Below are positions 1 to 64,000 of a stretch of 64,000 bases of DNA, piece after piece. The DNA is from an uncultured Acidobacteriota bacterium (GTDB lineage: Bacteria; Acidobacteriota; Vicinamibacteria; Fen-336): positions 497,624 to 561,623 of the forward strand of contig CAVTBK010000001.1 of the NCBI GenBank assembly GCA_963732935.1, in the 5' to 3' direction. How positions within the stretch are numbered: position 1 is the stretch's first letter; each line of letters begins with the position of its first letter. The position numbers and the translations under genes are program-made. The notes beneath the pieces were generated by a model. The model worked only from the letters and a program-made list of their open reading frames with translations. It was not told where the DNA came from and made no database searches.

Positions 1-837
1 GGGCCCTCCATGGCGTCAGGCAGCCAGACGTAGAGCGGGAGCTGGGCGCTCTTCCCGCGTCGCGCCCACGAAGAGGAAGAGCGCGATCAGGGTGAGCGTG
101 CCGCCCCAGGCCAGCTCGACCGGCATCCCGGCGGCGGCGGCCATCACCCGGCGGAAGTCCAGGGTGCCGAAGGTCGTGAAGACGAGGAACATCCCGAGCA
201 GGAAGCCGGCGTCCCCGATACGGTTGACGATGAAGGCCTTCTTGCCGGCGTCCGAGGCGCTCTGCTTGTGGAACCAGAAGCCGATCAGCAGGTACGAGCA
301 GAGCCCGACGCCTTCCCAGCCCACGAAGAGGACCAGGTAGTTGGCCCCCAGCACCAGGGTGAGCATGGCGAACATGAAGAGGTTCAGGTACGCCATGTAC
401 CGGGCGTAGCCGCCGTCGTGCGCCATGTACCCGATCGAGTAGACGTGGATCAGGAAGCCGACGACGGTGACGACCAGGACCATCACCGAGGAGAGCGGGT
501 CGAGGAGGTAGCTCCAGTCGACGCCGAGGGCGGTCGTGCCGGCCAGGCCGTGGACGCTCGTCTCGGCGGCACCGCCGGGCAGCCAGGTCCAGAGCGTCTC
601 CACGATCGTGCCTTCGGGCGCGCCGTGCGCCGCCACGACCGCCCAGGCGGCGACCAGGAGGGAGAGGAAGACCGCACCGCAGGCGACCAGACCCACCAGG
701 AGCGAGGGCGCCTGGTGGCCGGGCCCGTCGTGCGCCCCGTCGCTCGCCCGGCGCGTCAGGACGCGGACGCCGATCGTGATGTTGAAGAGGAAGCCGAGCA
801 GCGGGAGGAGAGGAATCAGGAACAGGGACGGGCGCAT
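1..837 (-). CDS. NuoL/MrpA/DabB-family proton-translocating membrane subunit (PF00361-type); 5' part, runs off window start; frameshifted (possible pseudogene or sequencing error)
   Basis: ORF 16..837 starts MRPSLFLIPLLPLLGF and has NuoL-type TM helices. After ...LFLFVGA it reads TREERP..stop, while the neighbouring frame of nt 1-45 encodes GKSAQLPLYVWLPDAMEGP, the invariant motif of this family. One extra C in the acgcggg run breaks the frame. Confidence 0.6.
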
Positions 838-1025
838 GTCACCCCAGCAGTTGTCGGTCGGCCATCATATGGGCGGCCCCCGGAGCCGTCAAGGCGGCTG
901 GGCGCCGCCGTTGGCGGAACCGGCCGGAGCGTACTATCGTGGGCAAGACGGTCGGCTCGGGCGGCCATGGGGAAGACGGTCGTCCCGGGGGCGGCGAGCG
1001 CCGAAGGGAGCACGGAGGGAACCGG

Positions 1026-1886
1026 ATGATCGCAGCGACGCTGGCGGCGCTTCTCCTGACGCAGGCGACCAGTGTCGCGCCCGGCACCGAGATCCGCGCG
1101 GTCACGGTGAGCTTCGTGGACGAGAAGGGCGCGGAGGTGCGCGACCTGGGGGTCAAGGACGTGGCCCTGCTCGAGAACGGCGTCACCCGCGACATCACCT
1201 CCTTCAAGCCGGACACCCGCCCGCTCGACGTGGCGATCCTGGTCGACTCGAGCGCGATGGTCGCGACCAGCTTCCGGCTCAACCTGTTGGACGCGGTGCT
1301 GGGTCTGGTCGCGCGCCTGCCGGAGGGAAGCCGCTACGCGATCTGGACGACCGGGGACCGTCCCACCAAGATCGTCGCCTTGACCGGCGACAAGGGCGCG
1401 GCCGGCGGTGCCCTGCGCCGGGTCGCCCCCCAGGGCGGCAACACCATGCTCGACGCGCTCGCGGAGGCCTCGGCCGACCTCGCCAAGACCGCGCGCGAGG
1501 GCGACCGCACGGCCGTCATCGCGATCACGGAGACCGGCCCCGAGCTGAGCAGCCGCGACCGCTTCCGCGCCCTGGAGGAGACGCTGCGCAGCCGCGCCTG
1601 CGTGCTCGCGGTGGAGGTCGACGACCCGGAAGGCGACTTCGATGCCCGCGCCCGGCTGAGCTACGTCTTCGACCGGCTCGCCAAGGCGACCGGTGGGCGC
1701 TACGAGGTGGTGCTTTCCTCGATGGCGGCCGACAGCGCGCTCCGCAAGGTCTCGGCCGTCATCCGTGGCAGCTACCGGCTCGCCTATGCGACCGTGCCGG
1801 ACCTCGAGAAGCGCAGCCTCAAGATCAGCGTGGCGCGGCCCGGAACCAGGGTCCTGGTGCCGGCCGCGGTCGCGCAGAAGCCGTAA
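1026..1886 (+). CDS. VWA domain protein, acidobacterial TIGR03436-like, secreted
   Basis: GGAGGGAA RBS 5 nt before ATG 1026. Signal peptide MIAATLAALLLTQA. VWA body with DVAILVDSSAM. Confidence 0.75.
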   Translation: MIAATLAALLLTQATSVAPGTEIRAVTVSFVDEKGAEVRDLGVKDVALLENGVTRDITSFKPDTRPLDVAILVDSSAMVATSFRLNLLDAVLGLVARLPEGSRYAIWTTGDRPTKIVALTGDKGAAGGALRRVAPQGGNTMLDALAEASADLAKTAREGDRTAVIAITETGPELSSRDRFRALEETLRSRACVLAVEVDDPEGDFDARARLSYVFDRLAKATGGRYEVVLSSMAADSALRKVSAVIRGSYRLAYATVPDLEKRSLKISVARPGTRVLVPAAVAQKP

Positions 1887-1916
1887 CCCCGGAGCCCCGG
1901 CGGCGGAATCATCAAG

Positions 1917-2852
1917 ATGATGGCAAGGAAGCTTCTCCTGACGACTCTCGGTCTGGCGGTCGCGGGCGCGGCCGTCCCCGCCGGCTGGGCGCAGGCGCGC
2001 CAGCCTCCCACCTTCGGCACCGGCATCGAGATCATCAACCTGAGCCTCTCCGTCACCGACGCGCAGAACAACTTCGTGACCGACCTCACCCAGAAGGACT
2101 TCGCGGTCTACGAGGACGGCATCCGCCAGGATCTGAGCCTCTTCACGCACGAGAACCTGCCCATCTCGATGGTGCTGATGATCGACTGCTCGGCGTCCAT
2201 GGAGGAGAAGCTCCCCACCGCCCAGGCGGCGGCGGCGCGCTTCGTGAAGACCCTGCGCCCGCAGGACGTCGCGGAGGTCGTGCAGTTCAACGACCGCTCC
2301 ACGATCCTGCAGCCCTTCACGAGCGACCAGGGCGCGCTCGACGCGGCCATCCGCAGGACCGAGGCTTCCGGCCCGACCGCGCTCCACAACGCCCTCTACA
2401 TCGCCCTCCAGGACCTGATGCGGGACAAGAAGGCAGCCGAGCTGCGCCGGCGCGCGATCGTGCTGCTCTCGGACGGCGAGGACACCGCCTCGCTGGTGAG
2501 CGACGACCAGGTGCTGGAGCTGGCGCGCAAGAGCGAGATCAACATCTACGCGGTCGGCCTGCGCAGCAACCCGCGCAGCGACCGCGAGGGTCAGGAGTTC
2601 AGCCCAGCCGAGTATCTGCTCACCTCCCTCGCCCGTGACACCGGCGGCCGGGCCTACTTCCCGAACTCCCTCTCCGAGCTGGACAGCGTCTACGACCGGA
2701 TCGCCGAGGAGCTGCGCACGCTCTACAGCATCGGCTACGTCTCCTCGAACCCGCGCCGCGACGGCAAGTGGCGCCGGATCGTGGTCCGGGTGCCCGGCCG
2801 CGAGGGGATGAGCGTCCGCCACAAGATCGGCTACTACGCACCGGCCTCGTAG
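1917..2852 (+). CDS. VWA domain protein, TIGR03436-like paralog, secreted
   Basis: Signal peptide MMARKLLLTTLGLAVAGAA. MIDCSASM metal-ion-site motif. Similar overall to the upstream gene. Confidence 0.75.
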   Translation: MMARKLLLTTLGLAVAGAAVPAGWAQARQPPTFGTGIEIINLSLSVTDAQNNFVTDLTQKDFAVYEDGIRQDLSLFTHENLPISMVLMIDCSASMEEKLPTAQAAAARFVKTLRPQDVAEVVQFNDRSTILQPFTSDQGALDAAIRRTEASGPTALHNALYIALQDLMRDKKAAELRRRAIVLLSDGEDTASLVSDDQVLELARKSEINIYAVGLRSNPRSDREGQEFSPAEYLLTSLARDTGGRAYFPNSLSELDSVYDRIAEELRTLYSIGYVSSNPRRDGKWRRIVVRVPGREGMSVRHKIGYYAPAS

Positions 2853-2938
2853 CAGGGGCCCGCTGGCGGGCGACGGGGGCGGACGGTAGGCCAGGGAGGG
2901 AGCCGCGTCCGGGCGGGACCGGACCAGCCGCGGCTACG

Positions 2939-2972
2939 AAAAAGGGGTGACGGGCCGAAGCCCGCCACCCCT
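2939..2972 (-). terminator. Rho-independent terminator hairpin between convergent genes
   Basis: aaaaa then GGGGTGaCGGGCcgaaGCCCGcCACCCC, a nested GC hairpin. Read on the minus strand the stem is followed by UUUUU, just downstream of the TonB receptor stop (3016). Confidence 0.55.
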
Positions 2973-3015
2973 CGATCAGATCAGGCGACCCGAGCGACGG
3001 GCCGCGCGATCGTGG

Positions 3016-5925
3016 CTAGAAGCGGAAGCCGACCGCGAAACGGAACTCGCGGGCCAGCGGGTAGTTCGAGTTCGCCGTGCCGTTCCCGAAATTCTTGCCC
3101 TTGATGTAGTTCGTGGGCAGGCCGTTCGCGTCCTTCGGCCCGTTGTTGTCCGGCGTCACCGCGATGTTCCACGAGGTCAGCGTGTCGTTGTTGAAGGCGT
3201 TGCGCAGCTCGAGCTTGACCCAGGGCCGGAGCGTCTTCCAGACCGGCACGCTGTAATTGAGGCCCAGGTCGAAGATGTGCGCCCCGGCGAAGTTGACCGA
3301 GCCGCGCTCGCCGAAGTAGAGCGTCTGCTTGGTCGGCGGCGAGGTGTAGACGGCCGGGATGCGCGCCTTCTGGATCGACGAGAGCGGCACACTGGACGCC
3401 GTCAGGCTGCCGGTCAGGGCCGAGTCGTAGCTGTACAGGAGCGAGGGCGTGAAGACGCCGGCCCGGCCCAGGTCGAGATCGTAGGTCGTCCAGGCGCGGA
3501 CCTTGTGCCGCTGGAAGCCCGAGAGGCGCCCGAGCGGGAAGTTCCGGGACTCGACGTAGATCTCGGGGTAGTCGCCCCAGGCCGAGGCGATGCCGGGCTG
3601 GTTGCGCGCCTCACCCTCGAAGTCGCCGTAGTTCTTGAGCTGCACGGTGTAGTTCGCGTTGATGTTCCAGCGGCTGTAGGGCCGCAGGTTGGTCTGGAAG
3701 GTGATCGCCTGGTACTTGCGCGTCGGCAGGTTCGAGTTCCGGTAGACGACGTTGTCGAAGGGTCCCACCTCGAGCCCCTGCAGGGTCCCGGTCGAGCTGC
3801 CGGTCGTCGTGTCGGTGAAGTTCTCGATGAAGTTGCTGATCTTGCGGTTCGTGTAGAGGACCTTCAGGTAGCCGTTCCTGGGCAGCGCGTAGGACGCCCC
3901 GAAGGCGAACTCGTCCGTCGTCGGCGAGTGGAGCTTCGAGTCGAACTTGACGTTGACGGTCGGCAGGACTCCGCCGAAGGTCACCCAGTTGTTGGGATCG
4001 AACGCCGGCGCGAAGCTCGCGCCCACCCCATCCGGACCCGTGTAGTACTGGTAGAGGTAGCTCGGGTTGCCGACGGAGGTGTTGTTCCCGATCTGCGCTT
4101 CGCTGTACTTGCCGGCGTAGCGCGCATAGGAGGCGTCCAGGCGGATCTTCTCGTTGCCGAGCAGATCGTAGGAGGCCGCCAGGCGCGGCACGATCGTAGT
4201 GGTGTCGATCGCGTTGATGCCGCCCGTCGCCTTGCTCCGGACGATCTCCATCCGGGCCCCGAGGTTCGCCGAGAGCCGGTTCATGATCTGCCAGGAGTCG
4301 TTGATGTAGAGCGACTGGGTCGTGATGTCGAGCTCGGCGCCGCGGCTGGCTACCCAGTCGATGCGCACGTTCTCGCCGCTCACCCAGATCGGCTGGAAGC
4401 GGCCGTTGTCGAGCAGAGGCTTGCCGTTGGCGTCGGTCACGTAGTCGGCGTAGAAGACGAAGTCGGTCGGGCTCTGGGAGTTGCCGCCGGTGCGCTTGCT
4501 CCTGTAGTTCTCGTAGCCCAGCTTGATGTCGTGCCGTCCCAGCTTGCCGGTGGACAGGAAGTAGGAGAGGGCCACCGAGATCTGCCGGTTGTCCCGGTCC
4601 TCGGGGTCGGTCGCATCAAAGTAAGGGGCGTTGTAGTGCCCCGCGCCGCCGATCCCGTTGTAGATCCCCTCCGTGAAGAAGGGCGAGCCGTTCATGATGT
4701 TCGTGTCGGTCCCGCCGGCGTTCTTGAACTGGAACTTCTTCCGGGAGAACTGGGCCTCCAGGAAGAGGTTCGAGGTGAGGACGCCGCTGTAGTTGATCCC
4801 GAGCAGGCTGTTGGGCAGCGAGCGGCTGTAGTAGGTCCGGGGATCGATGCTGCGCAGGCCCGAGCTGGCCGTGATGCTGAAGGTGGGCTGGCTCTGGTCG
4901 GTCGCGTTGTAAGTGTAGGTGCCGGTGATCGTGTGGTTCTTGGCGATCGTGCCGGTCAGCTTGGCGATCAGACGCTTGTTGTCCAGCTTCGACGTGACCG
5001 CCTGGCCGAGGTCGGGATAGCTGCCGGCCGTGTCGCTCTTCTCGGACCGGCCCGCCACGAAGAACCAGAGCTGGTCCTTCAGGATCGGCCCGCCCAGCGT
5101 CGCCTCGAAGACCTTGTTGAGGGTCGAGTCGTGGGTGATGTCGTTCGACTTCTCGTACGGCGTCTCGGTCTGCCAGGTGGGGTTCGTGAGGTTGGCGCGG
5201 AAGCTGCCCTCGAACTTGTTGCCGCCGCGCTTGGTGATCGTGTTGATGATGCCGCCGCCGAAGCGGCCGTACTCCGCCGAGATGCCGGACGTGATGACCT
5301 GCTGCTCCTCGATCGCGTCCTCGATGAACAGGTTGTTCGCGGTCCCGAAGAGGTTGTCGTTCACGTCGACGCCGTCGACCAGGAACACGTTGTCGTAGGA
5401 GAAGCCGCCGCCGATCGTCACCTGGCCGGCGTTGGGCGTGTTGGTGGTGAGGCCCGGCGCGAGCGCGGCGATCGCGGCGACCGTGCGTCCGGTCGCGAGG
5501 GTGTCGATCTCGTTGGCCTGGTAGTTCGCGCCGCCGCTCGCGGTCTCGACGATGCTGGGCAGCGTCTCGGTGACGGTGATCGCCTCGGTGACACCGCCGA
5601 CCGTGAGGGTCGCGTCGACGGTCATGGCACGGCCCAGCTCGACCCGGGCCGCCTTCTCGAGCGTCTGCATGCCCTTCACCTGGAAGGACACGACGTAGTC
5701 GCCGGGGGGCAACGCCCGGAAGATGTAGTTGCCGTTCCCGTCCGACGTGACAGTGCGCACGCCCTGCAGGGCGGGGCTCTTGACCGAGACGCTGACACCG
5801 GGGAAGACCAGACCGTCAGGCGACTGGACGGTGCCGGAGATCGACCCGGTGAGCACCCCTTGCGCCTGGGCGGACCCGAAGGCCGCCAGGACGAAGAGTG
5901 CGGTCAATAGGATGTAACGCTTCAT
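3016..5925 (-). CDS. TonB-dependent receptor with N-terminal carboxypeptidase-regulatory-like domain
   Basis: AAGGAG RBS before ATG 5925. Signal peptide MKRYILLTALFVLAAFGSAQA. CarboxypepD_reg-like start (GVLTGSISGTV..DGNGNYIFRALPPGDY), then plug and barrel ending in terminal F. Confidence 0.85.
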   Translation of the reverse strand: MKRYILLTALFVLAAFGSAQAQGVLTGSISGTVQSPDGLVFPGVSVSVKSPALQGVRTVTSDGNGNYIFRALPPGDYVVSFQVKGMQTLEKAARVELGRAMTVDATLTVGGVTEAITVTETLPSIVETASGGANYQANEIDTLATGRTVAAIAALAPGLTTNTPNAGQVTIGGGFSYDNVFLVDGVDVNDNLFGTANNLFIEDAIEEQQVITSGISAEYGRFGGGIINTITKRGGNKFEGSFRANLTNPTWQTETPYEKSNDITHDSTLNKVFEATLGGPILKDQLWFFVAGRSEKSDTAGSYPDLGQAVTSKLDNKRLIAKLTGTIAKNHTITGTYTYNATDQSQPTFSITASSGLRSIDPRTYYSRSLPNSLLGINYSGVLTSNLFLEAQFSRKKFQFKNAGGTDTNIMNGSPFFTEGIYNGIGGAGHYNAPYFDATDPEDRDNRQISVALSYFLSTGKLGRHDIKLGYENYRSKRTGGNSQSPTDFVFYADYVTDANGKPLLDNGRFQPIWVSGENVRIDWVASRGAELDITTQSLYINDSWQIMNRLSANLGARMEIVRSKATGGINAIDTTTIVPRLAASYDLLGNEKIRLDASYARYAGKYSEAQIGNNTSVGNPSYLYQYYTGPDGVGASFAPAFDPNNWVTFGGVLPTVNVKFDSKLHSPTTDEFAFGASYALPRNGYLKVLYTNRKISNFIENFTDTTTGSSTGTLQGLEVGPFDNVVYRNSNLPTRKYQAITFQTNLRPYSRWNINANYTVQLKNYGDFEGEARNQPGIASAWGDYPEIYVESRNFPLGRLSGFQRHKVRAWTTYDLDLGRAGVFTPSLLYSYDSALTGSLTASSVPLSSIQKARIPAVYTSPPTKQTLYFGERGSVNFAGAHIFDLGLNYSVPVWKTLRPWVKLELRNAFNNDTLTSWNIAVTPDNNGPKDANGLPTNYIKGKNFGNGTANSNYPLAREFRFAVGFRF

Positions 5926-6236
5926 CCGGAAAACTCCTTTCGATCGTTTCAGACGATCCAGAGCTGTTGGATTGTGGCCTGGTAGGCACACTCCCAACGG
6001 GTAACTAAGTTGGTTGTCTGCAACAAACGAACCGGGAGACGGCTCCGCCCCGCGCGGAAGCCAGGTCTCCAATTTGTTGAGCTTCAAGGAGTTGCATGTG
6101 CGCTGGTTTTGTCTCTCTTGGGGCCAATACGGGCCACCGGATCGCGCCTGGAACCGCGATGGCCATTCACGCTTTGTGACATCTGAGTTTACCTGCCGGA
6201 TTCAATCCAAGCGAGGGGAATATTCGGCCGGCTGGA

Positions 6237-8363
6237 TCAGCTGCCGGCCGCCAGGCGGCCCGCTCGGGTCCGCCACTTCCGGGCGCCCGTCCGGTCGCCC
6301 AGCGTCTCGAGGGTCTCGGCGGCCAAGGTGGCGCTCGCCGCCGAGCGGTCGGCGTCGAACATCCTGCCGAGCAACCGGTCGACGTCGCCGTAGGTGCGGT
6401 GCAGCATCCCGTAGACGATCGCCAGACGGGCATAGGCCTGGCGGTTGCGCGGGTGGTCGGCGATCTCCCGCTCGAACGCCGTCGCCGCCTGGGCGGGGCG
6501 GTCGAGGCGGGCGAGCGCATCTCCCCTCAGGAAGGAGAGGTCGCGCGGGCGGCCCAGCCCGCGCTTCGCGATCAGGCGCTCTGCGGCGTCGAGCTGCTCG
6601 AGGGCGCCGGCGGGCTGCCCGCGGCGGATCGCGATCTCCGCCCGGAGCAGCAGCGCGTTCGTCTCGGCCACCGAGTCGCCGGTGACCTTCAGGAGGTGCG
6701 CCTCCGCCCCGGCCAGGTCGCCGCGGGCGAGCGCCACCCGGCCCAGGATCTCGTGGGCGGCGCCGGGGTTCGTGCTCATGCCGATCTCGGCGTTCCTCTC
6801 GGCCTCGTCCACCTCCCCGAGGTCGAGGCAGACCCGGGCGAGCGGCACCCCGAGCGCCGGCGCCATCACCGGCGAGGCGGTCATGGCCTGCCGGTAGGCG
6901 TCGTAGGCCTGCTTGACGTGGCCCAGGCGATGCAACACCCGACCCAACTGAAAGAGCACGTCGAAGAACTGCGGCTCGCTCTTCAGGACGCGGCGCAGCA
7001 GGACCACCGACTCCTCGTCGTGCCCGGTCGCGCTCAGGCGGAAGGCGGCGTGGACCTCGTCGAGGACCTGGATGTGGTCGCGCGGGTTCGGCAGCGGCCC
7101 TTTCGTCTCCGCCGCCCCGCCCAGATAGCCGAGCGCGGCCAGGCGCGCCATCTCCTCGGAGCTCACCGCCTCCGGGCCGGAGAAGCCGGCCGGGAACCGC
7201 GCGAGCGCCGAGCGCATCTCGCGCGTCAGCTCCGGCCGCGCGCTCGCCAGGTCACGGGTCTCGTGCGGGTCGGCCACGATGTCGTAGAGCTCGGCCCGCG
7301 GCGACTCGATGAACTGGTGGCGGGCGTCGATCACCGAGGTGAGCTCGCTCCAGCCAAGGTGAACGCGGGGGTAGTAGGTCTCGGAGTAGACCGTCTCGGC
7401 CTGGCGCCGGCCGAGCAGCGAGCGGCCCTGCCAGCCTTTCGGCAGCGGGAGGGAAGCGGCCTCGAGCAGGGTCGGGGTCACGTCGTCGAGCGGGACGGAC
7501 GCCGCGACGCGCTCTCCCGCGCGCGTGCCACCCGGCAGCTTCACCACCAGCGGCACGTGCAGCACTTCCCTATAGAGGAGAATGCCGTGGTACTCCTCGC
7601 CGTGGTCGCGGAGCCCCTCGCCGTGATCCGACAGGAGCATGACGAGCGACTGCCGGTAGAGCCCAAGGCGGCGCAGCTCGTCGAGGAGCCGGCCCACGAT
7701 CGCGTCGGCGCTGGCGATCTCGCCGTCGTAGGGATTGGCGTAGCGGCTCTTGAACGGCTCCTTCGGCTCCCAGGGCGCATGGGGCTCGTAGATGTGGAAG
7801 AAGAGGAAGAAGGGGTGACCCGCCGCCTTGGCGAGCCAGGGCAGCAGGAGGTCGAGCGTCTCGTCACCCGGGCGCTGCACGGCCCCGGCCACGTCGACTC
7901 CGGCCGGGGCGACCAGCGAGTCCTCGTAGAAGTCGAAGCCCGCGCGCATCCCCGTCGCCCCGCGCAGCACCCAGGCCGAGACGGCCCCGCCGGTCGCGTA
8001 GCCGGCCTCGTGGAGCCGCATGGCGAGGGTCGGGTGCCTGGCCGAGTCCAGGTGATAGCCGAGGTTGTCGCGGACGCCGTGCTCGGGGGGCAGGAGTCCC
8101 GTCATCAGCGAGACGTGCGACGGGAGCGTGAGCGGCGCGTGCGAGTAGGCGTTCTCGAAGAGGATGCCGTCCTTGACCAGGGCGTCGATGTGCGGCGTCG
8201 CGACCTTCGTGTAGCCGTAGGCGGGCAGGTGGTCGGCACGCAGGGTGTCGATCGAGATCAGGACGATCGGGGGCTTCACGGCCGGGCCACGCGCGCGGCA
8301 GCCGGACCCGAGCACGAGCACGGGGGCCAGGACCAGGAGCGGCAAGCGCGGCCGGCGGAGCAT
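6237..8363 (-). CDS. Sulfatase (alkaline-phosphatase superfamily) fused to C-terminal TPR repeats; lipoprotein
   Basis: Lipobox LVLGSGC. IVLISIDTLRADHL and SDHGE motifs of sulfatases. C-terminal roughly 280 aa are TPR-like helical repeats. Confidence 0.75.
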   Translation of the reverse strand: MLRRPRLPLLVLAPVLVLGSGCRARGPAVKPPIVLISIDTLRADHLPAYGYTKVATPHIDALVKDGILFENAYSHAPLTLPSHVSLMTGLLPPEHGVRDNLGYHLDSARHPTLAMRLHEAGYATGGAVSAWVLRGATGMRAGFDFYEDSLVAPAGVDVAGAVQRPGDETLDLLLPWLAKAAGHPFFLFFHIYEPHAPWEPKEPFKSRYANPYDGEIASADAIVGRLLDELRRLGLYRQSLVMLLSDHGEGLRDHGEEYHGILLYREVLHVPLVVKLPGGTRAGERVAASVPLDDVTPTLLEAASLPLPKGWQGRSLLGRRQAETVYSETYYPRVHLGWSELTSVIDARHQFIESPRAELYDIVADPHETRDLASARPELTREMRSALARFPAGFSGPEAVSSEEMARLAALGYLGGAAETKGPLPNPRDHIQVLDEVHAAFRLSATGHDEESVVLLRRVLKSEPQFFDVLFQLGRVLHRLGHVKQAYDAYRQAMTASPVMAPALGVPLARVCLDLGEVDEAERNAEIGMSTNPGAAHEILGRVALARGDLAGAEAHLLKVTGDSVAETNALLLRAEIAIRRGQPAGALEQLDAAERLIAKRGLGRPRDLSFLRGDALARLDRPAQAATAFEREIADHPRNRQAYARLAIVYGMLHRTYGDVDRLLGRMFDADRSAASATLAAETLETLGDRTGARKWRTRAGRLAAGS

Positions 8364-8469
8364 GATGCTCCGAGGATGTCGTGCCGAAGGGCCGTCGGTC
8401 AAGGCGGTCCCGGACGCCGGCTCCCCGGGCGGCGCAGCGCCGGCCCGCGGGGGCGCGGCGACGGACCCG

Positions 8470-8952
8470 CTACTCCACCCAGACGTGGACGGTGGCGTCG
8501 TCGTCGTCGATGTCGACGAGGCTCTCGCCGGAGTCCAGCGCCCGCAGGACGTCGCCCAGCGTGCGTCCGCCGGGATGGTGCCCGTCGTGGCAGTCCTCGA
8601 TCTTCAGGTCCTCGCCAAGGGCACGCACGATGTCGAGCGGCAGGTTCACCGAGACCCGCCCGTGCTTCTCCCCCTTCTCGGCGATGCGCACGCGGAACCA
8701 GCGCGGCTCGTTCTTGCGCGCGCGGACCCGGTCCCGCGAGGCCCGCTCGGGCGAGGCCTTCTCCGCGCGCCGCTCGGGGGCCGCCTTCTCCGCCGGCCGG
8801 GGCGCGGCTTCGTCCGCCGCCGGACGCGCCTCCGCCGTCACCGTCGTGCCCACCGCCTTCTTGACCGCGGCGAGGTCGTCGTCGATGCGGTCGGCCGCCA
8901 GCGGCGACGCGAGCGCGCCCAGAACCACGGCCGTCAGGAACGCCTTCCTCAT
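8470..8952 (-). CDS. Secreted hypothetical protein with conserved C-terminal about 75-aa domain shared with the upstream gene
   Basis: Signal peptide MRKAFLTAVVLGALASPLAA. C-terminus WFRVRIAEKGE..VSVNLPLDIV..ATVHVWVE aligns with the C-terminus of 8961..9806. Confidence 0.65.
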   Translation of the reverse strand: MRKAFLTAVVLGALASPLAADRIDDDLAAVKKAVGTTVTAEARPAADEAAPRPAEKAAPERRAEKASPERASRDRVRARKNEPRWFRVRIAEKGEKHGRVSVNLPLDIVRALGEDLKIEDCHDGHHPGGRTLGDVLRALDSGESLVDIDDDDATVHVWVE

Positions 8953-8960
8953 GACCCCTC

Positions 8961-9806
8961 CTACTCGATCCAGACCTGGATCCGCTCCCCCTCGTCACCC
9001 TCGATGGTGAGGATGTCGGTGGGGCCCGTCTTCTTCAGTCGCCGCCAGAAGCTCGCCGCGTCGTATCCCTCGTGGCGCAGCTCGCGCCGCGTGTCCGCGG
9101 GCAGCCCCTCGAACACCATCTCGGCGAGCGCGACGGGGAGATTGATCGCCAGCTGCGGCTTGCTGGCGCCCTTCTCGTAGATCCGCACGCGGATCCAGCT
9201 CATGGTCGCCCTGCCACTGCCGGCGATCTCCGGCGCGACGCCGAGCGCCTCGGGGTCGAGCCGCACCAGGTAGAGCTTCGCGCGGTCGACCAGGTCCGGG
9301 TCCTGCTCCTTGTGCAGGATCTCCTTCAGCACCGGCACCGCGGCCCGGCCCTGCTCCTTTCCCAGCGAGGCGAGCTGCAGGGCCGCGAAGTATCGGACGG
9401 TCCGGCTGGGGTCCGCGAGGGCCTCGCGCGCGAGGTCGAGGTAGCGCTCGCGGTCCCGGGCCGGCCTGGCGCTCTTCGCCAGCCGTACGGCGAGCGCGAC
9501 GCGGCTCGTCCGTGCCTCCTCGGCGAGGGTACGGTCGGCCGGCCGGCTGGCCAGGAACTCCCCGTACTCGGCGAGGGCGCGCTGGCGCTCGCCCAGGCTC
9601 TCGCTGCACCGGGCGATCCAGTAGAGGGCCTGCTGGGCGTCGCCGCCGCCGGAGGCGCGTACCGAGTGGAACAGAGTCCGGGCCTGGGCGTACTGGCGGT
9701 CCAGGAAGAGCGCCTTGGCGTTGCGGAGCGTCTCGTCCTGCGACTGCGCCAGGAGGGTGACGGGCGCCAGCAGCGCCAAGAGCACGAGCGACAGAACTGC
9801 TTTCAT
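8961..9806 (-). CDS. Secreted TPR/HEAT-like protein with the same C-terminal domain
   Basis: Signal peptide MKAVLSLVLLALLAPVTLLA. C-terminus WIRVRIYEKGA..LAINLPVALA..ERIQVWIE. Start ATG overlaps the anti-sigma stop. Confidence 0.65.
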   Translation of the reverse strand: MKAVLSLVLLALLAPVTLLAQSQDETLRNAKALFLDRQYAQARTLFHSVRASGGGDAQQALYWIARCSESLGERQRALAEYGEFLASRPADRTLAEEARTSRVALAVRLAKSARPARDRERYLDLAREALADPSRTVRYFAALQLASLGKEQGRAAVPVLKEILHKEQDPDLVDRAKLYLVRLDPEALGVAPEIAGSGRATMSWIRVRIYEKGASKPQLAINLPVALAEMVFEGLPADTRRELRHEGYDAASFWRRLKKTGPTDILTIEGDEGERIQVWIE

Positions 9807-10615
9807 CCTTCCAGCTCCCGTGTCATCAGGCGGATCCGCATCAGCAGCTGCCGTCGCTCGACGTCGCGGCGCACGCGCTCGACGTCGCGGCGCTTGACGC
9901 AGGCGGGAAGGTCGGCCACGTCGCGGAGCGCCATCTCGACGTCGTCCAGCACCCCGCGCGCGCTCGCCACCGCCTCGCTGCCCGCGCCCACCACCAGCCG
10001 CCTCTTCTCGAGCAGCTCGCGGCTGCGCTCCGGCGCGGCGCCGACGTCCAGCCGGCCTTCCCCGTGGTCGCAGTCGCTGCCGGTGGCCGCCACCGCCACC
10101 AGGACGTCGCCCGCCTGGCTCAGGTAGCGGACGGCCTGCTCGCGGGCCAGGTTCCGCTCGATACGCCGGAGCGCGTCCTCGCTGACGAGCGGCGTCGCCT
10201 CGGAGGGGGGGATCTCGGCACGGGCCACCGGCGCACCGGAGCGGGAGCGCTCCACGAGCTTCGGCACGGCGAGCGCGAGGGCCAGGGCCGCGGCGGCAGC
10301 GGGCAGGGCGACCAGCCAGGCACGGCGGCGCAACGGCCGCGGCCGGACCGCGCGTTCGAGGGCTTGCTCGACGCGCGCGACCAGCACGTCGAGGGGCAGC
10401 TCGGGCTCCTCGGCGCGCACCGGATCCTGCTCGATCGCCGTGACGACCACGCGCAGCTCTTCGTGTTCCTCTCGGCAGCCGCGGCAGCGGTCGAGGTGAT
10501 CGAGGGTCTCCCCGCGCGCGGGGTCCTCGAGGGCGCCGGAGGCGAGCAGCGCCAGGCGGGCGCGGGCGCGCCCGTGCTCCCGCACGCCGGCCAGCCACTC
10601 GAGGGGCGATCTCAT
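9803..10615 (-). CDS. Anti-sigma factor, zf-HC2 type, single TM
   Basis: HLDRCRGCREEHEEL zinc-binding motif. TM AWLVALPAAAAALALALAV. Start overlaps the ECF sigma stop (ATGA). Confidence 0.7.
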   Translation of the reverse strand: MRSPLEWLAGVREHGRARARLALLASGALEDPARGETLDHLDRCRGCREEHEELRVVVTAIEQDPVRAEEPELPLDVLVARVEQALERAVRPRPLRRRAWLVALPAAAAALALALAVPKLVERSRSGAPVARAEIPPSEATPLVSEDALRRIERNLAREQAVRYLSQAGDVLVAVAATGSDCDHGEGRLDVGAAPERSRELLEKRRLVVGAGSEAVASARGVLDDVEMALRDVADLPACVKRRDVERVRRDVERRQLLMRIRLMTRELEG

Positions 10616-11187
10616 GGCCTTGCCTCCCCCGCGAAGCTCCCCCGCAGACGCTGGAGCGCCCTGTGCAGGCTGCTCTTGACGGTCCCAAGGCTCATGTCGA
10701 GCGCGGCGGCGATCTCGTCGAGGCTCAGCTCCTGATAGTGCCGGAGCACGACCACGGCCCGCTGACGCTCCGGCAGCCGGGCGAGCGCCGCGCGCACCCG
10801 CTCTCCCACCTCGCGTGCGTGCAGCCGTCGGTCGGGCTCCGGGCCCGTGGCGGCGAGCGAAGGGGCATGATCGCCCTCGCCGAGCGGCGAGAAGGTCTGG
10901 GCCCGGCGCCGGTTGCGCCGCCAGCGGTCGATCGCGAGGTTGACCGTGATCCGGGACAACCAGGGCCCGACCGCCGCCCCGTCCCAGCGGGGCGCCGCCT
11001 GGAAGGCCCTCACGAAGGCCTCCTGCACGACGTCGAGGGCATCCTCCCTCTGACGCAGGTAGGCGAGGGCGATCCGATAGAGGCGGCGGTAGTGGATCCC
11101 CATGAGGGGAGCGAGCGCCTCTCGGTCTCCCGCCGCCAGACGGGCCATGAACGCCCGGTCATCGGCATCCTCCCGCACCGCCTCCAT
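10612..11187 (-). CDS. ECF (sigma-70 family group IV) RNA polymerase sigma factor
   Basis: Region 2 (YRRLYRIALAYL, DVVQEAFV) and region 4 (LSLDEIAAALDMSLGTVKSSLHRA). GGAGGGGG RBS. Confidence 0.85.
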   Translation of the reverse strand: MEAVREDADDRAFMARLAAGDREALAPLMGIHYRRLYRIALAYLRQREDALDVVQEAFVRAFQAAPRWDGAAVGPWLSRITVNLAIDRWRRNRRRAQTFSPLGEGDHAPSLAATGPEPDRRLHAREVGERVRAALARLPERQRAVVVLRHYQELSLDEIAAALDMSLGTVKSSLHRALQRLRGSFAGEARP

Positions 11188-11323
11188 CCGCTAGAAGCCC
11201 CCTCCGAACGGCGACATCGTGACATGGGACCACGAGGCGGGGCGCCCGCCGCGCCTCATGCCTTTCCCTCCGATCTGGCTAACGCACGGGCGCCCGCGGA
11301 GGTTCCTCTGCAGAGGGGTCGAA

Positions 11324-11351
11324 TTGCGCCTGCGGCGGCGCCTGCCATAAT
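11324..11351 (+). promoter_or_regulatory. Putative sigma-70 promoter TTGCGC-N16-CATAAT for the LOG gene
   Basis: -35 and -10 hexamers with 16-nt spacer, about 26 nt upstream of TTG start; AAGGAG RBS in between. Confidence 0.35.
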
Positions 11352-11376
11352 CCATACGGTGCGAAGGAGTTCTGGC

Positions 11377-12039
11377 TTGAACGACACCCGCCGTGACGCT
11401 GACTTCACCTCGGACGACACCTGGCGGATCTTCCGCATCATGGCGGAGTTCGTCGAGGGCTTCGAGATGCTCTCCCGGATTCCGAAGGCGGTCACCGTCT
11501 TCGGCTCGTCCCGCTCGCGGCCCGGCGACCCGGACTACGTCCGGGCCGAGGAGCTCGGCCGCGCGCTGGCGCTGGCCGGCCACACGGTCATCACCGGCGG
11601 CGGCCCCGGTGACATGGAGGCGGTCAGCAAAGGCGCCTTCGAGGCGGGCGGCCAGACGATCGGGGTCTGCATCGACCTGCCGCACGAAGAGAAACCGAAC
11701 GGCTACCTGACCTCCCAGGTCTCCTTCCGCTACTTCTTCGTGCGCAAGGTCATGTTCCTCAAGTACTCGAAGGCGGTCGTGATCCTGCCGGGCGGCTTCG
11801 GGACGCTCGACGAGCTCTTCGAGGCGCTCACCCTGGTGCAGACCCGCAAGATCCCGGCCTTTCCGGTGATCCTGGCGGGCGATCACGGCTTCTGGGACGG
11901 CCTGCTCGACTGGCTCGGCTCCTCGCTCCTGCGCTGCGGCAAGATCGCGGCCGAGGACCTGTCGCTCCTGAGCCGCGCGCTCACGACCGAAGAGGTGATC
12001 CGGCTCCTTGGTCCCGCCTCGCGGCCTGAAGCCCGCTAG
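11377..12039 (+). CDS. LOG family protein (TIGR00730; cytokinin riboside 5'-monophosphate phosphoribohydrolase-like)
   Basis: AAGGAG RBS 7 nt before TTG. Motifs VFGSSR, PGGFGTLDELFE, GGGPG. Confidence 0.8.
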   Translation: MNDTRRDADFTSDDTWRIFRIMAEFVEGFEMLSRIPKAVTVFGSSRSRPGDPDYVRAEELGRALALAGHTVITGGGPGDMEAVSKGAFEAGGQTIGVCIDLPHEEKPNGYLTSQVSFRYFFVRKVMFLKYSKAVVILPGGFGTLDELFEALTLVQTRKIPAFPVILAGDHGFWDGLLDWLGSSLLRCGKIAAEDLSLLSRALTTEEVIRLLGPASRPEAR

Positions 12040-12392
12040 GGCCTCGGCGGCTTCGGGCCCAGCACGGCCCAGATCAGCCAGTTCACGAGCATGATCACGA
12101 GGCTGCCCAGGATCCCGGCCCACAGACCACCCACGTGGTAGCTGGGCATGAACCAAGAGAAGACCACCAGCAGCAGCCCGTTCACGACGAAGTAGAAGAG
12201 CCCGAGCGTGAGCACGATGAACGGCAGGGCCAGGAGCAGCACGAGCGGCCGCACCACGAGGTTCAGGACGCCGAAGATGGCGCCCGCCAGCAGCAGCCCG
12301 ACCAGGCTGCCGCTCCAGGTGATGCCGGGCACGAGCCGCGTGGTCGCGTAGAGGGCGACAGCGTTGCCGGCGACCGTCAGCAGGATCTTCAT
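12036..12392 (-). CDS. 4-TM membrane protein of the phage-holin-family-IV / PF04020 type
   Basis: 118 aa, AVALYATTRLVPGI ... RPLVLLLALPFIVLTLGLFYFVVNGLLL, typical of this family. Start ATGA-coupled to upstream gene. No other phage genes nearby. Confidence 0.65.
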   Translation of the reverse strand: MKILLTVAGNAVALYATTRLVPGITWSGSLVGLLLAGAIFGVLNLVVRPLVLLLALPFIVLTLGLFYFVVNGLLLVVFSWFMPSYHVGGLWAGILGSLVIMLVNWLIWAVLGPKPPRP

Positions 12393-13147
12393 CGCGGCTC
12401 CTTCGCGGGGGGGCGGCGGGGCTCGCTGGCGGGCGGGGCCTCGCTGGCGGGCGGGGCCTCCTTCACGACGCGGAAGCCGCGCGGGACCAGGAATCGCTCC
12501 GGCGCGACCTGCAGCTCGCGGATCGTCGTGATCGTGGAAACGGTCTCCTGCGGCTCCCCGAGCACGTCCACCCGCACGCGGGTCTCCAGCGGGAAGCCCG
12601 GCAGGCCGCGGATCGCCCTCACCAGCGCGGGAAGGGCCTGACCGGCGCCCGACCACTCGATGAAGTCCGCGAACTGCCCGGCGCGCAGGGCCAGGTCCTC
12701 CGCGACCCATGCCTCCACCGTCACCGTGGCGCCGGAGAGCCGGAACCCGCGGCACAGGTGGCCCGCGATCGTCCGACGCCGCGCGAGCGGGGTCCGACGC
12801 AGCCTCTCCTCGTCCGGCCCGCTCATGAGACCGGCCGCGACCGCGGCGTCGGCGTTCGAGCGAGCCCGCAGGCGCGCCGCGTCGAGCTCCGTGGCGAGGC
12901 GCGCTTCCGGGTCCAGGCGCAGGACGCGGCCCTCGTCGAGGCGCAGAACCAGGGCGGGCCCGCCCGGCACGTCCGCTGACTCGAGACGCATCCTCGGTCC
13001 CGCGCACCAGACGCGCGAGCGCACGCCCGGCGTCGCGACGCCGTCCGGGCGCAAGACCCGGGTCGTCTGCTCGAAGTAGAGCCCCGAAGCCGGGGGTGCG
13101 GCGGGTGCGCCGGCGAGAAGGGCGGCGAGGAGAGTCGCGCTCAGCAT
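12389..13147 (-). CDS. Secreted hypothetical protein with tandem APPASE repeat at C-terminus
   Basis: Signal peptide MLSATLLAALLAGAPA. 18-bp perfect tandem duplication at 12412..12447. Confidence 0.5.
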   Translation of the reverse strand: MLSATLLAALLAGAPAAPPASGLYFEQTTRVLRPDGVATPGVRSRVWCAGPRMRLESADVPGGPALVLRLDEGRVLRLDPEARLATELDAARLRARSNADAAVAAGLMSGPDEERLRRTPLARRRTIAGHLCRGFRLSGATVTVEAWVAEDLALRAGQFADFIEWSGAGQALPALVRAIRGLPGFPLETRVRVDVLGEPQETVSTITTIRELQVAPERFLVPRGFRVVKEAPPASEAPPASEPRRPPAKEPR

Positions 13148-13214
13148 GGGCTTCCAGCGATCATGCCAGCGTTCGACCGCCGCGTCATCCGGCTGTGCTA
13201 GTCTCTGGTACGAA

Positions 13215-14249
13215 ATGCAGCGTTACCTTTCCCGGCTCTGCTTCGCCTCGACGGCCCTGTTGCTCGGCTCCTGCGGTGGCGGCAGCACGTCACCCACGAC
13301 TCCCACCACGCCTGCCCCGCCCACCTACTCCGTCACCGCGACCGTCTTCTACGACGAGGACGGCAACGGACAGCTCGGCGCCCAGGAGCACGTCCGAGTG
13401 CCGGGGGTCGAGGTGGTGATCGGATCGGCCTCGGCCACGACCGCTCCGCGAACGGGTGAGGCCGTGGTCTCGGGGATCACGGCCGGGCAGGCCTCGGTCG
13501 GCGTGCGCTCCGACACGCTGCCCGCCTATTTCCAGCTCCATCCGGTGGCGTCCATCCAGGTCCCCGGGACGGCGGAGGTGCGGATCCCGGTCACGCTGTC
13601 GATCGGCGACAACAACGCGAACGTCTACCTCGGCTACGGCGACAGCATCACCCACGGCGACGGCTCGAGCGACGGCCAGGGCTACGTGCTCAAGCTGCAG
13701 ACGCTGCTGGTGGGCCAGCTGGGGCGCGCCCAGGTCCGGGCCTGGGGCCGCGAGGGCGACACCAGCGAGGAATCGGGGGAAGTCGCCGTGGTCCGGAAGA
13801 CGCTCGGCTGGTTCGACCCGGCCTATACCCTCATCCTGCTCGGCACCAACGACTGGCACCAGTGCAAGAGCATGCCGCCTTCGCAGTGCTTCACCATCGA
13901 GTGGCTGCGCACGATCGTCGAGACGGTCAAGGACTGGCACAGCCTGCCCGTGATCGGCACCCTCCCCCCCGTGAACCCCGCCCTGGCTCCCGTCTCGCGC
14001 AACGAGTGGAACGACACCATGAACGCGCTGATCAAGACCATGGCACGCCAGGAGGGCGTGGCGGTCGCGGACCTCAACGCCGAGTTCAAGGCGGAGGGTA
14101 GCCTTTCCTCCCTGTTCGACGACGACGTGCACCCGAACGACGCCGGCTACGAGGTGATGGCGCGGGGCTGGATGAAGGGCATCGTGGGGGCACGCGCCAC
14201 GACCACGTCTTCCCGCGGCTGGCGCTTCGGCTTCTCGTCCGGCCGCTGA
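13215..14249 (+). CDS. SGNH/GDSL hydrolase lipoprotein
   Basis: Lipobox LLLGSCGG. GYGDSITHG (block I), GTND (block III), DDVHPNDAGY (block V). Confidence 0.8.
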   Translation: MQRYLSRLCFASTALLLGSCGGGSTSPTTPTTPAPPTYSVTATVFYDEDGNGQLGAQEHVRVPGVEVVIGSASATTAPRTGEAVVSGITAGQASVGVRSDTLPAYFQLHPVASIQVPGTAEVRIPVTLSIGDNNANVYLGYGDSITHGDGSSDGQGYVLKLQTLLVGQLGRAQVRAWGREGDTSEESGEVAVVRKTLGWFDPAYTLILLGTNDWHQCKSMPPSQCFTIEWLRTIVETVKDWHSLPVIGTLPPVNPALAPVSRNEWNDTMNALIKTMARQEGVAVADLNAEFKAEGSLSSLFDDDVHPNDAGYEVMARGWMKGIVGARATTTSSRGWRFGFSSGR

Positions 14250-14256
14250 TCGACCC

Positions 14257-16176
14257 TCAAGGGGCGTCGGCACGAAGCCTGGCGAGCGCGCGCTGGGCGG
14301 CACCTCGGACGTTCTCGTCCGGGTCGGTGAGGTGCCGGCGGAGGGCCGGAAGGGCCTCCCTGGCCTGCAGGCGCCCGAGCGCCGTCGCGGCAGCCCGGCG
14401 GACGTCCGGGTCGCGATCCTCGAGCGCCCGCACCAGCACCGGCACGCCGGCCACAGCGGCGGGCCCGCCGATGCGACCGACCGCGATGATCGACTCCTGG
14501 CGCACGTGGCCGTTCTCGTCGGACGCCTCGGCGAGCAGGGTCGGCACGGCGTCCTGGGCTAGCGGACCGAGGTGGCCGAGGGCGCGCGCCGCCTTCCAGC
14601 GGTAGTCGGCGTCGCCCTTCCCGCGCAGCGCGCTGGCGAGGGCGGCGATGCTGGTCGGGTCGCCTTGACCGATCCGCGCCAGGGCCTGCACCGCCACCGC
14701 GCGCACCCCGGGCTCCGGATCACGGGCGGCCGCCGTCAGGGCGGACAGCGCCGGACGGGCCTCGGGTCCCAGGTCGCGTAGGATCCAGATGGCACCCGCG
14801 CGGACGTAGGCGTCGGGGCTGGCCAGCGCCGTGGCGAGCGCCGGGAGCAAGGCGGCCGTGTGCCCGCCCAGCTTCCAGGCGGCGTCGATCGCATGCCAGC
14901 GGACGCTCGCGCGCGGGTCGGCCGTCTTGGCGAGGAGATCCGGCAGGGCGACCCGCCCGGCCTGCCCCGTCTCGCCCAGGGCGGAAGCGGCGTCCGCACG
15001 CACGCACTCGTGATCGTCGTGCAGGGCGCGCAGAAGACTGGGGATCGCCGAGGCCGCCGCCGGCCCCAGACGGCCGAGGGCCCAGGCCGCCTCGGCGCGC
15101 AGGCGTTCGCGGCGGGAGACGAGGGCCCGCTCGATCCCGGGGAGTTGCCCGGGGCCGAGCGCCGGGGCCCCGGAGGGTCCGGTCGCGTCGCCCAGCGCCA
15201 ACGCCAGCGCGTGCGCGGCGACGACCCGGTCCGGGATCAGACGCTCCGCGAGGATCCGCTCGGCCACCACGCGCCGCCCCGGCAGGCGGAAGTGCAGCAG
15301 GTCCAGGAAGGCCTCCTGGCCGAGCGGCGCGAGGGCCGGCAGCAGGTCGACGCAGCGGATGCCCTCGCTCGCGCAGAAGGCCGCCAGACGCCGCTGGGCG
15401 AGCGGGGGCGGTGGCGCCTCGCCGAGCTGGAACTGGACCGGGAAGACCAGGATCGAGAGGGTCGCCCCCTGCGCCTGGACCTCGGCCCGCAGCGCCCGCA
15501 GCTCCGAGAACAGCCGCTCGTAGCCGCGCCGCACGCGCGGCGTGTCCGTGAAGAGCTCCTCGATGCTGTGGATCTGGCGCGTCTCCGCGTGCACGAGGCG
15601 GCGCACCAGCGCCGAGTGGCGATGCAGCTCGGAGAGGAGCAGCGGCGGCCGCTCCAGGTTGTTCTGCAGCTCCTCGACGTCGTTCAGGCACAGGCCCACG
15701 ATCACCTGGTCCGGGTGGTAGCGCCGGGCGATGCGCTCGAACGCGGTGCGCTCCTGGCGCGTGCTCCAGCCCCAGAGCGCGACGTTCAGGACCTCGACCC
15801 AGGGACCCTGCTGCTCGAGCTGCGCCTGCAGCATGGCCGGGAAGCTCTCGGCCGGCTTGAAGGGCGTCCCCGCGGTCACGCTGTCGCCCAGGATCACCAC
15901 CCGCCAGACGCCCTCCGGCTTCTCGGTCGCGTGCGTGCGGTCCTGGAGCCCCTCGGGGTTGATCGGCTGGGAGGGGGGCCAGCCGGCGCTCGTCGAGTGC
16001 ATCAGGTAGAAGTCCCCTGCCCAGACTTTCTCCCAGAGCGCGAGCTTCTCGCCGAAGGGGTCGCTCATGCGGTGCTCGATCGCGCGCGCTATGAGCTCCC
16101 CGCCGCCGAGCAGGCTCACGCTCACGGCCAGGGAGAGGCCGAGGTTCACGGCCAGGGACTGACGCTCCGCTGCCAT
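14257..16176 (-). CDS. SGNH hydrolase domain fused to C-terminal HEAT (PBS-lyase-type) repeats
   Basis: VVILGDSVTAG and LCLNDVEE SGNH blocks in the N-terminal half. About 8 repeats of the ..RxxAAxALGxLG.. HEAT-like pattern in the C-terminal half. N-terminal hydrophobic anchor. Confidence 0.7.
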   Translation of the reverse strand: MAAERQSLAVNLGLSLAVSVSLLGGGELIARAIEHRMSDPFGEKLALWEKVWAGDFYLMHSTSAGWPPSQPINPEGLQDRTHATEKPEGVWRVVILGDSVTAGTPFKPAESFPAMLQAQLEQQGPWVEVLNVALWGWSTRQERTAFERIARRYHPDQVIVGLCLNDVEELQNNLERPPLLLSELHRHSALVRRLVHAETRQIHSIEELFTDTPRVRRGYERLFSELRALRAEVQAQGATLSILVFPVQFQLGEAPPPPLAQRRLAAFCASEGIRCVDLLPALAPLGQEAFLDLLHFRLPGRRVVAERILAERLIPDRVVAAHALALALGDATGPSGAPALGPGQLPGIERALVSRRERLRAEAAWALGRLGPAAASAIPSLLRALHDDHECVRADAASALGETGQAGRVALPDLLAKTADPRASVRWHAIDAAWKLGGHTAALLPALATALASPDAYVRAGAIWILRDLGPEARPALSALTAAARDPEPGVRAVAVQALARIGQGDPTSIAALASALRGKGDADYRWKAARALGHLGPLAQDAVPTLLAEASDENGHVRQESIIAVGRIGGPAAVAGVPVLVRALEDRDPDVRRAAATALGRLQAREALPALRRHLTDPDENVRGAAQRALARLRADAP

Positions 16177-16284
16177 CGCCTTGAAGGTTAATCGAGCCGC
16201 AGGCCGGGGCGAAAATCGAGGCGGGCACGCGCCGCATCCCGCCCTCGACAGGTTTGTCTGCCCTGCTGCAAGGGGCGACATTTC

Positions 16285-16293
16285 TGTCATACT
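16285..16293 (+). promoter_or_regulatory. Extended -10 box TGtCATACT 7 nt upstream of ATG 16301 (leaderless-type geometry)
   Basis: TGn plus CATACT immediately upstream of the start codon; no SD sequence. Confidence 0.3.
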
Positions 16294-16300
16294 CGGCGCG

Positions 16301-17830
<1,530 letters not shown>

Positions 17831-18072
17831 GCGCGGCCTCGGTCGGTGCGGTGCCGGCTGGGACCGGCTCCGGCGTTGATAGGCCCGGAGTGACACTCTT
17901 GTTGCCCCTGGGAGTGCACGCGCCAATCCTGTCGGATCGCGCGTGGGCGCACGGCCGCGGCGCCAGGGCGGCAACGCGTTCGGAGCGTGTGACTTGAAAG
18001 GTACACGCCCAGGAAGGCGCCCGCGCACGGCCTTTGCATCTCTTCACCGATGCAAGGGAGGTGTGTGGACCC

Positions 18073-19386
18073 ATGGAGCCGACTCCAACTCTCGTCGCGC
18101 CCGACGTGGCCTGGATGCTGATCGCGACGGCGCTGGTGCTGCTGATGACGCCGGCGCTCGCGTTCTTCTACGGCGGCCTCGTCCGCTCGAAGAACGCGCT
18201 CAACACGATGATGATGAGCGTGGCCGCGCTCGGCTTCGTCGGCGTGAGCTGGGCCGTGCTCGGCTACACGCTCGCCTTCGCCGACGGAAACGCGTTCGTC
18301 GGGGGGCTCGGGAACGCCTTCCTGAGCGGCGTCGGACTCGAGCCGCACGGCACCATCCCGCACCTGCTCTTCATGTGCTACCAGGGCACCTTCGCCATCA
18401 TCACGGCCGCGCTCGTCTCGGGCGCGATCGTCGAGCGCATGCGCTTCGGCAGCTACCTCGCCTTCATCACCCTCTGGAGCCTGGTCGTCTACGCGCCCGT
18501 CGCCCACTGGGTATGGGGCGGGGGCTTCCTCGCGCAGCTGGGCGCGCTCGACTTCGCCGGGGGGACCGTCGTGCACGTGAACGCGGCCGTCGCCGCGCTG
18601 GTGGCAGCGGTGGTGATCGGCAAGCGCAAGGACTACGCGCGCCAGGCGATCCTGCCGCACAACGTCCCCTTCACCCTGCTCGGGGCGGGGCTGCTGTGGT
18701 TCGGCTGGTTCGGCTTCAACGCCGGCAGCGCTCTCGCCGCCAACGGCATCGCGGCGCTCGCCTTCGCCAACACCATGCTCGCCCCCGCCGGCACGCTGTG
18801 CGCGTGGACGCTGCTCGATCTGCTGCGCACGGGCAAGGCGACCGCGGTCGGCGCCGCGACCGCGATCGTGGTCGGCCTGGTCGCGATCACGCCCGCCGCC
18901 GGTTTCGTGGGTCCGATGGCCGCGCTGGCTATCGGGATCCTGGCCACCTTCCCGAGCTACTTCGCCCTGCTCTATCGGGCGCGAACCCGGCTCGACGACT
19001 CGCTCGACGTGGTGGCGGCGCACGGCCTCGGCGGGACGGTCGGCGCTCTCTTGACCGGCGTCTTCGCCTCGAAGGCCTGGAACGGCACCGCGGACGGGCT
19101 CCTGCACGGCAACCCCGCGCAGCTCGGCATCCAGGCGCTCGCGGTCCTGGCCGCGATCGCCTACAGCGGCGTCATGACCTACGTGCTGCTGAAGGGCTTG
19201 GCTCTCGTGACCAGCCTGAAGGTGGAGAAGCGCGAGGAGGGCATGGGGCTCGACGTGAGCCAGCACGGGGAGGAGGCCTACGCCGACCACGAGGGCGCGA
19301 TCCTGGTGCTGGAGAGGACTGAGACGGATACAGCCGCGCCGCTACCGGCGCTCGCCGCCCCGGCGGTGGACGGAGGCCGCTCATGA
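18073..19386 (+). CDS. amt: Ammonium transporter
   Basis: AGGGAGG RBS. Amt signature TMs (LLMTPALAFFYGGLVRSKN, DFAGGTVVH). Confidence 0.9.
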   Translation: MEPTPTLVAPDVAWMLIATALVLLMTPALAFFYGGLVRSKNALNTMMMSVAALGFVGVSWAVLGYTLAFADGNAFVGGLGNAFLSGVGLEPHGTIPHLLFMCYQGTFAIITAALVSGAIVERMRFGSYLAFITLWSLVVYAPVAHWVWGGGFLAQLGALDFAGGTVVHVNAAVAALVAAVVIGKRKDYARQAILPHNVPFTLLGAGLLWFGWFGFNAGSALAANGIAALAFANTMLAPAGTLCAWTLLDLLRTGKATAVGAATAIVVGLVAITPAAGFVGPMAALAIGILATFPSYFALLYRARTRLDDSLDVVAAHGLGGTVGALLTGVFASKAWNGTADGLLHGNPAQLGIQALAVLAAIAYSGVMTYVLLKGLALVTSLKVEKREEGMGLDVSQHGEEAYADHEGAILVLERTETDTAAPLPALAAPAVDGGRS

Positions 19387-19754
19387 AGATGGTGGTGGCG
19401 GTGGTTCGGCCGGAGAAGGCGAACGACGTCCTCGAGGCCTTGTTCCGGAGCGACGTCCAGGGGCTGACGATCAGCCGGGTTCAGGGCCACGGCGGGGAGA
19501 CCGAGAGGGTCGAGACCTACCGGGGCACGACCGTGAAGGTGGAGCTGCAGGAGAAGGTGCGCTTCGAGATCGGCGTGTCGGACCACTTCGTCACGCCCAC
19601 CGTGGAGGCGGTCCTGGGCGCGGCCCGCACGGGCGACGTCGGCGACGGGAAGATCTTCGTGCTGCCGGTCGAGAAGGTGTACAGGATCCGCACCGGCGAG
19701 CAGGACCGGGCGGCAGTGACGCCGGTCCAGGTGGTGGCCGCCGGACGAGGGTAG
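19383..19754 (+). CDS. glnK: PII-like nitrogen regulatory protein (GlnK-like) lacking the T-loop Tyr51
   Basis: ATGA overlap with amt. TGDVGDGKIFV and IRIRTGE PII signatures. T-loop reads ETYRGTTV instead of ELYRGAEY. Confidence 0.8.
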   Translation: MKMVVAVVRPEKANDVLEALFRSDVQGLTISRVQGHGGETERVETYRGTTVKVELQEKVRFEIGVSDHFVTPTVEAVLGAARTGDVGDGKIFVLPVEKVYRIRTGEQDRAAVTPVQVVAAGRG

Positions 19755-19830
19755 CGCTCGTCGTTTCGCCCGGCCGGCCCGGCCGCGTCGGTAGAATGGT
19801 GTGTCCCGCCGGATAGGAGCGGAGGCCGCC

Positions 19831-21066
19831 ATGGCGTCGCGACTGCACCCGACCGTCCGCAGCCTCGGGCTGGTCAGCCTGTTCACGGACGTGAGCAGCG
19901 AGATGATCTTCCCGCTGCTACCCGCCTTCCTGACCGGGGTGCTGCGCGCGGGGCCCGCATTCCTGGGCATCGTCGAGGGCGCGGCCGAGACCGCCGCCGC
20001 CGTCCTCAAGATCGTGTCGGGCCGGGCTTCGGACCGCAGCCGGAGGCGCAAGCCGCTGGTCGTCGCGGGGTACTCGCTGTCCTCGCTCGTGCGGCCGCTG
20101 GTGGCACTGGCGAGCGCTCCCTGGCACGTCCTCGCGATCCGGCTCGCCGACCGGGTCGGCAAGGGCGTGCGGGGCGCGCCGCGGGACGCGCTGGTCGCCC
20201 AGGTCACGCCGGCCGCGGAGCGAGGACGGGCCTACGGCTTCCACCGCGCCATGGACCACGCGGGCGCGACGCTCGGTCCGCTGCTCGCCTCGGCCGTGCT
20301 CGTCTTCACGGACGATCTGCGCCTCGTCTTCGCCCTCGCGGCCCTGCCCGCGGCGGTCGCCGTCGCGACTGTCGCCTTCCGCGTGCACGAGGACCAGCGC
20401 CCGCTGCCGACGGATCCCTCCGGGGCGCGCGCCAGCGCGGAGCCGCTGAGTCCGGCCCCGCCGCTCGGGGGGAACGCGCCGGACGAGGGAGGGCGGAAGA
20501 CGAGCGGGTTCTCACGCTATCTCCTCGTGCTGTCCCTCTTCACGCTCGGCAACTCCTCCGACGCCTTCCTGCTCCTGCGCGCGCAGCAGGCCGGGGTCGC
20601 GCTGGCGTTCGTGCCTCTCGTCTGGTCGCTCCACAACCTGGTGAAGGCGACGGCGAGCACCTCCGGGGGGATCCTGTCGGATCGGATCGGCCGGCGGCGG
20701 ACGATCGTGCTGGGCTGGGGCGTCTACGCGCTCGCCTACTCCGGCTTCGCCCTCGCCCGCTCGGCGTCGGCCGTGGTCGCCCTCTTCGCTTTCTATGGCC
20801 TCTTCCACGCGCTCAGCGAGGGACCGGAGCGGGCGCTGGTGGCCGATCTCTCGGCGGACCGCACGCGCGGGCGCGCCTTCGGCCTCTACCACGCGGTGAC
20901 GGGCGCCGCACTCCTCCCCGCGAGCATCCTGACCGGCGTCGTCTGGCAACGGCTCGGGGGGCCGGCCGCGCTCGCGATCGGCGCCGGCCTGGCCGCGCTC
21001 GCCGCGGTCGGGCTCCTGGCGCTCGTCCCCGAGCCCGGCGCCGCTCGCGCCCCCGCGCGACCTTGA
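19831..21066 (+). CDS. MFS transporter
   Basis: 12 predicted TMs. GGAGCGGAGG RBS. TAGAAT -10 about 30 nt upstream. Confidence 0.75.
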   Translation: MASRLHPTVRSLGLVSLFTDVSSEMIFPLLPAFLTGVLRAGPAFLGIVEGAAETAAAVLKIVSGRASDRSRRRKPLVVAGYSLSSLVRPLVALASAPWHVLAIRLADRVGKGVRGAPRDALVAQVTPAAERGRAYGFHRAMDHAGATLGPLLASAVLVFTDDLRLVFALAALPAAVAVATVAFRVHEDQRPLPTDPSGARASAEPLSPAPPLGGNAPDEGGRKTSGFSRYLLVLSLFTLGNSSDAFLLLRAQQAGVALAFVPLVWSLHNLVKATASTSGGILSDRIGRRRTIVLGWGVYALAYSGFALARSASAVVALFAFYGLFHALSEGPERALVADLSADRTRGRAFGLYHAVTGAALLPASILTGVVWQRLGGPAALAIGAGLAALAAVGLLALVPEPGAARAPARP

Positions 21067-21097
21067 GCTAACCTAGGTAACCTCGGGAGGAGAGCTG

Positions 21098-21814
21098 ATG
21101 GCGACTGCGACGCCGGCGCCGGGCGGGACCATCGACTTCGGTCGCTCGTTCACGTTCGTCACGGAGGACCCGGACTGGATCAAGAAGGTCCTGATCGGAG
21201 GGGCCTTCACGCTCGCCTCGGCGCTGCTGGTCGGCGTCCCGTTCGTGCTCGGCTACTTCGCGCGCACGCTGCGCAACGTGGTCGACGGCGCGGCTCGCCC
21301 GTTGCCGGAGTGGGACGATCTCGGCGGCCTCTTCGGCGAGGGGCTGCGCCTCGCCGTCGTCTACCTCGTCTACGTGATCGGCGGAATGATCGTCGCCGCG
21401 GCGCCCGGCTGCCTGCTGATGGCGCCCGCCATGCTGGCGAGCGGCATGCGCCACGCCGAAGCGACCGGGTCGGCCGAGACGGCCCTGGTCGGCCTCGGCA
21501 TGCTGGCTTTCTACGGCCTCACCATGCTCCTCTCGGTCGCGATCCTCGTCTATCTGCCCGCGGCGCTCGCCCGGGCGGCGCTGCGAGGGACGATCGCGGA
21601 CGGCTTCGACTGGCGCGCGAACGTCGCCTTCATCCGCGCCAACCTCGGCAACTACCTGCTCTCGCTGGTCGCCCTCCTGGTAGCGAGCTTCGCCGCGCAG
21701 TTCGGCCTGCTGCTCTGCTGCGTGGGGATCTTCCCGGCCTCGTTCTGGGCCTACCTGGTGCTGGCCGTGTCGCTCGGCCAGACCGTGCGCCTGAGCCAGC
21801 ACGGCGGCGTCTGA
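21098..21814 (+). CDS. DUF4013-like integral membrane protein
   Basis: GGGAGGAGAG RBS. FTFVTEDPDWIKKVLIGG N-terminus followed by TM-rich body. Confidence 0.55.
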   Translation: MATATPAPGGTIDFGRSFTFVTEDPDWIKKVLIGGAFTLASALLVGVPFVLGYFARTLRNVVDGAARPLPEWDDLGGLFGEGLRLAVVYLVYVIGGMIVAAAPGCLLMAPAMLASGMRHAEATGSAETALVGLGMLAFYGLTMLLSVAILVYLPAALARAALRGTIADGFDWRANVAFIRANLGNYLLSLVALLVASFAAQFGLLLCCVGIFPASFWAYLVLAVSLGQTVRLSQHGGV

Positions 21815-21828
21815 GGCGCGGCCTCTCT

Positions 21829-23163
21829 CTAGAGCAGGTCGGCGACGGTCCGCGCGCCCGCGGCTTCCCGCGCCTTGCCGTGCAGCGCCGCCACCACGGC
21901 CCAGGCCGGCCCCTCTCGGGCCGGCTCGCCGAGCGTGTGACGGGAGGCGAGCGCCACCACGCGTGCCAGGGGCACCCTTTCTGCCGGCAGCGCGAGCATG
22001 AGGCCGACGTCCTCGGAGCGGGGATGCGTCACCTCCACCACCAGGCCCTCGTCCTCGAGGCAACGGACCAACTCGGCGACCGCCTCGAGCCGGAGCGTCA
22101 GCTCCTCGGCGAGGGCCTGCCGGCTGGCGGGCCGGCCCTCGCGCGAAGCGCGCGCGATCGCCGCCAGGACCGGCAGCAGCCACTGCGGGTCGCTGGCCGC
22201 GAAGGCCCCTCGGGTGTCGGGTGTCTCGAACAGCCGGCCCCGCATCGCCTGAAGCGTGAAGGCGACCTCGAGCCCGAAGAGCACGATCAGCCAGTTGAGG
22301 TAGAGCCAGAACAGGAAGAGCGGGATGAGGCCGATCGCCCCGTAGAGCTTGAGGTAGGGCAGGGCGCGGCTGACGTAGAGGCCGAACCCCCACTTCGAGG
22401 CGTCCCAGAGGGCCGCGGCGATGATCGCGCCGGACAGCGCCGGCCGCCAGCGCACGAGGGTGTTGGGCAGGAGCTTGTAGAGCAGCGCCAGCGCCAGGAA
22501 GCTGCCGCCGAGCGAGCCGAACTCGCCCAGGAGCGCGGAGAGGGGCCCGACCACCGGTAGTGCCTCGGCCCGCCCCAGCCAGAACTCGGCGGCGTAGAGG
22601 ACGCTCAGCAGCAGCAGGGGCCCGAGCGTCAGCACCGACCAATAGACCCCGATCCGCGTCAGCCAGCCGCGGCCGCGGGGCGCGCGGTAGATGCGGTTCG
22701 CGGCGTTCTCGAAGGAGACCAGCAGGCTGAGCGCGGCCCAGATCAGGAGCAGGGCCCCGAGCGCGCCGATCGTCTCGAAGCTCAGCCCGCTGACGCTGCG
22801 CACGACCTGGAGGATGCGCTCGTCGAGCATGGCCTTGAACGCGGCCGCCTCCGGCCGGGCCGCGTCCACCTGGTAGTTGAAGAAGCCGTAGGTCGCCCGC
22901 TGCAGCTGGCGCGCGGCGGCGTCCATGTCGCCGAAGAGCCGGAACGCCAGCATCGAGACCATCAGCAGGGGCACCAGGCCGAAGATGGTCCGGTAGGTGA
23001 GGGCGGCGGCCATCTCCCCGGCATCGTCCGAACGCAGCTCGCCGCTGCAGTGGCGCACGAGATCGACCGTATAGCGGAGGCCTCGCTGCGCGCGGTTGAG
23101 CTCGGCGACGGGCCGGCTCACCAGCCACCGCAGGTAGTCCTCGACCTTGGTGATCGGGTCCAT
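21829..23163 (-). CDS. YihY/BrkB (virulence factor BrkB / RNase-BN-like) family membrane protein
   Basis: AALTYRTIFGLVPLL and WxxxxxFGLxVAF motifs. 6 TMs plus C-terminal soluble extension. Confidence 0.75.
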   Translation of the reverse strand: MDPITKVEDYLRWLVSRPVAELNRAQRGLRYTVDLVRHCSGELRSDDAGEMAAALTYRTIFGLVPLLMVSMLAFRLFGDMDAAARQLQRATYGFFNYQVDAARPEAAAFKAMLDERILQVVRSVSGLSFETIGALGALLLIWAALSLLVSFENAANRIYRAPRGRGWLTRIGVYWSVLTLGPLLLLSVLYAAEFWLGRAEALPVVGPLSALLGEFGSLGGSFLALALLYKLLPNTLVRWRPALSGAIIAAALWDASKWGFGLYVSRALPYLKLYGAIGLIPLFLFWLYLNWLIVLFGLEVAFTLQAMRGRLFETPDTRGAFAASDPQWLLPVLAAIARASREGRPASRQALAEELTLRLEAVAELVRCLEDEGLVVEVTHPRSEDVGLMLALPAERVPLARVVALASRHTLGEPAREGPAWAVVAALHGKAREAAGARTVADLL

Positions 23164-23230
23164 GGCGCGATTATCTCCCACTGCCTTCCGGGTCGGCCCC
23201 GGCGCCGATGCTAGAATCGCTCCTCGCCCC

Positions 23231-26200
23231 GTGACCTCGCGTCCTCTGGTCCTGCTCGTCCCTTCCCTGGCAGCGGCGCTCGAGCTGCCGCGGCGGCTCG
23301 CCTCGACCGGGGCGGCCCTGGCGGACCTGTACGCGTGGAAACCGCTCGACCTGGCCCGCGAGGTCGCCGAGCCGGTGCTGCTCGGGCGCGGGCTCCAACC
23401 CTGGACCGGCGGACACGATGCGCTCCTCGCCACCCGGCTGCTGGGTGAGGACGGCGAGCGGGGCCTCGTCCTTCCCCAGGGCGCGCCGCGGGCGCCGGTG
23501 GCGGCGGCGCTGGCTCGTACCCTCGCGGCCCTGCGCCGCAGCCGGGTCGCGCCCGAGGCCGTGGCCGCGCTCGCCGAGCGGGCGGACGACGTCGAGGACG
23601 TCCGGCGCCTCCGCGCGCTCGCCCGTCTCCAGCGCCGCTTCGAGGAAGCCCTCGAGGGCAGGACGGCCGATCCGGTCACGATCCTGGACGCCGCGCGCGC
23701 CGAGCTCGCGCGGGCGCCCCTCCTGGCCGACGCCGAGATCCTGCTGGTCGACGACCTCGAGCTCGAGCCGGGGGAGCTCGCGCTCGTAACCGCGCTCGCC
23801 GAGCGTGGATCCCTGCGTGTCGTCCGCCGGCCGCTGCCGCCCTCACTGCGTCCCGGCTCGCTCCGCGCAGCCCTCGCCGCGCACGGGGTGGCGGAGGTGG
23901 ACTGGTCACTGACCCCGCTCGCCCCGGTGGCGCCTGCCGAGCCGCCCGCGTCGCTCCTCCGGCTGCGCGAGCGGCTCTTCGAGCCCCCGAGCGGCGAGGC
24001 CCTGGAGGACGGCGCGGTCGAGCTGGTGACGGCCGCCGGCGAGGCAGGCGAGGCCCGCGCGGTGGTCCGGCGCCTCCTGCGTGCGGCGGCCGCCGGCGTG
24101 CCCTTCGAGGAGATGGGCGTCGTGCTGCCGCGGCCCGAGGCCTATGCGCCGCTCTTCACGGACCTGCTGACGCGGCTCGGCATCCCGCATCGGCTCCACC
24201 CCTCCTTGCCCCTGCGCTTCGGGCGCGCGGCGCGCTCGCTCCTCCTGCTCTTCCGCTGCCGCGGCCTCGAGCGACCCGCGGTCATGGAGCTCCTGACCTT
24301 CGCGCCGGTCCCCTTCGAGGCGCTGCTCGGCACCGAGGTCGAGGCGTGGCCTTCCCGCTGGGACGCGCTCAGCCGGGAGGTCGGCATCGTCTCCGGATTG
24401 AGCCGCTGGATCGTCGGGCTGCGGGCCGCGGCCGAGGCCGAGCGCGAGGCCGCCGCGGGCGAGCCTGAGGGCGAGCGGCGGAGCCATCGGCTGCGCCAGG
24501 CGGCCGACGCCGAGGCGCTGCTGCACGTGGTCGAGATCCTCGGGGCGACGCTCGAGTCGCTCGCCGGGGAGGCGTCCTGGCCCGAGTGGGTGGAGCGCCT
24601 GCGCACGGTGTGCGACCAGTGGATCGGGGCCGAGCGCGACCGCGACGCGCTGCTCGAGCTGATCGCGGACCTGGGCGCGCTCGGCTCCGTGTCTTCGCGC
24701 GCGGCCTGGGGGGAGGTCGAGCAGGTCCTCGAGGCGCGCCTCGAATGGGAGCGCCTGCCCGCCGATCCCCCGGCGAGCGGTGCCGTGCACGTCGGGGCCC
24801 TCGACGCGATGGCCGGCCTCAGCTTCCGCGTGCTCGCGATCCCCGGTCTGGTCGAGGGCGGCTACCCGGGCGTGTTCCGCCAGGACCCGTTCCTGCTCGA
24901 TGCGGAGCGGATCGCCCTCGCCGCGATGCCGCCGAGCGGCGGAGGGCGGGCGGCGGAGACGGGCGGGCCCCGCGCGCAACGCGTCCCGCGACCGGCGCGA
25001 GGGCGCCACGCGCGAGGACGCGACCAGGCCGGAGGCGCGCAGCTCGAGCTGTTCGGAGGGGCCACGCCGGACGCAAGCGGGCCGGCGCCGGAGGCGGCGG
25101 CGAGAGAGAGGATGCCTCAGGCCTCGACGCCGATCGCGACGCCGCTTCCCACCAGCCAGGATCGTCTCCAGGAAGCCAGGCGGCTCTTTCATCGGGCGGT
25201 CTCGCAGGCGGGCGAGCGTCTCGTCCTCTCCTATCCGCGCGCGGACGGACGCAGCGGGCGCGAGCGTTTGCCGTCGCTCTTCTTCGCCGCCGCAGCCGCG
25301 ACCCTGGCCGGGCGGCCGCTCGCGGGACCCGAGCTCGCGGGGCTCGTGAGCGAGGATGACCCCGCGGCGCTGGCGCTCGAGGACGCGCTCGACGCGGGCG
25401 AGCGGGACCGCCTCCGCCTGCTGCGCGACCCGTCCGCGGCCACGGCGATTGCGGCGGGCTCGGCGTGCTTCCGCCACTCGCGCCTCGCCAGCCAGGCCCG
25501 CTGGTCGGGCCGGCTCACCCGCTACGACGGGATGGTGGGCGACGCCGACGGGACGTTGGCCGAGCGCTTCGATCCCCTGGCGGCCCCGCACCCCGCCTCC
25601 GCCAGCCGGCTCGCGACCTACGCCCGCTGCGGCTTCCAGTACCTGCTCGCGCACGTGATGCACCTCGAGCTCTCGCCCGAGCCGGAGGAACGCAGGCGGA
25701 TCGAGCCGCTCGAGCGGGGCGACCTCTTCCACCGCGTGGCGGAGCGCTTCCTGCGGGAGTGCCGCGACCGGGGCGAGCTGCCGCTCGTCGACGGCGAGCC
25801 GGTCCGCGCGCGCCTGCGCGTGCTGGCCGAGGAGGCGCTCGAGGGGCTGGTCGCGTCGAGCCCGCCGCGCTTCACCCTCCTCTGGCAGCGCGAGAAGCGG
25901 CGCTTCCACGAGACCATGCAGGACTGGCTGGGCCGGGAGGCGGCCGCTCGCGGCCGCTCGACGCCCGTCCACTTCGAGCTCAGCTTCGGCCTCGGCCTGC
26001 GGCCGGGCCCGGAGGAGCCGCACGACCCCGACCCGCTCGAGATCGATCTGGGCGACGGCCGTACGCTGCGCGTCTGCGGGCGGATCGACCGCATCGACCG
26101 CCGCGCGGAGGGCGGCCTCGTGCTGCGTGACTACAAGACAGGGCGGGCCCCGCGCGACGACGGCGGGATCTTCCGCGGCGGGCGGCAGCTCCAGATCCCC

Positions 26201-26509
26201 TTCTACGTGCTGGCGGCAGGCCGGCTGCTGCCGGGCGAGCCGGTGGTCGACGCCTTCCTCGACTACGTCGACGGGGGCCGCCAGGTCGCTTTTCGTCCCG
26301 ATCTCGTGTCGAGCGAGTCGTTCCGCGGTCTGCTGCGGAGCCTGGTCTCGCTGATCGCGCGGGGCGCGTTCGTCCAGGAGCCGACCGCCTGCGACTGGTG
26401 CGACTTCACCTCGGTCTGCGGGCCCAAGGCGCTTCTCGCGCGACGTCAGGGGATGAAGGTGGGGGACGCCGTGTTGCAGGAATACCTGCGCCTGCGGGAC
26501 GTGGGATGA
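23231..26509 (+). CDS. addB: AddB-like double-strand-break repair nuclease (PD-(D/E)XK with C-terminal Cys cluster); start uncertain (GTG 23231 chosen)
   Basis: C-terminal LVLRDYKTGRAP and FxxPxxTACDWCDFTSVCG (Fe-S type nuclease domain). Extended -10 TGcTAGAAT at 23209..23217. Confidence 0.65.
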   Translation: MTSRPLVLLVPSLAAALELPRRLASTGAALADLYAWKPLDLAREVAEPVLLGRGLQPWTGGHDALLATRLLGEDGERGLVLPQGAPRAPVAAALARTLAALRRSRVAPEAVAALAERADDVEDVRRLRALARLQRRFEEALEGRTADPVTILDAARAELARAPLLADAEILLVDDLELEPGELALVTALAERGSLRVVRRPLPPSLRPGSLRAALAAHGVAEVDWSLTPLAPVAPAEPPASLLRLRERLFEPPSGEALEDGAVELVTAAGEAGEARAVVRRLLRAAAAGVPFEEMGVVLPRPEAYAPLFTDLLTRLGIPHRLHPSLPLRFGRAARSLLLLFRCRGLERPAVMELLTFAPVPFEALLGTEVEAWPSRWDALSREVGIVSGLSRWIVGLRAAAEAEREAAAGEPEGERRSHRLRQAADAEALLHVVEILGATLESLAGEASWPEWVERLRTVCDQWIGAERDRDALLELIADLGALGSVSSRAAWGEVEQVLEARLEWERLPADPPASGAVHVGALDAMAGLSFRVLAIPGLVEGGYPGVFRQDPFLLDAERIALAAMPPSGGGRAAETGGPRAQRVPRPARGRHARGRDQAGGAQLELFGGATPDASGPAPEAAARERMPQASTPIATPLPTSQDRLQEARRLFHRAVSQAGERLVLSYPRADGRSGRERLPSLFFAAAAATLAGRPLAGPELAGLVSEDDPAALALEDALDAGERDRLRLLRDPSAATAIAAGSACFRHSRLASQARWSGRLTRYDGMVGDADGTLAERFDPLAAPHPASASRLATYARCGFQYLLAHVMHLELSPEPEERRRIEPLERGDLFHRVAERFLRECRDRGELPLVDGEPVRARLRVLAEEALEGLVASSPPRFTLLWQREKRRFHETMQDWLGREAAARGRSTPVHFELSFGLGLRPGPEEPHDPDPLEIDLGDGRTLRVCGRIDRIDRRAEGGLVLRDYKTGRAPRDDGGIFRGGRQLQIPFYVLAAGRLLPGEPVVDAFLDYVDGGRQVAFRPDLVSSESFRGLLRSLVSLIARGAFVQEPTACDWCDFTSVCGPKALLARRQGMKVGDAVLQEYLRLRDVG

Positions 26510-29500
26510 GCGGCTTTCGCCCCGTCGACGAGGAGGCGCGCGCCCGCACGCGCGGCGACCACGCGTCCAGCCTCGTGCTCGAGGCCGGCGCCGGAACCGG
26601 CAAGACGACCCTGCTGGTGGACCGGATCGAGGCGATGCTGCGCGCGGGCGCGGCCCGCCTGGAGGAGATCGCGGCCGTCACCTTCACCGAGAACGCGGCC
26701 ACCACCATGAAGCTCCGCCTGCGCGAGCGCCTGGAGCGGGCGCGGGCGGACGAACGCCTGCCCGCGAGCGAGCGGGAGCGTGTGGCCGCCGCGCTCGAGG
26801 TCCTCGAGCGGGCCAGCATCTCGACCATCCACGCCCTGTGCGCCCAGATCCTGCAGGAGCGCCCGCTCGAGTGCGGCGTCCTGCCGGGCTTTCGCGTGGC
26901 CGACGAGACGGAGGCGGACCGCCTGTTCACGGCGGCCTGGGAAGAGTGGCTGGGCGAGCACCTGGCCGGGGGCGACGAGGTCCTGCTGGATGCCCTCGAC
27001 CGTGGCATCCCGCTCGAGGGCGAGGGCCCCTGGGGCGAGCGGGGCTCGCTGCGCGGCCTCGCCCGCACGCTCCTCGAGCAGCGCGACCTCCAGCCGCTGG
27101 CCGCCGACGGCGCCTTCGTGCCCGAGGCCGCGCGTGAGGAGCTGCTGGCGCGGGCCGCGCGGACCCGAGAGCTGGTCGCCTCGGTGAGCGAGGGCGACAG
27201 CCTGGCCGGTCGCCTTCTCCGTCTCGCGGAGCTCGCCGAGGAGTCGCGCGGCCTTTCCGGGAAGGACCTCGAGCGGCGGCTGCTGGCCCTCGAGCCGATT
27301 CCAGCCAACTTCGGCTTCAAGCCTCACTGGCCGTCGCCGGAGGCGCTGGCGGAGGGCCGGGCGATCGCGGGCTGGTCGAAGGAGGCCCGCGCCCGCTGGA
27401 CGGCGGCGGTCGGGTCGGACCTGCACGGCCGCCTGGTCCGCGCGCTCGGCGGGGTGGCGGCTCTTTACGAGCGGCGCAAGGCCGAGCGAGGCGTCCTCGA
27501 CTTCCTCGACCTGCTGCTGCGGGCGAGGGACGCCCTCCGCGATCGCGCGGGCGTCCGCGCCTGGTTCGCGCGGCGTTTCCTGCACCTGGTGATCGACGAG
27601 TTCCAGGACACCGACCCGCTGCAGGTCGAGATCGCGCGGCTCCTCACCCGGGGCCGCCCCGGGGGGCTGGTGGTGGTCGGCGACGCCAAGCAGTCGATCT
27701 ATCGCTTCCGGCGCGCGGAGGTGCGGCTCTTCCGCGAGCTGGCCCGGGCCGCGGAGCCGGCCTCGGCGGGGCCGGCCATCCTGCACCTGGTGCAGAACTT
27801 CCGCTCGCGGCCGGCCATCCTGCGCTTCGTCAACCGCGTCTTCGCCGAGCTCATCCAGTCCTCGGAGGAGGCGGATCAGCCGGGCTACGAGGCGATCGCG
27901 CCGCCGCCGGGGCTCCCCGACGAGCCGGCGGTCGTGGCCCTTCGTTTCCCGGCCCCGCCCAACGCGAGCGGGGAGGACCTGCTCAAGGCCGAGGCTGGGG
28001 CCCTCGCGGCCTTTCTGGCCGACATCGGCCGCGGGCGCGAGCCGGTCCGCGATCCCGTCTCGGGCACGGTGCGCCCGAGCCGGGCCGGCGACGTGCTGGT
28101 GCTCGCCCGCCGGCTGACGCAGGTGGCCGCGCTCGAGGAGGCGCTCGAGGCGGCGGGGCTGCGCTTCAGCGTCGAGGGCGGGAAGTCGTTCTTCGACCGG
28201 CAGGAGGTCCACGAGGCGCTCGCGGTGCTGCGGGCGATCGACGATCCTTTCGACCGCATCGCGCTCGTCGCGGCGCTTCGTTCGTCCTTCTTCGGCGTGA
28301 GCGACCGCGACGTCGTGGCCTATGCGCTCGCCGGGCCGCGTCTTTGGGGCCCGATCGACGAGGATCGGCCCGGCGCCGAGGCGCTCGCCCCTGCCTTCGC
28401 CCTGCTCGGGGAGCTGCACCGGCTGCGCCGGCACGCGAGCGTCCCCTTCCTGCTCGAGCGGCTCTACGAGCAGACGCGCGTGCTGGCCGCGCTCACCGGG
28501 TCGCGGCGCGGCGAGGCGCAGATCGCGAACCTGGAGAAGGTCGCGGCGCTCGCGCGGGAGGCCTCGGCGCTCGGCGCCCTGACCCTGCGCGGCTTCACGC
28601 GTCTGCTCGAGGACCGGATCGCGAACGCGCGCGAGGAGCCGGACCTGCCCTCGACGCGGCCGGGAGACCCCGACACCCTGCGGATCCTCTCGATTCACAG
28701 GGCCAAGGGGCTCGAGGCCCCGGTCGTGGCCCTCTACGACACCGCCGACAGCGGCCGCAGCGCGGTCGACACCGTGGCGCTCTGGGACGAGGGGCGCATC
28801 GCGGTGGGCTTCCGGGGCGGCTGCCAGCCTCCGGGCTGGGACGCGCTCGTGCGCCAGGAGGAGAAGAAGGCGCGCGCCGAGTCGCGGCGCCTGCTCTACG
28901 TGGCCTGCACCCGCGCCCGCGACCTCCTCGTGATCCCCCGCCCGCCCGCGGACGCGGCCCTGGGCGACTTCTGGAAGGAGCTCGTGGAGCGGCTCCCGGC
29001 GAAGAGCGACGCCGAGGTGCGCGTCGTCGACGCCGAGACCGTGGCGACCCCCGAGCCGGCCGGCCGCGGGCGCGAGCTGTGGGCGCTCGCTTCGGCCGAA
29101 GGTGGCGACGCCGTCGCCGCCCGCTGGCACGAGGAAAGGCGCCTCCTGCTCGAGCGGGCCGGCGAGCGCCTGCTGCCGATTTCCGCGACCCGGCTGGCGG
29201 CACGCACTGCGCCTCCCCCGGTCGTCGCCGAGGGGGTGAAAGGCGGGCGAGACTTCGGCAGCCTCGTGCACCGGCTGCTGGAGTTGCTTCCCTTCGACGT
29301 CGCGGAGCCGCGCGCCCGGGCGATGGCTGAAGCGCTCGCCCCCTGGTTCGGTCTCGACGCGGCGGCGGCCGAGCGCGCGGCCGTCCAGGTGGAGCAGATC
29401 CTGCGCTCGTCCCTGCTCGAGCGCGCGCGGCGGGCCTCTCGCGTCTGGCGCGAGCTGCCTCTGTGGTTCCCGGACGGCGGGCGTCTGGTCGAGGGCGTCG

Positions 29501-29706
29501 TCGATCTCGTGTTCGAGGAAGACGGGCAGCTGGTGGTCGTCGACTACAAGACCGACGCGATCAGCGAGGAGCAGGCGCTGGCGCAGGCCGCGCACCACGC
29601 GCCGCAGCTCCAGCTCTACGGCCGGGGCCTGGCGCAGGCCCTGGCACGACCGGTGCGCGAGCGCCTGGTCGTCTTCACCACGAACGGCCGCAGCGTGCCG
29701 GTGTAG
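26506..29706 (+). CDS. addA: AddA-like UvrD/Rep-family helicase-nuclease
   Basis: ATGA overlap with addB. Helicase motifs: Walker A AGAGTGKT, HLVIDEFQDTDPLQ, RILSIHRAKGLEAPVV. C-terminal nuclease VVDYKTD. Confidence 0.8.
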   Translation: MSGFRPVDEEARARTRGDHASSLVLEAGAGTGKTTLLVDRIEAMLRAGAARLEEIAAVTFTENAATTMKLRLRERLERARADERLPASERERVAAALEVLERASISTIHALCAQILQERPLECGVLPGFRVADETEADRLFTAAWEEWLGEHLAGGDEVLLDALDRGIPLEGEGPWGERGSLRGLARTLLEQRDLQPLAADGAFVPEAAREELLARAARTRELVASVSEGDSLAGRLLRLAELAEESRGLSGKDLERRLLALEPIPANFGFKPHWPSPEALAEGRAIAGWSKEARARWTAAVGSDLHGRLVRALGGVAALYERRKAERGVLDFLDLLLRARDALRDRAGVRAWFARRFLHLVIDEFQDTDPLQVEIARLLTRGRPGGLVVVGDAKQSIYRFRRAEVRLFRELARAAEPASAGPAILHLVQNFRSRPAILRFVNRVFAELIQSSEEADQPGYEAIAPPPGLPDEPAVVALRFPAPPNASGEDLLKAEAGALAAFLADIGRGREPVRDPVSGTVRPSRAGDVLVLARRLTQVAALEEALEAAGLRFSVEGGKSFFDRQEVHEALAVLRAIDDPFDRIALVAALRSSFFGVSDRDVVAYALAGPRLWGPIDEDRPGAEALAPAFALLGELHRLRRHASVPFLLERLYEQTRVLAALTGSRRGEAQIANLEKVAALAREASALGALTLRGFTRLLEDRIANAREEPDLPSTRPGDPDTLRILSIHRAKGLEAPVVALYDTADSGRSAVDTVALWDEGRIAVGFRGGCQPPGWDALVRQEEKKARAESRRLLYVACTRARDLLVIPRPPADAALGDFWKELVERLPAKSDAEVRVVDAETVATPEPAGRGRELWALASAEGGDAVAARWHEERRLLLERAGERLLPISATRLAARTAPPPVVAEGVKGGRDFGSLVHRLLELLPFDVAEPRARAMAEALAPWFGLDAAAAERAAVQVEQILRSSLLERARRASRVWRELPLWFPDGGRLVEGVVDLVFEEDGQLVVVDYKTDAISEEQALAQAAHHAPQLQLYGRGLAQALARPVRERLVVFTTNGRSVPV

Positions 29707-29730
29707 CGGTCCTGGGGCGCTCCGCGCGCG

Positions 29731-29739
29731 TGCTAGAGT
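29731..29739 (+). promoter_or_regulatory. Extended -10 box TGcTAGAGT exactly 10 nt upstream of ATG 29750 (leaderless-type)
   Basis: TGn plus TAGAGT; no SD between box and start. Confidence 0.35.
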
Positions 29740-29749
29740 CGCTCTGCAG

Positions 29750-30682
29750 ATGGCGTCTCCCCTCCCCGCTCCGGATCGCCCGGCCTTCTCGTGGTCGGCC
29801 TCGCGCCACGACACCTTCGCGACCTGCCGCCGGCGCTACTTCTACTCGTACTACGCCTCCTTCGAGGACGAGGAGGTACGGCGTCTCAAGAAGCTGTCGG
29901 CGCTGCCCCTCTGGGCCGGCAGCGTCGTCCACGACGCGATCGAGCGCTTCCTGCGCGAGAACGACGCCGTTCCCGATCCCGAGGCGCAGGAGGCGCTCGT
30001 CCGCCAGGTGGTCCACGGCACGATGGTGTCCGACTGGCGCGAGAGCGAGGCCGGCGGGCGCTTTCGCCTCTTCGAGCACGAGTACCAGGTGCCGGTCGAG
30101 CAGGAGGACAAGCGGATCGCGGTGAACGTGGTGATGCGCTCGCTGCGCAGCTTCTTCCGGGGAGAGACGCTCGCGCACGCGATGGAGCTCGGCCGCGGGA
30201 GCCGGCTCGCGCTCGAGGACCTCGCTTCCTTCCCGGTCGGCGACACGGAGGTGCTGGTCCGCATGGACCTCGCCTACCGCGAGCCAGACGGCCGGGTGGT
30301 GATCGTGGACTGGAAGACGGGCCGGGGCGAGGGCCGCTTCAACGAGGTGCAGATCGCCGGCTATGCGCTCTGCGCTGTCGAGAAGGGCTGGGTCGACGAT
30401 CCCGAGCAGATCACGACCCAGCTCGACTACCTGGCCCTGCCCAAGAGCGTGCGTCGCTCCGTGACCCCGCAGAAGATCGAGGCCGCCCGGCGTTTCATAG
30501 AGCGCAGCGCCCGCGACATGAAGGCCCTGCTCGTCGATCCGATCGCGAACCTCGGCCGGATCGAGGACTTCCCGATGATCGACCGGCCTCAGGTCTGCCG
30601 TCGCTGCAACTTCCGGCGGCTCTGCTTCCCGCGCGCCGAGGAGACCCGGCTCTCCGGCGCGGCGCCGACGCCCTCCCGCTGA
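29750..30682 (+). CDS. PD-(D/E)XK nuclease, Cas4/RecB-family-exonuclease-like, with 4-Cys cluster
   Basis: N-terminal C..RRYFYSYY, core D..E.K-type (VIVDWKTG), C-terminal CRRCNFRRLC. Confidence 0.65.
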   Translation: MASPLPAPDRPAFSWSASRHDTFATCRRRYFYSYYASFEDEEVRRLKKLSALPLWAGSVVHDAIERFLRENDAVPDPEAQEALVRQVVHGTMVSDWRESEAGGRFRLFEHEYQVPVEQEDKRIAVNVVMRSLRSFFRGETLAHAMELGRGSRLALEDLASFPVGDTEVLVRMDLAYREPDGRVVIVDWKTGRGEGRFNEVQIAGYALCAVEKGWVDDPEQITTQLDYLALPKSVRRSVTPQKIEAARRFIERSARDMKALLVDPIANLGRIEDFPMIDRPQVCRRCNFRRLCFPRAEETRLSGAAPTPSR

Positions 30683-30691
30683 GCGCCGGCA

Positions 30692-30721
30692 CCGGCCGGA
30701 CCGAATCCTTCGGGCGGCCGG
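30692..30721. terminator. Possible bidirectional terminator hairpin between convergent genes (no U-tract)
   Basis: CCGGCCG ga CCGAAtccTTCGG g CGGCCGG nested palindrome. Confidence 0.3.
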
Positions 30722-30722
30722 G

Positions 30723-31469
30723 CTACTCCTTCAGGTACCGGGCCAGGAAGGCCGTCGTCCGCGCCCAGGCGTCCTTCGCCGCCTCGGGGCGATAGCCGCC
30801 CCAAGGGTTGTGGGCGTTGGCGAAGGCATGGCCGGCGCCTGGGTAGATCTTGACGTCGATCGTCTTGCCGTCCTTCTTCATGGCCGCCTCGAAGGCCCGC
30901 ACCAGGTCCGGGCCCACGCCCTTGTCGTCGGCGCCGTAGTTGCCGAGGACGGGTGCCTTGATCGCGGCGACCGCGGCCGGGTCCGTGGGAGGAGTGCCGT
31001 AGTAGGCGACCACCGCCCGGAGCGCCGGCTCTTTGGTCGCGAAACGGAGCGCGTAGCCGCCCCCCATGCACCAGCCGATCACGCCGATCCGGTCCTTCTT
31101 CACGTCCGCGCGGGCCTCGAGGGTCGCGAAAGCGCCGTGCAGGTCGCGCAGGGCGCGGTCCTCCGGCATGCCCATCATGAACTGGTGCGCCTCCTCCTGC
31201 TTCGCGGTCACCTTGCCGTGATAGAGGTCGGGGGCGAGCGCGACGTAGCCCTCCTGGGCGAGCGCCCGAGCCTGGTCCTTGATCCAGTCGTCGAGCCCCC
31301 ACCACTCCTGGATCACCACCAGGCCGGGAAAGGGCCCCGTCCCATCCGGCGTCACCAGGAAGCCGGACGCCGTGTCGTCACCGCTCTTGAAGGTCACCGT
31401 CTGCTCGGCGGCGGCCGCGAGCGACGCCGTCGCCCACACGGCCAGCGCCAACGTCAACACCTTCCTCAT
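30723..31469 (-). CDS. Dienelactone hydrolase family protein, secreted
   Basis: Signal peptide. GWCMGG nucleophile elbow, GAGHAF. Confidence 0.85.
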   Translation of the reverse strand: MRKVLTLALAVWATASLAAAAEQTVTFKSGDDTASGFLVTPDGTGPFPGLVVIQEWWGLDDWIKDQARALAQEGYVALAPDLYHGKVTAKQEEAHQFMMGMPEDRALRDLHGAFATLEARADVKKDRIGVIGWCMGGGYALRFATKEPALRAVVAYYGTPPTDPAAVAAIKAPVLGNYGADDKGVGPDLVRAFEAAMKKDGKTIDVKIYPGAGHAFANAHNPWGGYRPEAAKDAWARTTAFLARYLKE

Positions 31470-31586
31470 TCACTCACCTCTGTCGGCGGGAAGCGACGAG
31501 AGAGCCGCTCCCCGCGAGCGTTGTCATCACGCCCCCTTCACGGATTGCCGTCTTTGCGATCGCCTGTCCCCGAGCAGACCTGCCCG

Positions 31587-33254
31587 CTAGCGAACCGGCT
31601 CCGGCAGGGCCGACCGAGGCAGCGCATGCTTCTCGAGCTCGAGGCGGCGCCGCAGCAGGGCCGCGGCGATCACGAGCACCTCGAAGGCGACGAAGCCTCC
31701 CACGTACCAGTAGCCGCCCGATCCGAAGCCGTAGGAGTGGAGCCCGGTGCCGAGCACGAAGTTGACGCCGTACCAGGCCATCAGCACGAGCAGATAGCCG
31801 AGCAGCGAGCCGACCGCCATGCCGAAGTCCTTGATCCAGCCCACGAAGCGCGCGTGCAGGACCGCGAGATAGCCGAGGGTCGCGATCAGGGCCCAGGTCT
31901 CCTTGGGGTCCCAGCCCCAGAAGCGTCCCCACGAGTACGAGGCCCACACGCCACCCAGCATGGTGCCGACCGCCAGGAAGAGCGTTCCCAGCTGGAGCGC
32001 GCGGTACAGGAAGAGCGAGAGCGACTTGAGCAGCCCCGCTCTGCGCGGGGCGAAGAAGTAGAGGCCGAGGTTGAGGTGGCCCAGGGCCATCGCCAGGGTG
32101 AAGGCGGCGTAGCCGAGCATGATGGTGAGGACGTGGATGGTGAGCCACATGTTGTCACGCAGCACCGGGACCAGCGGCGAGATCGAGCCGTCGAAGATCG
32201 GCACGCTGTCCGCGATCAGGAGCGCGATGGTCGCGACCGCAGAGGCACAGACGGCGAAGAAGCGGGCCCGGTAGATCGCCTCGAAGATCAGGGCGAAGAG
32301 CATGCCGCCCCAGGAGACGAAGACGATCGTCTCGTACATGTTGGTCACCGGCGGCCGCCCGGCGATCAGGATGCGCAGCAGCATCCCGTACGAGACGAGG
32401 GCGAACCCCGACACGATCGCGACGAAGCCCGCCGCCGTGACGGCGCGCGAGGCGAGCGGGAAGCTGGAGAGGAGCAGGAGCAGGCCGGCGAGGTAGAGGA
32501 TCCAGGCGATCCGGTACGGCTGGAGCGAGTTGTAGTGCAGCTCGAGAGCGAGCTGCCGCTGGCTCGGGTAGACGCCGGGCGCGGACTCCGCCAGGCGCCG
32601 GCCCAAGGCGGCGCCGGCCGCCTGGACGCCCGCACGGTCGCCCTCGCGATAGGCCGTCACCAGCGCCGCGACCAGCATCTCCAGCCGCTGCGCCTGGGGC
32701 ACCCTGCCGGAGCTGAGGTCGGCGAGCGAGGACCAGGTCCCCCTGGGATCACCGGGCGTCGGCACGAGGTGGAGGGCCGAGCCCGAGATGACCCCGCTCA
32801 CGGTCCGAAGCGTGTCGTAAAGGTTCGCCACCTCGCGGTCCACCGGACCCAGCGGCTGGTCTTTCTGGCTCTTCGCCCGCGCCGCGGCGAGGGCCTTGTC
32901 GAGGCCCGGACTGGCCAGCAGCTCGTTGAGGCTGAAGCGGTCCCGACCCGACGGCAGCCCGATCGCTCGGCGCAGATCGGCGTGCGTCACCTTGATGATG
33001 GGGCGGTCCCGCCACTCGTCCGGACGCGACAGCACCGCGAGCAGCCACTCCGCCGGCTCCAGGCCGTCCACGCGCTCGAGGCCGAAGGGCCGCGCGCCCT
33101 GCACGCGCTTCACCAGGTCCCGCGCGAAGGTGTCGAGCGGCTTGGTGCGCCCGCCGTCCTGGATGGCGAGGGCCTTGAAGGGCCCGATCTCAGGCCCCGC
33201 CAGGAGCGGGCTCGCCGTGCCGGCCAGCAGACAGATCAGAAGGGTTCGCTTCAT
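31587..33254 (-). CDS. ccsA: Cytochrome c-type biogenesis protein CcsA/ResC (system II) with large N-terminal periplasmic domain
   Basis: WGGMLFAL and WGRFWGWDPKETW tryptophan-rich heme-handling motif. Confidence 0.85.
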   Translation of the reverse strand: MKRTLLICLLAGTASPLLAGPEIGPFKALAIQDGGRTKPLDTFARDLVKRVQGARPFGLERVDGLEPAEWLLAVLSRPDEWRDRPIIKVTHADLRRAIGLPSGRDRFSLNELLASPGLDKALAAARAKSQKDQPLGPVDREVANLYDTLRTVSGVISGSALHLVPTPGDPRGTWSSLADLSSGRVPQAQRLEMLVAALVTAYREGDRAGVQAAGAALGRRLAESAPGVYPSQRQLALELHYNSLQPYRIAWILYLAGLLLLLSSFPLASRAVTAAGFVAIVSGFALVSYGMLLRILIAGRPPVTNMYETIVFVSWGGMLFALIFEAIYRARFFAVCASAVATIALLIADSVPIFDGSISPLVPVLRDNMWLTIHVLTIMLGYAAFTLAMALGHLNLGLYFFAPRRAGLLKSLSLFLYRALQLGTLFLAVGTMLGGVWASYSWGRFWGWDPKETWALIATLGYLAVLHARFVGWIKDFGMAVGSLLGYLLVLMAWYGVNFVLGTGLHSYGFGSGGYWYVGGFVAFEVLVIAAALLRRRLELEKHALPRSALPEPVR

Positions 33255-34695
33255 ACACGCTCTCCCGCGCCCGGCGGGCCGCCAGGGCCTGGGCCGCCTG
33301 GCGCCGCGCCAGGTACGGCTTGACGTAGAACATCCACACCACACCCGCGGCGACCAGAAAGACGCCCAGGTAGACGAGCGGGAGACCCGGCGCGCGAGCG
33401 ACCGAGAAGATCGACATCATCGGGCTTCCCTCGACGAAGGAGGACTGGAAGAAGATGTACCCGCGGTAGTGGAGCGGGTGGTTCATCGAGATCAGGGTCT
33501 CGAAGCTGCCCCGCTCGGGGTCCTCGATGCGTACCGTGCTCTCGTAGGTCGCCGCCATCTGCGAGCCGGGGTACGGCTCGTCGTTGAAGTGGAGGAGCGT
33601 CACTCGGAAGGGCAGCGCCCGCAGGGGTGCCTGGTAGCCGACCATGACGTACCGCGAGCCGAGGCGCACCCCGCGCCGCTCGCCCCAGAGCACCCACTCG
33701 GGGTCGCTGCGCGCGGCACCGCTCTCGAGATGGACGCGCACGGCGGGCCGTCGCTGCTCCTCCTTGGCCGGCGGGGTCTCGGGCGCGACCGTGCGGACGA
33801 GCGCGGCCGACGGGATCAGGTGGTCGACGGTCACCCCCAAGCCCGGCCAGCCCGTGGGGATCGGCTGCCCCGCCTCGACGACCCCGGTACGCAGGACACC
33901 CCGGCCGTCGGCGGCGGCGAAGCGGATCTCGTCCCCGGGGCCGATCACCAGCGAGAGATGATTGGGCCCCTCGCCGCGCTCGAGCAGCCGGCGCGCCCCG
34001 TCCTCGTCGGCCGCGGAGCGGAAGTCGAACGCGACCATGCCGAGGTCGAGGCGGCTCCGCTGCGGGTCGTCGGGAACCAGCCAGGAGTCCTGGGTCGCCA
34101 TGGGCGCCTGCACCAGGAGATGCAGGGCCGGCGAGCCAACCGGGGCCGGTCGGTAGCTCTCCCGCACCGAGACGTGCGGCTGGTAGGCGTCGGCCACCAG
34201 AACCAGGTCGGAGCCGGGGACCCGGTAGCGCTGCTCGTGCCCGGGACGCGGGGCGTGCTGCTCGAATACGACCGGAAAGCTGCCGCGCGCTCCGTTCGGC
34301 GCCGTCACCTGGAGGGCCTTCTCCAGCAGCATCACGCGGTTGGAGGTCTCGCCTTCGTAGAGGGGCATGTTGGAGTCGAGCCCACCGAAGAGCGAGAGCA
34401 CCGATCCGAGCAGGATGGTGAGGATCCCCACGTGGGCTGTCAGGAAGCCGATGTGGTGCTTGGTCCAGGGGTAGCGGCTCACCATCACCGCGACCACGTT
34501 CGTCCCCAGCAGCGCCAGCAGGAAGGTGAACCAGGGCGTGTGGTAGATGTTCCGCTGGACGGCGGGCGTGCCGTTGCGTGCCTCGTAGAAGGTGGCGAAG
34601 GCGCAGACCGAGCCGAGCGTCACCATCGTCACGACCGCGAGGCGGAGCGAGGACAGAAAGGCCAGGGCTTGGCCTGCGACACTTTTGTGCTGCAT
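33190..34695 (-). CDS. resB: Cytochrome c biogenesis protein ResB/Ccs1 (system II)
   Basis: ResB-like TM pattern, large periplasmic domain, C-terminal TM. 65-nt overlap with ccsA start. Confidence 0.8.
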   Translation of the reverse strand: MQHKSVAGQALAFLSSLRLAVVTMVTLGSVCAFATFYEARNGTPAVQRNIYHTPWFTFLLALLGTNVVAVMVSRYPWTKHHIGFLTAHVGILTILLGSVLSLFGGLDSNMPLYEGETSNRVMLLEKALQVTAPNGARGSFPVVFEQHAPRPGHEQRYRVPGSDLVLVADAYQPHVSVRESYRPAPVGSPALHLLVQAPMATQDSWLVPDDPQRSRLDLGMVAFDFRSAADEDGARRLLERGEGPNHLSLVIGPGDEIRFAAADGRGVLRTGVVEAGQPIPTGWPGLGVTVDHLIPSAALVRTVAPETPPAKEEQRRPAVRVHLESGAARSDPEWVLWGERRGVRLGSRYVMVGYQAPLRALPFRVTLLHFNDEPYPGSQMAATYESTVRIEDPERGSFETLISMNHPLHYRGYIFFQSSFVEGSPMMSIFSVARAPGLPLVYLGVFLVAAGVVWMFYVKPYLARRQAAQALAARRARESVYEANPSDLSAGRHGEPAPGGA

Positions 34696-34757
34696 CTCTC
34701 TAGGGCTGTTCGAACCATTCTAGGGGGGTGCTCGCGAGGGTGTCAACGAGCTCAGCA

Positions 34758-34787
34758 TTGACGTGCCCGGCCGAGCATCTCTAGAAT
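34758..34787 (+). promoter_or_regulatory. Putative sigma-70 promoter TTGACG-N18-TAGAAT upstream of FHA gene
   Basis: Near-consensus hexamers; GAGGAGAG RBS follows. Confidence 0.4.
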
Positions 34788-34833
34788 CGCCGAGACTTCC
34801 GCCTGCACGCGCGAAGTGCGAGGAGAGCACCCC

Positions 34834-35844
34834 ATGCCCAGCCTGCGGCTCGTGCCCGTCTCCGGTCCCCCGATCGAGGTCGCGAAGGAGCAGAACGTGG
34901 TCGGGCGGGATCCGGGTTGCGACATCGTCGTGACCGACGGCTCGGTGTCGCGCCGCCATGCGCGTCTGGAGCTGCGCGGCTCCGAGTGGTGGGTGATCGA
35001 CCAGGGCAGCGCGAACGGCACCTACCTCAACAGCGTCCGGGTCGCGGAGCAGGCGCTCAAGAGCGGTCAGGAGCTGCGCTTCGGCGCGCTCGCCTTCCAG
35101 GTGGACATCGCCGAGGACCCGGAAGCGACCGTGGCGACGCCCGTCCTCGACGAGAACGCCGAGGTGACCGTCCTCTCGGCGGCGCCGCCGCCGCCTGTCA
35201 CTCCCCCGCCGGCCGCGGCTCCGCCGGCCGCCCCGCCCCCGGCCGCGAGGGTGCCCGCGGTGCCGGCTCCGCCATCGCCCGCTCCGCCGCGTGCTGCGGC
35301 GCCCCCGCCCGCCCCCCGACCTCCGGCGGCCCCCGTCAGCCCGCGCGCAGCCGCGCCGCCCATGCCGCCGCGCCCCACCTCGCGCAGGCCGAGCGCGCCG
35401 GTGCCGCAGATGCCGGCCGGCGCCGCAGCGGCCAAGAAAGGCCGCTCGCCGATCGTGTGGGTGGCGGTCGGCTGCTGCGGCTGCCTGCTGCTGGTCGCCG
35501 CCCTGATCGCGGTGATCGGCGGCGGCGCCTACGTCGCCTCCAAGGGGGCGGCGGACGCCGCCCATGCCTGGATCGCCGAGGTGCGGCAGGGAGGAGGCTC
35601 GGCCGGGGCGCCGTACCTCAGCAGCGGCTACTCGAGCCAGGTCTCGCAGGAAACGAACGCCGCGATCATCGCGGCGATCCAGCAGTCGACCGACGCCACT
35701 TTCCTGCAGCGCTCGATCGAGAACGATCGGGCGGTCCTGCGTGGAGTGCTGACCGGGGGCGGCTCGACCCAGCCGCTCACCGTCCACCTCGTCAAGGAGG
35801 ACGGCGTCTGGAAGGTCGACTCTGTCGCTCTCGGGCCCGAGTGA
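34834..35844 (+). CDS. FHA-domain protein with Pro/Ala-rich linker, single TM and C-terminal extracytoplasmic domain
   Basis: FHA core (VVGRD..CDIVV..SVSRRHARLEL..VIDQGSANGTYLN). Linker PPPPVTPPPAAAPPAAPPPAA. TM IVWVAVGCCGCLLLVAALIAVIGG. Confidence 0.75.
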   Translation: MPSLRLVPVSGPPIEVAKEQNVVGRDPGCDIVVTDGSVSRRHARLELRGSEWWVIDQGSANGTYLNSVRVAEQALKSGQELRFGALAFQVDIAEDPEATVATPVLDENAEVTVLSAAPPPPVTPPPAAAPPAAPPPAARVPAVPAPPSPAPPRAAAPPPAPRPPAAPVSPRAAAPPMPPRPTSRRPSAPVPQMPAGAAAAKKGRSPIVWVAVGCCGCLLLVAALIAVIGGGAYVASKGAADAAHAWIAEVRQGGGSAGAPYLSSGYSSQVSQETNAAIIAAIQQSTDATFLQRSIENDRAVLRGVLTGGGSTQPLTVHLVKEDGVWKVDSVALGPE

Positions 35845-35860
35845 GAGCGTCGGTGTCCGG

Positions 35861-36181
35861 GTGAGCGATCCCGCAGCCGAGCCGACCGAGATCCGTCACA
35901 AGCGCGCCGACCGGCGTGTTCTGGTGACCTGGAGCGACGGACACGAGTCCGTCTTCCCGCTCGACTACCTGCGCAGCTGGTGCCCGTGCGCCCTGTGCCA
36001 GGGGCACTCCGCCGAGTCGCGCTACCTGGACCTCCACGACCAGGAGCTCGTCCACCTGGAGGCCGTCGGCAACTACGCGGTTTCGTTCACCTGGCAGGAC
36101 GGCCACAACACCGGCATCTACCCCTATCGGCTGCTGCGGGCGCTCTGCCCCTGCCCGGTCTGCGACGGACCGAAGGGCTAG
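35861..36181 (+). CDS. DUF971 family protein (gamma-butyrobetaine-hydroxylase-like N-terminal Zn domain)
   Basis: CPCALCQGH...IYPYRLLRALCPCPVC. Confidence 0.7.
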   Translation: MSDPAAEPTEIRHKRADRRVLVTWSDGHESVFPLDYLRSWCPCALCQGHSAESRYLDLHDQELVHLEAVGNYAVSFTWQDGHNTGIYPYRLLRALCPCPVCDGPKG

Positions 36182-37098
36182 CGACCCTGGTCCGAGACCG
36201 GCAGGGGCGGCGCCACCGCCTCGTGCCCTTCCGGCTCGAGGTGAACGACCACGTCCACGATCGCCGGATGGGTGGTGACCAGGGCGGCCTCGATCCGGTC
36301 GGCGATCCCGTGCGCGGTCGCCAGCGAGAGCTTCGGGTCGAGGTGAACGGTGAGGTCGACGTAGACGGCGTCGCCGCGGCCGCGGGTGCGTACGTCGTGC
36401 ACCTTCAGGACGCCGGGTACCGCCGCTGCCAGCCGCTCGAGCGGCTCGGCCGCGATCGCCGCCCGGTCGGTGAGCACGTTGAAAGCGGCGAGCAGGATGC
36501 GTGAGGCCTGCCAGGCGATGATCCCGCCGATCGCGACCGCCACCACCGGGTCGGCCCAGACGAGGCCGAGCTTCGCGGCCACGAACGACGACACGACTCC
36601 CAGCGAGACGTAGAGGTCCGCTCGGGTGTGGGTGGCGTCGGCCGCCAGGAAGGCGCTCTTCAGGCGGCGGCCCTGGCGCGCCTCGTACCAGCTCACCAGC
36701 ACGTTGACCGCGATGGTGGCGGCCATCACCGCCCAGTTGAGGAACCCGATCGTGGGCAAGGCCGGCTCGTCCCCGCGCCCGAGCGCCCCGGTGACGACCT
36801 CCCAGGCGAGCGCGAGCAGAGCGATCCCGATCAGACTGGTGGCGGCGGTCTCGAACTTGCGGTGGCCGTACGGGTGCGCACGATCAGGCGGGGCGAAGGC
36901 GAAGGCGGCGACGATCAGGCCGATCACGTTGTTCGAGCCGTCGACCAGGCTGTGATAGCCGTCGGCGACCATCGCCAGGCTGCCCGAAAGATGGCCGACG
37001 ACGACCTTGCCGGCGCTCACGGCCAGGTTGAGGCCGAGCGTGATCCAGAGCACCCGGCGGACGCCGCGACTCTGGACGCCGGTGTCGATGCTCGCCAT
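36178..37098 (-). CDS. Cation diffusion facilitator family transporter
   Basis: 6 TMs with HSLVDG..N and HxxxD-type motifs. C-terminal cytoplasmic domain. Confidence 0.85.
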   Translation of the reverse strand: MASIDTGVQSRGVRRVLWITLGLNLAVSAGKVVVGHLSGSLAMVADGYHSLVDGSNNVIGLIVAAFAFAPPDRAHPYGHRKFETAATSLIGIALLALAWEVVTGALGRGDEPALPTIGFLNWAVMAATIAVNVLVSWYEARQGRRLKSAFLAADATHTRADLYVSLGVVSSFVAAKLGLVWADPVVAVAIGGIIAWQASRILLAAFNVLTDRAAIAAEPLERLAAAVPGVLKVHDVRTRGRGDAVYVDLTVHLDPKLSLATAHGIADRIEAALVTTHPAIVDVVVHLEPEGHEAVAPPLPVSDQGR

Positions 37099-37152
37099 CA
37101 GCGAATCGCTCGAGCGCTCCCCTGGGCGGACCCTCGCTTCAGCGGCGCGGGG

Positions 37153-38637
37153 TCAGGCTTCCTGCTGGCGCGGCACCAGCCAGTCGAGGCTCTGGGCCAG
37201 GGACATCCCGGAGGTGTAGAGGAAGCCCCACTGGAACAGCGCGATGAAGGGAAGCGTGCCCACGAGGCCGTAGGTGAGCGCGTAGAGATTGACGAAGGTG
37301 AAGTAGCAGGCGAGCGCGAGCTCGGCGTAGGGAACCCAGCTCGACTTGCCCTTGTAGATCTTCGTCTTCCAGTCGTCGCCCGCGCCCTCGATCCGGTACT
37401 TGGGGGTGCGGGTGAACTCGGAGGCCTTGCCGAAGAGGCCTTCCAGGACCGCGATCGCGTTGTTGATGCTGATCCCGATCCCGATCGCGAGCACGGCCGG
37501 GATGTACTTGAGCTTCGACTTCCAGGTGTCGGGGAACTGCTCCCGCTGCGAGATCGCGTAGAAGGCGCAGACCGACGCGGTCGCGGCCAGGAAGATCGGC
37601 AGGTCGACCACGAACATCTCGGCCCAGCCCATGCTGTAGCGCAGCACCATGGCGGGGAACACGAGCGCCGAGAGCAGGAGCATCAGCGGGAAGGCGAGGT
37701 TCGCGGTGAGATGGAAGGTCGCCTCGACCTTCTCCCGCCAGGGCAGCTCCGAGGCGAGGATGCGCGGCAGCAGCTTCTTGCAGACCTGCACCGAGCCCTT
37801 GGCCCAGCGCTGCTGCTGCGTCTTGAAGGCGTTCATCTCGACCGGCAGCTCGGCGGGCGCCACCAGGTCGGGCAGGTAGACGAAGCGCCAGCCCCTCAGC
37901 TGCGCCCGGTAGCTGAGGTCGAGGTCCTCGGTGAGCGTGTCGTGCTGCCAGCCGCCCGCGTCCCCGATCACCTCGCGCCGCCAGATGCCGGCCGTGCCGT
38001 TGAAGTTGAAGAAGCGGCCGCCCCGGCTGCGCGCCCCGTGCTCCATGACGAAGTGCCCGTCGAGCATGATCGACTGCACCTCGGTCAGCAGCGAGTAGGA
38101 GCGGTTGATGTGGCCCCAGCGGGCCTGGACCATGCCGACCTGCGGGTCTTCGAAGTGGCCGAGCGTCTTCTCGAGGATGTCGGGCGGGGCGACGAAGTCG
38201 GCGTCGAAGATCAGGACGAACTCGCCGGTCGCCTGCCTCAGCCCAGCGTCGAGGGCGCCCGCCTTGTAGCCGGTCCGGTCGTCGCGGTGCAGGTAGTGAA
38301 TGTCGAAGCCCTGCGCGCGGAAGCGCTCGACGACGCGGCGGGTGATGACGGTCGTCTCGTCGGTCGAGTCGTCGAGGACCTGGATCTCGAGCAGCGGCTT
38401 CGGATAGCGGATGGCGGCGACCGAGTCGAGCAGGCGCTCGATCACGTACAGCTCGTTGAAGATCGGCAGCTGGATCGTGACACGGGGCAGGCGTTCGGGC
38501 AGCGGCGCCGGGCGCGGCTTGCGGTCCTTGTGCTTGAAGTAGAGCCACACCATCAGGTAGCGGTGTGCCCCCATGATCGCGAGGATCACCAGGGTGAGGA
38601 AGTAGAGTCCCAGGACGCCGAACTCGAACGCGCTCAT
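37153..38637 (-). CDS. Processive family-2 glycosyltransferase (cellulose-synthase-like / CslA-like beta-glycan synthase)
   Basis: N-terminal TM, then D,D,D motifs (VLDDSTD, IFDADF). QQQRWAKGS (QxxRW). C-terminal multi-TM channel-like region. Confidence 0.8.
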   Translation of the reverse strand: MSAFEFGVLGLYFLTLVILAIMGAHRYLMVWLYFKHKDRKPRPAPLPERLPRVTIQLPIFNELYVIERLLDSVAAIRYPKPLLEIQVLDDSTDETTVITRRVVERFRAQGFDIHYLHRDDRTGYKAGALDAGLRQATGEFVLIFDADFVAPPDILEKTLGHFEDPQVGMVQARWGHINRSYSLLTEVQSIMLDGHFVMEHGARSRGGRFFNFNGTAGIWRREVIGDAGGWQHDTLTEDLDLSYRAQLRGWRFVYLPDLVAPAELPVEMNAFKTQQQRWAKGSVQVCKKLLPRILASELPWREKVEATFHLTANLAFPLMLLLSALVFPAMVLRYSMGWAEMFVVDLPIFLAATASVCAFYAISQREQFPDTWKSKLKYIPAVLAIGIGISINNAIAVLEGLFGKASEFTRTPKYRIEGAGDDWKTKIYKGKSSWVPYAELALACYFTFVNLYALTYGLVGTLPFIALFQWGFLYTSGMSLAQSLDWLVPRQQEA

Positions 38638-38821
38638 GACCGCCGTCGCCCCCGTCCGCTCGTAACGTCACCCGCGGGGAGACACGAGCCCGTCTCCCTT
38701 GACAACGTCCGAATCACCGGTGGATGATGCCGAGTTCGGAGTTGCGTCCCGTCTCAGACGATCGAGGCGCTCATGCCTCCCGGCACTCCGGAGAGTCTAC
38801 TCAACCAATCGGCTGGATTCA

Positions 38822-39604
38822 ATGGACCCCGTGAGCCTCAAGGAGCTGCTCGAAGCCGTCAAGGCCGGCCGCGTCTCGCCGGAGCAGGCAGTCGAGCGGC
38901 TGGCGACCCTGCCCTACGAGGACTTGGGGTTCGCCAAGGTCGACCACCATCGGGCCCTCCGCCGCGGCTTTCCCGAGACGGTGTACGGCGAGGGCAAGAC
39001 GGCCGAACAGATCGAAGCGATCGTCGGGCGGATCGCGGCACGGGGCCAGCGCGCCCTCGTCACACGGACGACCGCCGAGATCGCGCAGCGTCTTGCCGCG
39101 TCGCGTCCAGACGTCCGCTTCCACGAGGCGGCCCGTTGCCTGACCGTCGATGCGGGGCAAAGGCCCGAGCTCCCCGGCTCGATCGCCATCGTCGCGGCGG
39201 GGACCTCCGATCTGCCGGTCGCCGAGGAGGCGGCCGTCGTCGCGGAGTTCCACGGCGCGCGAATCGAGCGCATCTACGACGTGGGCGTCGCGGGCCTCCA
39301 CCGGCTGTTGGACCGGACCGATTCGATCCGGCGCGCTGACGTGGTGATCGTGGTGGCCGGAATGGAGGGCGCGCTGCCCTCCGTCGTCGCCGGCCTGGTC
39401 GACGCACCGGTCGTCGCGGTCCCGACCAGTGTCGGCTACGGGGCTTCTTTCCATGGACTTGCCGCCCTGCTCGCGATGCTGAGCTCGTGCGCCTCCGGCG
39501 TGGGTGTCGTCAATATCGACAACGGGTTCGGCGCCGCCCACCTCGCCTGCCTGATCCTCAGGGGGCGATCGGGCGCTGGCGGACGTCCGACCCTCAAGGA
39601 CTGA
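38822..39604 (+). CDS. larB: LarB-like / PurE-like protein (nickel-pincer cofactor pyridinium-3,5-biscarboxylic acid mononucleotide synthase homolog)
   Basis: N-terminal helical domain plus PurE-like fold (AIVAAGTSDLPVAEEA, VVAGMEGALPSVVAGL). Confidence 0.7.
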   Translation: MDPVSLKELLEAVKAGRVSPEQAVERLATLPYEDLGFAKVDHHRALRRGFPETVYGEGKTAEQIEAIVGRIAARGQRALVTRTTAEIAQRLAASRPDVRFHEAARCLTVDAGQRPELPGSIAIVAAGTSDLPVAEEAAVVAEFHGARIERIYDVGVAGLHRLLDRTDSIRRADVVIVVAGMEGALPSVVAGLVDAPVVAVPTSVGYGASFHGLAALLAMLSSCASGVGVVNIDNGFGAAHLACLILRGRSGAGGRPTLKD

Positions 39605-39790
39605 TCGAGACCACAGCCCCCGGCCGGGCGGGCCGGAAGCACATCTGCCTTGACAAAAGGGTTGATTCTTCTGATCTTTTAAGGGACTGTCCCGCCGTGT
39701 CCCACCCAAGCAACGCGCGGAAGGGCCTCGGCTGTGCGCGGAGAAGACCCCTGAAGGGGCAGATCGGAGCCGGCGGGAGAAGCAGAAAAG

Positions 39791-42241
39791 GTGGCCGGGG
39801 CTTGGTGTGTGAACGCTAACTCTTTCAGTGCATTGGAGTTCGATAGGATCCGGGCGCTGCTGCTGCAGCACGCCGGGTCTGCGGAGGGTGCTGCCCGCCT
39901 GACCGCCCTGCACCCCCTGGTGGAGGCGCCCGCCGTGCGTGCCGCCCTGGCGCGGACCACGGAGGCGGTCGCCCTCCTCCGAGCCCTCGGCCGGCAGCCG
40001 TACCATGACCTGCCCGATCCCGCGGAGGCCCTGCTCGTGGCGGGCATGAGGGGAGCGCACCTCGAGCCGCGGGCGCTCGCCGACGTCGCCTCGTTCATCG
40101 AGGGCGGCACGGAGGTCGCGCGGCGCGTCGCGCAGGTGGAGGGCGCGCCGGGGCTCTCCCGGCTCGCCTCCGAGGTGCGGGACACGAGCGAGGTGGCGGC
40201 GGCCGTCCGTCGCGCGCTCCTGCCCTCGGGCGAGGTCGCCGACGACGCGTCGCCGCGCCTCGGAGATCTGCGCCGGACGCTCCTCCGCCTCAAGGCCCAG
40301 CTCACGAGCGTCATGGAAGGCTACCTGCGCAGCCGCGACGCCGAGCGGCTTCTGCAGGACCGGATCATCACCACCCGCAACGACCGCTACGTGCTGCTGC
40401 TGAAGGCCGAGCAGAAGGGCCAGCTCCCGGGGATCGTCCACGGCAGCTCCGGCTCGGGCGCCAGCTTCTTCCTCGAGCCGCTGCCGGCCGTCGAGCTCAA
40501 CAACGACATCGTGTCGCTCCAGGACGAGGAGCGCGCCGAGGTGCGACGCATCCTCGAGGCGCTGACCTCGCGGGTTGGCGAGCGCGCCGACGACGTCGCG
40601 CATCTCTCCTCGGTGATGGGCGAGTTGGACGCGGCGCAGGCGATGGCGCTGCTCGCGGTCGAGATGGACGCCCATCCCCCCGAGATCGTCGCCGAGCGCG
40701 ACGGGATCGAGCTGCTCGACTCGCGCCATCCGCTGCTGATGCCGAAGGTCGCGGAGCGACTCGGCATCCACCGCGCCAAGGAGCCGGTGCCCGTCAGCCT
40801 GCGCGTGGGCGGCGAGACACCCGTGCTGGTGATCAGCGGCCCGAACACCGGCGGCAAGACGGTCGCCCTCAAGACGGTGGGTCTGTTCGCCCTCATGGCG
40901 CAGTGCGGGCTCCACGTCCCCGCCGCCCCCGGCAGCCGGCTGCCGGTGTTCCGGCGCGTCTACGCCGACATCGGCGACGAGCAGTCGATCGCGGAGAACC
41001 TCTCGACCTTCTCCTCGCACCTCGGCACGGTCGTGGAGATGACGCGGGACCTGACCAGGCCCACCCTGGTGCTGCTCGACGAGGTCGGCGCCGGGACCGA
41101 CCCGACCGAGGGCGGTGCGCTCGGCGTCGCGATCGTCGAGCACTTCCGCGCCCAGGGCGCGATGGTGATCGCGACCACTCACCACGGCCTCATGAAGGCC
41201 TACGCCCTCTCGACGCCGGGTGTCGCCTGCGCGTCTTTCGGCTACCGGCCCGAGAGCTACGAGCCGACCTTCCGGCTGACGCTCGGCGCCCCGGGCCGCA
41301 GCCTCGCCCTCGAGATGGCGGAGCGTCTCGGGTTGCCGGCCTCGATCGTTACCGACGCGCGGGCGCGTCGGGACGACAAGGAGCGGCAGGCCGAGGCGCT
41401 GCTCGAGCGGCTGGAGCGGGAGAAGGCCGAGATCGAGCGCGAGCGGCAGCTGGTCGACACGATCAAGAACGAGGCCGAATGCGCGCGGGCGCGGGCGCTG
41501 GTCGTGGAACGCGAGATTCAGGCGCGCAAGCGCAAGGAGATCGAGGTGTTCGCCCGCGACCTCAGGCGCCGCGTCGAGGAGGCGGAGCGCAGGGCGGCCG
41601 AGCTGATCGGCGAGGCCGTCGCGAAGGTCGAGGCCGCCCAGAAGGCGGCGGCCCTGGCACCGCGGGCGCGCACCGAGGCGCTGCGGACGATCCGGGCGGC
41701 TCGTGACGAGCTACTGCGCGATCCCGAGCTCGCGATCCCGGAGGAGCGGGCGGAGCCGACGGCCCCGCTGGTGGTGGGGGGCCGCGTGCGCGTCACGGCC
41801 ATGGGCGTCACGGGCGAGCTGCTGGCGCTCAAGGGCGAGGTCGCCGAGGTCGCCGTCGCCGGCAAACGTCTGCGCGTGCCCCGGGAGGAGCTGGTCGGCG
41901 GTTTCTCTTCCGACGCGGCCCGCGGACGCGGTCCGACCCGGGCAGCCGCTCCTTCCGCGAGCCCGACCGGCGGTGTGAGCCGTCCTGCCAAGGTCGTTCC
42001 CGCCGAGGTCAACCTGATCGGCCTCACGGTCGACGAGGCGCGCGAGCGGGTCGACAAGCTGCTGGACGACGCCGCGCTCTCCGACCGCCGCGAGATCCGG
42101 GTCATCCATGGCTTCGGCGCCGGGAAGCTCCGCAAGGCGGTCGCCCAGATGCTCGGGGGGCACCCTCTGGTCGCGTCGTGGCGGATGGGCGCGCCGAGCG
42201 AGGGCGGGGGCGGGGCGACCATCGTGGAGCTGAAGGAATAG
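39791..42241 (+). CDS. mutS2: Endonuclease MutS2 (MutS domain plus C-terminal Smr)
   Basis: ISGPNTGGKTVALKTVG Walker A, DEVGAGTDP. C-terminal Smr (VNLIGLTVDEA...IRVIHGFGAGKLR). Alternative GTG start at 39809. Confidence 0.85.
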   Translation: MAGAWCVNANSFSALEFDRIRALLLQHAGSAEGAARLTALHPLVEAPAVRAALARTTEAVALLRALGRQPYHDLPDPAEALLVAGMRGAHLEPRALADVASFIEGGTEVARRVAQVEGAPGLSRLASEVRDTSEVAAAVRRALLPSGEVADDASPRLGDLRRTLLRLKAQLTSVMEGYLRSRDAERLLQDRIITTRNDRYVLLLKAEQKGQLPGIVHGSSGSGASFFLEPLPAVELNNDIVSLQDEERAEVRRILEALTSRVGERADDVAHLSSVMGELDAAQAMALLAVEMDAHPPEIVAERDGIELLDSRHPLLMPKVAERLGIHRAKEPVPVSLRVGGETPVLVISGPNTGGKTVALKTVGLFALMAQCGLHVPAAPGSRLPVFRRVYADIGDEQSIAENLSTFSSHLGTVVEMTRDLTRPTLVLLDEVGAGTDPTEGGALGVAIVEHFRAQGAMVIATTHHGLMKAYALSTPGVACASFGYRPESYEPTFRLTLGAPGRSLALEMAERLGLPASIVTDARARRDDKERQAEALLERLEREKAEIERERQLVDTIKNEAECARARALVVEREIQARKRKEIEVFARDLRRRVEEAERRAAELIGEAVAKVEAAQKAAALAPRARTEALRTIRAARDELLRDPELAIPEERAEPTAPLVVGGRVRVTAMGVTGELLALKGEVAEVAVAGKRLRVPREELVGGFSSDAARGRGPTRAAAPSASPTGGVSRPAKVVPAEVNLIGLTVDEARERVDKLLDDAALSDRREIRVIHGFGAGKLRKAVAQMLGGHPLVASWRMGAPSEGGGGATIVELKE

Positions 42242-42244
42242 GCG

Positions 42245-44011
42245 ATGGCCTTCCCGGAGAGCTTCGTCGAGGAGGTGCGCCGCACGGCGGACATCGTGCG
42301 GGTGATCTCCGAGCAGGTCGCGCTCAAGCGGCTCGGGACCTCCTGGAAGGGGTTGTGTCCGTTCCACCAGGAGAAGACCCCTTCCTTCAACGTCCGGCCG
42401 GAGCCTCCGGTCTTCCACTGCTTCGGCTGCGGAGAGGGCGGCGACGTCTTCAAGTTCGTGATGCTGCGCGAGCGGGTGAGCTTCCCGGAGGCGGTCGAGA
42501 TGCTCGCCCGACGCTACGGCGTGCCCGTGCCCGAAGGGCGCTTCGAGGTGGGCCCCGACCGCAAGGAGCGCGACGCGATGCTCGCGCTCATGGAGGCGGC
42601 GGCGCAGCACTTCACCCGGAGCTTCTGGGCCGCCCCGGGGACGAAGGCGCGCGAGTACCTGCTGGGGCGGGGCTTCCAGAAGACGACCCTGGAGCGGATC
42701 CGAGCCGGCGCGGCGCGTGACGCCTGGGACGATCTGCTGGGCGCGCTGCGCGCGAAGTTCCCGCCGCCTCTGCTCGCCAAGGCCGGGCTGGTGGTCGAGC
42801 GGCAGGGGAAGGAGGGTCACTACGACCGCTTCCGCAGCCGCGCGGTGTTCCCGATCCTCAACGAGTCCGGACAGGTGGTGGCCTTCGGCGCTCGCTCGCT
42901 CGACGGCAGCGAGCCCAAGTACCTGAACTCGCCCGAGACGCCCGTCTACTCGAAGAGCCGCGTCCTCTACGGGCTCTCCTGGGCGCGCGAGACGATCGTG
43001 CAGGAGAAGCGGGCGGTGCTGATGGAAGGCTACCTCGACGTCGCGCGCACGATCGAGCACGGTCTCACCGGCGCCGTCGCCACCTGTGGCACCGCGCTCA
43101 CCAGCCAGCACGCGCGGCTCCTGCGCCGCTTCGCCGAGACGGTGGTGCTCAACTTCGACCAGGACGCCGCCGGCCAGAAGGCGGCGCGCAAGAGCCTGGA
43201 GATCCTGCTCGAGGAAGGCCTGCGGGTCCGCATCGTGGAGCTTCCCGAGGGGCACGACCCCGACACGTATCTCAAGGCCGAGGGGGCGGACCGCTACCGC
43301 GAGCGGCTCGAGGAGGCCCCCGAGGCCGCCGAGTGGCTGATGCGCCGGGCCGCGGAGACCCACGACCTCGGCTCGCCCTCGGGAAAGGCCGGGTTCTTCG
43401 CGGAGGTCCTGCCGGCGCTCGTGCGCACGGGCAACGCGGTCGAGCGCTCGGCCTGGCTCGCGCGGGTCGTGGAGCGGGGCGCCCTCGATCCGGGCGCCGC
43501 CCGCGAAGAGCTGCGGCGCGCGCTCAGCGGGCGCGCGAGGACGGACTCGCCCGTCGCCGAGGCGGCGGCCCGCCAGGCGCGGGCGGCCTCTCCGCGGGCT
43601 TCGGCCCTCCTGCCCGCGGAGAGGCTGCTGCTCGCGCTCGTGACCCAGGGCGCGGCCGGGATCGAAGCCGCCCTCGACACGCTCGAGGAAACGGACCTCG
43701 CCGGGCTGCGCGGAGGCGGGCTCCTGCGGGCGGCGCAGACGGTCGCCCGCCGCGAGCAGCGCCTGACGCTGGCGACGCTCGAGGACGAGCTCGAGGACGA
43801 GTCCGAACGGCGGCTGCTCTCGGAGATCGCCGTCGCGGGGGCGCCCAGCGAGGGTCTCACCCCCCAGGACTGCGTGCGCGAGCTGCGCACGCGCCCGATC
43901 GCGGCGCGCATGGAAGAAGTGCAGAGGCGGATCGGTATGGCGAGCGGGGAGGCGCTGGATGCGCTCCTCGTCGAAAAGGGCTCGCTCAAGAAGCGAATGG
44001 CGGAGCTCTAA
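42245..44011 (+). CDS. dnaG: DNA primase
   Basis: Zinc finger CPFHQEKTPSF..HCFGCGEGGD. TOPRIM EGYLDV. 3 nt after mutS2 stop. Confidence 0.9.
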   Translation: MAFPESFVEEVRRTADIVRVISEQVALKRLGTSWKGLCPFHQEKTPSFNVRPEPPVFHCFGCGEGGDVFKFVMLRERVSFPEAVEMLARRYGVPVPEGRFEVGPDRKERDAMLALMEAAAQHFTRSFWAAPGTKAREYLLGRGFQKTTLERIRAGAARDAWDDLLGALRAKFPPPLLAKAGLVVERQGKEGHYDRFRSRAVFPILNESGQVVAFGARSLDGSEPKYLNSPETPVYSKSRVLYGLSWARETIVQEKRAVLMEGYLDVARTIEHGLTGAVATCGTALTSQHARLLRRFAETVVLNFDQDAAGQKAARKSLEILLEEGLRVRIVELPEGHDPDTYLKAEGADRYRERLEEAPEAAEWLMRRAAETHDLGSPSGKAGFFAEVLPALVRTGNAVERSAWLARVVERGALDPGAAREELRRALSGRARTDSPVAEAAARQARAASPRASALLPAERLLLALVTQGAAGIEAALDTLEETDLAGLRGGGLLRAAQTVARREQRLTLATLEDELEDESERRLLSEIAVAGAPSEGLTPQDCVRELRTRPIAARMEEVQRRIGMASGEALDALLVEKGSLKKRMAEL

Positions 44012-44053
44012 GGCAAGGCATCGGGCAGGAAGCAAGGGGCAGGCGGAACGGCA

Positions 44054-45721
<1,668 letters not shown>

Positions 45722-45825
45722 CATCGGCCCGAGATCGCGTCGGCCCGCGCTGGCGGCACGGGCGGCGACATCCTCTGCGTCACGGCTCCGCCAAGGACCG
45801 CCGCGGTTCTGCTACGCTTCCCGGC

Positions 45826-45899
45826 GGGCCTGTAGTTCAGATGGTTAGAACGGCCGGCTCATAACCGGCTAGTCGAAGGTTCGAGTCCTTCCAGGCCCA
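45826..45899 (+). tRNA. tRNA-Met (anticodon CAT), elongator-type (G1-C72 paired; could alternatively be tRNA-Ile2 if lysidinylated)
   Basis: GGGCCTG acceptor; D-arm GTTC/GAAC; anticodon stem GCCGG/CCGGC with loop CTCATAA; T-arm GAAGG TTCGAGT CCTTC; discriminator A; CCA not encoded. Confidence 0.8.
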
Positions 45900-45959
45900 T
45901 TCCACGCGCCCGGTACCCGAGAGCGGCCGGCATCAGCGCCCGGGCGCCCGGGCCGGCGC

Positions 45960-48152
45960 TCAGCGCCCGGCGGGTGGCGGGGAGGCGCTCTCCCCGCTCG
46001 GAAGACCCGCGGCGATCGCCTTGCCGAGGAGAGCCCGGAGGCGCTCGAGCCGCTGCGGGGGCAGGGCCCGGGCGCCGCGAGCGAGGAGATCCACGACGGC
46101 GCGCTCGTCGGCGGCGAAGACGGCGCCGCTCGTGCGCGCGCGCTCGTAGCCGCGGACGTCGTCGCGCTCGATCGGGTTGAGCCCCCGGACGAGCTCCTCC
46201 CGCAGCGCATCCAGCTCGAGAGCCTCTTCGCGAGTGAGCGCCCTCCGGCCGCGGTCGGCGGCGTCTCCCGCCGCCTGGAAGACGTGGATCAGGTCGGGGG
46301 TCTCGTCGGAGCTGCGCGAGAGGACGAGCTGGATCGTCGCGGACGAGAGCTGCGGCAGCTGCTCGGCGCCTTCCTCCAGCAACCGCTGTCGCGCCTGGCC
46401 GATCCGCTCCGAGCGCACCTGCCGGTCGATGCGAGTGAGGGCCGCCTGCCCGACTTCGCCCGCTTTCGGGAACCAGCTGCGCCAGGTCATGGCGGCGAGA
46501 GCGCCGCCGCCCACGAGGAGCGCAAGCAGGACGACGCGCTTCGTCCAGAGCCAGGCCACGGAGACGAACGCCCGGAACCCTGGCCCCGCCTCGCCGTCGT
46601 CGCCGTCGTAGACCTCGCCCCACGTCTCCGGCTCAGGGACCTCGGCCAGACGGAGCGTGGGCAGCTCGCCGAGGGCGGGCGGCGGCTTCAGGGCCGGGGG
46701 CGCCGGCAGGAGCGGCAGGAGCGGACGGGGCTGCGGGGCGGGCGGGCGCGGCTCGACGGCGGGCGTCACGGGAAGGAGCGGCTTTGCTTCGGGCACTCGG
46801 GCCGGCTTGCGCGGAGCCGGAGCGATGCTGGCCAGCAGCTCACCGAGCGAGCGGGGTTCGTCGACGGGCGGAGGCCCCTCGCTCGCCGCCGCGGCCGCGA
46901 TGCGCTGCGCTTCCTCTCGCCGCTTCGCTGCCTCGCGCCGAAGGGCGGCACGCCGCAGCCGTTGCTGCCGTTCGAAGCGGACCAGCGCATTCAGGAGGCG
47001 GCTCAGGAAGCCCCCGAAGGTCGCGAGGGCCTGGAAGAAGGCGACGTCCGCGGGGTCCCTGAGGGTCGAGAGCTCCTCCGCGCCGTCCGGATAGTCCGCG
47101 TCTTCCGGGGCGCGCGGGGTCGAGAGCGCGCCACCCTGCCAGACCGTCTCACGGTCCCGTTGCGCGTCCGCCTCGAGGGGCTTCAGCGGGATGACCGGGA
47201 AATCCTCTTCGTAGGCCTCCGTCGGTGCTCGATCAGGGGAGGCAAGGGGATCGGCGGCGACCACGAGGTTCGGTGTCTGCGCGGAGGCCGGGTCCTTCGC
47301 GAGGGGGACGACCTTCGTGAGCGGCTCCTCCTCGAGGGGCACCAGCGGGATCGGCGGTGCGCTGTCATCCGGTCGCGTCGTGGGACGCGGAACGGGCTTC
47401 CATGCGGGCGCCGTTGGCTCGGGCGTGCGTGCCTCGCGTTTGCGACGTGGCGCGGGCTTGGGCGGACGCTCGGCGGCGGGTTCGGCGGCCAGCACCTCCA
47501 CCTGCGCGATCACGCGGCGCTCGACGATGACGGAGGGTGGAGCCACGGCCGGGGGCTCGACGGGGGCCGGGGGCTCGACGCCTGTGGAGACTGTGGATGG
47601 CGCCGGGGCAGAAGGCGGCGGTGTTGGTGGCGACGGCGTCCACGGCGGGCTCGAAGGCGGTGGGGGCGGCGGTGGCGGCGTCGGCGGTGGCGGCGTCGGC
47701 GGTGGCGGCGTCCAGTGCGGCGGGCTCGCGAGTGGCGTGCGCACGGGTGGCGGTGGCTCTGGCCGTGGCTCTGGCGGCGTCGGGGGCGGTGGCGTCGGAG
47801 GCTCGGCCATCGGAGGGCGCGCGCTGGGTGTCACGGGTGGCGGTGTCGGTGGCGGCGGGGTTGGCGTTGGCGCTTCGTCGCGCTCGCGCACCGGCTCTCC
47901 CTTGGGCGGCGGCGGGATGAGCGGAAGCTCCGCGCGTGTTCTCGCCGTCCGCCGAGGCGTCGCGCGCCGCTCCGCCGCCCGCTCCGCCACCTGCTCCGCC
48001 GCCAGGAACTCCCTCAGCGGAACCCGGAGCCTCGAGCCCTCGGGCTGCACCATCGCCTTGCGGTCCACGAGCCAGGTGCTCAGGCTGTCGTGGTCCACGA
48101 GAAGGATCGTGCCGTCGCCGAGATGCAGTTGGTAGCGCTGGGACAATGCCAA
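45960..48152 (-). CDS. Proline-rich repeat protein with single TM, unknown function
   Basis: 730 aa. Structured N-terminus, long PPPPTPPP tracts, TM WLWTKRVVLLALLVGGGALAAM, C-terminal helical domain. Confidence 0.6.
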   Translation of the reverse strand: MALSQRYQLHLGDGTILLVDHDSLSTWLVDRKAMVQPEGSRLRVPLREFLAAEQVAERAAERRATPRRTARTRAELPLIPPPPKGEPVRERDEAPTPTPPPPTPPPVTPSARPPMAEPPTPPPPTPPEPRPEPPPPVRTPLASPPHWTPPPPTPPPPTPPPPPPPPSSPPWTPSPPTPPPSAPAPSTVSTGVEPPAPVEPPAVAPPSVIVERRVIAQVEVLAAEPAAERPPKPAPRRKREARTPEPTAPAWKPVPRPTTRPDDSAPPIPLVPLEEEPLTKVVPLAKDPASAQTPNLVVAADPLASPDRAPTEAYEEDFPVIPLKPLEADAQRDRETVWQGGALSTPRAPEDADYPDGAEELSTLRDPADVAFFQALATFGGFLSRLLNALVRFERQQRLRRAALRREAAKRREEAQRIAAAAASEGPPPVDEPRSLGELLASIAPAPRKPARVPEAKPLLPVTPAVEPRPPAPQPRPLLPLLPAPPALKPPPALGELPTLRLAEVPEPETWGEVYDGDDGEAGPGFRAFVSVAWLWTKRVVLLALLVGGGALAAMTWRSWFPKAGEVGQAALTRIDRQVRSERIGQARQRLLEEGAEQLPQLSSATIQLVLSRSSDETPDLIHVFQAAGDAADRGRRALTREEALELDALREELVRGLNPIERDDVRGYERARTSGAVFAADERAVVDLLARGARALPPQRLERLRALLGKAIAAGLPSGESASPPPAGR
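47665..47709. repeat. 15-bp tandem repeat x3 inside the Pro-rich gene
   Basis: ggcggcggtggcggc / gtcggcggtggcggc / gtcggcggtggcggc; encodes PPTPP repeats on the minus strand. Confidence 0.7.
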
Positions 48153-48390
48153 CCTCCTACGGATCCCTCGTTGACATCGTCCGCGGTGTGCCGAACACGG
48201 ACACTACCGCCGAGGGGCACGAACGTCAATGCCTTCGCTCGCCTCGCCTGGCTCCCCGAGACGGGAGGCCGGCAGCAGGTTCGAGGCCCGAGCCACGGCC
48301 GCGTGGAACGCCGCCGGCGCCCGCCTCCGGGCGGCCGGGGCGGCGGGTGCTAGAATGCGGGTCGATGAGACCTTCGGCAGTGCCGTCCGC

Positions 48391-49119
48391 ATGAACGCCG
48401 ACCTCGAGAAGCTCGTCCGCCTCCACCGTGTCGAGAGCGAGCTCAACCACTTCGAGAGCGAGCTCGGCCAGATCCCCGTCCAGCGCCAGGAGCTCGAGGC
48501 CCGCATCGCGCGCGACCGCTCGCGGCTCGACGACGCGAAGGCGGCGCTCGACACCTCGATCAAGGCCCGCAAACAGCACGAGTCGTCCGTGCAGGACCTC
48601 GAGGGCAAGCGCTCGAAGTACAAAGGCCAGCTGATGGAGGTCAAGACCAACAAGGAATACACGGCGATGCTCCACGAGATCGAGGGCGTCGAGCGGGAGA
48701 TCCGCGCCCGCGAGGACCAGGTGCTCGAGGAGATGGAGAAGGCCGAGGCGATGGCCCAGGACGTGAAGCGCGAGGAGGCGGCCTACAAGCTGGTCGAGCA
48801 GACGGGGAAGAGCGAGGCGGCCGGGCTCTCCGCGAGGGAGAAGCAGCTCTCGGAACGAGTCGCGGTTCTGCGCCAGGAGCGCCAGCAGGTCGCTGCCTCG
48901 GTGCCGGAGGAGGCGCTCGCCCTCTACGAGCGGGTCGCCAAGCGCCGGCACACGGCCGTCGCGGAGGCGCGCGACGGCGTCTGCCAGACCTGCCACGTGA
49001 AGCTGCGCCCGCAGGTCTGGGTGGAGGTCCGGAAGAACGACACCCTCTATCAGTGCGAGTCGTGCAACCGCGTGCTCTTCTACGAGACGCCCGCGCCCAC
49101 GGTCGTCGCCGAGCCGTGA
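48391..49119 (+). CDS. COG1579-type coiled-coil protein with C-terminal C4 zinc ribbon
   Basis: Coiled-coil body ending CQTCHVKL...YQCESCNRVLF. Start alternatives 48355 or 48391. Confidence 0.7.
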   Translation: MNADLEKLVRLHRVESELNHFESELGQIPVQRQELEARIARDRSRLDDAKAALDTSIKARKQHESSVQDLEGKRSKYKGQLMEVKTNKEYTAMLHEIEGVEREIRAREDQVLEEMEKAEAMAQDVKREEAAYKLVEQTGKSEAAGLSAREKQLSERVAVLRQERQQVAASVPEEALALYERVAKRRHTAVAEARDGVCQTCHVKLRPQVWVEVRKNDTLYQCESCNRVLFYETPAPTVVAEP

Positions 49120-49568
49120 GCGACGCGGCCGCGCTGCGCCTCCACGTGGACGGCGCCAGCCGGGGCAACCCGGGCGAGGCGGGCTTCGGGATCCAGGTGA
49201 CGACCGTCGACGGGCAGCCGGTCGCGGCCCTCTACGGCTACCTGGGACACGCCACCAACAACGTCGCCGAGTACCAGGCCCTGCTCCACGCGCTGCGCTT
49301 CGCGCTCGACCGCGGCGCGCGGGAGGTCGAGGTCTTCTCGGACTCGGAGCTGCTGGTCCGCCAGCTCGGGGGCCGCTACCGCGTCAAGAACCCCGGCCTG
49401 CAGCCGCTCTTCCGCGAGGCGAACGGCCTGCTGGCGCGCTTCGCCCGCTCGCGGGTCGCGCACGTGCCCCGCGAACGCAATCGCGAGGCGGACGCGCTGG
49501 CCAACCGGGCCGTGGACGAGCGCGGCTGCAGCCCCGGCCTCAATCCGCCGCGAACCCCACGAAGCTGA
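49116..49568 (+). CDS. rnhA: RNase H (type 1-like)
   Basis: GTGA overlap with upstream stop. HVDGASRGNPG, NNVAEYQALL, SDSELLV, READALAN catalytic motifs. Confidence 0.75.
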   Translation: MSDAAALRLHVDGASRGNPGEAGFGIQVTTVDGQPVAALYGYLGHATNNVAEYQALLHALRFALDRGAREVEVFSDSELLVRQLGGRYRVKNPGLQPLFREANGLLARFARSRVAHVPRERNREADALANRAVDERGCSPGLNPPRTPRS

Positions 49569-50241
49569 TCATCCTTCCCGCGCCCCGACCCTCGCGGCGG
49601 AACGAGTGGTAGCGGTCGCGTTGGCAGAAGGTGCAGGCGTCGACCTGGGACAGGTGGTGAGCGGCGAGCCCCGCCGCCAGCAGCTGCCGCGTGTTGGCGA
49701 GGCGCAGGTCGAGGTGGGGCCGGCCCCTCGGGCCCGGACGGAAGACGTGCTCCGCTTCGGAGCCGAAGGCCGCCCGCAGCTCCTCGCCCACCTCGTAGCA
49801 ACAGGGCCCGATCGCCGGCCCGAGCGCGGCCAGAAGCTCTCCCGCGAGCGAACCGCCCGCCACCAGTGCCTCGATCGTACGCAGGGCGACTCCGGCGGCC
49901 GTCCCGCGCCAGCCCGCGTGCGCGGCGGCGACCGCCCGCCGGCGGGGATCGACGACGAGGATGGGCAGGCAGTCGGCGGTCTCGATCCCCAGGAGCAGCC
50001 CGGGGGCTGCGGCGAGCGAGGCGTCTGCCTCGGGCGTCCCCTCCCAGGGCGCCGTCACCACGCGCGCCCCGTGGACCTGCTTCAGCAGCAGCAGGCGGCC
50101 CGTCGGGGCCAGCGCGAGGGCGGCGCGCGCGCGAGTCTCCTGGCGGCCTTCCGGCGCGGCCGTCGGGGCGCGTTCCCCGAAGCCGTGGACGAGCCCCGGG
50201 ACGGCGGTGAAGGCGGGCAGGGTCGCGAATCCGGGCGGCAC
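49540..50241 (-). CDS. pgeF: PgeF/YfiH family purine-nucleoside phosphorylase / peptidoglycan editing factor (LACC1-like)
   Basis: LKQVHG, ADCLP, HAGWRG, GPCCYEVG, CTFC...YHSFRR. GTG start with GAGG RBS. Confidence 0.75.
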   Translation of the reverse strand: MPPGFATLPAFTAVPGLVHGFGERAPTAAPEGRQETRARAALALAPTGRLLLLKQVHGARVVTAPWEGTPEADASLAAAPGLLLGIETADCLPILVVDPRRRAVAAAHAGWRGTAAGVALRTIEALVAGGSLAGELLAALGPAIGPCCYEVGEELRAAFGSEAEHVFRPGPRGRPHLDLRLANTRQLLAAGLAAHHLSQVDACTFCQRDRYHSFRREGRGAGRMISFVGFAAD

Positions 50242-50276
50242 CCTCGCATGGTAGCAAGCGCGCCCGTGAGACACGG

Positions 50277-50282
50277 TAGACT
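50277..50282 (+). promoter_or_regulatory. -10 box TAGACT 10 nt upstream of ATG 50293 (leaderless-type)
   Basis: Same geometry as 29734 and 13199. Confidence 0.3.
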
Positions 50283-50292
50283 GTTCGGCAGG

Positions 50293-50676
50293 ATGTCCAC
50301 CGGTCCCCCGCACGGCGACGGCGTGCGAGCGAGCGCGCTGGAGCTGGTCGAGGTCGACGAGGTCGAGCGCCTGCTCGCCTCTGGAGACACCGCCGCCTTC
50401 AGCGCCTCCGAGCTGGACTTCGCCCGCGCCCGATCCGACCCGGCCCGCCGCCTGGCAGCCCGGCTGGCGGCCAAGCGGGCGGCGATCCGCCTGCTCGGGG
50501 CAGGACTGGTCCCGTCGGACTTCGAGGTCGCGCGCGAGGACGGCCCCCCGTCGCTCCGACTCTCGGCGCGGGCGCGGGAGCGTCTGGTGGTGCTGGGCGC
50601 GGCGCGCGTGCTGGTGAGCCTGACTCATGAGCGACGCCACGCGGCGGCTCTGGTGCTGCTCCTGGAGGACGCCTGA
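50293..50676 (+). CDS. acpS: Holo-[acyl-carrier-protein] synthase
   Basis: About 127 aa, C-terminal SLTHE..AAALVLLE typical of AcpS. Confidence 0.7.
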   Translation: MSTGPPHGDGVRASALELVEVDEVERLLASGDTAAFSASELDFARARSDPARRLAARLAAKRAAIRLLGAGLVPSDFEVAREDGPPSLRLSARARERLVVLGAARVLVSLTHERRHAAALVLLLEDA

Positions 50677-50702
50677 CCCGGGTCGCGCTTCTCGCCCGGT
50701 CC

Positions 50703-51671
50703 GTGGCGGTGGTCGCGATCGCGGCCGCCGGCGGCCTCCTCTACCTCGCCTACGCGCCGGCGGGCGACGCCAGGCCGCATCCGTTCAACCACGATCGCAA
50801 CGCCGTCTGGCTCGAGCACCGCTGGCTCGAGCGCCCGCACAGCGAGGCGCAGATGGAGGCGCTCTTCCTGCGCCTGCGGCGGCGTGGCGTCATCTACCTC
50901 TATCCGCACCTGATCCCCTTCGACCGGGAGGGCAACCTGCCGCCCCACGACCGCGACGAGATGCGGGCCTTCCTGACCGTGGCCCGCCGGGTCGCCCCCG
51001 AGCTGCGGCTGCTGCCCTGGGTCGGGGGCCTGCGCGCCGGCTACAGGCGGCAGCGGGTGGGTGTCCTGGAGCTGAGCGACCTCAACCAGCGGCAACGCAT
51101 CGTCGCCGAGGTGCGTGGCCTGATGGACGAGGGGTTCGACGGGATCCACCTCGACGTGGAACCGGTGAACGACGGCAACGTGGAGTTCCTGGCGATGCTC
51201 CGCGCTCTGCGCCCGGCGCTGGGCGAGGGGCGTCTCCTCTCGGTCGCCGCCACCCGCCCCGCCCCGCTCGGCCTGCCGCCCGCGCCCAATTTCGCGTGGA
51301 GCCCCGAGTACTACGCGCGCGTCGCGCACCTGGTCGACCAGCTCGCGATCATGGCGTACGACACGGCGCTGCCGACGCCGGCCCTCTATCGGCGCTACGT
51401 CGAGTGGTCGGCCTCCTCCGTGGCGGGCGCGCTCTCCGCCTCCGGATCCGAGGCGCGCGTGCTGATGGGTGTCCCGACCTACGACAACTTCGGCTTCATG
51501 CACCGGGCCGGTGTCGAGACCCCGGAGAACGCGCTCCTCGGTATCGTGGCGGGCCTGCGGGGCCTGGGCGCGGGTGGCACCTTCGAGGGGGTCGCGATCT
51601 ACGCCGACTGGACGACCGACGATGCCGACTGGGCCGTCTACGAGCGGCTCTGGCGCAACCACGGGCGCTAG
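50703..51671 (+). CDS. Membrane-anchored TIM-barrel-like protein with GH18-type DGIHLDVE motif (putative glycoside hydrolase, DUF4015-like)
   Basis: N-terminal TM; FDGIHLDVEP resembles the GH18 DGxDxDWE catalytic motif. Confidence 0.45.
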   Translation: MAVVAIAAAGGLLYLAYAPAGDARPHPFNHDRNAVWLEHRWLERPHSEAQMEALFLRLRRRGVIYLYPHLIPFDREGNLPPHDRDEMRAFLTVARRVAPELRLLPWVGGLRAGYRRQRVGVLELSDLNQRQRIVAEVRGLMDEGFDGIHLDVEPVNDGNVEFLAMLRALRPALGEGRLLSVAATRPAPLGLPPAPNFAWSPEYYARVAHLVDQLAIMAYDTALPTPALYRRYVEWSASSVAGALSASGSEARVLMGVPTYDNFGFMHRAGVETPENALLGIVAGLRGLGAGGTFEGVAIYADWTTDDADWAVYERLWRNHGR

Positions 51672-51787
51672 GCACCGGAACTCCGGCTGAGCCTTCCGGC
51701 GCTCCCCCTTGAGCCGTCCGCGACTCCTTTTTCGCGTCTCTAGGTAGGGGGCGGCCTAAAGACCGCTCGACGCGGAAGGGGGAAGGC

Positions 51788-53074
51788 ATGGAGTGGGTTC
51801 GTAGCAGGACGGCAGGCATCCTGGCCTGCGCCGGATTCGCCGCCGGGCTGCTGAGCGGACGGACGGCCGCGGCAGTCGACGTCGACGGGGCCGGCAACGT
51901 GGTGATCGTGCCGCTGGTGTTTTCGGGGTTCGAGCGCTCCTCGAGCGTCACCGTGACCAACGCCGGGGGCGGCCCGATCGACGTCACCGCGGACTATGTC
52001 GGGGCGGAGGGCACGCCGAAGGATGCGGCGGTGGTCGGGCCGATCTCCTGCGGGAGCCAGAGGCTCGACGGCGGGCAGAGTCGCAGCTTCCCGCTCGCGG
52101 ACTGGTGTCCGCCGCTGGCCCCGGTGGACGTGGAGAACTTCGGCTACCTGAAGCTGACGTCGGATGGCGACGGCCGCATCAGCTTCTCCGCCACCAGCTC
52201 GATCAGGACCGCGAAAGGAACGGTCTCCGTCATTCCGGGGCAGCCCATAGGTGCCTTCGACCCGGGGAGGCGACCCCTCTCGATTCCGGGCGCGCCGTCG
52301 ACCCTGCGGGTGATGGGGTTCGAGGACATGCACCACGTGGCCTGCTACTTCGGGTCGCTCGACGAGCCCACGGAGGTGGAGCTGTCGCTGCTCGACACCA
52401 CCGGTCAGGTGATGGTCTCCGGCTTCAAGCTCAAGCTGGGCGCGGAACGCATGAAGCGCGTGCTTCCCTTCACCGCGTTCGGGCCGGTGCTGGACGCCCG
52501 CCTCGTCGTGGAGCCTTTGTCCGCACCCTCCCTGGTCGTCGCGAGCTGCGCCGAGGAGAGTCCGCTCGACGGCACCGTCGCCTACCTGCCGGCCCGGACC
52601 CCGGACCCTCTCGACGATTCGCGCCTCCACGTCGTGCTGGCAGACGCCGGCGTCCAGATGGGTCCCTACAGGGTCGGTGACCTCTGGACCCACAGGCTGG
52701 TCGGAGATCCGGCCAGCCGGAAGGTCACGCTCACCACCTACCTGCGCCCGGACGACCGGGTGTACTGCACTCTGAGAGTGCCACCCTACCCGGGCAGCTT
52801 CGATCCCAGCCCGTGGCTCGAGCTGCAGATGAGGGCTCCCGACGGGACCGTCGTGGCCGGGGGCAGCGGCGCCAAGGATACCGGCGTCTTCTCGACGGGT
52901 CATCGCGGACGCTACCGGGACGAACGCTGGCACCTGGACGTTTCCTTCGACGAGGCGGCAGGCCCCTGGCCGGGCAGCCAGCCGAAGGGAATCTGGGCGG
53001 TCGTCTGCGAGAGCGCCGCCGGCATGTCGTCGCTGCTCACGGTCGACGATCCGACGGCGACCGACGATTTCTGA
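51788..53074 (+). CDS. Secreted hypothetical protein, paralog A
   Basis: GGGGGAAGG RBS. Signal peptide. Shares VIxPLV...YVG...ISC...FGxLxL...VVCESxxGxSxL blocks with the downstream gene. Confidence 0.6.
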   Translation: MEWVRSRTAGILACAGFAAGLLSGRTAAAVDVDGAGNVVIVPLVFSGFERSSSVTVTNAGGGPIDVTADYVGAEGTPKDAAVVGPISCGSQRLDGGQSRSFPLADWCPPLAPVDVENFGYLKLTSDGDGRISFSATSSIRTAKGTVSVIPGQPIGAFDPGRRPLSIPGAPSTLRVMGFEDMHHVACYFGSLDEPTEVELSLLDTTGQVMVSGFKLKLGAERMKRVLPFTAFGPVLDARLVVEPLSAPSLVVASCAEESPLDGTVAYLPARTPDPLDDSRLHVVLADAGVQMGPYRVGDLWTHRLVGDPASRKVTLTTYLRPDDRVYCTLRVPPYPGSFDPSPWLELQMRAPDGTVVAGGSGAKDTGVFSTGHRGRYRDERWHLDVSFDEAAGPWPGSQPKGIWAVVCESAAGMSSLLTVDDPTATDDF

Positions 53075-53090
53075 GACCCGCGCAGGAGGA

Positions 53091-54329
53091 ATGGAGACCG
53101 CCATGTCACACGCACGAATCGTCACGGCAGCGCTCGTCGCCGGCCTCGCGACCGCCGCCGCTCCCCCGTCCCGCGCCGCGAGCGCCGGGGACGCGGGTCC
53201 CTCCCTGGTCATCCCTCTCGTCCAGTACGACGGAGCGGCGGACAGCGACGTGTACGTCGAGAACCACGAGCAGCACGACGTCGAGGTCCAGCTGCGCTGG
53301 GTGGGCGAGCCGGCCAGCAGCACGCCCGGACTCCGCATCTGCCGCAACGAGATTCTCCTCGCCCGCCACCTCACCGGGCTCCGGCCCGTCAACTCCTGCT
53401 CGCTCTCCCACACCAACGAATTCGGGATGCTGGTGATCCTCGCTACCAAACCCTCGGGTCTGGCGCGACTGTCGGCCCGCGGGAACATCGCGGTCAAGGG
53501 CGGCGGAAAGGTGATGGTCGACGGCCTGCCCCTCGCGGACCTCGAGTCCACCGACGTCGTCCACGTGGTGGGCGGTCTGGCGTCCGATCCCTCGGGGAGC
53601 CTGTTCCCGCCGTCCACCACGGACTGCCTGTTCGGCACCTTCTTCGACGGGAGCGGTGTGGGTGGCGCGGTGGTGCGCTTCGGGCTCCGTGACTCGGACG
53701 GGCGGCCGCTGGGCAAGGACGTCCTCGCCGCCGCGAAACCGTTCTCGCTGACGCGCTTCTCCGACGTCTTCAAGCTGGTCGGCGCCCCTCCCGCTGCCTA
53801 CGACGACGTCCGCGCCGTGTTCGCGCCGGGAGGCGGCGGCGACGCGGTGGTGGGCTATTGCCTGACGACGGCGCCGACTCCCCAGGGGGAGACACGGGCC
53901 TACGCGCTCGCGCGGGTGGACGAGCCCGAACAGGGAACGCGGCGGCGCATCATCAAGGTCGTTTCGACTCCCGAGGTGCTAGGGGGCCGGAGCTTCCGGC
54001 TCGATCCCTCCCTGAGCAAGGTTTCGCACGGGCTCTTCGTGCAGCACCCGGACCGCTTCCGATGCGCCGTGGCGTCGGCGAGCGGCGGTGGCGAGCTGGT
54101 CCTCACGATGGTCTCCCCCGACCATGTGTTCTTCGGGGGGCAGACCGCGTCGACGGGCTGGTTGGATACCGGCCCGCGCAGCCAGACGAACCGGGGCCAG
54201 GCGGGCCTGTGGGGCCTGGAGGTGTCCTGGGCCCCCGGCGCGACACGGAGCCGCCCCGTCGAGTACGTGATCTCGTGCGAGAGCGGCAACGGCGTGAGCC
54301 TGGCCGACCAGCTCGTGCGCGTGCCGTAG
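53091..54329 (+). CDS. Secreted hypothetical protein, paralog B
   Basis: AGGAGGA RBS. Signal peptide. Conserved blocks as above (YVISCESGNGVSL versus AVVCESAAGMSSL). Confidence 0.6.
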   Translation: METAMSHARIVTAALVAGLATAAAPPSRAASAGDAGPSLVIPLVQYDGAADSDVYVENHEQHDVEVQLRWVGEPASSTPGLRICRNEILLARHLTGLRPVNSCSLSHTNEFGMLVILATKPSGLARLSARGNIAVKGGGKVMVDGLPLADLESTDVVHVVGGLASDPSGSLFPPSTTDCLFGTFFDGSGVGGAVVRFGLRDSDGRPLGKDVLAAAKPFSLTRFSDVFKLVGAPPAAYDDVRAVFAPGGGGDAVVGYCLTTAPTPQGETRAYALARVDEPEQGTRRRIIKVVSTPEVLGGRSFRLDPSLSKVSHGLFVQHPDRFRCAVASASGGGELVLTMVSPDHVFFGGQTASTGWLDTGPRSQTNRGQAGLWGLEVSWAPGATRSRPVEYVISCESGNGVSLADQLVRVP

Positions 54330-54380
54330 CCAAGGCGAGCGGAGGGCCGCCGGCGCGCAGGGCGCGTCGGCGGCTCTGCG

Positions 54381-56198
54381 CTAGGCCCCCGCCCCGCCCC
54401 GCCCGGCCATCCTCTCGTAGAAGGGCAGCTGTCTCAGCCCCCGCCACTTCTCGGGCAGGGCGTAGGCCGGGTTGGGCTGCTCCGCGCAAACGCCGCAGCG
54501 GATGCAGCCTTGCAGCTCCGGGCAGTGCGGGGAGAGGCGCCCCTGGCGGCTCCTCTCCAGCTCCTTCCAGAAGTAGGCCTTCTCCACCCCGTTGTCGACC
54601 AGGTCCCAGGGCAGCGTCTCGGCGAAGGCACGCTGCCGGAAGAGGTAGAAGGCGGGATCGAGACCCTTCTCGCGGAGCGCACGCTTGAGGGGCAGCTCCT
54701 CGAGGACGGCCAGCTCCAGCGCGTCGGCGACGCGCCGGTCGCCGAGCGCCAGCACCGACTGGGCCGCGCCGGTGCGCGCGCTCTTGCAGATCGCCTCCAC
54801 GTTGGGCATGCGGGCGAAGGCCTTGCGCAGGTACTGAAGCTTGTGGTCCGTCTGCTTCGGGTCCTCCATCGGCAGCCACTGGAAGGGCGTGCCCGGCTTC
54901 GGCACGAAGGGGTTCACCGAGGGGTGGATGCGCCCGACCCGGCCGCGGCCGCGGGCGACGGCGAGCATCCGCTCGCGGATGGCGCTGGTCAGCTCCACGA
55001 TCGCCTCGACGTCGGCGTGCTCTTCGTAGGGGAGCCCGACCATGTAGTAGAGCTTGAGGTTCTGGATGCCCTTCTCGAAGATCCAGCTGGCGCGGTCGAG
55101 GATCTCGGCATTGGTGAACTGCTTGTTCAGCACGCGGCGCATGCGATCGGAGCCGCACTCCGGTGCCAGGGTCAGGCCCTCGACGCCCGTGTCGACCAGC
55201 TTGAAGACGAACTCCGGCGTCAGGTCGTCGAGCCGCAGCGAGGCGACCGAGACCTGGTAGCCCATCCCCGCCAGGTCGTCGACGATGCCCTCGATCTCCG
55301 GGTGGTCGCAGACCGCCGTCGAGACGAGGCCGATCTTGCCCGTCGCCCGCCGCACCTCGCGCGCGCGGGCGACCAGCTCCGCCCGCGAGAAGCCGCGTAC
55401 CGGGAGATAGTTGTACCCGGCCCAGCAGAAGCGGCACATGCAGGGGCAGCCGCGCGAGATCTCGACCAGGTACTTCATCGACATCTCGGTGTGGGGGGTG
55501 AGCACGATCGACTGCGGGAAGCCCATGGCCCCCGGCCAGCCGCGCTGGCGGCGGATTCTCCCGGGCCCGTCGTAGCGGGCCACCGTCCCGTCGCCGTGGT
55601 AGTGCACGTGGTACTGGGAGGGGAGATAGAAGCCGTCCCGCGGCTTGAGCTCGAGCATCCCCCGACGCGGATCGCTCGCGCCCATCAGGGCGTCCATCAG
55701 GCGGGGCACCAGCGCCTCGGCCTCGCCCACCGCCACCAGGTCCGCGAAAGGCGCGAGCGGCTCGGGGTTCAGGAAAGTGGCGGCCCCGCCCAGGATCACG
55801 AGCGGGTCGCGCGGGCCGCGGTCGCGGGCCCGCAACGGGATCCCCGCCAGCCGCAGCACGCGCAGCACGTGCAGGTAGTCGTTCTCGAAGGAGACCGAGA
55901 AGGCGATCGCGTCGAAGTCCCGAAGCGGCGTCCCGGTCTCGAAGCTCGGCAGCGGCCGGCCGGTCCGCAGCAGCTCGGCCGCGTCCTCGTCGTCGGGCAG
56001 GAAGGCGCGTTCGCAGACGACGTCGGGGGTCGCGTTCAGCAGCCGATAGACCGCCTGGAAGCCGAGGTTCGACATCCCGACGTAGTAGAGGTTCGGCCAG
56101 ACGAGCGCCACCCGGAAAGAGCCGCGCCGCGGCACCTCTTCCAGCCACACCTCGTCCCGGCGCAGCCGTTCGTGACGTTCCTGCAGCTTGAGGGACAA
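54381..56198 (-). CDS. B12-binding-domain radical SAM protein (TIGR03960-like)
   Basis: N-terminal B12-binding-like fold (RVALVWPNLYYVGMSNLGFQ). Cys motif CPCMCRFC (CxxxCxxC). Confidence 0.8.
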   Translation of the reverse strand: MSLKLQERHERLRRDEVWLEEVPRRGSFRVALVWPNLYYVGMSNLGFQAVYRLLNATPDVVCERAFLPDDEDAAELLRTGRPLPSFETGTPLRDFDAIAFSVSFENDYLHVLRVLRLAGIPLRARDRGPRDPLVILGGAATFLNPEPLAPFADLVAVGEAEALVPRLMDALMGASDPRRGMLELKPRDGFYLPSQYHVHYHGDGTVARYDGPGRIRRQRGWPGAMGFPQSIVLTPHTEMSMKYLVEISRGCPCMCRFCWAGYNYLPVRGFSRAELVARAREVRRATGKIGLVSTAVCDHPEIEGIVDDLAGMGYQVSVASLRLDDLTPEFVFKLVDTGVEGLTLAPECGSDRMRRVLNKQFTNAEILDRASWIFEKGIQNLKLYYMVGLPYEEHADVEAIVELTSAIRERMLAVARGRGRVGRIHPSVNPFVPKPGTPFQWLPMEDPKQTDHKLQYLRKAFARMPNVEAICKSARTGAAQSVLALGDRRVADALELAVLEELPLKRALREKGLDPAFYLFRQRAFAETLPWDLVDNGVEKAYFWKELERSRQGRLSPHCPELQGCIRCGVCAEQPNPAYALPEKWRGLRQLPFYERMAGRGGAGA

Positions 56199-56307
56199 CT
56201 ACCGCCACTATAGCAGTGGCAGCGTACGCTCACGGCCACCCAGGGGTACTGGGGGACGGCGCCGCCGGCGCGAGCGACCGCGCCCGACGAGCGATTTCGA
56301 CCTAGTG

Positions 56308-56523
56308 TCACGCGGCCGAGTTGCCGGCCCCTCCTGGTTTGGCCGCGACCTTCAGGCGTTCCAGGTTGACGCTGCCCGGGATGAAGGCTTCCAGCCAGCC
56401 GCCGCACATGCAGCGGAAGCGTCTCGGCGCCTCGGTCTCCGCGCCCGGGTTCGCCGAAGCGCCCGAGATCAGGTACTCCCGCCCGCAGCTCGGGCAACTC
56501 GCTTCGCGTGTGAACGAGGCCAC
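56308..56523 (-). CDS. Small Cys4 zinc-ribbon protein immediately downstream of ftsZ
   Basis: GTG start 1 nt after ftsZ stop. CPSCG ... CMCGG. Confidence 0.45.
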   Translation of the reverse strand: MASFTREASCPSCGREYLISGASANPGAETEAPRRFRCMCGGWLEAFIPGSVNLERLKVAAKPGGAGNSAA

Positions 56524-56524
56524 G

Positions 56525-57715
56525 CTACTCGCCCCCCAGGTCGCCCTTGAGGTCGCCGCCCTTGCGACGCAGGAAGGCGGGGACGTCGAGGTCGAAGCGG
56601 GCCCCGCCGCTGGCGGCCTTCGGGTTCGGCGTCTTGCGGTAGAAGTCGCCGCCCGCCGCGGCGGCCTTCGCCTGGGGCGTCGACTGGTAGTTGCTGAAGT
56701 CGACGGGCGTCGCGGTGGCCTTCTTGAAGCCGGTCGCGATCACGGTCACCTTCACGGCGTTGCCCATCTGCTCGTCGGTGACGATGCCGTAGATGACGTT
56801 GGCGTCGGGATCGGCCACCTTGGTGATGAGAGCCGTCGCCTCGGAGGCCTCGATCAGGGACAGGTCGGGGCCGCCGGTGATGTTGACGATGACGCCCTTG
56901 GCGCCCTCGATCGAGGAGTCTTCGAGCAGAGGATTCGAGATCGCGCGCTGGGCGGCCTCGGCAGCCCGGTTCTCGCCCTGGCCGATCCCGGTGCCCATCA
57001 CCGCCTGGCCCATGCCGCGCATCACCGCCCGCACGTCGGCGAAGTCGAGGTTGATCTGGCCGGGCACGGTGATGATGTCGGAGATGCCCTGCACGGCCTG
57101 GCGCAGGACGTCGTCGGCCACCCGGAAGGCCTCGGTGACCGGCGTGTTGCGCGCCACGGAGTCGAGCAGCCGGTCGTTCGGGATCGCGATCACGGAGTCG
57201 ACGCAGTCGCGCAGCGATGCGAGCCCGTCGTGGGCCTGCGCCATCCGTCGCTTGCCCTCGAGCGAGAAGGGCAGCGTCACGACGGCGACGCTCAGCACGT
57301 TGCCGCTCTCGCCTCCCAGCTGGCTGGCGATCGAGGCGACCACCGGTGCGGCACCGGTGCCGGTGCCACCCCCGAGGCCCGCCGTGATGAAGACCATGTC
57401 GGAGCCCTCGAGGGCGTCGCAGATCTTCTCGGTGTCCTCGACGGCGGCCTGGCGGCCGACGTCGGGGTTGGCGCCCGCGCCCAGGCCCTTGGTGAGCTTG
57501 GCGCCGATCTGGATCTTGACCGGCGCCCGGTTGGCGCGCAGCGCCTGCAGGTCGGTGTTGACGGCGATGAACTCGATCCCCTGCAGTCCCGAGGCGATCA
57601 TGCGGCTGATCGCGTTTCCCCCGCCCCCACCCACGCCCACCACCTTGATGCGGGCGCCGCGGACCTCCTCGTCGGCGAACTGGATTCGGCCTGGACGGTC
57701 GATCTCTTTGGTCAT
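56525..57715 (-). CDS. ftsZ: Cell division protein FtsZ
   Basis: [27 protein letters not shown] tubulin signature. Confidence 0.95.
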
Positions 57716-57924
57716 GCTCGCTCAATCCCCTGGGAACTACCCGCCATGAAACCGCAGTGGAGGCAGATGCGCTTGGAGTCGTACTCGACGACGGTCGAGC
57801 CGCAGATGAGGCAGGGCAGCTCGCCGGCGCTGCGGACGAGAAAGGGCCCGCGACGGGCGCGGGTGACACGCGGGTCGGCGACGGGCAACGGCGGGAGCGC
57901 GACGCCCTCGACCTTCTTGTCCAT
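57712..57924 (-). CDS. Small Cys4 zinc-ribbon protein between ftsA and ftsZ
   Basis: Strong RBS GGAGGAGGGGAG before ATG 57924. Stop overlaps ftsZ ATG (ATGA). CLICG ... CLHCG. Confidence 0.6.
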
Positions 57925-57935
57925 CTCCCCTCCTC

Positions 57936-59183
57936 CTAGAAAAAGTCGCTCAACCAGCCAATCAAGCGCCCGGTGACCCGACCGAAGGTCCCCGTCGCCG
58001 CCTGCCGCGTGGCGCCGATGCCGCGTCCCACGCGGTTGCGGTAGCCGGACTGCACGAGACCCACCGCCGTCGAGTAGACGGGGCTCGCCACCACGTCCAC
58101 GAGCCCGCCGATCCCGGCCGGGGTCCCGCGCCGCACCGGCATGTCGAAGATCTGTTCCGCGATCTCGGGGAGGCCCTCCAGGATCGCGCCTCCGCCGGTC
58201 AGCACGACGCCCGAGTTCAGGCTCCTCTCGAAGCCGGCGCGCCGGATCTCGGTCAGCACCAGCTGGCAGACCTCCTCGGCGCGCGCCTGCAGCACGTCGC
58301 CGAGGACCTGGCGGGCCATGATCCGGGGCTTGCGGCCGCCCACGCTCGGGACCTCGATCGAGTCCTCCTCGGGGATCATCGAGGTGAGCGCGCAGCCGTT
58401 CTTCTTCTTGATCTTCTCGGCCTCGTTGACGGGCGTCCGCAGGGCGACCGCCACGTCGTTGGTGAAGTGCTCGCCGCCGACCTGCAGGACCGCCGTGTGC
58501 CAGAGGGCGCCCTTCTCGAAGATGGCGAGGTCGGTGGTGCCGCCGCCCACGTCCACGATCGCGACGCCCAGCTCCTTCTCGTCCGGGGTCAGGCAGGTCT
58601 CGGCGGCGGCGATCTGGGTGAGCACGGTGTCGGCCACCTCGAGCCCGGCCCGGTTGACGCAGGTGACGGTGTTCTGGGTGGCGGTGGTCGAGCAGGTGAT
58701 GACGTGGACGTTCACCTCCAGGCGGGTCCCGGTCATCCCGGTCGGGTCCCCGATCCCGTCCTGGTCGTCGACCACGAACTCCTGCGGGAGCACGTGCAGG
58801 ATCTCGCGGTCGAGCGGGATCGAGACGGCCTTGGCGGCGTCGATCACCCGGCGCACGTCCTCCTTCTCGATCACCCGGTTCTTGCTGGAGACGGCGATCA
58901 CGCCGCGCGAGTTGAAGCCCTTGATGTGGGTGCCGGCGACGCCGACGTAGGCCGAGCCGATCTCGACCCCGGCCATCAGCTCGGCCTCCTCGATCACGCG
59001 CTTGATCGCGTCGACGGTGGCCTCCAGGTTGATGACGACGCCCTTGCGGAGGCCTCGGGACTCGGTCTGGCCGATGCCGATCACGTCCAGGCGACCCTCG
59101 TCGGTGATCTCGGCGACGATCGCGCAGATCTTGTGGGTCCCGACGTCCAGGCCGACGATGTAGCGTTCCTTCTTCTTAGCCAG
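57936..59183 (-). CDS. ftsA: Cell division protein FtsA, apparently initiating at a non-canonical CTG
   Basis: The conserved N-terminus ERYIVGLDVGTHKICAIV lies in-frame upstream of the first GTG (59084) and directly after an in-frame TAG (also the ftsQ stop). AGGAGG sits 6 nt before CTG 59183. Confidence 0.75.
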   Translation of the reverse strand: MAKKKERYIVGLDVGTHKICAIVAEITDEGRLDVIGIGQTESRGLRKGVVINLEATVDAIKRVIEEAELMAGVEIGSAYVGVAGTHIKGFNSRGVIAVSSKNRVIEKEDVRRVIDAAKAVSIPLDREILHVLPQEFVVDDQDGIGDPTGMTGTRLEVNVHVITCSTTATQNTVTCVNRAGLEVADTVLTQIAAAETCLTPDEKELGVAIVDVGGGTTDLAIFEKGALWHTAVLQVGGEHFTNDVAVALRTPVNEAEKIKKKNGCALTSMIPEEDSIEVPSVGGRKPRIMARQVLGDVLQARAEEVCQLVLTEIRRAGFERSLNSGVVLTGGGAILEGLPEIAEQIFDMPVRRGTPAGIGGLVDVVASPVYSTAVGLVQSGYRNRVGRGIGATRQAATGTFGRVTGRLIGWLSDFF

Positions 59184-59192
59184 ATGCGCCTC

Positions 59193-60233
59193 CTACTGTC
59201 TCTGCCGCGGCGCGGGCACGACGAACGCGACCCGGTCGCTGGTACCCAAGAGCGGCGCGCCCGCCTCGACGCTCGCCGGACGTGCGTGGCCGCCCCGGAC
59301 CGGCGCCGGTCTCGGCACCTGGGCGCCGGGCGGGGAGATCGCGGCCTGCGCCGCGTCGGCGTCCCCGTGGGCCCCCTCCGCGGTCGGGGCCGGGCGCCTC
59401 GCGTAGATGCGCCCGCGATAGCGCAGGTCGAACAGCTGCGCGTCCGGCACGCGCTCGGCGAGCTCCCCGCGCAGGCTCAGGAAGGTGAGCAGGCGCTGGC
59501 GGTAGGGGGGATCGCCGAAGAGGAGCGTCTCTCCGGCCCCCCGCAGCACCACCCGCAGGTCGCCGGAGGGCTGGACGAAGACCTCCGAGACCTCGCTCCC
59601 CAGCTCCGCCAGGTCCGCGAGCAGCTGCGCGGCCCGCCGCGCGCGCTCGCGGCGGGATTCCTCCTCCACCCCCAGCAGCCCGCGCACGATCGGCAGGTCG
59701 AAGCTGCCCGTGCGCGGCCCGTAGATCTCGATCAACCCGCCGTCCGCGTCCATCAGGTAGAGGCGGTCGAGCTCCGCGAGCGCCAGCGGCACGCGCTCGT
59801 GGATCTCGATGCACAGCGTGTCCGGAAGCCGTCGGGTGACGATCGCCTCGGCGACCCAGGGCGAGGCGCGCAGGCGTTCGGTGAGGGCCGCGATGTCGAG
59901 GGTGAGCAGGTTCTCGCCGAGCGCGGGCCCGGTCAGCTCCCGCACCTCGCCCTCGGAGAGGAAGTGGTTGCCGTGCACCTCGACCTGGGCGACGCGCAGG
60001 CGCTCGCTCGCGAAGACGCGCTGCCAGCCCAGCCAGACGGAGATGAGGGCGACCAGCCCGATCGCGGCCGCCTGGAGGGCGAACAGGAGGCGCGCGGTCA
60101 GCCCTCGCCGGCGCGGGCGGGGCCGGCTTCGGGCGCGGCGGCGCAGGAACGGAGACTCCTCGAGCCCCGTGTCCAAGAGGACGTTCGCCAGGTCCTCGGG
60201 CGGCGGGCCGACCGGCAGTCCCCTGCGGGTCAT
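59193..60233 (-). CDS. ftsQ: Cell division protein FtsQ (POTRA)
   Basis: TM LLFALQAAAIGLVALISVWL. POTRA VEVHGNHFLSEGEV. ATGA overlap with murB. Confidence 0.8.
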   Translation of the reverse strand: MTRRGLPVGPPPEDLANVLLDTGLEESPFLRRRARSRPRPRRRGLTARLLFALQAAAIGLVALISVWLGWQRVFASERLRVAQVEVHGNHFLSEGEVRELTGPALGENLLTLDIAALTERLRASPWVAEAIVTRRLPDTLCIEIHERVPLALAELDRLYLMDADGGLIEIYGPRTGSFDLPIVRGLLGVEEESRRERARRAAQLLADLAELGSEVSEVFVQPSGDLRVVLRGAGETLLFGDPPYRQRLLTFLSLRGELAERVPDAQLFDLRYRGRIYARRPAPTAEGAHGDADAAQAAISPPGAQVPRPAPVRGGHARPASVEAGAPLLGTSDRVAFVVPAPRQRQ

Positions 60234-61138
60234 GGCCGCGGCCTCCACACCTTCACCTCCAGCTGGAGGTCGAGGCCCGTCTCGGCGAGCACACGCTCGT
60301 GCACGAGCTCGAGCAGCCCCAGGACGTCCTCCGCCTTGGCGCCCCCCTCGTTCACCACGAAGTTGGCGTGCTTCGGGCTCACGACGGCCGCGCCACGGCG
60401 GGTCCCCTTGAGCCCCAGATCGTCGATCAGCCGGCCCGCCGACTTCTGTTCCGGGTTCTTGAAGACGCAGCCGGCGTTGCGGCCGCCGGGCTGGCTGAGG
60501 GCGCGCTGGCTCGCCAGCTCCCGGGTCTCCTCGCCCAGCAGCTCCGGGTCGTCGGCTCGCAGCTCGAAGCCGATCTCGGCGACCGCCGCGCCCTCGGGGA
60601 TCGACGAGCCGCGGTAGTGGAAGCGCCAGCCCTCGGGCGGGCTCATCGGCTCGCCTCCGCCGTCGAAGACGACGACCTCGCGCATGACGTCGCTGATCGA
60701 GAAGCCGTAGGCCCCGGCGTTCATCACGGCCGCCCCGCCCAGCGAGCCCGGGATGCCGACCGCGCTCTCCAGCCCGCGCCAGCCTGCCCGGCAGCAGGCG
60801 ACCGCGGTGCGGATCAGGTTCGCTCCGGCCTCGGCGCGGGTGTGCCCGTCCTCGCCGATGGCGATCGAACGCAGCCGCTCCGTGTTCACGACCAGCTCGT
60901 CGAGGCCCTCGTCGACGACCACCAGGTTCGAGCCCCCGCCGAGCACGCGGTGCGGCACCTCGAGCTCGGCGCGCAGGCGCAGGGTCCGGCGCAGCTCCTC
61001 GCTGCTGCGCGGGAAGGCCATCACCGCGGCCGGTCCGCCGACGCCCATGGTGGTGTGGCGCGAGAGGGGCTCTTCGCGGCGGTACGGGATCGCCGCTTCG
61101 TCGAGTGCCGCCGCCATTCGCGGGTCCATGTCAGGCAC
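60230..61138 (-). CDS. murB: UDP-N-acetylenolpyruvoylglucosamine reductase
   Basis: FAD-binding GGGSNLVV; C-terminal MurB domain. Confidence 0.9.
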
Positions 61139-62504
61139 CCCGCCTCCGCAGCAGCTCCTCGCCGGCGGTCCAGACGCTGCCGGCGCCGAGCGTCAGCACG
61201 ACGTCGCCCTCGCGCGTCTCCTCGGCCAGCCTCTCGGCGGCCGCCTTGAGGTCCCCCACCCACGCCACCTGCCGGTGGCCGCGCTCCCCGATCGCCTGGG
61301 CGAGCGCCTCGGCGGTGACGCCGGGGATCGGCTCCTCGGAGGCCGGGTAGATGTCGGTCAGGAGCAGGACGTCCGACTGGAGGAACGCCCGGCAGAACTC
61401 GTCCCAGAGGGCCTGCGTGCGCGTGTAGCGGTGCGGCTGGAAGAGCACCACCGTGCGGCGCGACCCCGCCCGGCGCCGCAGGGTGTCGAGGGTGGCGCGG
61501 ATCTCGGTGGGATGGTGGCCGTAGTCGTCGATCACCAGGATCCCGCCCGCCTCGCCCCGCACCTGGAAGCGCCGGTCGACGCCCGTGAACGACTCCAGGG
61601 CGGCGCGGATCGCGGAGAACTCGATCTCGAGGTCGAGCCCAACCGCGACCGCGGCGAGCGCGTTCGCCACGTTGTGCGCGCCGGGCACGGCGAGGGTGAT
61701 CGGGCCGAGCGAGCGGTCCTCGACCGCCACCGCGAAGCTCGAGCCCTTGGGCCCGAGCGCGACGTCTCGCGCGGAGACACGCGCCTGCGGGCTCAGGCCG
61801 TAGCTGATCACCCGTCGCTCGATGCGCGGCAGCACGTCCTGTACCGGCGGGTCGTCGAGGCAGAGGACGCAGGCGCCGTAGAAGGGGACCTTGTTCAGGA
61901 AGCCGGTGAAGGCGTCCTGGACGTCGGCGAGGTCGCGATAGGTGTCGAGGTGCTCGCGGTCGATGTTGGTGACGACCGCGATCGTGGGCGTGAGCTTCAG
62001 GAAGGAGCGGTCCGACTCGTCCGCCTCGGCGACCATGAAGTCGCCCTTGCCGAGCCGCGCCCCCGATCCCAGCACGCCCAGCCGCCCGCCCACGACCACG
62101 GTCGGGTCGAGCCCGCCGCGGTCGAGCACCAGGGCCACCATCGAGGTGGTCGTGGTCTTGCCATGGCTGCCGGCGATCGCGACCCCGTACTTGAGGCGCA
62201 TCAGCTCGGCGAGCATCTCGGCCCGCGGGATGACCGGGATCCCGCGGCGGCGGGCCTCGACCACTTCGGGGTTGTCGCGGCGCACCGCGGTCGAGGTGAC
62301 CACCACGTGCGCCTCGGCGACGTTCTCGGCCGCGTGACCCTCGGCGACGCGGGCGCCGCGCGCGACCAGCCGCTCGGTGAGCGGCGAGCGCCGGAGGTCC
62401 GAGCCGCTCACCCGGTAGCCGAGGTTCAGCAGCACCTCGGCGATCCCGCTCATGCCGGAGCCGCCGATCCCGACGAAGTGCACGTGCTGGTACTTCCTAA
62501 ACAC
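61131..62504 (-). CDS. murC: UDP-N-acetylmuramate--L-alanine ligase
   Basis: [25 protein letters not shown]. Confidence 0.9.
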
Positions 62505-63576
62505 GTGTCCCCTCCGTCCCCAGCAGGAGGTCCGCGACGCGAGCCGCCGCGTCGGGGCGACCCAGGCGCCGCGCCGCCCCTTCCATCTCGGTGAGCTCCG
62601 CCGGGTGATCGACGAGCGCTCGCAGGGCCTGCGCCAGCGAGCTGCCGTCGAGGCCCGGCTCCTCCAGCATGCGCGCCGCGCCGGCGGCGGCCAGGGCGCG
62701 CGCGTTGGTCCTCTGGTGGTCGTCGGCGGAGCGGGCGAAGGGCACCAGGATCGCGGCCTTGCCGGCGGCGGTCAGCTCGGCGCAGGTGGTGGCGCCGCTC
62801 CTGGCCAGGACCAGGTCCGCCTCGGCGAAGCGGCGCTCCATGTCGTCGAGGAAGGCGACCACCTCCCCTTCGCGCCCCGCCGCCTGATAGGCGCTCGCGA
62901 CCTCGTCCCGCATCGCCGGGCCCGTCTGGTGCACGATGCGCAGCTCGGCCGGTGGAGGCAGCAGCGGCAGCGCCGCGAGCAGCGCCCGGTTGAGGACCCG
63001 CGAGCCCTGGCTGCCGCCGAAGGCGAGCAGGCTGAGCGGGCGCGCGTGGGTCTTCGGAGCGAGGGTGGCGAAGCCGCCCCGGACCGGGTTTCCGGTGAGG
63101 ACGCCCTTGGCGCCGAAGCGGACGCGCGCCTCGTCGTAGGCGCAGGCCGCGGCGCGCACGAACGGGCGCAGCACGTTGTTGGTGAAGCCGGGCTTCGCGT
63201 TCGGCTCCAGGACGACCGTGCGCACTCCGAGCAGAGCCGCCATCAGCACCACCGGCCCGCCGGCGTAGCCGCCGATCCCGAGCACCGCCCGGGGGCGCAG
63301 CCGCAGGACGAGCAGGGCCGAGCGCAGCAGCCCCCAGGGCAGAGCGGCGAGCCCGAGCAGCAGCCTCGCGACGCCGACGGCGTTGAGCGGCAGGATCGGC
63401 AGCAGCTCCAGGGCGTAGCCGGCCTTCGGCACCAGGCGCGTCTCCAGGCCCTTCCTGGTCCCGGCGAAGACGACCCGGGTCGCGGGGTCGCGCCGGACGA
63501 GCTCGTCGGCGACGGCGATGCCCGGGAAGAGGTGCCCTCCCGTGCCGCCGGCCGCGATCAGGATGGTGGCTGCCAT
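62497..63576 (-). CDS. murG: UDP-GlcNAc:lipid I N-acetylglucosaminyltransferase
   Basis: [19 protein letters not shown]. Confidence 0.9.
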
Positions 63577-63582
63577 CGCTTC

Positions 63583-64000
63583 CTAGTCCCCGTGCTGCGA
63601 GATGTTCGCCACCAGGCCGATGCCGACCAGGGCGAAGACGAGCGAAGAGCCGCCCGCGCTGATGAAGGGCAGCGGGATCCCCTTGGTGGGAAGCAGGCCC
63701 AGAGTGACGGAGATGTTGATGAGCGCCTGGAACACGATCGAGAGGGTGACGCCGGTGGCGACGAAGCGCCCGAGCACGTCGGGTGCCGCCCAGGCCGCGT
63801 GCAGCCCGCGCCACAGGATCACGACGAAGGCGAGCACGATCGCGAGCGCGCCGATCATCCCCGCCTCCTCGCCGATCACGGCGAAGATGAAGTCGCTGTA
63901 GGGATAGGGCAGGAAGAAGAGTTTCTGCCGGCCCTCGCCGATGCCGACGCCGCTCACCCCGCCCGTGCCGACCGCGATCAGGCTCTGGATCACCTGATAG
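63583..64000 (-). CDS. ftsW: FtsW/RodA (SEDS) family protein, C-terminal part; continues beyond window end
   Basis: PLPFISAGGSSL SEDS motif. Confidence 0.8.
   Translation of the reverse strand, partial: YQVIQSLIAVGTGGVSGVGIGEGRQKLFFLPYPYSDFIFAVIGEEAGMIGALAIVLAFVVILWRGLHAAWAAPDVLGRFVATGVTLSIVFQALINISVTLGLLPTKGIPLPFISAGGSSLVFALVGIGLVANISQHGD

Follow-up and report, generated by a model that had tools for sequence, protein, structure and literature searches.

A group of four minus-strand genes, spanning positions 8470-11187 of the 64-kb window (the whole stretch of 64,000 nucleotides that was analysed), was found to follow the order sigma, anti-sigma, g3 and g4. Judging from sequence comparison, this locus represents one conserved ECF module of soil Vicinamibacteria which carries two or three exported paralogues with a common C-terminal domain. 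ECF sigma factors form one of the main signalling routes of bacteria, with an input mechanism that is unknown for most groups, and the Vicinamibacteria abound in soil, have seldom been cultured and are almost uncharted genetically. We found no literature on the ECF factors of Vicinamibacteria or on this module. Defined here are a module of four or five genes that is strictly conserved, the promoter in front of it and a domain family without a name that comprises more than 500 clusters. The module always carries exported proteins with a domain that no database names, which hints at an unstudied route of signalling from the envelope to gene regulation. The best explanation, to which we give an even chance, is a self-activating ECF module whose exported paralogues would act in the periplasm as partners of the sensor domain of the anti-sigma.

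Gene layout, conservation and promoter

The ECF sigma gene (10612-11187, minus strand, 191 aa) was identified by Pfam and NCBIfam matches and the anti-sigma gene (9803-10615, minus strand, 270 aa) by its zinc motif and an alignment of orthologues. They are followed on the same strand by g3, which encodes an exported TPR/HEAT-like protein (8961-9806, 281 aa), and by g4, which encodes a small exported protein (8470-8952, 160 aa). All four lie where the sequence-only reading had placed its co-directional, tightly packed genes, and the overlapping sigma stop and anti-sigma start that it described is a 4-nt overlap between the anti-sigma ATG and the sigma stop codon. The ATG of g3 overlaps the anti-sigma stop as ATGA and a gap of 8 nt separates the g3 stop from the g4 start. 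The four genes are translationally coupled. Their co-expression is expected because of the ATGA start/stop overlaps, the 8-nt gap and the presence of one invariant promoter motif upstream. A scan of 8200-11500 revealed neither a sigma-70-type promoter nor an intrinsic terminator. The downstream sulfatase-TPR gene was considered as a fifth member of the operon and rejected since it is missing from all 21 related loci.

Related loci were collected by a genome scan with a g4-only alignment as the query. The order sigma, anti-sigma, g3 and g4 was observed to be kept in 21/21 species-level Vicinamibacteria genomes. Among 80 metagenome loci, where linkage was counted only for loci with enough flank, g3 is located upstream of g4 in 65/65, the anti-sigma gene is present in 37/37 and the sigma gene together with all four genes in 24/24. 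Furthermore, the same four genes occur with unrelated flanks in two distant lineages, L026 (GC 52%) and L031 (GC 65%). The proposed linkage of the domain proteins to an ECF sigma pair is thus borne out by the 21 genomes, by the 24 metagenome contigs with enough flank and by L026 and L031. The operon of many relatives begins with the gene for a third paralogue, a lipoprotein, whose profile matches the domain profile with an hhalign probability of 94% (E 9e-8). This gene is missing from the window, and a search of the rest of the 64 kb for further copies of the domain or for the lipoprotein paralogue found none.

A candidate ECF-type promoter, GGAACC-N16-CGTT, is located at 11281..11306 on the minus strand, some 94 nt ahead of the sigma ATG, and is presumed to be autoregulatory. 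It shows the AAC in the -35 element, the CGT in the -10 element and the fixed spacing of ECF autoregulatory promoters. Exactly one copy was found upstream of the operon in 20/20 related Vicinamibacteria loci, with a spacer that is fixed in length and variable in sequence. Of 25 metagenome loci, 20 also carry the motif, and in four of the five others the upstream sequence is too short. L031 has the variant TGAACC-N16-CGTA at -122. We noticed that the motif precedes the sigma gene, or the lipoprotein gene in those loci where the latter comes first. This promoter offers a ready-made reporter.

The sole intergenic match to the conserved motif in the 64-kb window is the operon's own promoter, and therefore only autoregulation of the operon is visible and no wider regulon. 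Of the undescribed regulon that had been suggested, the part that stands is an autoregulatory-type promoter at the operon, whereas its wider extent found no other intergenic site in the window. Four other loose matches (GGAAC-N15-19-CGTT) were rejected as sigma targets since all of them lie within high-GC3 ORFs. Downstream of the promoter and ahead of the sigma start codon there is a conserved DNA element, GTGGTCCCATG (11223..11233, minus strand), for which neither an Rfam match nor conserved pairing or covarying pairs indicative of an RNA were found, nor a conserved upstream ORF frame. With the consensus CCGTG[GT]TCCAATGAC, it occurs at -22 to -64 in 15/20 related loci.

The sigma and anti-sigma factors

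The 191-aa sigma protein is assigned to the ECF (group 4) sigma-70 factors, as had been proposed, on the basis of Pfam matches to Sigma70_r2 at aa 32-95 (E 5e-18) and Sigma70_r4_2 at aa 129-181 (E 3e-18) and of a TIGR02937 sigma70-ECF score of 111.6 bits against a cut-off of 42.9. Only the sigma-2 and sigma-4 domains are present, with no sigma-1.1 or sigma-3, which is the domain content of group 4. In a search of PDB sequences, the closest solved structures were found to be SigE (E 3e-24) and then SigW (5wuq, E 1e-21), and RpoE (1or7, E 1e-15) and CnrH (4cxf, E 7e-14) are also detectably related.

The anti-sigma protein is predicted to be a single-pass class I (zf-HC2/ZAS-type) factor and the putative partner of the adjacent sigma. 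Its zinc motif, H14 ... H40-x3-C44-x2-C47, is kept in all aligned orthologues (alignment of 20) and shows the class I ZAS arrangement of an N-terminal H-x3-C-x2-C with a further ligand approximately 26 residues earlier. A hydrophobic segment at approximately aa 100-121 leaves this motif on the cytoplasmic side. The zf-HC2 identity given by the sequence-only reading holds for the motif and for the orthologues, 8/8 of which match PF13490 at E<0.01 (with four exceeding the gathering score of 22.2 bits), but the window copy itself gave no Pfam match at E<=1. The NCBIfam 'antisigma' model NF052375 matches at 3.8e-5, which is below its cut-off.

The periplasmic part of the anti-sigma protein comprises approximately 150 residues and is helical and unnamed, with two conserved cysteines and a nearly invariant C-terminus, RQLLMRIRLMTRELEG. 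No named family covering it was found in searches with the protein and its orthologues. The two cysteines were observed in 47 of 50 distinct loci. Both are absent from L016 and L026, where the loop of g4 (described below) also has no cysteine. This suggests an association between the anti-sigma cysteines and those of the g4 loop, one that rests on two or three lineages.

The exported proteins and their shared domain

The C-terminal domains of g3 and g4 were found to be homologous, with 28% identity over 78 aligned residues (BLASTP E 3e-8), and the motif strings by which the sequence-only reading had recognised this similarity are correct. From the alignment of the two proteins, the domain has a size of 76-78 aa and corresponds to aa 204-281 of g3 (nt 8964-9197, minus strand) and aa 85-160 of g4 (nt 8473-8700, minus strand). 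An AlphaFold2 model of the g3 copy, a check proposed along with the original observation, is confident (pLDDT 86.8) and shows the arrangement strand-strand-helix-helix-helix-strand-strand. High-GC DNA gives many long spurious ORFs in all frames, and in this 72% GC genome one could suppose that the similarity is a chance or compositional artefact or that the ORFs are not genes. Such an origin is refuted by that E-value and that fold, by the conserved synteny and by the dozens to hundreds of orthologues of g3 and of g4, each with conserved domain boundaries, and we regard its probability as negligible.

The domain family appears from these comparisons to be undescribed and unnamed. No credible named family was found in Pfam-A 2025, NCBIfam 20.0 or PDB sequences with whole proteins, domains or profiles as queries, in agreement with the earlier failure to recognise one, and none of the 41 + 196 database relatives carries a precomputed Pfam domain. 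The best recurrent named match, DUF5397 (E 0.025), was obtained with near-identical g3 sequences only and not in a diverse set. Matches to Tako8 and Ika were rejected, as these are designed beta-propellers that match through one repeated strand and no stretch is significant alone. It is also conceivable that the domain belongs, as a strongly diverged member, to a periplasmic regulator fold already described (for example RseB/MucB-like, LolA-like or DUF4252-type), in which case the module would be an ordinary form of an ECF group that is already known. We consider this improbable.

A search of 1.84 billion representative proteins with the domain profile returned 548 clusters at E<=1e-3, of which 124 remain at E<=1e-10. 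The domain is nearly always located at the extreme C-terminus, ending in W-x-[E/D]. It also occurs outside ECF contexts, in tandem two-domain proteins and in a fusion to a SHOCT-like domain, and the loci L023 and L114 contain it with no ECF sigma nearby, which indicates that it is not intrinsically a sigma-signalling module. In the tandem proteins, the g3-type model scores better for the first copy in 9-10 of 13 and the g4-type model for the second copy in 11 of 13. Domain-bearing genes were found to be adjacent in every context seen.

Outside the domain, g3 begins with a signal peptide, followed by helical repeats of TPR-like and HEAT-like type (approximately aa 20-180) and a linker. The repeat matches of the window copy stay below threshold for both HEAT_2 (23.3 bits against 27.7) and TPR_6 (20.4 against 26.3), and the orthologue P0044 passes the Pfam threshold for HEAT_2 with 28.6 bits. 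In g4 the signal peptide is followed by the helix motif DDDLAAVKKAV (aa 23-34), which is conserved, and by a disordered Pro/Ala/Glu-rich linker in front of the domain. Both signal peptides were recognised by visual inspection of the sequence. The model of full-length g4 has low confidence (pLDDT 64). Pfam and NCBIfam searches found no enzyme domain in the exported proteins.

In the g4 of this locus, a Cys/His-rich loop, EDCHDGHHPGG, replaces the middle helix of the domain. Loops of this type are rich in Arg, His and Cys, and exactly two cysteines are present in 123 of 194. No cysteine occurs in 38/194, and 22/194 have neither a cysteine nor two histidines. The positions of the His and Cys residues are not conserved, and a loop so poorly conserved is a poor fit to a specific ligand site.

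Possible roles of the exported proteins

Operon membership alone cannot tell regulators from effectors. In the self-activating module that we favour, g3, g4 and the lipoprotein would be no mere cargo but would partner the sensor domain of the anti-sigma in the periplasm, in a role like that of RseB, CnrX or CseA. The exported paralogues may associate with one another via the shared domain; pairing of this kind is suggested by the existence of tandem two-domain proteins and by the constant adjacency of the domain-bearing genes. Here the scaffold, of TPR/HEAT type, would come from g3, and g4 would bring a short docking helix. A periplasmic cue would pass through the exported paralogues to the anti-sigma, which would then free the sigma and so lead to more transcription of all the genes of the module. 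The variable loop of g4, a candidate thiol-redox or metal site, would be the most likely input site, since this loop has a Cys pair in most members and is His-rich here. A more specific form of this proposal, which we advance tentatively and expect is rather less probable, is that the two or three exported paralogues (the lipoprotein, g3 and g4) assemble via the undescribed domain into a periplasmic complex that is the actual sensor, with a thiol-redox or metal cue acting through the g4 loop and the anti-sigma Cys pair to gate inactivation of the anti-sigma. This would constitute a new ECF input mechanism and a new fold.

Alternatively, g3, g4 and the lipoprotein could be outputs of the sigma, that is, envelope-protective or buffering proteins (for instance a chaperone of the periplasm, a metal buffer or a structural protein) produced on sigma release and exerting at most feedback like Spy, CpxP and ZraP. 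Their cotranscription from a sigma-dependent-looking promoter, with no other target site visible in the window, is in keeping with this, as are the resemblance of the His/Cys-rich g4 loop and the long acidic Pro-rich linker to metal-buffering or chaperone proteins and the occurrence of domain relatives with no sigma factor nearby. However, effector genes within ECF regulons tend to be scattered and exchangeable, and the absolute co-inheritance of g3, g4 and the lipoprotein gene with one sigma/anti-sigma pair and its periplasmic domain, which holds in divergent lineages whose flanks differ, is what one would rather expect of signalling partners. We therefore regard the output role as possible but somewhat unlikely. 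Should the paralogues be the sensor, ECF signalling would gain a new class of accessory proteins as well as a new small fold; as effectors, they would make up a new class of envelope proteins. The domain family merits a database entry under either reading.

The proposed partner role can be compared with several known systems. RpoE-RseA-RseB(-RseC) of Escherichia coli and AlgU-MucA-MucB of Pseudomonas are autoregulated operons in which a periplasmic protein binds the anti-sigma and modulates its proteolysis. Like the present locus, they combine an ECF sigma, here related to RpoE and AlgU-type factors, with a single-pass anti-sigma that has a periplasmic domain and with a co-transcribed periplasmic protein. 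Unlike it, RseA is not a zinc-motif anti-sigma and there is one accessory protein instead of two or three paralogues. A MucB_RseB match was sought for g3 and g4, and no similarity to RseB/MucB in sequence or fold was found.

In CnrH-CnrY-CnrX of Cupriavidus metallidurans, the His residues of a small periplasmic sensor bind metal and relay the signal to a membrane anti-sigma. The combination of sigma, membrane anti-sigma and small periplasmic protein is common to both systems, CnrH is a relative of the sigma described here and the g4 loop of this locus is His-rich. In contrast, CnrX is an all-helical dimer, CnrY is very short and most g4 relatives have a Cys pair and not a His cluster; PDB sequence and fold searches gave no match between g4 and CnrX. 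In SigE-CseA-CseB-CseC of Streptomyces coelicolor, the lipoprotein CseA modulates sigma activity from outside the membrane. This ECF sigma operon resembles the many relatives of our locus that begin with a lipoprotein paralogue, but it uses a two-component system where an anti-sigma is found here, CseA is unrelated in sequence and the window has no lipoprotein gene.

Finally, RsiW of Bacillus subtilis is, like the anti-sigma of this locus, a single-pass zinc-motif protein. Its extracytoplasmic domain is unrelated to the periplasmic domain found here, which has no named family, and we know of no paralogous periplasmic partners co-encoded with RsiW. Its cognate SigW, the second closest solved sigma, uses promoters of the type TGAAAC-N16-CGTA, which resemble both GGAACC-N16-CGTT and the TGAACC-N16-CGTA of L031.

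Gene layout and the shared C-terminal domain

The operon read from the sequence alone as four tightly packed minus-strand genes was confirmed in a region of 72-73% GC. The sigma gene (10612-11187, 191 aa) is followed by the anti-sigma gene (9803-10615, 270 aa), with a 4-nt overlap between its ATG and the sigma stop. The ATG of g3 (8961-9806, 281 aa) in turn overlaps the anti-sigma stop as ATGA, and g4 (8470-8952, 160 aa) starts 8 nt past the g3 stop. The sigma protein matches Sigma70_r2 (5e-18) and Sigma70_r4_2 (3e-18) of Pfam and scores 111.6 bits against TIGR02937 (cut-off 42.9); by these matches it is classed as a standard ECF factor. Its closest solved relatives are SigE (3e-24), SigW (1e-21), RpoE (1e-15) and CnrH (7e-14).

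The homologous C-terminal domain claimed for g3 and g4 was recovered at residues 204-281 and 85-160 respectively, with a pairwise identity of 28% (E 3e-8), and the remark that it was not recognised as a named family also held. Neither Pfam nor NCBIfam gave a credible match for g3, g4, their domains or any of 73 domain sequences scanned singly, and PDB sequence searches returned nothing real. When a domain profile was run against 1.84 billion representative proteins, 548 clusters were recovered at E<=1e-3, of which 124 reached E<=1e-10. All database relatives are labelled as hypothetical, carry no precomputed Pfam domain and originate from metagenomes or metagenome-assembled genomes.

Four architectures were observed, as judged from the sequences and domain boundaries, and were counted in a census of 298 family sequences. 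In the dominant g4-type (about 130-165 aa), the signal peptide is followed by the conserved helix motif [ED]DDLxVVK[KR]AV and, after a linker of low complexity, by the domain; 194 sequences fit the strict motif pattern, with a signal peptide in 182 of them by a crude test, and many of the 49 unclassified sequences fit a looser pattern. The g3-type (about 270-310 aa) carries TPR/HEAT-like repeats between signal peptide and domain, and in tandem proteins (about 185 aa) two domain copies follow the signal peptide. In P0159 (L028, 88-483) and P0183, two proteins without a signal peptide, the domain follows an N-terminal SHOCT-like_DUF2089-C domain, which is otherwise known from YvlB/LiaX-type envelope-stress proteins. 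In the g4-type domain a loop with a median of 23 residues substitutes for the middle helix and has a high content of Arg (14%), Gly, Asp, Cys (6.5%) and His (5.8%). Exactly two cysteines are present in 123 of the 194 g4-type loops and none in 38, and the variant loop of the window g4 contains one Cys and four His. The low-confidence model of full-length g4 (pLDDT 64) is consistent with a helix at 23-34 that is joined by a disordered linker (35-84) to the domain at 85-160. The domain forms the C-terminal end of the protein in 285 of 298 sequences, nearly all of which finish with [VI]-W-[VIL]-[ED]. One idea is that this strict position may leave a free C-terminus for PDZ-type protease recognition.

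Linkage to the sigma pair

A scan that took one genome per species recovered g4 relatives in 21 genomes, each of which is a Vicinamibacteria or Acidobacteriota assembly. All 21 keep the genes in the order sigma, anti-sigma, g3, g4, with one locus cut by a contig end and one containing frame errors. The sigma proteins are 58-76% identical to that of the window, the anti-sigma proteins 41-70%, the g3 proteins 47-67% and the g4 proteins 36-63%. When metagenomes were scanned with a more distant g4 alignment, 80 loci were obtained. Among those with sufficient sequence ahead of g4, the g3 domain directly precedes it in 65/65, the anti-sigma gene is present in 37/37, and sigma together with all four genes in 24/24.

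The same arrangement was observed in two loci holding far more distant g3-type proteins. L026 (GC 52%) encodes Sigma70, zf-HC2, g3-type (292 aa) and g4-type (130 aa) proteins in that order, and L031 (GC 65%) encodes a sigma of 198 aa, an anti-sigma of 267 aa with HLEGCPAC and a periplasmic domain like that of the window, and g3-type and g4-type proteins of 286 and 128 aa. Their flanking genes are unrelated, which argues that the linkage is functional, beyond inherited synteny. The sequence-only reading had proposed this linkage, and it is upheld by the genomes, the metagenome loci and both distant loci. Its interpretation is thereby partly supported, with the anatomy, the unnamed status of the domain and the linkage borne out; the ligand, stress and regulon roles that it suggested are putative. 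The domain is not confined to sigma signalling, since the tandem-type genes on two long contigs, L023 (6001-7042) and L114 (5001-6045), have no ECF sigma within 5-6 kb. Both genes lie after amidohydrolase genes and before a gene of 155-171 aa, which in L023 matches the domain weakly. We also noticed a Phosphodiest and TPR gene 3.6 kb away from the tandem-type gene of L114.

About 70-100 nt downstream of g4 lies a gene for a sulfatase and TPR protein (6237-8402, minus strand, 721 aa) with a lipoprotein-type signal (…LVLGSGC); no terminator was detected between the two, and this neighbour is not conserved beside the operon in the 21 related loci. Upstream are a divergent LOG-family gene (Lysine_decarbox), a Phage_holin_4_2 (YvlD-like) membrane protein gene and a DUF4412 gene (window about 11392-13147). 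DUF4412 was found at this side in 19/21 related Vicinamibacteria loci and all three genes in L001, and none of them was seen in L026 or L031.

Promoter and lipoprotein paralogue

The ECF promoter GGAACC, with a 16-nt spacer before CGTT, is located at 11281-11306 on the minus strand, upstream of the sigma gene. Exactly one such motif was found per locus in 20/20 related loci, and it likewise occurs in 20/25 metagenome loci, where four of the remaining five lack the required upstream sequence. Both boxes and the spacer length are constant and the spacer sequence is variable; the L031 counterpart is TGAACC-N16-CGTA at -122. A single conserved upstream motif of this kind typically marks an autoregulated ECF operon, and we infer that this sigma factor in particular would drive the promoter. 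Five matches to a looser pattern occur in the window against one expected; the other four were rejected as target sites because all lie within coding ORFs.

Where sigma is the first gene, the distance from the motif to the sigma ATG is 39-190 nt; where a lipoprotein gene is present, the motif lies upstream of that gene and 424-580 nt before the sigma ATG. The lipoprotein gene (about 125-135 aa) directly precedes sigma in 8/20 Vicinamibacteria loci (L005, at 3273-3677, and L007, L013, L015, L018, L020, L021 and L022) and in 19/25 metagenome loci, for example L037 (3254-3751); L019 retains a mere remnant, and no copy is present anywhere in the 64-kb window. Its products have a lipobox of the type L-A-A-G-C and a C-terminus ...LVEVEEEDGDQVLVWLR, ending in VWL[RKSQ] whereas the domain family ends in [VI]-W-[VIL]-[E/D]. 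The lipoprotein profile aligns with the domain profile (hhalign probability 94%, E 9e-8), and the lipoprotein HMM cross-matches g4 proteins.

A second conserved element, CCGTG[GT]TCCAATGAC, was observed at 11223-11233 (minus strand) and in related loci L001-L019, L099 and L100, 22-67 nt before the sigma start codon; it either follows the ECF promoter or lies in the interval that separates the lipoprotein and sigma genes. It showed no Rfam match, conserved RNA pairing or conserved upstream ORF frame and may be an operator or second promoter.

The anti-sigma factor and its putative periplasmic partners

The window anti-sigma has no Pfam family match at E<=1. It contains the zinc motif H14 with H40-x3-C44-x2-C47, a hydrophobic segment (about residues 100-121) and, at the C-terminal end, a helical part of about 150 aa. 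Of the eight orthologues searched, all match zf-HC2 (E<0.01) and four exceed the gathering score, and an alignment of 20 orthologues shows the zinc motif, two periplasmic cysteines and the C-terminus RQLLMRIRLMTRELEG to be invariant. The periplasmic part is covered by no family. The periplasmic Cys pair is kept in 47 of 50 distinct loci. Both cysteines are missing from the anti-sigma of L016 (gene at about 4232-5398) and of L026 (5296-6000), where the g4 loops also contain none, and L031 has one in each of the two proteins. Loss of both anti-sigma cysteines together fits a disulfide pair, and these two to three events give a hint of a thiol link between the Cys pair and the g4 loop.

These comparisons show a conserved unit, predicted to be co-transcribed, in which sigma and a membrane anti-sigma, marked by its distinctive periplasmic domain, are accompanied by two to three exported paralogues. 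The unit resembles in its logic RpoE-RseA-RseB, in which the periplasmic modulator acts on the anti-sigma, CnrH-CnrY-CnrX, in which a small periplasmic protein senses metal, and the sigE operon of Streptomyces with its lipoprotein CseA. However, its proteins match neither the RseB nor the CnrX family in sequence or fold and are members of neither. Within their own families, the sigma and anti-sigma are ordinary; what is new is the accessory domain family, with its two to three paralogous copies, and the unnamed periplasmic domain of the anti-sigma. A literature search found no paper on this module, which is a solid and clearly bounded lead in a neglected phylum. In kind the module is unsurprising, since conserved but uncharacterised neighbours are found in many ECF groups.

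The exported paralogues, which lack enzyme domains, would act as periplasmic partners of the anti-sigma factor, a model to which we give about an even chance. Under a rather doubtful alternative, they would serve as stress effectors or buffers and at most feed back on signalling. The partner model draws on their absolute co-inheritance with one sigma/anti-sigma pair across divergent lineages, and also on the combination of g3 and g4 and the possible thiol link. Here g3 would contribute the TPR/HEAT scaffold and g4 the conserved short helix, which we infer to be a typical scaffold-and-peptide combination. The model is also supported by the domain-bearing genes, which are always adjacent in the contexts seen. 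Furthermore, the first copy in tandem proteins is g3-domain-like in 9-10 of 13 and the second g4-domain-like in 11 of 13, a fusion pattern which suggests that the g3 and g4 domains pair. In one metagenome protein of 215 aa (P0059), a g3-type C-terminal domain runs directly into a g4-type signal peptide and EDDLAVVKRAV, probably because a stop codon was lost or the assembly contains an error. The read-through is an independent sign of g3/g4 adjacency.

Follow-up and report, generated by a model that had tools for sequence, protein, structure and literature searches.

An AddAB-type locus with a lineage-specific third nuclease gene in the Vicinamibacteria (Acidobacteriota)

Gene layout and the divergent AddAB pair

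The window, a 64-kb stretch of the chromosome of a soil acidobacterium of the class Vicinamibacteria (genome GC content 72%), carries an addB-like gene (23231-26509), an addA-like gene (26506-29706) and a third gene, here termed P3 (29750-30682), in this order and all on the forward strand, as are the promoter elements of addB and P3 described below; the locus encodes a resection system of the AddAB type for double-strand breaks, together with a third gene that is lineage-specific. The GC pattern by codon position is that of real genes in all three open reading frames (GC3 0.92-0.93). The ATGA coupling of the first two genes, proposed in the preliminary description, was found as described, the ATG of addA at 26506 overlapping the TGA stop of addB; the intergenic gap between addA and P3 measures 43 nt rather than the 44 nt given there. 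The surroundings belong to the chromosomal core: the window holds MutS2, DnaG, RpoD and a murG-ftsZ cluster, and the neighbors of P3 and the large window ORFs are housekeeping genes. CRISPR-like direct repeats were not found in the 64 kb, nor were cas or Argonaute genes among the roughly 30 annotated ORFs of the window.

The addB-like ORF spans 23147-26509; its likely start is the GTG at 23231, since the homologue alignments begin at residue 1 of the resulting 1092-aa protein. Its C-terminal part (about nt 25595-26419) is an iron-staple PD-(D/E)XK nuclease domain, matched by the Pfam family PDDEXK_1 over residues 817-1091 (E 3.9e-36); the 1+3 cysteine staple is visible in the translation as YARCGFQY and, further downstream, as the CxxCxxxxxC motif CDWCDFTSVC (nt 26390-26419). 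The N-terminal part is helicase-like, and no helicase family in Pfam passes for this protein. Bacillus subtilis AddB (3u44_B) was the only PDB sequence match, colinear and with an E-value of 8e-7, and together with the nuclease domain and the cysteines it agrees with the initial reading of an AddB-like protein with a CDWCDFTSVCG cluster. The addA-like gene encodes 1066 aa and ends with a TAG stop at 29704-29706. Its product combines an SF1 UvrD-type helicase (Pfam UvrD-helicase, 4.8e-50, and UvrD_C) with a nuclease domain of the RecB type at the C-terminus (about nt 29248-29640; PDDEXK_1, 2.8e-12), whose motifs appear in the translation as GSLVH, D...DYK and QLQLY; its top PDB match was B. subtilis AddA (E 1.4e-51), and the proposed UvrD-type AddA with a C-terminal nuclease is thus borne out. 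This nuclease domain is free of cysteines, as is normal for AddA. The suggestion of three Fe-S/PD-(D/E)XK domains in one locus consequently holds for the three nuclease domains but not for the clusters; the four-cysteine signature occurs in AddB and P3 only.

Both proteins fall under the equivalog cut-offs of NCBIfam, AddA with 278 vs. 708 bits for addA_Gpos and 231 vs. 861 bits for addA_alphas, and AddB with partial coverage by the addB models and scores far under their cut-offs (addB_Gpos, 55 vs. 904 bits); judged by its sequences, the pair represents a divergent lineage of AddAB outside the existing equivalog models. Its construction is shared with B. subtilis AddAB (PDB 3U44/4CEH), in which addB and addA, in this order, are likewise neighbors coupled in translation and encode a UvrD-like SF1 motor with a cysteine-free RecB nuclease domain (AddA), and a helicase-like protein without detectable motor motifs whose nuclease is stapled by 1+3 cysteines (AddB). 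With its single motor, the window pair is of the AddAB type and not of the type of mycobacterial AdnAB. Unlike the B. subtilis system, both window proteins are very divergent, and behind addA comes a gene for a free-standing iron-staple nuclease. The B. subtilis addBA genes are followed by sbcD-sbcC.

The third gene product and its relatives

P3 (29750-30682) encodes a free-standing PD-(D/E)XK nuclease of 310 aa, covered over its full length by PDDEXK_1 (PF12705, E 1.5e-23) and by no second Pfam family. The cysteine motifs described earlier, TCRRRYFYSYY near the N-terminus and VCRRCNFRRLC near the C-terminus, are both present in the translation as written; the CX2CX5C motif (C283/C286/C292, nt 30596-30625) supplies the predicted cluster ligands together with C26. 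The active site comprises D187-W-K189 (nt 30308-30316) with H61, D173 and Q201...Y205. In an alignment of 54 family sequences with 29-63% identity, W15, S16, C26, G57, H61, D173, D187, W188, K189, Q201, C283, C286 and C292 were invariant and Y205 was at least 90% conserved. All four RecB motifs (I, H/E; II, D; III, D/E-x-K; IV, Q-xxx-Y) are present, and the catalytic D/D-x-K residues, whose loss would have spoken against a nuclease, are retained without exception in the alignment. P3 also aligns end to end with the nuclease domain of the window's own AddB (26% identity, E 1e-8), its four cysteines coinciding with those of AddB. These features support P3 as a complete PD-(D/E)XK nuclease of the Fe-S type that belongs with the "iron-staple" nucleases of Cas4, AddB and AdnA; its Fe-S cluster, nuclease activity, single-stranded DNA substrate and cooperation with AddAB are all four predicted.

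An AlphaFold2 model of P3 (pLDDT 93.6, pTM 0.90) matched ACE1, one of the Argonaute-associated Cas4 family enzymes (ACE), first in Foldseek, followed by the AdnA nuclease, Dna2 and Cas4, each with a probability of 1.00. ACE1 is a single-stranded DNA endonuclease that threads its substrate through a narrow channel and is similar to the nuclease domains found in AdnA and AddB (PMC12094033). It was the top match both to the P3 model (E about 1e-8, TM 0.6-0.7) and, among PDB entries, to the profile of the P3 family (E 2e-12), which matched AdnB as well. ACE1 and P3 are alike in standing alone, in their size (about 270-310 aa), in having a D...DxK site and 1+3 cysteines, and in lacking a helicase; however, they share just 16-17% identity, and P3 is about 35 residues longer and nearer to the reported length of ACE2 (313 aa). 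ACE1 occurs in cyanobacteria only, where a long-A Argonaute is usually encoded alongside it, whereas P3 lies behind addAB without an Argonaute neighbor, and neither the annotated ORFs of the window nor the relatives' gene tables showed a Piwi or Argonaute gene. P3 is therefore related to the ACE families, as its top PADLOC match also indicates (PDLC02406, the model of an Argonaute-associated Cas4-like nuclease; E 7e-21, full length), yet it is not an ACE by context. AdnAB shares the iron-sulfur-stapled nuclease fold; AdnA chains were the next-best structural matches after ACE1, and the AdnB nuclease was the best single-sequence PDB match. AdnAB joins each of its two nuclease domains to a UvrD-like motor, whereas P3 is free-standing.

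The preliminary label "Cas4-like" is appropriate at the level of the superfamily but fails at the level of the family: P3 scores 20.3 bits against the Cas4 model TIGR00372, which has a cut-off of 65, and Pfam assigns PF12705 only. Cas4, the nuclease of CRISPR adaptation (TIGR00372, PF01930), and P3 have the PD-(D/E)XK fold and four cluster cysteines in common, and a distant relationship shows in the fold search, where both Cas4 SSO0001 and type I-C Cas4 turn up, and in weak matches to Cas4 models; P3 is, however, about 100 residues longer, and it lacks nearby cas genes and CRISPR-like repeats. That the Cas4-like proteins of pfam12705 have no linkage to CRISPR has been reported previously (Hudaiberdiev et al., 2017; PMC5704561).

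Linkage to addAB, selection and expression

Of the 58 informative Vicinamibacteria loci, 53 have addB-addA-P3 in one order and on one strand, with an addA-P3 gap of at most 100 nt in 29 of these 53; the adjacency on which the preliminary description had staked its interpretation is thus kept across the class. No addA was found upstream of P3 in the other five loci, each with at least 5.6 kb of upstream DNA, and one of these harbors the closest species-level relative of P3 (84% identity). Within the clade of the window, the gap often contains unrelated inserted genes (0.2-4.5 kb), among them those for a 122-aa protein, a DEAD-box helicase and a periplasmic protein. Outside the class, homologues with 30-41% identity (about 90 loci) stand alone; none has addAB as a neighbor and no dominant conserved neighbor was found, the varied adjacent genes in many phyla including GNAT, methyltransferase, NUDIX and RNA ligase genes. 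More distant relatives (about 26-37%) reside on plasmids, on viral contigs and beside Argonaute genes, which argues that the wider P3 family, 1670 clusters at 50% identity, is not dedicated to AddAB. The linkage of P3 to addAB is real, lineage-specific and limited to one bacterial class.

The trio is kept in a deep clade whose AddB and AddA show only about 42% and 48% identity, and in whose loci the genes that flank the trio in the window (BrkB/DUF4013 upstream; DLH/CcsA/ResB downstream) were not found. In all 16 deep-clade loci, a TTG or GTG start of P3 overlaps the TGA stop of addA, and in nine of them this is the sole available start codon. The last valine codon of addA is GTT in 12 of the 16, a codon that is otherwise rare (12% of the valine codons earlier in addA). 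P3 is conserved at least as well as AddA and AddB, with median identities of 66, 63 and 55%, respectively (deep clade: 61, 48 and 42%); it is under purifying selection, with a dN/dS of about 0.24-0.31, near the values of AddA and AddB.

An extended -10 element, TGCTAGAGT (29731-29739), precedes the ATG of P3 by 10 nt; of 70 distinct Vicinamibacteria loci, 47, in addition to the window, have the pattern TGnTAnnnT upstream of P3, at 6-10 nt from its start, and it is kept regardless of which gene precedes P3. The proposal that P3 has its own extended -10 box, and with it a separate promoter, gains support from this conservation across species. Upstream, GGTCCTG (29708-29714) occupies the promoter's -35 region; GG(T/A/C)CC recurs in many orthologous loci, an alignment anchored on the -10 element giving the consensus GG.CC.G, and no consistent hairpin was found at this element across the loci. 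Motifs of the same class precede the 5' end of a tRNA-Met gene by 7 nt and, as the extended -10-like element TGCTAGAAT retrieved by pattern search (23209-23217), the GTG of addB by 13 nt. The motif shared by P3, addB and the tRNA gene implies leaderless transcripts, and the P3 mRNA is predicted to be leaderless or near-leaderless. Since P3 has its own promoter and genes are inserted in front of it, co-expression of addA and P3 is not required in the clade of the window. The extended -10 consensus TGCTAnnnT and the evidence for leaderless transcripts are useful in their own right for this poorly studied, mostly uncultured soil lineage.

Possible roles of P3

We favor, with a probability of about 0.55, an AddAB-type system in which P3 would act as a lineage-specific accessory single-strand nuclease for AddAB-dependent end processing; the functional link between P3 and AddAB is suggested by gene order alone. 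Going by established AddAB biochemistry, AddA would provide the only motor, of the SF1 type, along with the nuclease that acts on the 3' strand, and AddB an inactive helicase-like scaffold along with the nuclease, stapled by an iron-sulfur cluster, that acts on the 5' strand. Judged by analogy to Cas4, ACE1 and the nuclease domains found in AdnA and AddB, P3 most likely threads and cuts single-stranded DNA; its targets may be flaps, 5' tails or single strands exposed by the AddA motor or another helicase, which it would trim or degrade. In the deep clade it would be made through translational coupling to addA at the overlapping stop and start; in the clade of the window, P3's own extended -10 promoter, of constitutive type, would give rise to a leaderless mRNA.

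P3 could instead be an independent housekeeping "solo" nuclease of the Cas4 family, engaged in some other DNA or RNA transaction, that has merely inherited its place behind addAB. The solitary occurrence of this large family in many phyla, with varied neighbors and no conserved partner, fits such a role, as do the separate promoter, the frequent unrelated inserts and the five loci without addA upstream; moreover, the adjacency of P3 to DLH survives at some loci where that to addAB is lost (e.g., L006, L046 and L066). Yet the trio outlasts the change of both flanks, its order persists in 53 of 58 loci, and in the 16 deep-clade loci a start/stop overlap is maintained, with a rare GTT preserved to create the TTG start, which makes an independent role appear rather unlikely. 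A nuclease directed against plasmids or phages, of the ACE/solo-Cas4 kind, that degrades foreign linear DNA together with AddAB rather than serving repair, would agree with the PADLOC and ACE1 matches, with the distant plasmid homologue adjoining a Piwi-domain gene and those on viral contigs, and with the association of AddAB/RecBCD and solo-Cas4 with interference against invading DNA (PMC12094033). This reading seems the least probable, and a very doubtful one: neither an Argonaute or cas gene among the annotated ORFs nor a CRISPR-like repeat turned up in the window, P3 sits in the conserved chromosomal core and not in a variable island, it retains 59-84% identity throughout the class with a dN/dS like that of its housekeeping neighbors, and it found no match in a phage genome collection, its viral-contig relatives being at most 37% identical.

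An accessory role for P3 in AddAB function would give a physiological, non-defense function to the largely uncharacterized family of "solo" Cas4-like nucleases, and an addB-addA-nuclease operon spread through the class, and coupled in translation in part of it, would point to an AddAB accessory factor. To our knowledge, bacterial end-resection machines are of three kinds, AddAB, RecBCD and AdnAB, each with a fixed subunit set. The gene linkage is lineage-specific and the protein types are known; it is not a new kind of system, and current understanding is not overturned; all proteins fall in known superfamilies. It is improbable that P3 forms a stoichiometric third subunit in an "AddAB-plus-one" heterotrimer of the Vicinamibacteria with three active nuclease sites, in which case the overlapped addA-P3 junction seen in the deep clade would be the ancestral mode of expression; such a complex would be analogous to RecBCD in subunit number but different in construction.

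The addB-addA-P3 locus and its chromosomal setting

The window (72% G+C) finds its best relatives in the databases among metagenome-assembled genomes assigned to Vicinamibacteria, a class of the phylum Acidobacteriota. Codon-position GC statistics pick out addB, addA and the third gene, P3, as three successive genes on the + strand. The addB-like gene occupies an ORF at 23147-26509 (+); its likely start is the GTG at 23231, since homologue alignments begin at that residue. The addA-like gene (26506-29706, +) has an ATG that overlaps the TGA stop of addB, the ATGA coupling reported in the preliminary description, and P3 (29750-30682, +; 310 aa) follows after a spacer that measures 43 nt, not the 44 nt given there. 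The cysteine motifs quoted for AddB and P3 recur in the translations exactly as given; of the three Fe-S nuclease domains proposed for the locus, those of AddB and P3 carry such motifs, but the nuclease domain of AddA is without cysteines.

The assignment of the first two genes to the AddAB type agrees with Pfam and with sequence matches in the structure database. AddA combines UvrD-helicase, UvrD_C and a C-terminal PDDEXK_1 domain, and its closest solved relative is Bacillus subtilis AddA (E 1.4e-51). For AddB, Pfam finds a C-terminal PDDEXK_1 domain alone (E 3.9e-36), with no helicase family above the Pfam threshold; its sole solved relative is B. subtilis AddB, in a colinear alignment, and its cysteines comprise a single upstream residue (YARCGFQY) and the cluster CDWCDFTSVC. 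Both proteins fall far under the NCBIfam equivalog cut-offs; judged by these matches, the pair is a divergent AddAB lineage outside the curated Gram-positive and alphaproteobacterial subfamilies.

The window is chromosomal core. Upstream of the trio lie amtB-glnB, MFS, DUF4013 and BrkB genes, downstream DLH, CcsA/ResB and an FHA protein, and further along MutS2, DnaG, RpoD, tRNA-Met and a murG-murC-murB-ftsQ-ftsA-ftsZ cluster. A CRISPR context for P3 was rejected: no CRISPR-like repeats turned up in the window and no cas gene among its annotated ORFs. Association with an Argonaute was discarded as well, since neither these ORFs nor the relatives inspected yielded such a gene.

P3 as a predicted iron-sulfur nuclease

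PF12705 spans the entire P3 protein (Pfam), and an exhaustive HMMER search (E ≤ 0.001) recovered relatives in 1670 clusters at 50% identity, the best-scoring of which are mostly full-length proteins of about 300 aa. In an alignment of 54 family sequences (29-63% identity to P3), W15, S16, C26, G57, H61, D173, D187, W188, K189, Q201, C283, C286 and C292 are invariant, with D173, D187 and K189 supplying the catalytic D/E/K residues, and Y205 is conserved in at least 90%. By sequence they correspond to RecB nuclease motifs I-IV together with the one N-terminal and three C-terminal cysteines that form the "iron staple" of Cas4 and AddB. The AlphaFold2 model of P3 is confident (pLDDT 93.6, pTM 0.90), and its best structural match is ACE1, an Argonaute-associated, stand-alone ssDNA endonuclease of the Cas4 family, ahead of Dna2, Cas4 SSO0001 and, in second place, the nuclease domain of AdnA. 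At the sequence level the family profile matches ACE1 (E 2e-12) and mycobacterial AdnB; PADLOC's top model (E 7e-21), which covers P3 over its full length, describes a Cas4-like nuclease associated with Argonaute.

The earlier placement of P3 in the Cas4/RecB family is sound as far as the RecB motifs and the 1+3 cysteines are concerned, but P3 falls outside Cas4 in the strict sense: it reaches 20 bits on TIGR00372, whose cut-off is 65, and its sole Pfam family is PF12705. The nuclease domain of the window's own AddB aligns with P3 from end to end (E 1e-8), with all cysteines and catalytic motifs in register; a recent duplication of this domain was nevertheless rejected as the source of P3, since the two are only 26% identical and the P3 family is large and multi-phylum. 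By analogy with ACE1, Cas4, AdnA and AddB (PMC12094033; PMC5704561), P3 is predicted to be an active iron-sulfur PD-(D/E)XK nuclease that would cut single-stranded DNA.

Linkage of P3 to addAB

A scan of genome collections returned 80 loci; it was seeded with an alignment narrower than the 54-sequence one, which was too diverse, and is therefore biased to the window's subfamily. P3 was more than 50% identical in 70 of these loci, essentially all labelled Vicinamibacteria or Acidobacteriota. The expected conservation of P3 beside addAB is evident within the class: tBLASTn with the window's AddA and AddB found the trio, with order and strand kept, at 53 of the 58 loci with enough upstream DNA to judge. 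The gap between addA and P3 is at most 100 nt at 29 loci and holds 0.2-4.5 kb of other genes at 24; five loci are without addA despite at least 5.6 kb of DNA upstream of P3. At L006 and L046, P3 may persist in the absence of addAB. At one relative's locus, L072 (3362-9243), AddB and AddA matches upstream of a 52%-identical P3 are fragmented and low-scoring, which reflects either pseudogene decay or frameshift errors in a long-read assembly.

Gene insertions concentrate at a hotspot in the window's clade, the addA-P3 spacer, and the inserts differ between species. One sub-clade has a conserved 122-aa protein of unassigned family with a IRYLGFECTSEGRAY motif, usually followed by a DEAD-box helicase (locus L001, 8220-9925; also L008, L009, L011, L012, L013, L015, and L032); inserts in other species include a small membrane protein and a periplasmic protein.

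A deep clade of Vicinamibacteria loci, in which the P3 start codon overlaps the addA stop, has kept the trio without the genes that flank it in the window (DUF4013/BrkB on the upstream side, DLH/CcsA/ResB on the downstream side), which were not found at these loci; the linkage is therefore more than inherited synteny. The frame of P3 is open across the addA stop at all 16 loci inspected for this overlap, with a TTG or GTG start overlapping the TGA, and at 9 of the 16 this is the sole possible P3 start. The last codon of addA, a valine, is GTT at 12 and GTG at 4 of these loci, and GTC at none; in the preceding addA sequence, valine is encoded 55% by GTG, 31% by GTC, and 12% by GTT. Retention of the rare GTT where it creates the start codon argues for translational coupling of P3 to addA in this clade. 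Median identity to the window across all 36 trio loci is 66% for P3, 63% for AddA, and 55% for AddB, and in the deep clade (11 loci) about 61, 48, and 42%, respectively, so that the conservation of P3 equals or exceeds that of its neighbors; its dN/dS of 0.24-0.31 is near the values for AddA and AddB.

Outside Vicinamibacteria the linkage vanishes. No AddA- or AddB-like gene occurs within 10 kb at 11 genome loci outside the class (30-41% identity), whose hosts are Anaerolineae, Alphaproteobacteria, Planctomycetia, Thermodesulfobacteriota, and other Acidobacteriota, and where the neighbors include GNAT, methyltransferase, NUDIX protein and RNA ligase genes. For the larger, distant YYGxWGGW subfamily, a separate metagenome sample of 80 loci showed addAB adjacent to the P3 homologue at none; at two of the 80, L148 (about 17.4-20 kb) and L152 (about 7.4-10.4 kb), an AddB-like and AddA-like pair lies about 7 kb downstream of the homologue, which may be coincidental or may mark a looser linkage in another lineage. 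The idea of a conserved partner for the wider family was rejected, the largest neighbor cluster accounting for only 9 of about 89 loci. Remoter relatives (26-37% identity) are carried by plasmids, in one case next to a Piwi-domain gene, and by IMG/VR viral contigs; a phage origin of P3 was dismissed, since the phage genome collection gave no match and the IMG/VR relatives are distant, at most 37% identical. On a cyanobacterial plasmid (L086, CP150887.1, 4995-8290), a 26%-identical PD-(D/E)XK homologue and a 794-aa hypothetical protein overlap at the start of the latter, amid toxin-antitoxin and helicase genes; the two are possibly an Argonaute-ACE type pair.

Expression and proposed role of P3

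In a generic promoter and terminator scan, the sigma-70 search found nothing at positions 22800-31000, because it demands a -35 hexamer; the P3 -10 element emerged only from cross-species comparison, with upstream regions anchored on the conserved FSWS codons. The motif TGnTAnnnT, most commonly as TGCTAGAGT, occurs once each in 47 of 70 distinct loci and in the window (29731-29739, +), and the extended -10 box attributed to P3 is in this respect well founded. It ends 6-10 nt ahead of the ATG or GTG start, regardless of whether addA ends upstream of it or an unrelated gene has been inserted there, and nothing else in the spacer is conserved; the overlap clade lacks it.

The window contains seven matches to TGNTANNNT, the number expected by chance, all beginning TGCTA: 13196-13204, 23209-23217, 29731-29739, 45810-45818, and 48348-48356 on the + strand, and 50248-50256 and 56207-56215 on the - strand. 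Six of the seven are correctly oriented and 6-13 nt ahead of a gene start, one of them before addB (23209-23217), and another of the six ends exactly 7 nt before the tRNA-Met 5' end (45826); the seventh (48348) has only a nine-codon ORF downstream. Judged by this placement, the motif is apparently the general extended -10 element of the organism, giving leaderless or near-leaderless transcripts, which implies that such mRNAs would be widespread in this Vicinamibacteria genome. The P3 promoter is, on sequence grounds, of a constitutive type, and a general -10 element is not evidence of special regulation. Many P3 promoters also carry a GG(T/A/C)CC(T/C)G element in the -35 region, about 17 nt upstream of the -10 TG (window 29708-29714; same position in L068, L012, L007, L009, L032, L061, and others), which was not seen upstream of the window's other TGCTA promoters. 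Some species, not including the window, have an inverted partner (L068: GGTCCTGcccgcgCAGGACC). A terminator hairpin was rejected, being strong in L068 and absent from the window, L006 and L012; the element may act as an operator or as an atypical -35 element, or be what is left of a terminator.

We favor, with a probability of roughly 0.55, the interpretation that P3 is a nuclease recruited in Vicinamibacteria as an accessory to AddAB-dependent end processing. Its identity, conservation, linkage and promoter are observed; we infer its activity, substrate and cooperation with AddAB. P3 would cut single-stranded DNA through its predicted iron-sulfur nuclease domain, and its expression would be coupled to addA in one clade and driven by its own leaderless promoter in the other. 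That P3 is instead an independent solo nuclease, its position simply inherited, seems unlikely, even with its own promoter, the genes inserted between addA and P3, the five loci without addA upstream, and a wider family that stands alone; retention of the trio apart from its flanks points the other way. A stoichiometric third subunit in a three-nuclease AddAB complex is improbable, and we consider it likewise improbable that P3 is a defence nuclease of the ACE or solo-Cas4 kind, which its closest characterized relatives would suggest, but which its core-genome context and class-wide conservation speak against.

"Cas4-like" nucleases of PF12705 that stand alone, away from CRISPR loci, are already documented (PMC5704561). 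Among the papers listed by full-text searches on Cas4-like proteins, solo-Cas4, AddAB and related subjects, none has a title or abstract describing an addB-addA-Cas4-like operon. All three proteins come from known superfamilies, and the arrangement, a class-specific three-gene AddAB locus, is of modest interest.

Elsewhere in the window, three consecutive gene-like ORFs of 322, 428 and 412 aa (50703-51671 and 51788-54329, both +) match no Pfam family at E ≤ 1e-4. An ARAGORN "tRNA-???" with a four-base anticodon (17663-17752, -), located within a sigma-54 activator gene (16181-17830, +), is probably a false positive. A 730-aa ORF (45960-48152, -) with gene-like GC3 and no Pfam match includes a stretch of about 250 nt in which a degenerate 15-nt unit is repeated in tandem (GGCGGTGGCGGCGTC; 47620-47877), which on the coding strand encodes a low-complexity segment rich in Ala, Pro and Thr.

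Follow-up and report, generated by a model that had tools for sequence, protein, structure and literature searches.

Introduction

The accepted signature of a leaderless gene is a TANNNT hexamer situated about 10 bp upstream of its start codon (PMC3160421), and such genes form the "group C" gene-start type recognized by GeneMarkS-2 (PMC6028130). This gene-start type is already established in Actinobacteria and Deinococcus, and for Acidobacteria there is a computational prediction from 2011, in which leaderless genes were predicted in three of three genomes and comprised 9.7–19.4% of genes (PMC3160421). In mycobacteria, only ATG or GTG works at the 5′ end for leaderless translation (PMC4633059). 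Our literature searches on the 5′ ends of Acidobacteria transcripts surfaced only computational predictions.

Here we analyzed 64,000 nt of DNA (the whole stretch, hereafter the window) from an uncultured soil acidobacterium of the class Vicinamibacteria. Both strands (128 kb) were scanned. About 10 of the approximately 50 protein genes in the window, all first in their transcription units, have a −10 box 6–13 nt before the start codon, and one tRNA gene has such a box at its 5′ end. The majority of the remaining genes have GGAGG-type Shine-Dalgarno sequences. By eye, roughly at least 25 of them have a GGAGG-like sequence 4–12 nt upstream of the start (e.g., 1026, 5925, 8952, 19383, 19831, 21098, and 34834). 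We have high confidence that the best explanation is production of leaderless mRNAs, or mRNAs with leaders of 2–7 nt, that lack Shine-Dalgarno sequences and arise from ordinary sigma-70-type −10 boxes.

Results

An earlier note on this DNA named five genes in which the box stands close to the start codon (29750, 13215, 50293, 16301, and 23231), and we found all five pairs in the sequence as written. These genes were said to have no Shine-Dalgarno sequence, and indeed GGAG, GAGG, and AGGA are all absent from the gaps. The proposed consensus TGnTAGAnT had to be corrected to TGnTAnnnT, because the three middle bases vary freely in orthologues.

The PD-(D/E)XK nuclease gene (29750–30682, + strand; Pfam PDDEXK_1, E = 1.5e-23) is preceded by the extended −10 box TGCTAGAGT at 29731–29739 (+), followed by 10 nt and then ATG 29750, which is the sole candidate start listed in this ORF. 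The gene follows addA by 43 nt, and the box is retained in loci with different upstream neighbours. A TAnnnT box 6–13 nt before an in-frame ATG or GTG occurs in 41 Vicinamibacteria loci (window included), which represent different species of the class with 52–84% protein identity. The gap is 6 nt in 11 loci, 7 nt in 14, 8 nt in 11, 9 nt in one, 10 nt in two, 11 nt in one, and 13 nt in one; thus, 36 of the 41 loci have gaps of 6–8 nt. In this distribution, the first base of the start codon (A or G) falls 7–9 nt past the hexamer. From work on E. coli, bacterial RNA polymerase normally initiates at about this distance from the −10 hexamer.

Alignment of the nuclease loci revealed that the box shifts together with the start codon as N-terminal length ranges from 4 to 28 codons. 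The hexamer is preceded by TG (T in 93% and G in 93% of the 41 loci), a feature that was not used in site selection, and the positions flanking the box and the TG are near background. The starts comprise 21 ATG, 20 GTG, and no TTG codons, which fits the mycobacterial rule for leaderless translation (PMC4633059). In most orthologues an FSWS motif begins four codons after the proposed start, so there is no space for a start further downstream. A conserved GGWCC element, at 29707–29714 in the window, precedes the nuclease box by about 20 bp, and with a spacer of about 21 bp to the hexamer it is too distant to be the normal −35 element of these promoters. The window contains 13 copies of the 8-mer CGGTCCTG, most of them within genes, and we rejected this element both as a general promoter element and as a specific word.

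Eight of the 10 protein genes are arranged in four divergent pairs (13147/13215, 16176/16301, 23163/23231, and 50241/50293), with back-to-back promoters of this type in common control regions of 51–124 nt. The gene starting at ATG 13215 encodes an SGNH/GDSL lipase with a signal-peptide-like N-terminus, and its extended −10 box TGCTAGTCT (13196–13204, +) ends 10 nt before the start. The identical box occurs in loci L161, L162, and L163 with gaps of 9–11 nt, so the arrangement is found in four of four sequences including the window. Automatic gene calls in L161 and L163 placed the start at an ATG inside the promoter box, seven codons too far upstream, an example of how gene finders that expect a ribosome binding site can misplace starts in such genomes. 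On the opposite strand, the box TGGCATGAT (13160–13168, −) lies 12 nt before ATG 13147, a gene with a predicted short leader and no Shine-Dalgarno sequence. In this family TG[G/T/C]CATGAT is conserved in L161–L163, with gaps of about 14–17 nt by eye.

The box TGTCATACT (16285–16293, +) is located 7 nt before ATG 16301 of a GAF-domain sigma-54 activator gene. Its position agrees with that given for TGtCATACT in the earlier note, but the hexamer, CATACT, lacks the first T of the consensus. L161–L163 share the identical box with gaps of 6–7 nt and L165 has CAGAAT plus 6 nt; the arrangement is thus present in five of five sequences (window and four loci). Conserved GACA-N4-TGTC dyads (16247–16288) lie beside this box. 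The divergent gene, which encodes a HEAT-repeat/GDSL protein, has the hexamer TAACCT (16185–16190, −) 8 nt before ATG 16176. TACCCT or TAGGAT occurs at 7–9 nt in L161, L162, L163, and L165, and the gene is leadered in L164 (five of six with the arrangement overall). The product of 639 aa is identical to database protein P0001, which has the same length.

Upstream of the addB-like gene, the extended −10 box TGCTAGAAT (23209–23217, +) ends 13 nt before GTG 23231. The addB family has TAnnAT about 8–14 nt (mostly 10–13 nt) before the aligned start in 14 loci by automatic count, and in more by eye, and the aligned start is GTG in most loci. Divergent from addB is a gene for a BrkB-family membrane protein, with the hexamer GATAAT (23170–23175, −) 6 nt before ATG 23163; [G/C]ATAAT followed by 6–7 nt and ATG or GTG is found in 11 of 11 orthologous loci.

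In the fourth pair, GGTAGACT (50275–50282, +; hexamer TAGACT, no TG) lies 10 nt before ATG 50293. The name acpS given to this gene could not be sustained, as no Pfam hit was obtained at E < 0.01 and the translation resembles AcpS by eye only; we refer to the gene as acpS-like. TA[G/C]ACT occurs in nine loci, with a gap of 6–7 nt in eight and of 10 nt in the window. The divergent pgeF/YfiH-type gene (Pfam Cu-oxidase_4) has the extended −10 box TGCTACCAT (50248–50256, −), absent from the earlier note's list, 6 nt before GTG 50241. Among 12 orthologous loci, 11 have TAnnAT with a gap of 5–9 nt (mostly 6 nt), and L088 instead has a Shine-Dalgarno-like GGGAG. For all five genes originally named, a box close to the start is conserved across the class Vicinamibacteria.

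In addition to the divergent pairs and the nuclease gene, a radical SAM gene has the extended −10 box TGCTATAGT (56207–56215, −) 8 nt before TTG 56198. Its orthologue in L081 has ATG at the aligned position and TAGAAT 15 nt upstream. The extended −10 box TGCTACGCT (45810–45818, +) is separated by 7 nt from the mature 5′ end of the downstream tRNA-Met gene (45826–45899, +), and TG[C/G]TAnnCT also precedes this tRNA by 5–7 nt in L081, L089, and L095 (four of four loci in all). A "tRNA-???" reported by ARAGORN at 17663–17752 lies within the activator gene and is unsupported by Rfam, and was thus treated as a false positive.

Among the 10 window genes, nine start with ATG or GTG, TTG 56198 being the exception. 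The first T is missing from three hexamers (CATACT, CATGAT, and GATAAT), and TG is absent from the boxes at 50275, 16185, and 23170. For some of these genes the motif contributed to the choice of start codon, and orthologue alignment independently supports most of the choices.

The box is not unusually frequent. The window contains seven occurrences of TGNTANNNT compared to 7.1 expected from shuffling, and nine of TAGANT compared to 12.6, so TAGANT is under-represented if anything and a count above chance is ruled out for both. It is the placement that is non-random. All seven TGNTANNNT sites read TGCTA and lie outside coding sequence, and six of them end 5–13 nt before the 5′ end of a gene (6–13 nt for start codons, 7 nt for tRNA-Met). 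When all 222 candidate starts on both strands (128 kb) were allowed, qualifying positions made up 1.46% of the total, and the binomial probability of this placement is 6.6e-11. The earlier note had proposed a genome-wide count of TANNNT boxes near starts as a check. An enrichment of plain TANNNT is not seen in the window alone, where seven pairs at 5–13 nt from candidate starts compare with 3, 8, 5, and 3 in control bins of the same width; the window-level statistic thus depends on the TG-extended form and its placement. The enrichment does hold across 834 kb of Vicinamibacteria DNA, with 159 TANNNT-to-start pairs at 5–13 nt compared to 79–83 in control bins. In the same DNA, 15 gene families have a box conserved in three or more loci, compared to 2–6 in controls.

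We compared the box with promoters that have conventional leaders. A consensus scan of positions 22000–36000 identified two promoter-like sites of the form TTGAC[AG]-18 bp-TAGAAT, compared to 0.1 expected. One is the canonical promoter TTGACG, 18 bp, TAGAAT at 34758–34787 (+), which bears out the −35 element claimed for the FHA gene (ATG 34834, Shine-Dalgarno GAGGAG); the other is TTGACA, 18 bp, TAGAAT at 34717–34746 (−), upstream of the divergent gene with ATG 34695. In orthologues, TAGAAT is likewise paired with TTGAC[AG] at about 17–18 bp by eye. These two TG-less TAGAAT promoters are the only ones with −35 hexamers in the scanned region, and no recognizable −35 was found there for the TG boxes. 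Given this 18 bp spacing of TAGAAT from TTGACA or TTGACG, the box appears to be an ordinary sigma-70 −10 element, and the sequence data support this behaviour. The window also encodes the housekeeping sigma factor RpoD (rpoD, 44054–45721, +; Pfam Sigma70 regions 1.1, 1.2, 2, 3, and 4), which contains IPVHMIET in region 3.0. We take this to be the TG-contacting segment of the E. coli protein, equivalent to H455/E458.

Two further boxes have leaders. TAGAAT at 19792–19797 (+) precedes the MFS gene at ATG 19831, which has GGAGG 5 nt upstream, as the earlier note had described. TGCTAGAAT also occurs at 48348–48356 (+), 34 nt from ATG 48391 of a gene for a CT398-like zinc-ribbon protein. The leader reported for this gene fits the 34 nt gap, but the reported Shine-Dalgarno sequence is not confirmed, as GGAG, GAGG, AGGA, and AAGG are all absent 3–12 nt upstream of the start. 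ATG 48355 and ATG 48229 were rejected as starts: orthologues align from residue 54–55 of the longer ORF, which identifies ATG 48391 as the start and gives the promoter a leader. The box is kept in orthologues, with a gap that varies from 10 to about 38 nt. The FHA, pgeF, and CT398-like genes are each leadered with a Shine-Dalgarno sequence in some relatives and leaderless in others, and this switching fits earlier proposals that the two states interconvert easily.

Discussion

We propose that the boxes are −10 elements of housekeeping sigma-70-type promoters, most of them of the extended type (TGnTAnnnT) in which a −35 element would not be needed, and that RpoD would be the sigma factor that reads them. 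Transcription would begin on the start codon or 2–7 nt before it. The resulting mRNAs would not have space for a Shine-Dalgarno sequence and must then be translated by a leaderless or 5′-end-dependent route. The 0–5 nt leaders predicted in the earlier note fit these distances, in that gaps of 6–9 nt would permit a leaderless start and gaps of 10–13 nt would imply leaders of about 2–7 nt. Because three of the five named genes have 10 nt gaps and addB has 13 nt, exceeding 6–9 nt, these window genes are probably of the short-leader rather than the strictly leaderless type. By the mycobacterial ATG/GTG rule, the TTG start at 56198 would not support a leaderless reading.

The genes with 10–13 nt gaps (nuclease, SGNH, acpS-like, addB, and 13147) could have real leaders of 2–10 nt and be translated by a Shine-Dalgarno-independent 30S route, a possibility that we take seriously without favouring it. 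The addB family keeps gaps of 8–14 nt (mostly 10–13 nt) rather than 6–8 nt, and the 13147 family has gaps of 12–17 nt. Each such window gene has a purine 7–9 nt past the hexamer, upstream of the start, and in mycobacteria the transcript must begin directly with ATG or GTG (PMC4633059). However, the nuclease, acpS-like, and SGNH orthologues mostly have gaps of 6–9 or 9–11 nt, so that the window, with 10 nt, falls at the upper end of a distribution of leaderless type. Moreover, in Deinococcus deserti, transcripts that begin very near the start codon are classed with leaderless ones (PMC4007540). Normal leaders would be expected if the start codons were mis-assigned and the true starts lay downstream or upstream. 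The discrepant automatic SGNH calls in L161 and L163 and the many GTG candidates in high-GC ORFs could suggest this, but we consider it very unlikely. ATG 29750 is the sole listed candidate for the nuclease, with FSWS four codons downstream in most orthologues; tblastn of the addB, BrkB-like, pgeF, activator, and radical SAM N-termini aligns from residue 1–6; and the HEAT protein is identical to a database protein of equal length. Near the five genes, none of the alternative starts is preceded by GGAG, GAGG, AGGA, or AAGG, except for GTG 13398 in the SGNH gene, 183 nt downstream, which has an AGGA/GGAG match 9–10 nt upstream.

Two other explanations concern the box itself. It could bind a regulator, or it could act on the RNA or on translation as a signal linked to the start codon, and the extra conserved elements beside some boxes (GGWCC at the nuclease, the GACA-N4-TGTC dyads at the activator) would be compatible with this. 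We regard this as extremely improbable, given that the invariant positions exactly match the sigma-70 extended −10 consensus, that TTGAC[AG] is found 18 bp from the same hexamer, that very different genes are served, and that one box stands before a tRNA gene, where there is no start codon. Alternatively, AT-containing hexamers might co-occur with starts by chance in the AT-richer intergenic DNA beside them. The TGNTANNNT and TAGANT counts, equal to or below the shuffle expectation, and the lack of plain TANNNT enrichment at 5–13 nt in the window alone are as expected by chance. However, the placement probability of 6.6e-11, the retention of T, A, T, and TG (about 93%) amid diverged flanks in the 41 nuclease loci, and the class-wide excess of pairs (159 compared to about 80) and of conserved families (15 compared to 2–6) lead us to reject chance co-occurrence, to which we give almost no weight.

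If the boxes are sigma-70-type promoters that leave no leader, 5′ UTR structures and Shine-Dalgarno accessibility cannot control these genes, and the promoter must be the level at which they are regulated. Two of the boxes have conserved dyads next to them, which fits promoter-level control. A broader and rather doubtful proposal is that Vicinamibacteria may represent a lineage rich in leaderless genes that lies outside Actinobacteria and Deinococcus-Thermus, that the fusion of promoter and gene may reach stable RNA, with tRNA-Met transcribed from its extended −10 box (conserved in four of four loci) so that its primary and mature 5′ ends are the same, and that a near-leaderless mRNA may be translated from TTG 56198. 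If true, 5′ processing by RNase P would be unnecessary for this tRNA, and translation from TTG would relax the mycobacterial ATG/GTG rule. The understanding of translation initiation is unchanged by our findings, which extend a known pattern to a soil lineage rich in uncultured members.

The window genes resemble the leaderless or TA-led genes of Mycobacterium, Streptomyces, Corynebacterium, and Deinococcus in having TANNNT 6–12 nt before the first gene of a unit. As in the TA-led genes of high-GC bacteria, the middle bases are uninformative, Shine-Dalgarno sequences are lacking, and starts are ATG or GTG. They also coexist with Shine-Dalgarno-led genes in one genome, as described for TA-led genes (PMC3160421, PMC6028130, PMC4633059, PMC4007540). 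They differ in lineage (Acidobacteriota, class Vicinamibacteria), in the TG extension of many sites (always TGC in the window), and in several gaps of 10–13 nt, which suggest leaders of 2–7 nt. Both the phylum and the signature are shared with the Acidobacteria predictions of Zheng et al. 2011, and the approximately 10 of 50 window genes (about 20%) fit the 9.7–19.4% reported there (PMC3160421). That survey was without gene-level or comparative evidence, whereas here we follow the arrangement through individual genes in tens of species. To our knowledge, the survey could not have covered Vicinamibacteria genomes, given when the class was described.

Transcription of tRNA-Met should begin at, or 1–2 nt from, the mature tRNA 5′ end, as for the leaderless tRNAs of Nanoarchaeum equitans, but here the organism is a bacterium and one tRNA only is involved. 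Finally, like the extended −10 (TGn) promoters of E. coli and Gram-positive bacteria, the boxes have TG one base upstream of the hexamer, the TG boxes in 22000–36000 have no recognizable −35, and the sigma region 3.0 segment is kept. In contrast to those promoters, the promoter here is fused to the start codon, and the base after TG is C in seven of seven window sites.

Box and start-codon pairs in the window

The window has a G+C content of ~72% and was placed in the class Vicinamibacteria of the Acidobacteriota from homologues of its nuclease. Genes were mapped by third-codon-position G+C in all six frames, and every candidate start of ~50 genes was tabulated with its upstream sequence. An earlier note had described five genes with an extended -10 box close to the start codon, and all five pairs are present when re-checked base by base. 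On the plus strand, 10 nt separate the box from the ATG for the nuclease (TGCTAGAGT, 29731-29739; ATG 29750), the SGNH protein (TGCTAGTCT, 13196-13204; ATG 13215) and the acpS-like gene (GGTAGACT, 50275-50282; ATG 50293). Also on this strand, the gap is 7 nt for the sigma-54 activator (TGTCATACT, 16285-16293; ATG 16301) and 13 nt for the addB-like gene (TGCTAGAAT, 23209-23217; GTG 23231). As claimed, the five genes have no Shine-Dalgarno sequence, GGAG-type sequence being absent from all five gaps. Pfam bore out four of the five gene labels (PD-(D/E)XK nuclease, GDSL/SGNH lipase, GAF-domain sigma-54 activator and AddB-like protein), whereas the gene labeled “acpS” had no Pfam match and resembles AcpS by eye only.

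On our reading, a plausible start is preceded at 4-12 nt by GGAGG, GGAG or GAGG in at least about half of the ~50 genes. Ten genes lack a Shine-Dalgarno sequence and carry a -10-like hexamer 6-13 nt before the start: the five named genes and, on the minus strand, those at ATG 13147, ATG 16176, ATG 23163, GTG 50241 and TTG 56198. Eight of these ten form four divergent pairs, with start codons 51-124 nt apart.

Placement of the box

What stands out as non-random is where the box lies and not how often it occurs. In the window, the counts of TGNTANNNT (7 observed versus 7.1 expected) and TAGANT (9 versus 12.6) are not above chance. All seven TGNTANNNT sites read TGCTA and none falls within a coding region. 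Five lie 6-13 nt upstream of a start codon and a sixth lies 7 nt upstream of the mature tRNA-Met 5′ end; the last (48348) is the promoter box of a leadered gene. The location of six of the seven near gene 5′ ends has P = 6.6e-11 in a placement test that allowed all 222 candidate starts (qualifying positions, 1.46%).

The predicted enrichment of plain TANNNT near starts did not appear in the window alone, where 7 pairs at 5-13 nt from candidate starts compare with 3, 8, 5 and 3 in control bins, but it did across 834 kb of Vicinamibacteria DNA. There, 159 cases were counted of TANNNT lying 5-13 nt before an ATG or GTG with which a coding-like ORF begins, versus 79-83 in equally wide control bins, and 15 protein families have the pair conserved in at least three loci, versus 2-6 for the controls.

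The nuclease promoter in other Vicinamibacteria

A genome scan yielded ~45 orthologous nuclease loci (52-84% protein identity), and in 41, including the window, an in-frame ATG or GTG is preceded at 6-13 nt by a TAnnnT hexamer. One base upstream of the hexamer, T and G each occur at 93%, although this dinucleotide played no part in selecting the 41 sites; within the hexamer the three central bases are variable, as are the flanks. Most gaps (36 of the 41) measure 6, 7 or 8 nt. Between 4 and 28 codons precede the conserved FSWS motif, and the box shifts along with the start codon, which is ATG in 21 loci, GTG in 20 and never TTG.

We also noted a cGG(T/A)CC(T/C)G element 16 nt ahead of the promoter TG, at constant spacing (CGGTCCTG at 29707-29714 in the window). 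It occupies -27 to -20 relative to the hexamer, with the CC at 93% and 88% among the 41 loci, and in some loci it lies within an inverted repeat (GGTCCTGC...GCAGGACC in L042). It lies farther from the hexamer than a normal -35 would, so an operator role is possible. The 8-mer itself is common within genes, occurring 13 times in the window.

Other genes with the box

The box is also retained at other genes. The BrkB-like gene (23163, minus strand) keeps [G/C]ATAAT and a gap of 6-7 nt in all 11 loci, and the pgeF-type gene (50241, minus strand) has TAnnAT in 11 of 12 loci from a metagenome scan (gap 5-9 nt, mostly 6). The acpS-like gene retains TA[G/C]ACT; the gap is 10 nt in the window and 6-7 nt in eight other loci. 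These last two genes diverge (50239-50295) with only 51 nt between start codons; their -10 boxes, separated by 18 nt, point outward, and each therefore falls, on the opposite strand, in the upstream promoter region of the other. In addB orthologues, ~8-14 nt separate TAnnAT from the aligned start codon, which is GTG in most loci. The addA-like ATG overlaps the addB stop codon (ATGA, 26506-26509) with no Shine-Dalgarno sequence, which suggests translational coupling.

Loci for the activator, SGNH and HEAT comparisons were retrieved via the HEAT/GDSL protein. Three of them share the activator box TGTCATACT unchanged (gaps 6-7 nt), and a fourth, more distant locus has CAGAAT and 6 nt. The HEAT gene box is retained in five of six sequences. 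Near the activator gene, which is upstream of amtB and a P-II gene, are two plus-strand dyads 30 nt apart, GACAGGTTTGTC (16247-16258) and GACATTTCTGTC (16277-16288), the second of which overlaps the -10 box. Both are conserved in L161-L163 and recognizable in L165, which points to a possible autoregulatory operator.

The window and three loci share an identical SGNH box, TGCTAGTCT (gaps 9-11 nt). In L161 (~9012, minus strand) and L163 (~3662, minus strand), the stored SGNH calls start at an ATG that belongs to the promoter box (A-TGCTAGTCT), seven codons ahead of the conserved start. Mis-annotation due to the leaderless arrangement is likely here, and in practice gene calls in these genomes can assign the wrong start codon.

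Leaders appear to switch between Vicinamibacteria species, the same gene having either a long leader with a Shine-Dalgarno sequence or a 9-14 nt gap without one. Cases are the FHA gene (34782-34836 in the window; L004, L009, L013, L015 and L019), pgeF in L088 and the CT398-like gene in L095, with the TAGAAT box retained throughout. The gene at ATG 38822 (38794-38822, plus strand) and its orthologues have a conserved AGTCTAYCGGAG block ~20-28 nt upstream, which may be a TAGTCT-type -10 giving a leader of roughly 17-25 nt, with GGAG too far away for a normal Shine-Dalgarno.

The box as a promoter and predicted transcript starts

The box is invariant at the positions that define the sigma-70 extended -10 consensus. 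The TTGACG -35 that had been paired with TAGAAT at the FHA gene is present at 18 bp, and the other strand of the same intergenic region has TTGACA and TAGAAT, also at 18 bp (two TTGAC[AG]/TAGAAT sites versus 0.1 expected). Orthologues have this pairing likewise, at ~17-18 bp by eye. The window encodes a housekeeping sigma factor (44054-45721) with the segment IPVHMIET, which we take to be part of the region 3.0 that contacts the TG motif, as known from E. coli. These sequence features support the box as a putative promoter element.

A tRNA-Met (CAT) gene lies downstream of dnaG-rpoD (45810-45899 with its box, plus strand). In all four loci that carry it (window, L081, L089 and L095), TG[C/G]TAnnCT lies 5-7 nt before the mature 5′ end. 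As a tRNA gene has no start codon, its box cannot be a translation signal, and at this distance transcription is expected to start at or beside nucleotide +1; a leaderless tRNA-Met is thus possible. Within the activator coding region (17663-17752, minus strand), ARAGORN also called a “tRNA-???” whose anticodon has four bases; this is probably a false positive because Rfam has no match there.

In E. coli, RNA polymerase usually starts at the seventh to ninth base past the -10 hexamer, and gaps of 6-8 nt thus place the first base of the start codon (A or G) where initiation usually occurs. This would be so for most orthologues of the nuclease, pgeF, BrkB-like, acpS-like and activator genes, and the window genes at 16301, 16176, 23163 and 50241 are predicted to be truly leaderless. 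Gaps of 10 nt (29750, 13215 and 50293) would give leaders of 2-4 nt, and those of 12-13 nt (13147 and 23231) leaders of ~5-7 nt. For the short-leader genes, the main rival explanation is that their mRNAs load ribosomes by a route other than that of strictly leaderless ones. A Shine-Dalgarno interaction would have no room in any of these cases. The leaders of 0-5 nt that the earlier note proposed are a fair summary of the predicted 5′ ends, based on gap lengths, and its leaderless-type interpretation is supported.

For the radical SAM gene (56196-56215, minus strand), TTG is the apparent start codon. It immediately follows an in-frame TAG and lies 8 nt beyond TGCTATAGT; in the L081 orthologue the aligned codon is ATG. 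Because mycobacteria are reported to follow an ATG/GTG rule, TTG initiation on a near-leaderless mRNA would be unusual.

Comparison with known leaderless systems

TANNNT ~10 bp before the start codon is an established signature of leaderless genes. In a survey of 953 bacterial genomes, 9.7-19.4% of genes were predicted to be leaderless in all three Acidobacteria then available (Zheng et al., PMC3160421). GeneMarkS-2 models such genes as its “group C”, in which the Pribnow box of M. tuberculosis lies 6-8 nt from starts (PMC6028130), and in Deinococcus deserti 60% of mRNAs proved leaderless by dRNA-seq (PMC4007540). For translation in mycobacteria, a 5′-terminal ATG or GTG is both necessary and sufficient (PMC4633059). 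In the literature searched, we found no transcription-start mapping for any acidobacterium. The mechanism is already known; what is new is the lineage and the gene-by-gene conservation. Compared with known leaderless genes, the arrangement in the window agrees at every sequence-level point, with 5′ ends that here are predicted.

Follow-up and report, generated by a model that had tools for sequence, protein, structure and literature searches.

Two neighbouring genes, here called A and B, were found on the + strand of the window (the whole 64,000-nucleotide stretch of DNA analysed, from an uncultured Acidobacteriota bacterium), where the original prediction had described two such ORFs. The genes and their control sites are as follows.

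51710..51738, + strand: bipartite promoter-like motif TGAGCC-N17-CGCGTC, beginning 78 nt 5' of the ATG of gene A
51774..51786, + strand: purine-rich, Shine-Dalgarno-like stretch GGAAGGGGGAAGG 5' of gene A, read from the sequence
51788-53074, + strand: gene A in the ORF list, 428 aa, with the stop codon within the coordinates and a protein ending in DDF
53084-53089, + strand: AGGAGG Shine-Dalgarno site of gene B, inside the 28-nt spacer between A and B
53103-54329, + strand: gene B, 408 aa, a paralogue of A that lacks the DDF tail and has the C-terminal end CESGNGVSLADQLVRVP

The ORFs had been given lengths of 428 and 412 aa. The former stands, while gene B most likely starts at 53103 and encodes 408 aa. 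The alternative in-frame ATG at 53091 (412 aa) is judged less likely from the sequence, since it lies only 1 nt from the AGGAGG site as against 13 nt for the start at 53103, since the B homologues begin with MS..R, and since the database gene call for B is 408 aa long. At the orthologous loci of A (35-58% identity), GGAGG-type sites occupy the position equivalent to its Shine-Dalgarno-like stretch. The GC3 values of the two genes are 0.89 and 0.90, and the dN/dS values of B orthologue pairs are 0.36 and 0.16; an A comparison (L014 with L015) was out of frame and is disregarded. Thus, A and B are real genes under purifying selection.

Are the two proteins related along their whole length? BLASTP aligned A with B at 25% identity over 412 columns (E=6e-5), and hhalign comparison of the A and B subfamily alignments gave a probability of 99.9% (E=2.9e-36, 386 columns). 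The Smith-Waterman score of the pair lies 13.5 standard deviations above those of 1000 shuffles and was reached by 0/1000 of them; with the signal peptides removed, z is 12.2 and the Gumbel p ~9e-8. Thus, the similarity is not a product of amino-acid composition at high GC. A and B are paralogues along their full length with about 25% identity. The original prediction had proposed, on the basis of four pairs of collinear sequence blocks, that a gene for a secreted protein with Cys residues was duplicated in tandem long ago. All four pairs were found, mutually aligned by BLASTP and hhalign, and the duplication is supported by a similarity that is robust in every one of these tests. The A/B split is older than the divergence of the sampled lineages, whose one taxonomically named locus is from a Vicinamibacteria MAG.

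Both proteins begin with what reads as a signal peptide, in agreement with the secretion claimed for them: n, h and c regions are followed by an AxA-type site, and a lipobox is missing. The basic stretch, the hydrophobic stretch and the cleavage region read MEWVRSR, TAGILACAGFAAGLL and SGRTAAA in A, with VDVDGAG after the predicted cut, and MSHAR, IVTAALVAGLATAAA and PPSRAAS in B, followed by AGDAG. An N-terminal hydrophobic segment is present in 119/125 family members. The mature forms of A and B have 6 Cys each. The six are invariant in 117-118/118 sequences of the family, two per predicted domain, and 91/125 members have exactly six; the Cys inside the A signal peptide is not conserved. The signal peptides together with the six invariant Cys suggest that A and B are Sec-exported and disulfide-stabilised. 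The mature proteins are acidic (pI 4.8 and 5.9), about 40 kDa in size, and all-beta.

The structures of A and B were predicted with AlphaFold at moderate confidence (pLDDT 71.7 and 80.1, respectively; pTM ~0.6). Both models consist of three eight-stranded beta-sandwich domains, which give the proteins the following layout.

51788..51874, + strand: predicted signal peptide of A (aa 1-29), with the cut predicted after AAA and n, h and c regions read from the sequence
51893..52261, + strand: domain 1 of A (aa ~36-158), eight-stranded beta-sandwich with Cys88 and Cys107, in which Asn58 ends strand 2
52295..52603, + strand: domain 2 of A (aa ~170-272), eight-stranded beta-sandwich with Cys186 and Cys254
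52619..53041, + strand: domain 3 of A (aa ~278-418), eight-stranded beta-sandwich with Cys327, Cys407, Asp323 and a C-x-S-(G/A)-(N/A)-G motif
53042..53071, + strand: C-terminal tail of A with the Asp-Asp-Phe end, whose Phe428 is invariant across the A subfamily
B, aa 1-27: predicted signal peptide
B, about aa 30-141, 154-270 and 284-408: the three domains in the AlphaFold model

The three domains did not arise by internal triplication, an idea excluded by hhalign comparison of domain 1 with 2, 1 with 3, and 2 with 3 (probability <=3.4% in each case). Foldseek searches of the PDB with both models and of BFVD with the B model found no full-length structural analogue. Matches to viral capsid and tail proteins reached a TM of <=0.22, and a capsid-like reading was rejected.

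The conserved residues were then considered from the viewpoint of catalysis. In domain 1, Cys88 and Cys107 are conserved in 118/118 sequences, Pro42 in 117/118, and Asn58 in 105/118, while domain 3 has Gly412 in 118/118 and Asp323, within an R-H-P-D motif, in 116/118. A CxSGNG-like motif occurs in 115/125 members. Thus, the invariant or nearly invariant set is limited to the six Cys, Gly, Pro, one Asn and one Asp, and A and B are probably not enzymes. It is highly improbable that they represent a new extracytoplasmic enzyme, for example a glycan-active one working with the GH18-like protein encoded upstream in this genome. The near invariance of Asp323 would suit such an enzyme, but it is the single conserved acidic residue, no conserved set of His, Ser and Glu accompanies it, and the beta-sandwich domains show no likeness to a catalytic fold in Foldseek. 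Moreover, the GH18-like gene neighbours the pair in no other lineage. Its label is itself weakly supported, by a phmmer match to chitinase B (E ~1e-3) in the region of the catalytic motif.

I performed profile searches for relatives. A family of 316 clusters was recovered at E<=1e-3, with 121 at E<=1e-30. Members that were looked up are unnamed or called 'hypothetical protein', except P0063, a 'YD repeat-containing protein'. They come from MAGs of Vicinamibacteria and Gammaproteobacteria and from metagenomes. Neither A and B nor distant members were assigned to a family in scans against Pfam, NCBIfam, PHROGs and PADLOC, and the best hit in a PDB sequence-profile search had an E of 0.1, with 1nc7 and 2ii7 not recovered. 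The family is thus unrecognised, as had been suggested: neither protein could be assigned to a characterised family by profile search. With at least 316 clusters and no database name, the family that this locus defines is a candidate Pfam entry. In a scan of GTDB genomes, the A pattern had no match and the B pattern matched one Vicinamibacteria MAG. Scans of viral contigs revealed no relatives, which disfavours a phage origin. Soils are rich in Vicinamibacteria and related Acidobacteriota, which are poorly represented in culture, and their envelope and secreted proteins have hardly been described. Since many exported proteins with beta-sandwich domains have no assigned function, the finding is unsurprising in kind and of moderate value.

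The closest likeness among known folds was found in the ASRAH superfamily (ASRT/TM1070), for which sugar binding is predicted; the extracellular versions, found in multiples, have sugars of the cell surface as their predicted ligands (De Souza, Iyer & Aravind 2009; PMC2739507). One domain of A/B, which Foldseek does not specify, matches TM1070 (1nc7) with a probability of 1.0; the TM is 0.72 with the A model and 0.65-0.70 with the B model. The A model in addition has one domain that matches the ASRT structures 2ii7-2ii9 (probability 0.99-1.0, TM 0.53-0.64). The shared features are the eight-stranded beta-sandwich, seen in all three domains of A/B, and, in domain 1 only, an Asn ending strand 2 (Asn58 of A in strand 50-58 and Asn54 of B in strand 46-54). 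In contrast, the hallmark Trp of ASRAH strand 1 is missing, and strand 1 of A/B reads (I/V)-V-V-(V/I)-P-(L/V)-V with the invariant Pro42. The A/B sandwich also differs in its probable internal disulfide and in being joined to two other, non-homologous sandwiches. The Pfam ASRT profile (ASRT/DUF1362) did not match A, B, 100 members or consensus sequences at E<=1.

Another partial likeness is to DUF5719, which may be an actinobacterial ASRAH lipoprotein family encoded beside WhiB and a glycosyltransferase. An artificial consensus of the family scored 27.5 bits against this profile (cut-off 26.2) at profile positions 57-117, corresponding to strands 1-4 of domain 1. Weak matches occur in 9/100 members (best E 0.0045), and A and B themselves have none. 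Thus, only about 60 of the 319 profile positions are involved, all within one domain, and A/B differ from DUF5719 in architecture, cysteine pattern, termini and taxa. A literature search on DUF5719 and on S-layers of Vicinamibacter gave nothing informative.

Multi-Ig/beta-sandwich surface adhesins and glycan-binding proteins (AgI/II C123, PrgB Ig and Bacteroides SGBP-B) resemble A and B in being exported and having about three beta-sandwich domains, and this class supplied the top-ranked full-length Foldseek matches. However, a TM of 0.13-0.18 and an rmsd of >20 A mean that there is no real superposition. There is also no sequence similarity, and A/B have neither a cell-wall anchor nor a lipobox.

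It was revealed that parts of A/B are re-used in other proteins. In large secreted proteins, either domains 1 and 2 occur together as tandem C-terminal repeats or the entire module forms a terminal appendage. The other domains of these proteins include RHS/YD, fn3, PKD, Calx-beta, Big_3_5, InlB-B-repeat and ASH/Ig; single cases have an M10-like HExxH match, weak and below threshold, or a CAP domain. The position of the module, together with the Foldseek matches to TM1070/ASRT and the DUF5719 consensus match, points to a binding role.

The occurrence of related modules at the ends of RHS/YD-repeat proteins could also speak for a two-component secreted toxin or antagonistic effector. By analogy, leukocidin S/F and BinA/BinB are likewise encoded in tandem as two diverged, exported, beta-rich paralogues, both of which are required, a likeness that concerns gene organisation only. 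This explanation would also suit the ~25% identity of A and B and their behaviour as accessory genes, with patchy occurrence, variable flanks and local amplification. However, on an informal reading the module of the RHS protein lies at the position of a binding domain, not after a toxin boundary of the PxxxxDPxGL type. No leukocidin-, aerolysin- or Bin-like fold appeared with a meaningful TM in the PDB Foldseek search or by sequence profile, and Cry and CDTb reached probabilities of <=0.38 and a TM of <=0.22. Neither a conserved, immunity-like small gene adjoining the pair nor an amphipathic or hydrophobic insertion segment is evident. A toxin is thus very improbable.

The promoter-like motif was compared among related loci. 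It lies 71-78 nt 5' of every A gene with readable upstream DNA, where the upstream genes differ, and the spacing of TGAGNN-N17-CGCGT(C/A) is invariant in 9 sites upstream of A genes. Within the window, the site upstream of A is the sole match to YGAG-N19-CGCGTM on both strands, with no enrichment of the motif elsewhere. The motif has ECF-type features, namely a spacer in the 16-17 nt range and a CGT(C)-type -10 element, while the -35-like hexamer TGAG(A/C/G)(C/G) lacks the usual ECF AAC. TGAGNN-N17-CGCGTC looks like an alternative-sigma promoter, and it may be a marker for the genes controlled by an uncharacterised alternative sigma factor. Genes for ECF sigma or anti-sigma factors adjoin the pair at two loci only (L002 and L027; 2 of ~8 contexts), and the nearest ECF-like sigma gene in the window is ~40 kb away. 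A 5'-UTR hairpin 3' of the motif was seen in 5/6 lineages and not in the copy of the window (z=+0.18); with weak covariation, it is not claimed here.

Do A and B always occur together? In ~17 pairs, A precedes B with a spacer of 13-47 nt, without exception where the flanks are readable, and none of these related loci lacks one partner. In the tree, A and B form reciprocally monophyletic clades whose topologies match, and their pairwise identities are correlated (r=0.96). Some loci have A-B-A-B or A-B-A arrays, indicating that the pair duplicates as a unit. The unit is patchily distributed, with variable flanks and local amplification. No conserved neighbours were found across related loci; the upstream GH18-like gene, the radical SAM gene and FtsZ are confined to this genome, and the first two, to which the original prediction had drawn attention, thus proved not to be conserved neighbours. 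The fixed order and spacing, the mirrored trees, the duplication as a unit and the non-conserved flanks together argue for functional coupling of A and B. Tandem pairing is therefore a constant of the A and B subtypes in the evaluable loci but not of the whole family, since the more distant members found in Gammaproteobacteria stand alone or form loose clusters. Their occurring singly suggests that the fold can function without a differentiated partner.

The same gammaproteobacterial members would suit another explanation, that A and B are subfunctionalised paralogues acting independently, for example on different ligands, and adjacent only through their common promoter. The different conserved motifs of the two subfamilies (DTGVFSTG and DDF in A; TTDC-FG-FFDGSG and SGNGxSLAD in B) are also in its favour. 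This is unlikely in view of the strictly kept order and spacing, the parallel rates, the co-duplication and the absence of a locus with only one partner.

I therefore return to a joint role. There is about an even chance that A and B are a co-expressed, non-catalytic, exported binding or structural pair, possibly a heteromer, with a promoter of its own. An alternative (ECF-like) sigma factor would transcribe the A-B unit, as one self-contained transcription unit, from TGAGNN-N17-CGCGTC. Signal peptidase I would cut both proteins, and one disulfide per domain would form outside the cytoplasm, predicted at 88-107, 186-254 and 327-407 in A. A and B may then act jointly in the envelope or at the cell surface, where they would serve, probably in heteromeric form, for binding or as part of the structure. 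A glycan would be the likeliest ligand, bound via the TM1070/ASRT-like sandwich domain, and the site of action may be the periplasm, the surface or the medium. Assembly may be mediated by the conserved free ends, x-D-G-x-G at the mature N-terminus and DDF at the C-terminus, the latter retained by A and lost by B. With its clear domain plan, diagnostic cysteine pattern and strict two-gene unit, the locus is a compact candidate for a surface or glycan-binding system.

A related idea is that A and B together build a surface lattice or fibre as its two subunits, in the manner of an S-layer or matrix protein, with the termini as assembly contacts. Slr4, an S-layer protein with a signal peptide in Gram-negative bacteria (PMC7821379), offers a comparison. 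Like A and B, members of the Slr4 family (PF19526, marine Gammaproteobacteria) have a signal peptide, belong to the ~40-kDa class and are beta-rich; they are surface proteins of Gram-negative bacteria. A matched its profile at E=0.024 (aa 22-80 to profile positions 253-310), and weak matches occur in 3/100 family members. However, the score of A is 14.3 bits against a cut-off of 25, and the matches are non-collinear. Moreover, members of the family occur sporadically and in multiple copies, not as a single gene in each genome, and a stress-sigma-type promoter would be unexpected for a major surface protein that is made constitutively. A lattice is thus quite doubtful, even though the acidic, ~40-kDa, all-beta mature proteins, the good Shine-Dalgarno sites, the rather relaxed dN/dS of 0.36 and the tandem duplication of the unit would agree with it. 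A bolder version is improbable, in which A/B form a novel extracellular lattice, fibre or sheath of soil Acidobacteriota, with a three-sandwich protomer, subunits locked by their termini and a dedicated ECF-type sigma switch. The extreme termini are conserved, which would also favour a lattice: the mature N-terminus (S/A)G-V-D-G-A-G directly follows the A signal peptide in 15 homologues, and among the 125 full-length family members, 89 end in Phe and 41 in DDF.

Two neighbouring ORFs, A and B, lie on the + strand of the window, whose G+C content is approximately 72%.

51788-53074, + strand: ORF A, 428 aa.
53103-54329, + strand: ORF B, 408 aa (412 aa if started at 53091).
53084-53089, + strand: AGGAGG, located 1 nt upstream of the 53091 ATG and 13 nt upstream of the 53103 ATG.

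Since homologues open with MS..R and 408 aa is the length of the public gene call, the start of B was taken as 53103. Thus, the A-B spacer is 28 nt; the original prediction had the second ORF right but gave it 412 aa. A purine-rich, Shine-Dalgarno-like stretch precedes A. The GC3 values (A 0.89, B 0.90; GC2 0.53-0.54) are like those of the nearby ftsZ. Both N-termini have a short basic stretch followed by about 15 hydrophobic residues and an AxA-type site, and mature A (42.2 kDa, pI 4.8) and mature B (39.9 kDa, pI 5.9) have six Cys residues each. These features agree with the proposal that both are secreted, Cys-containing proteins.

Is the similarity between A and B real? BLASTP aligned them end to end with 25% identity (E=6e-5), and the alignment includes all four pairs of sequence blocks from which an old duplication had been proposed. 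The local alignment score lies 13.5 sd above those of 1000 shuffles, or 12.2 sd above (Gumbel p ~9e-8) without the signal peptides. When the A-subfamily alignment (15 sequences) was compared with the B-subfamily alignment (10 sequences) using hhalign, the probability was 99.9% (E=2.9e-36, 386 columns). The similarity is real and survives statistical testing, and the reading of an old duplication in an unrecognised family is supported overall.

Word-indexed searches returned just 14 relatives of A and 8 of B. All of these are metagenomic, and none carries a name other than "hypothetical protein". With the combined A+B alignment as query, an exhaustive HMM search yielded 316 clusters at E<=1e-3, of which 121 reach E<=1e-30; the members are mostly 400-470 aa in length. 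Where the source names an organism, the members come from Gammaproteobacteria MAGs, and one related locus is from a Vicinamibacteria MAG. Pfam, NCBIfam, PHROGs, and PADLOC gave no match for A, B, or distant members, and the family profile matched no PDB sequence (best E=0.1). In line with the proposed unrecognised family, neither protein falls into a characterised one, and none of the libraries searched describes it. A Cys-rich subfamily (P0083, P0098, P0110, P0115, P0117, P0119, and P0132; 465-496 aa, 11-13 Cys) has the ...F tail replaced by a Cys-rich C-terminal extension, and its N-terminus reads QSPYGLAARQTIPFV.

Do the homologues always occur as tandem pairs? I classified the ORFs of 29 loci with A and B profiles. 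Wherever any sequence upstream of a B can be read, an A precedes that B on the same strand; this gives about 17 pairs (two recognised solely by the ...DDF stop of A), with spacers of 13-47 nt. Thus, the tandem rule holds for the A and B subtypes, but not for the gammaproteobacterial homologues, which show no A/B differentiation and occur singly or in loose groups of three. In nine complete pairs, all A's fall in one clade and all B's in another (reciprocal monophyly), and the internal branching of the two clades matches. Pairwise identities within the A's correlate with those within the B's (r=0.96), and the A-B identity inside one locus is always 23-28%. Thus, the duplication predates the split of the sampled lineages, and both copies have been retained at similar rates. 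The dN/dS values of the B orthologue pairs tested were 0.36 and 0.16. It is unlikely that A and B are independent, subfunctionalised paralogues. Tandem arrays were also found (A-B-A-B in L003/L004 and A-B-A in L020/L021); since the two pairs of L003 cluster together in the tree for both A and B, the unit duplicates as a whole. The flanking genes vary by lineage, as listed below.

Window: ftsZ/radical SAM/GH18-like region.
L003: Ser/Thr kinases.
L002: anti-sigma and ECF sigma genes.
L027: ECF sigma gene and a gene for a 170-aa secreted protein.
L015/L017: rpoD.
L029: GDSL-like gene.

Three family members of about 437-441 aa follow one another in a metagenomic contig (L011, 5893-10811), with a 181-aa gene setting one of them apart. 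They adjoin a glycosyltransferase, methyltransferase, and PMT-like cluster, a possibly glycan-related context.

The DNA 5′ of A was aligned from six lineages. Two invariant blocks stand amid diverged sequence, (T/C)GAG and, exactly 23 nt downstream, CGCGT; the consensus is TGAGNN-N17-CGCGT(C/A). The strict motif occurs once in the 64-kb window (51710-51738), 78 nt before the ATG of A. Since about 3.5 matches are expected there by chance, its position is informative, while its count is not. In the other loci, the motif lies 71-78 nt before every A with readable upstream DNA, and this extends to the second A where the unit is arrayed in tandem. The following genes adjoin the pair in other loci.

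L027, 3473-4140, and L028, 307-974: 170-aa predicted secreted hypothetical protein, directly upstream of A.
L027, 2181-3308: ECF-type sigma gene adjoining the pair.
L002, 2636-3612, - strand: ECF-type sigma gene adjoining the pair.

The 170-aa gene may belong to the same regulon as A-B, because its own start carries TGAGCC-N17-CGCGTC; tblastn found no homologue of its product in the window. One of the two sigma factors is a 375-aa protein whose long C-terminal extension is hydrophobic and transmembrane-like; the other, in which the end of region 4 can be seen, has a zf-HC2 anti-sigma gene behind it. That an ECF-type sigma factor drives the motif is suggested by its 6-17-6 geometry, by its CGTC-type -10 element, and by the ECF sigma/anti-sigma neighbours in two lineages. 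However, the AAC usual in the -35 element of ECF promoters is absent, so that the ECF assignment stays an inference. In five of the six lineages, though not in the window, the motif is followed by a GC-rich hairpin, which I do not count as a feature. Two further matches, one spanning the A stop and B start with no A gene downstream (L023, 686-714) and one internal (L007, 8520-8548), are probably due to chance.

The same plan of three all-beta, eight-stranded domains with low-confidence linkers between them appears in the AlphaFold2 models of A (pLDDT 71.7, pTM 0.56) and B (pLDDT 80.1, pTM 0.61). Among the three domains, hhalign detected no relationship (probabilities <=3.4%). In a 118-sequence alignment (A numbering), Cys88, Cys107, Cys186, Cys254, Cys327, and Cys407 are invariant, two in each domain; thus, one disulfide per domain is inferred. 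Gly119, Gly412, and Pro42 are also invariant, and Asn58 (105/118), Asp323 (116/118), Pro153, Gly177, and Gly359 are nearly so. An x-D-G-x-G sequence is conserved immediately after the signal-peptide site. Among 125 full-length members, 115 have a C-x-S-G-N-G-like motif about 21 residues before the C-terminal end, 89 end in Phe, and 41 in Asp-Asp-Phe; the DDF tail is kept in A but lost in B, which ends with SGNGxSLADxL(F/V). No catalytic constellation is evident among the conserved columns, and a novel enzyme is highly improbable.

Foldseek found no full-length analogue of either model in the PDB (query-normalised TM <=0.23), and a BFVD structure search gave nothing meaningful. The hits to adhesins, SGBP, and capsids have rmsd values above 18 A. 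I consider a bicomponent toxin very unlikely, and a two-subunit surface lattice or fibre quite unlikely. [quoted passage not shown] ASRAH, the superfamily that TM1070 and ASRT define, consists of eight-stranded sandwiches; De Souza, Iyer and Aravind predicted sugar binding for it and noted that its extracellular versions come in multiples (PMC2739507). Of the two sequence hallmarks of ASRAH, the Asn that closes strand 2 is present in domain 1, but the Trp of strand 1 is absent; there is no hit to Pfam ASRT.

Some family hits are long secreted proteins. P0051, P0057, P0065, and P0069 have two C-terminal copies of the domain 1+2 module behind RHS/YD repeats, fn3, PKD, Calx-beta, InlB-B-repeat, and ASH/Ig-like regions, one of them also with a weak, sub-threshold M10-like HExxH match. 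P0063 and P0076 carry the complete three-domain module at the C-terminus, after Big_3_5 or CAP plus InlB-B-repeat, while P0091, P0123, and P0161 carry the module at the N-terminus. Placement at the ends of large secreted proteins is typical of binding or targeting modules. A role in binding or structure is argued mainly from this placement and the lack of catalytic residues. In the best-supported reading, to which I give about an even chance, an alternative sigma factor would transcribe A-B as a self-contained two-gene unit, and the exported, disulfide-bonded, non-catalytic three-sandwich products would act together as a binding or structural component of the envelope, with a glycan as the likeliest ligand. 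Sec export, beta-sandwich domains, and tandem paralogues are familiar building blocks; the obligate A-B unit with its own promoter-like motif is a new arrangement.

The surroundings of the pair in the window are as follows.

49540-50640, - strand, and 48229-49568, + strand: PgeF/YfiH-type Cu-oxidase_4 protein, CT398-like coiled-coil zinc-ribbon protein, and RNase H gene.
50703-51671, + strand: GH18-like protein, 322 aa, with an N-terminal transmembrane segment.
54381-56198, - strand: B12-binding radical SAM protein, convergent with B.
56525-57715, - strand: ftsZ; ftsZ and ftsA are directly upstream of the radical SAM gene.

Thus, A-B and the GH18-like gene sit between the pgeF-type gene and the radical SAM/ftsZ end of the division cluster. 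The upstream gene had been described as a GH18-like membrane protein. It does have a transmembrane segment; the GH18 similarity is weak (E ~1e-3 to chitinase B, no Pfam or NCBIfam hit) and lies around the catalytic motif, which reads FDGIHLDVE, with His at the position of the middle Asp in DxxDxDxE. The protein belongs to a 90%-identity cluster of 16 members, and the gene is not beside A-B in other lineages. The radical SAM protein (TIGR03960, 378 bits, below the cut-off of 462 bits) is indeed convergent in the window, but is not linked to A-B elsewhere. Further away, a 730-aa ORF (45960-48152, - strand) has an extremely proline-rich N-terminal half with TPPPPTPPP runs and, near residue 560, a hydrophobic segment; long antisense ORFs of the kind typical of high-GC DNA overlap it. 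At 17663-17752 (- strand), ARAGORN called a "tRNA-???" of 90 nt whose anticodon has four bases (cttg). Rfam at the gathering threshold gives it no support, and it is probably a false positive. The only tRNA confirmed by Rfam at that threshold is tRNA-Met at 45826-45899.
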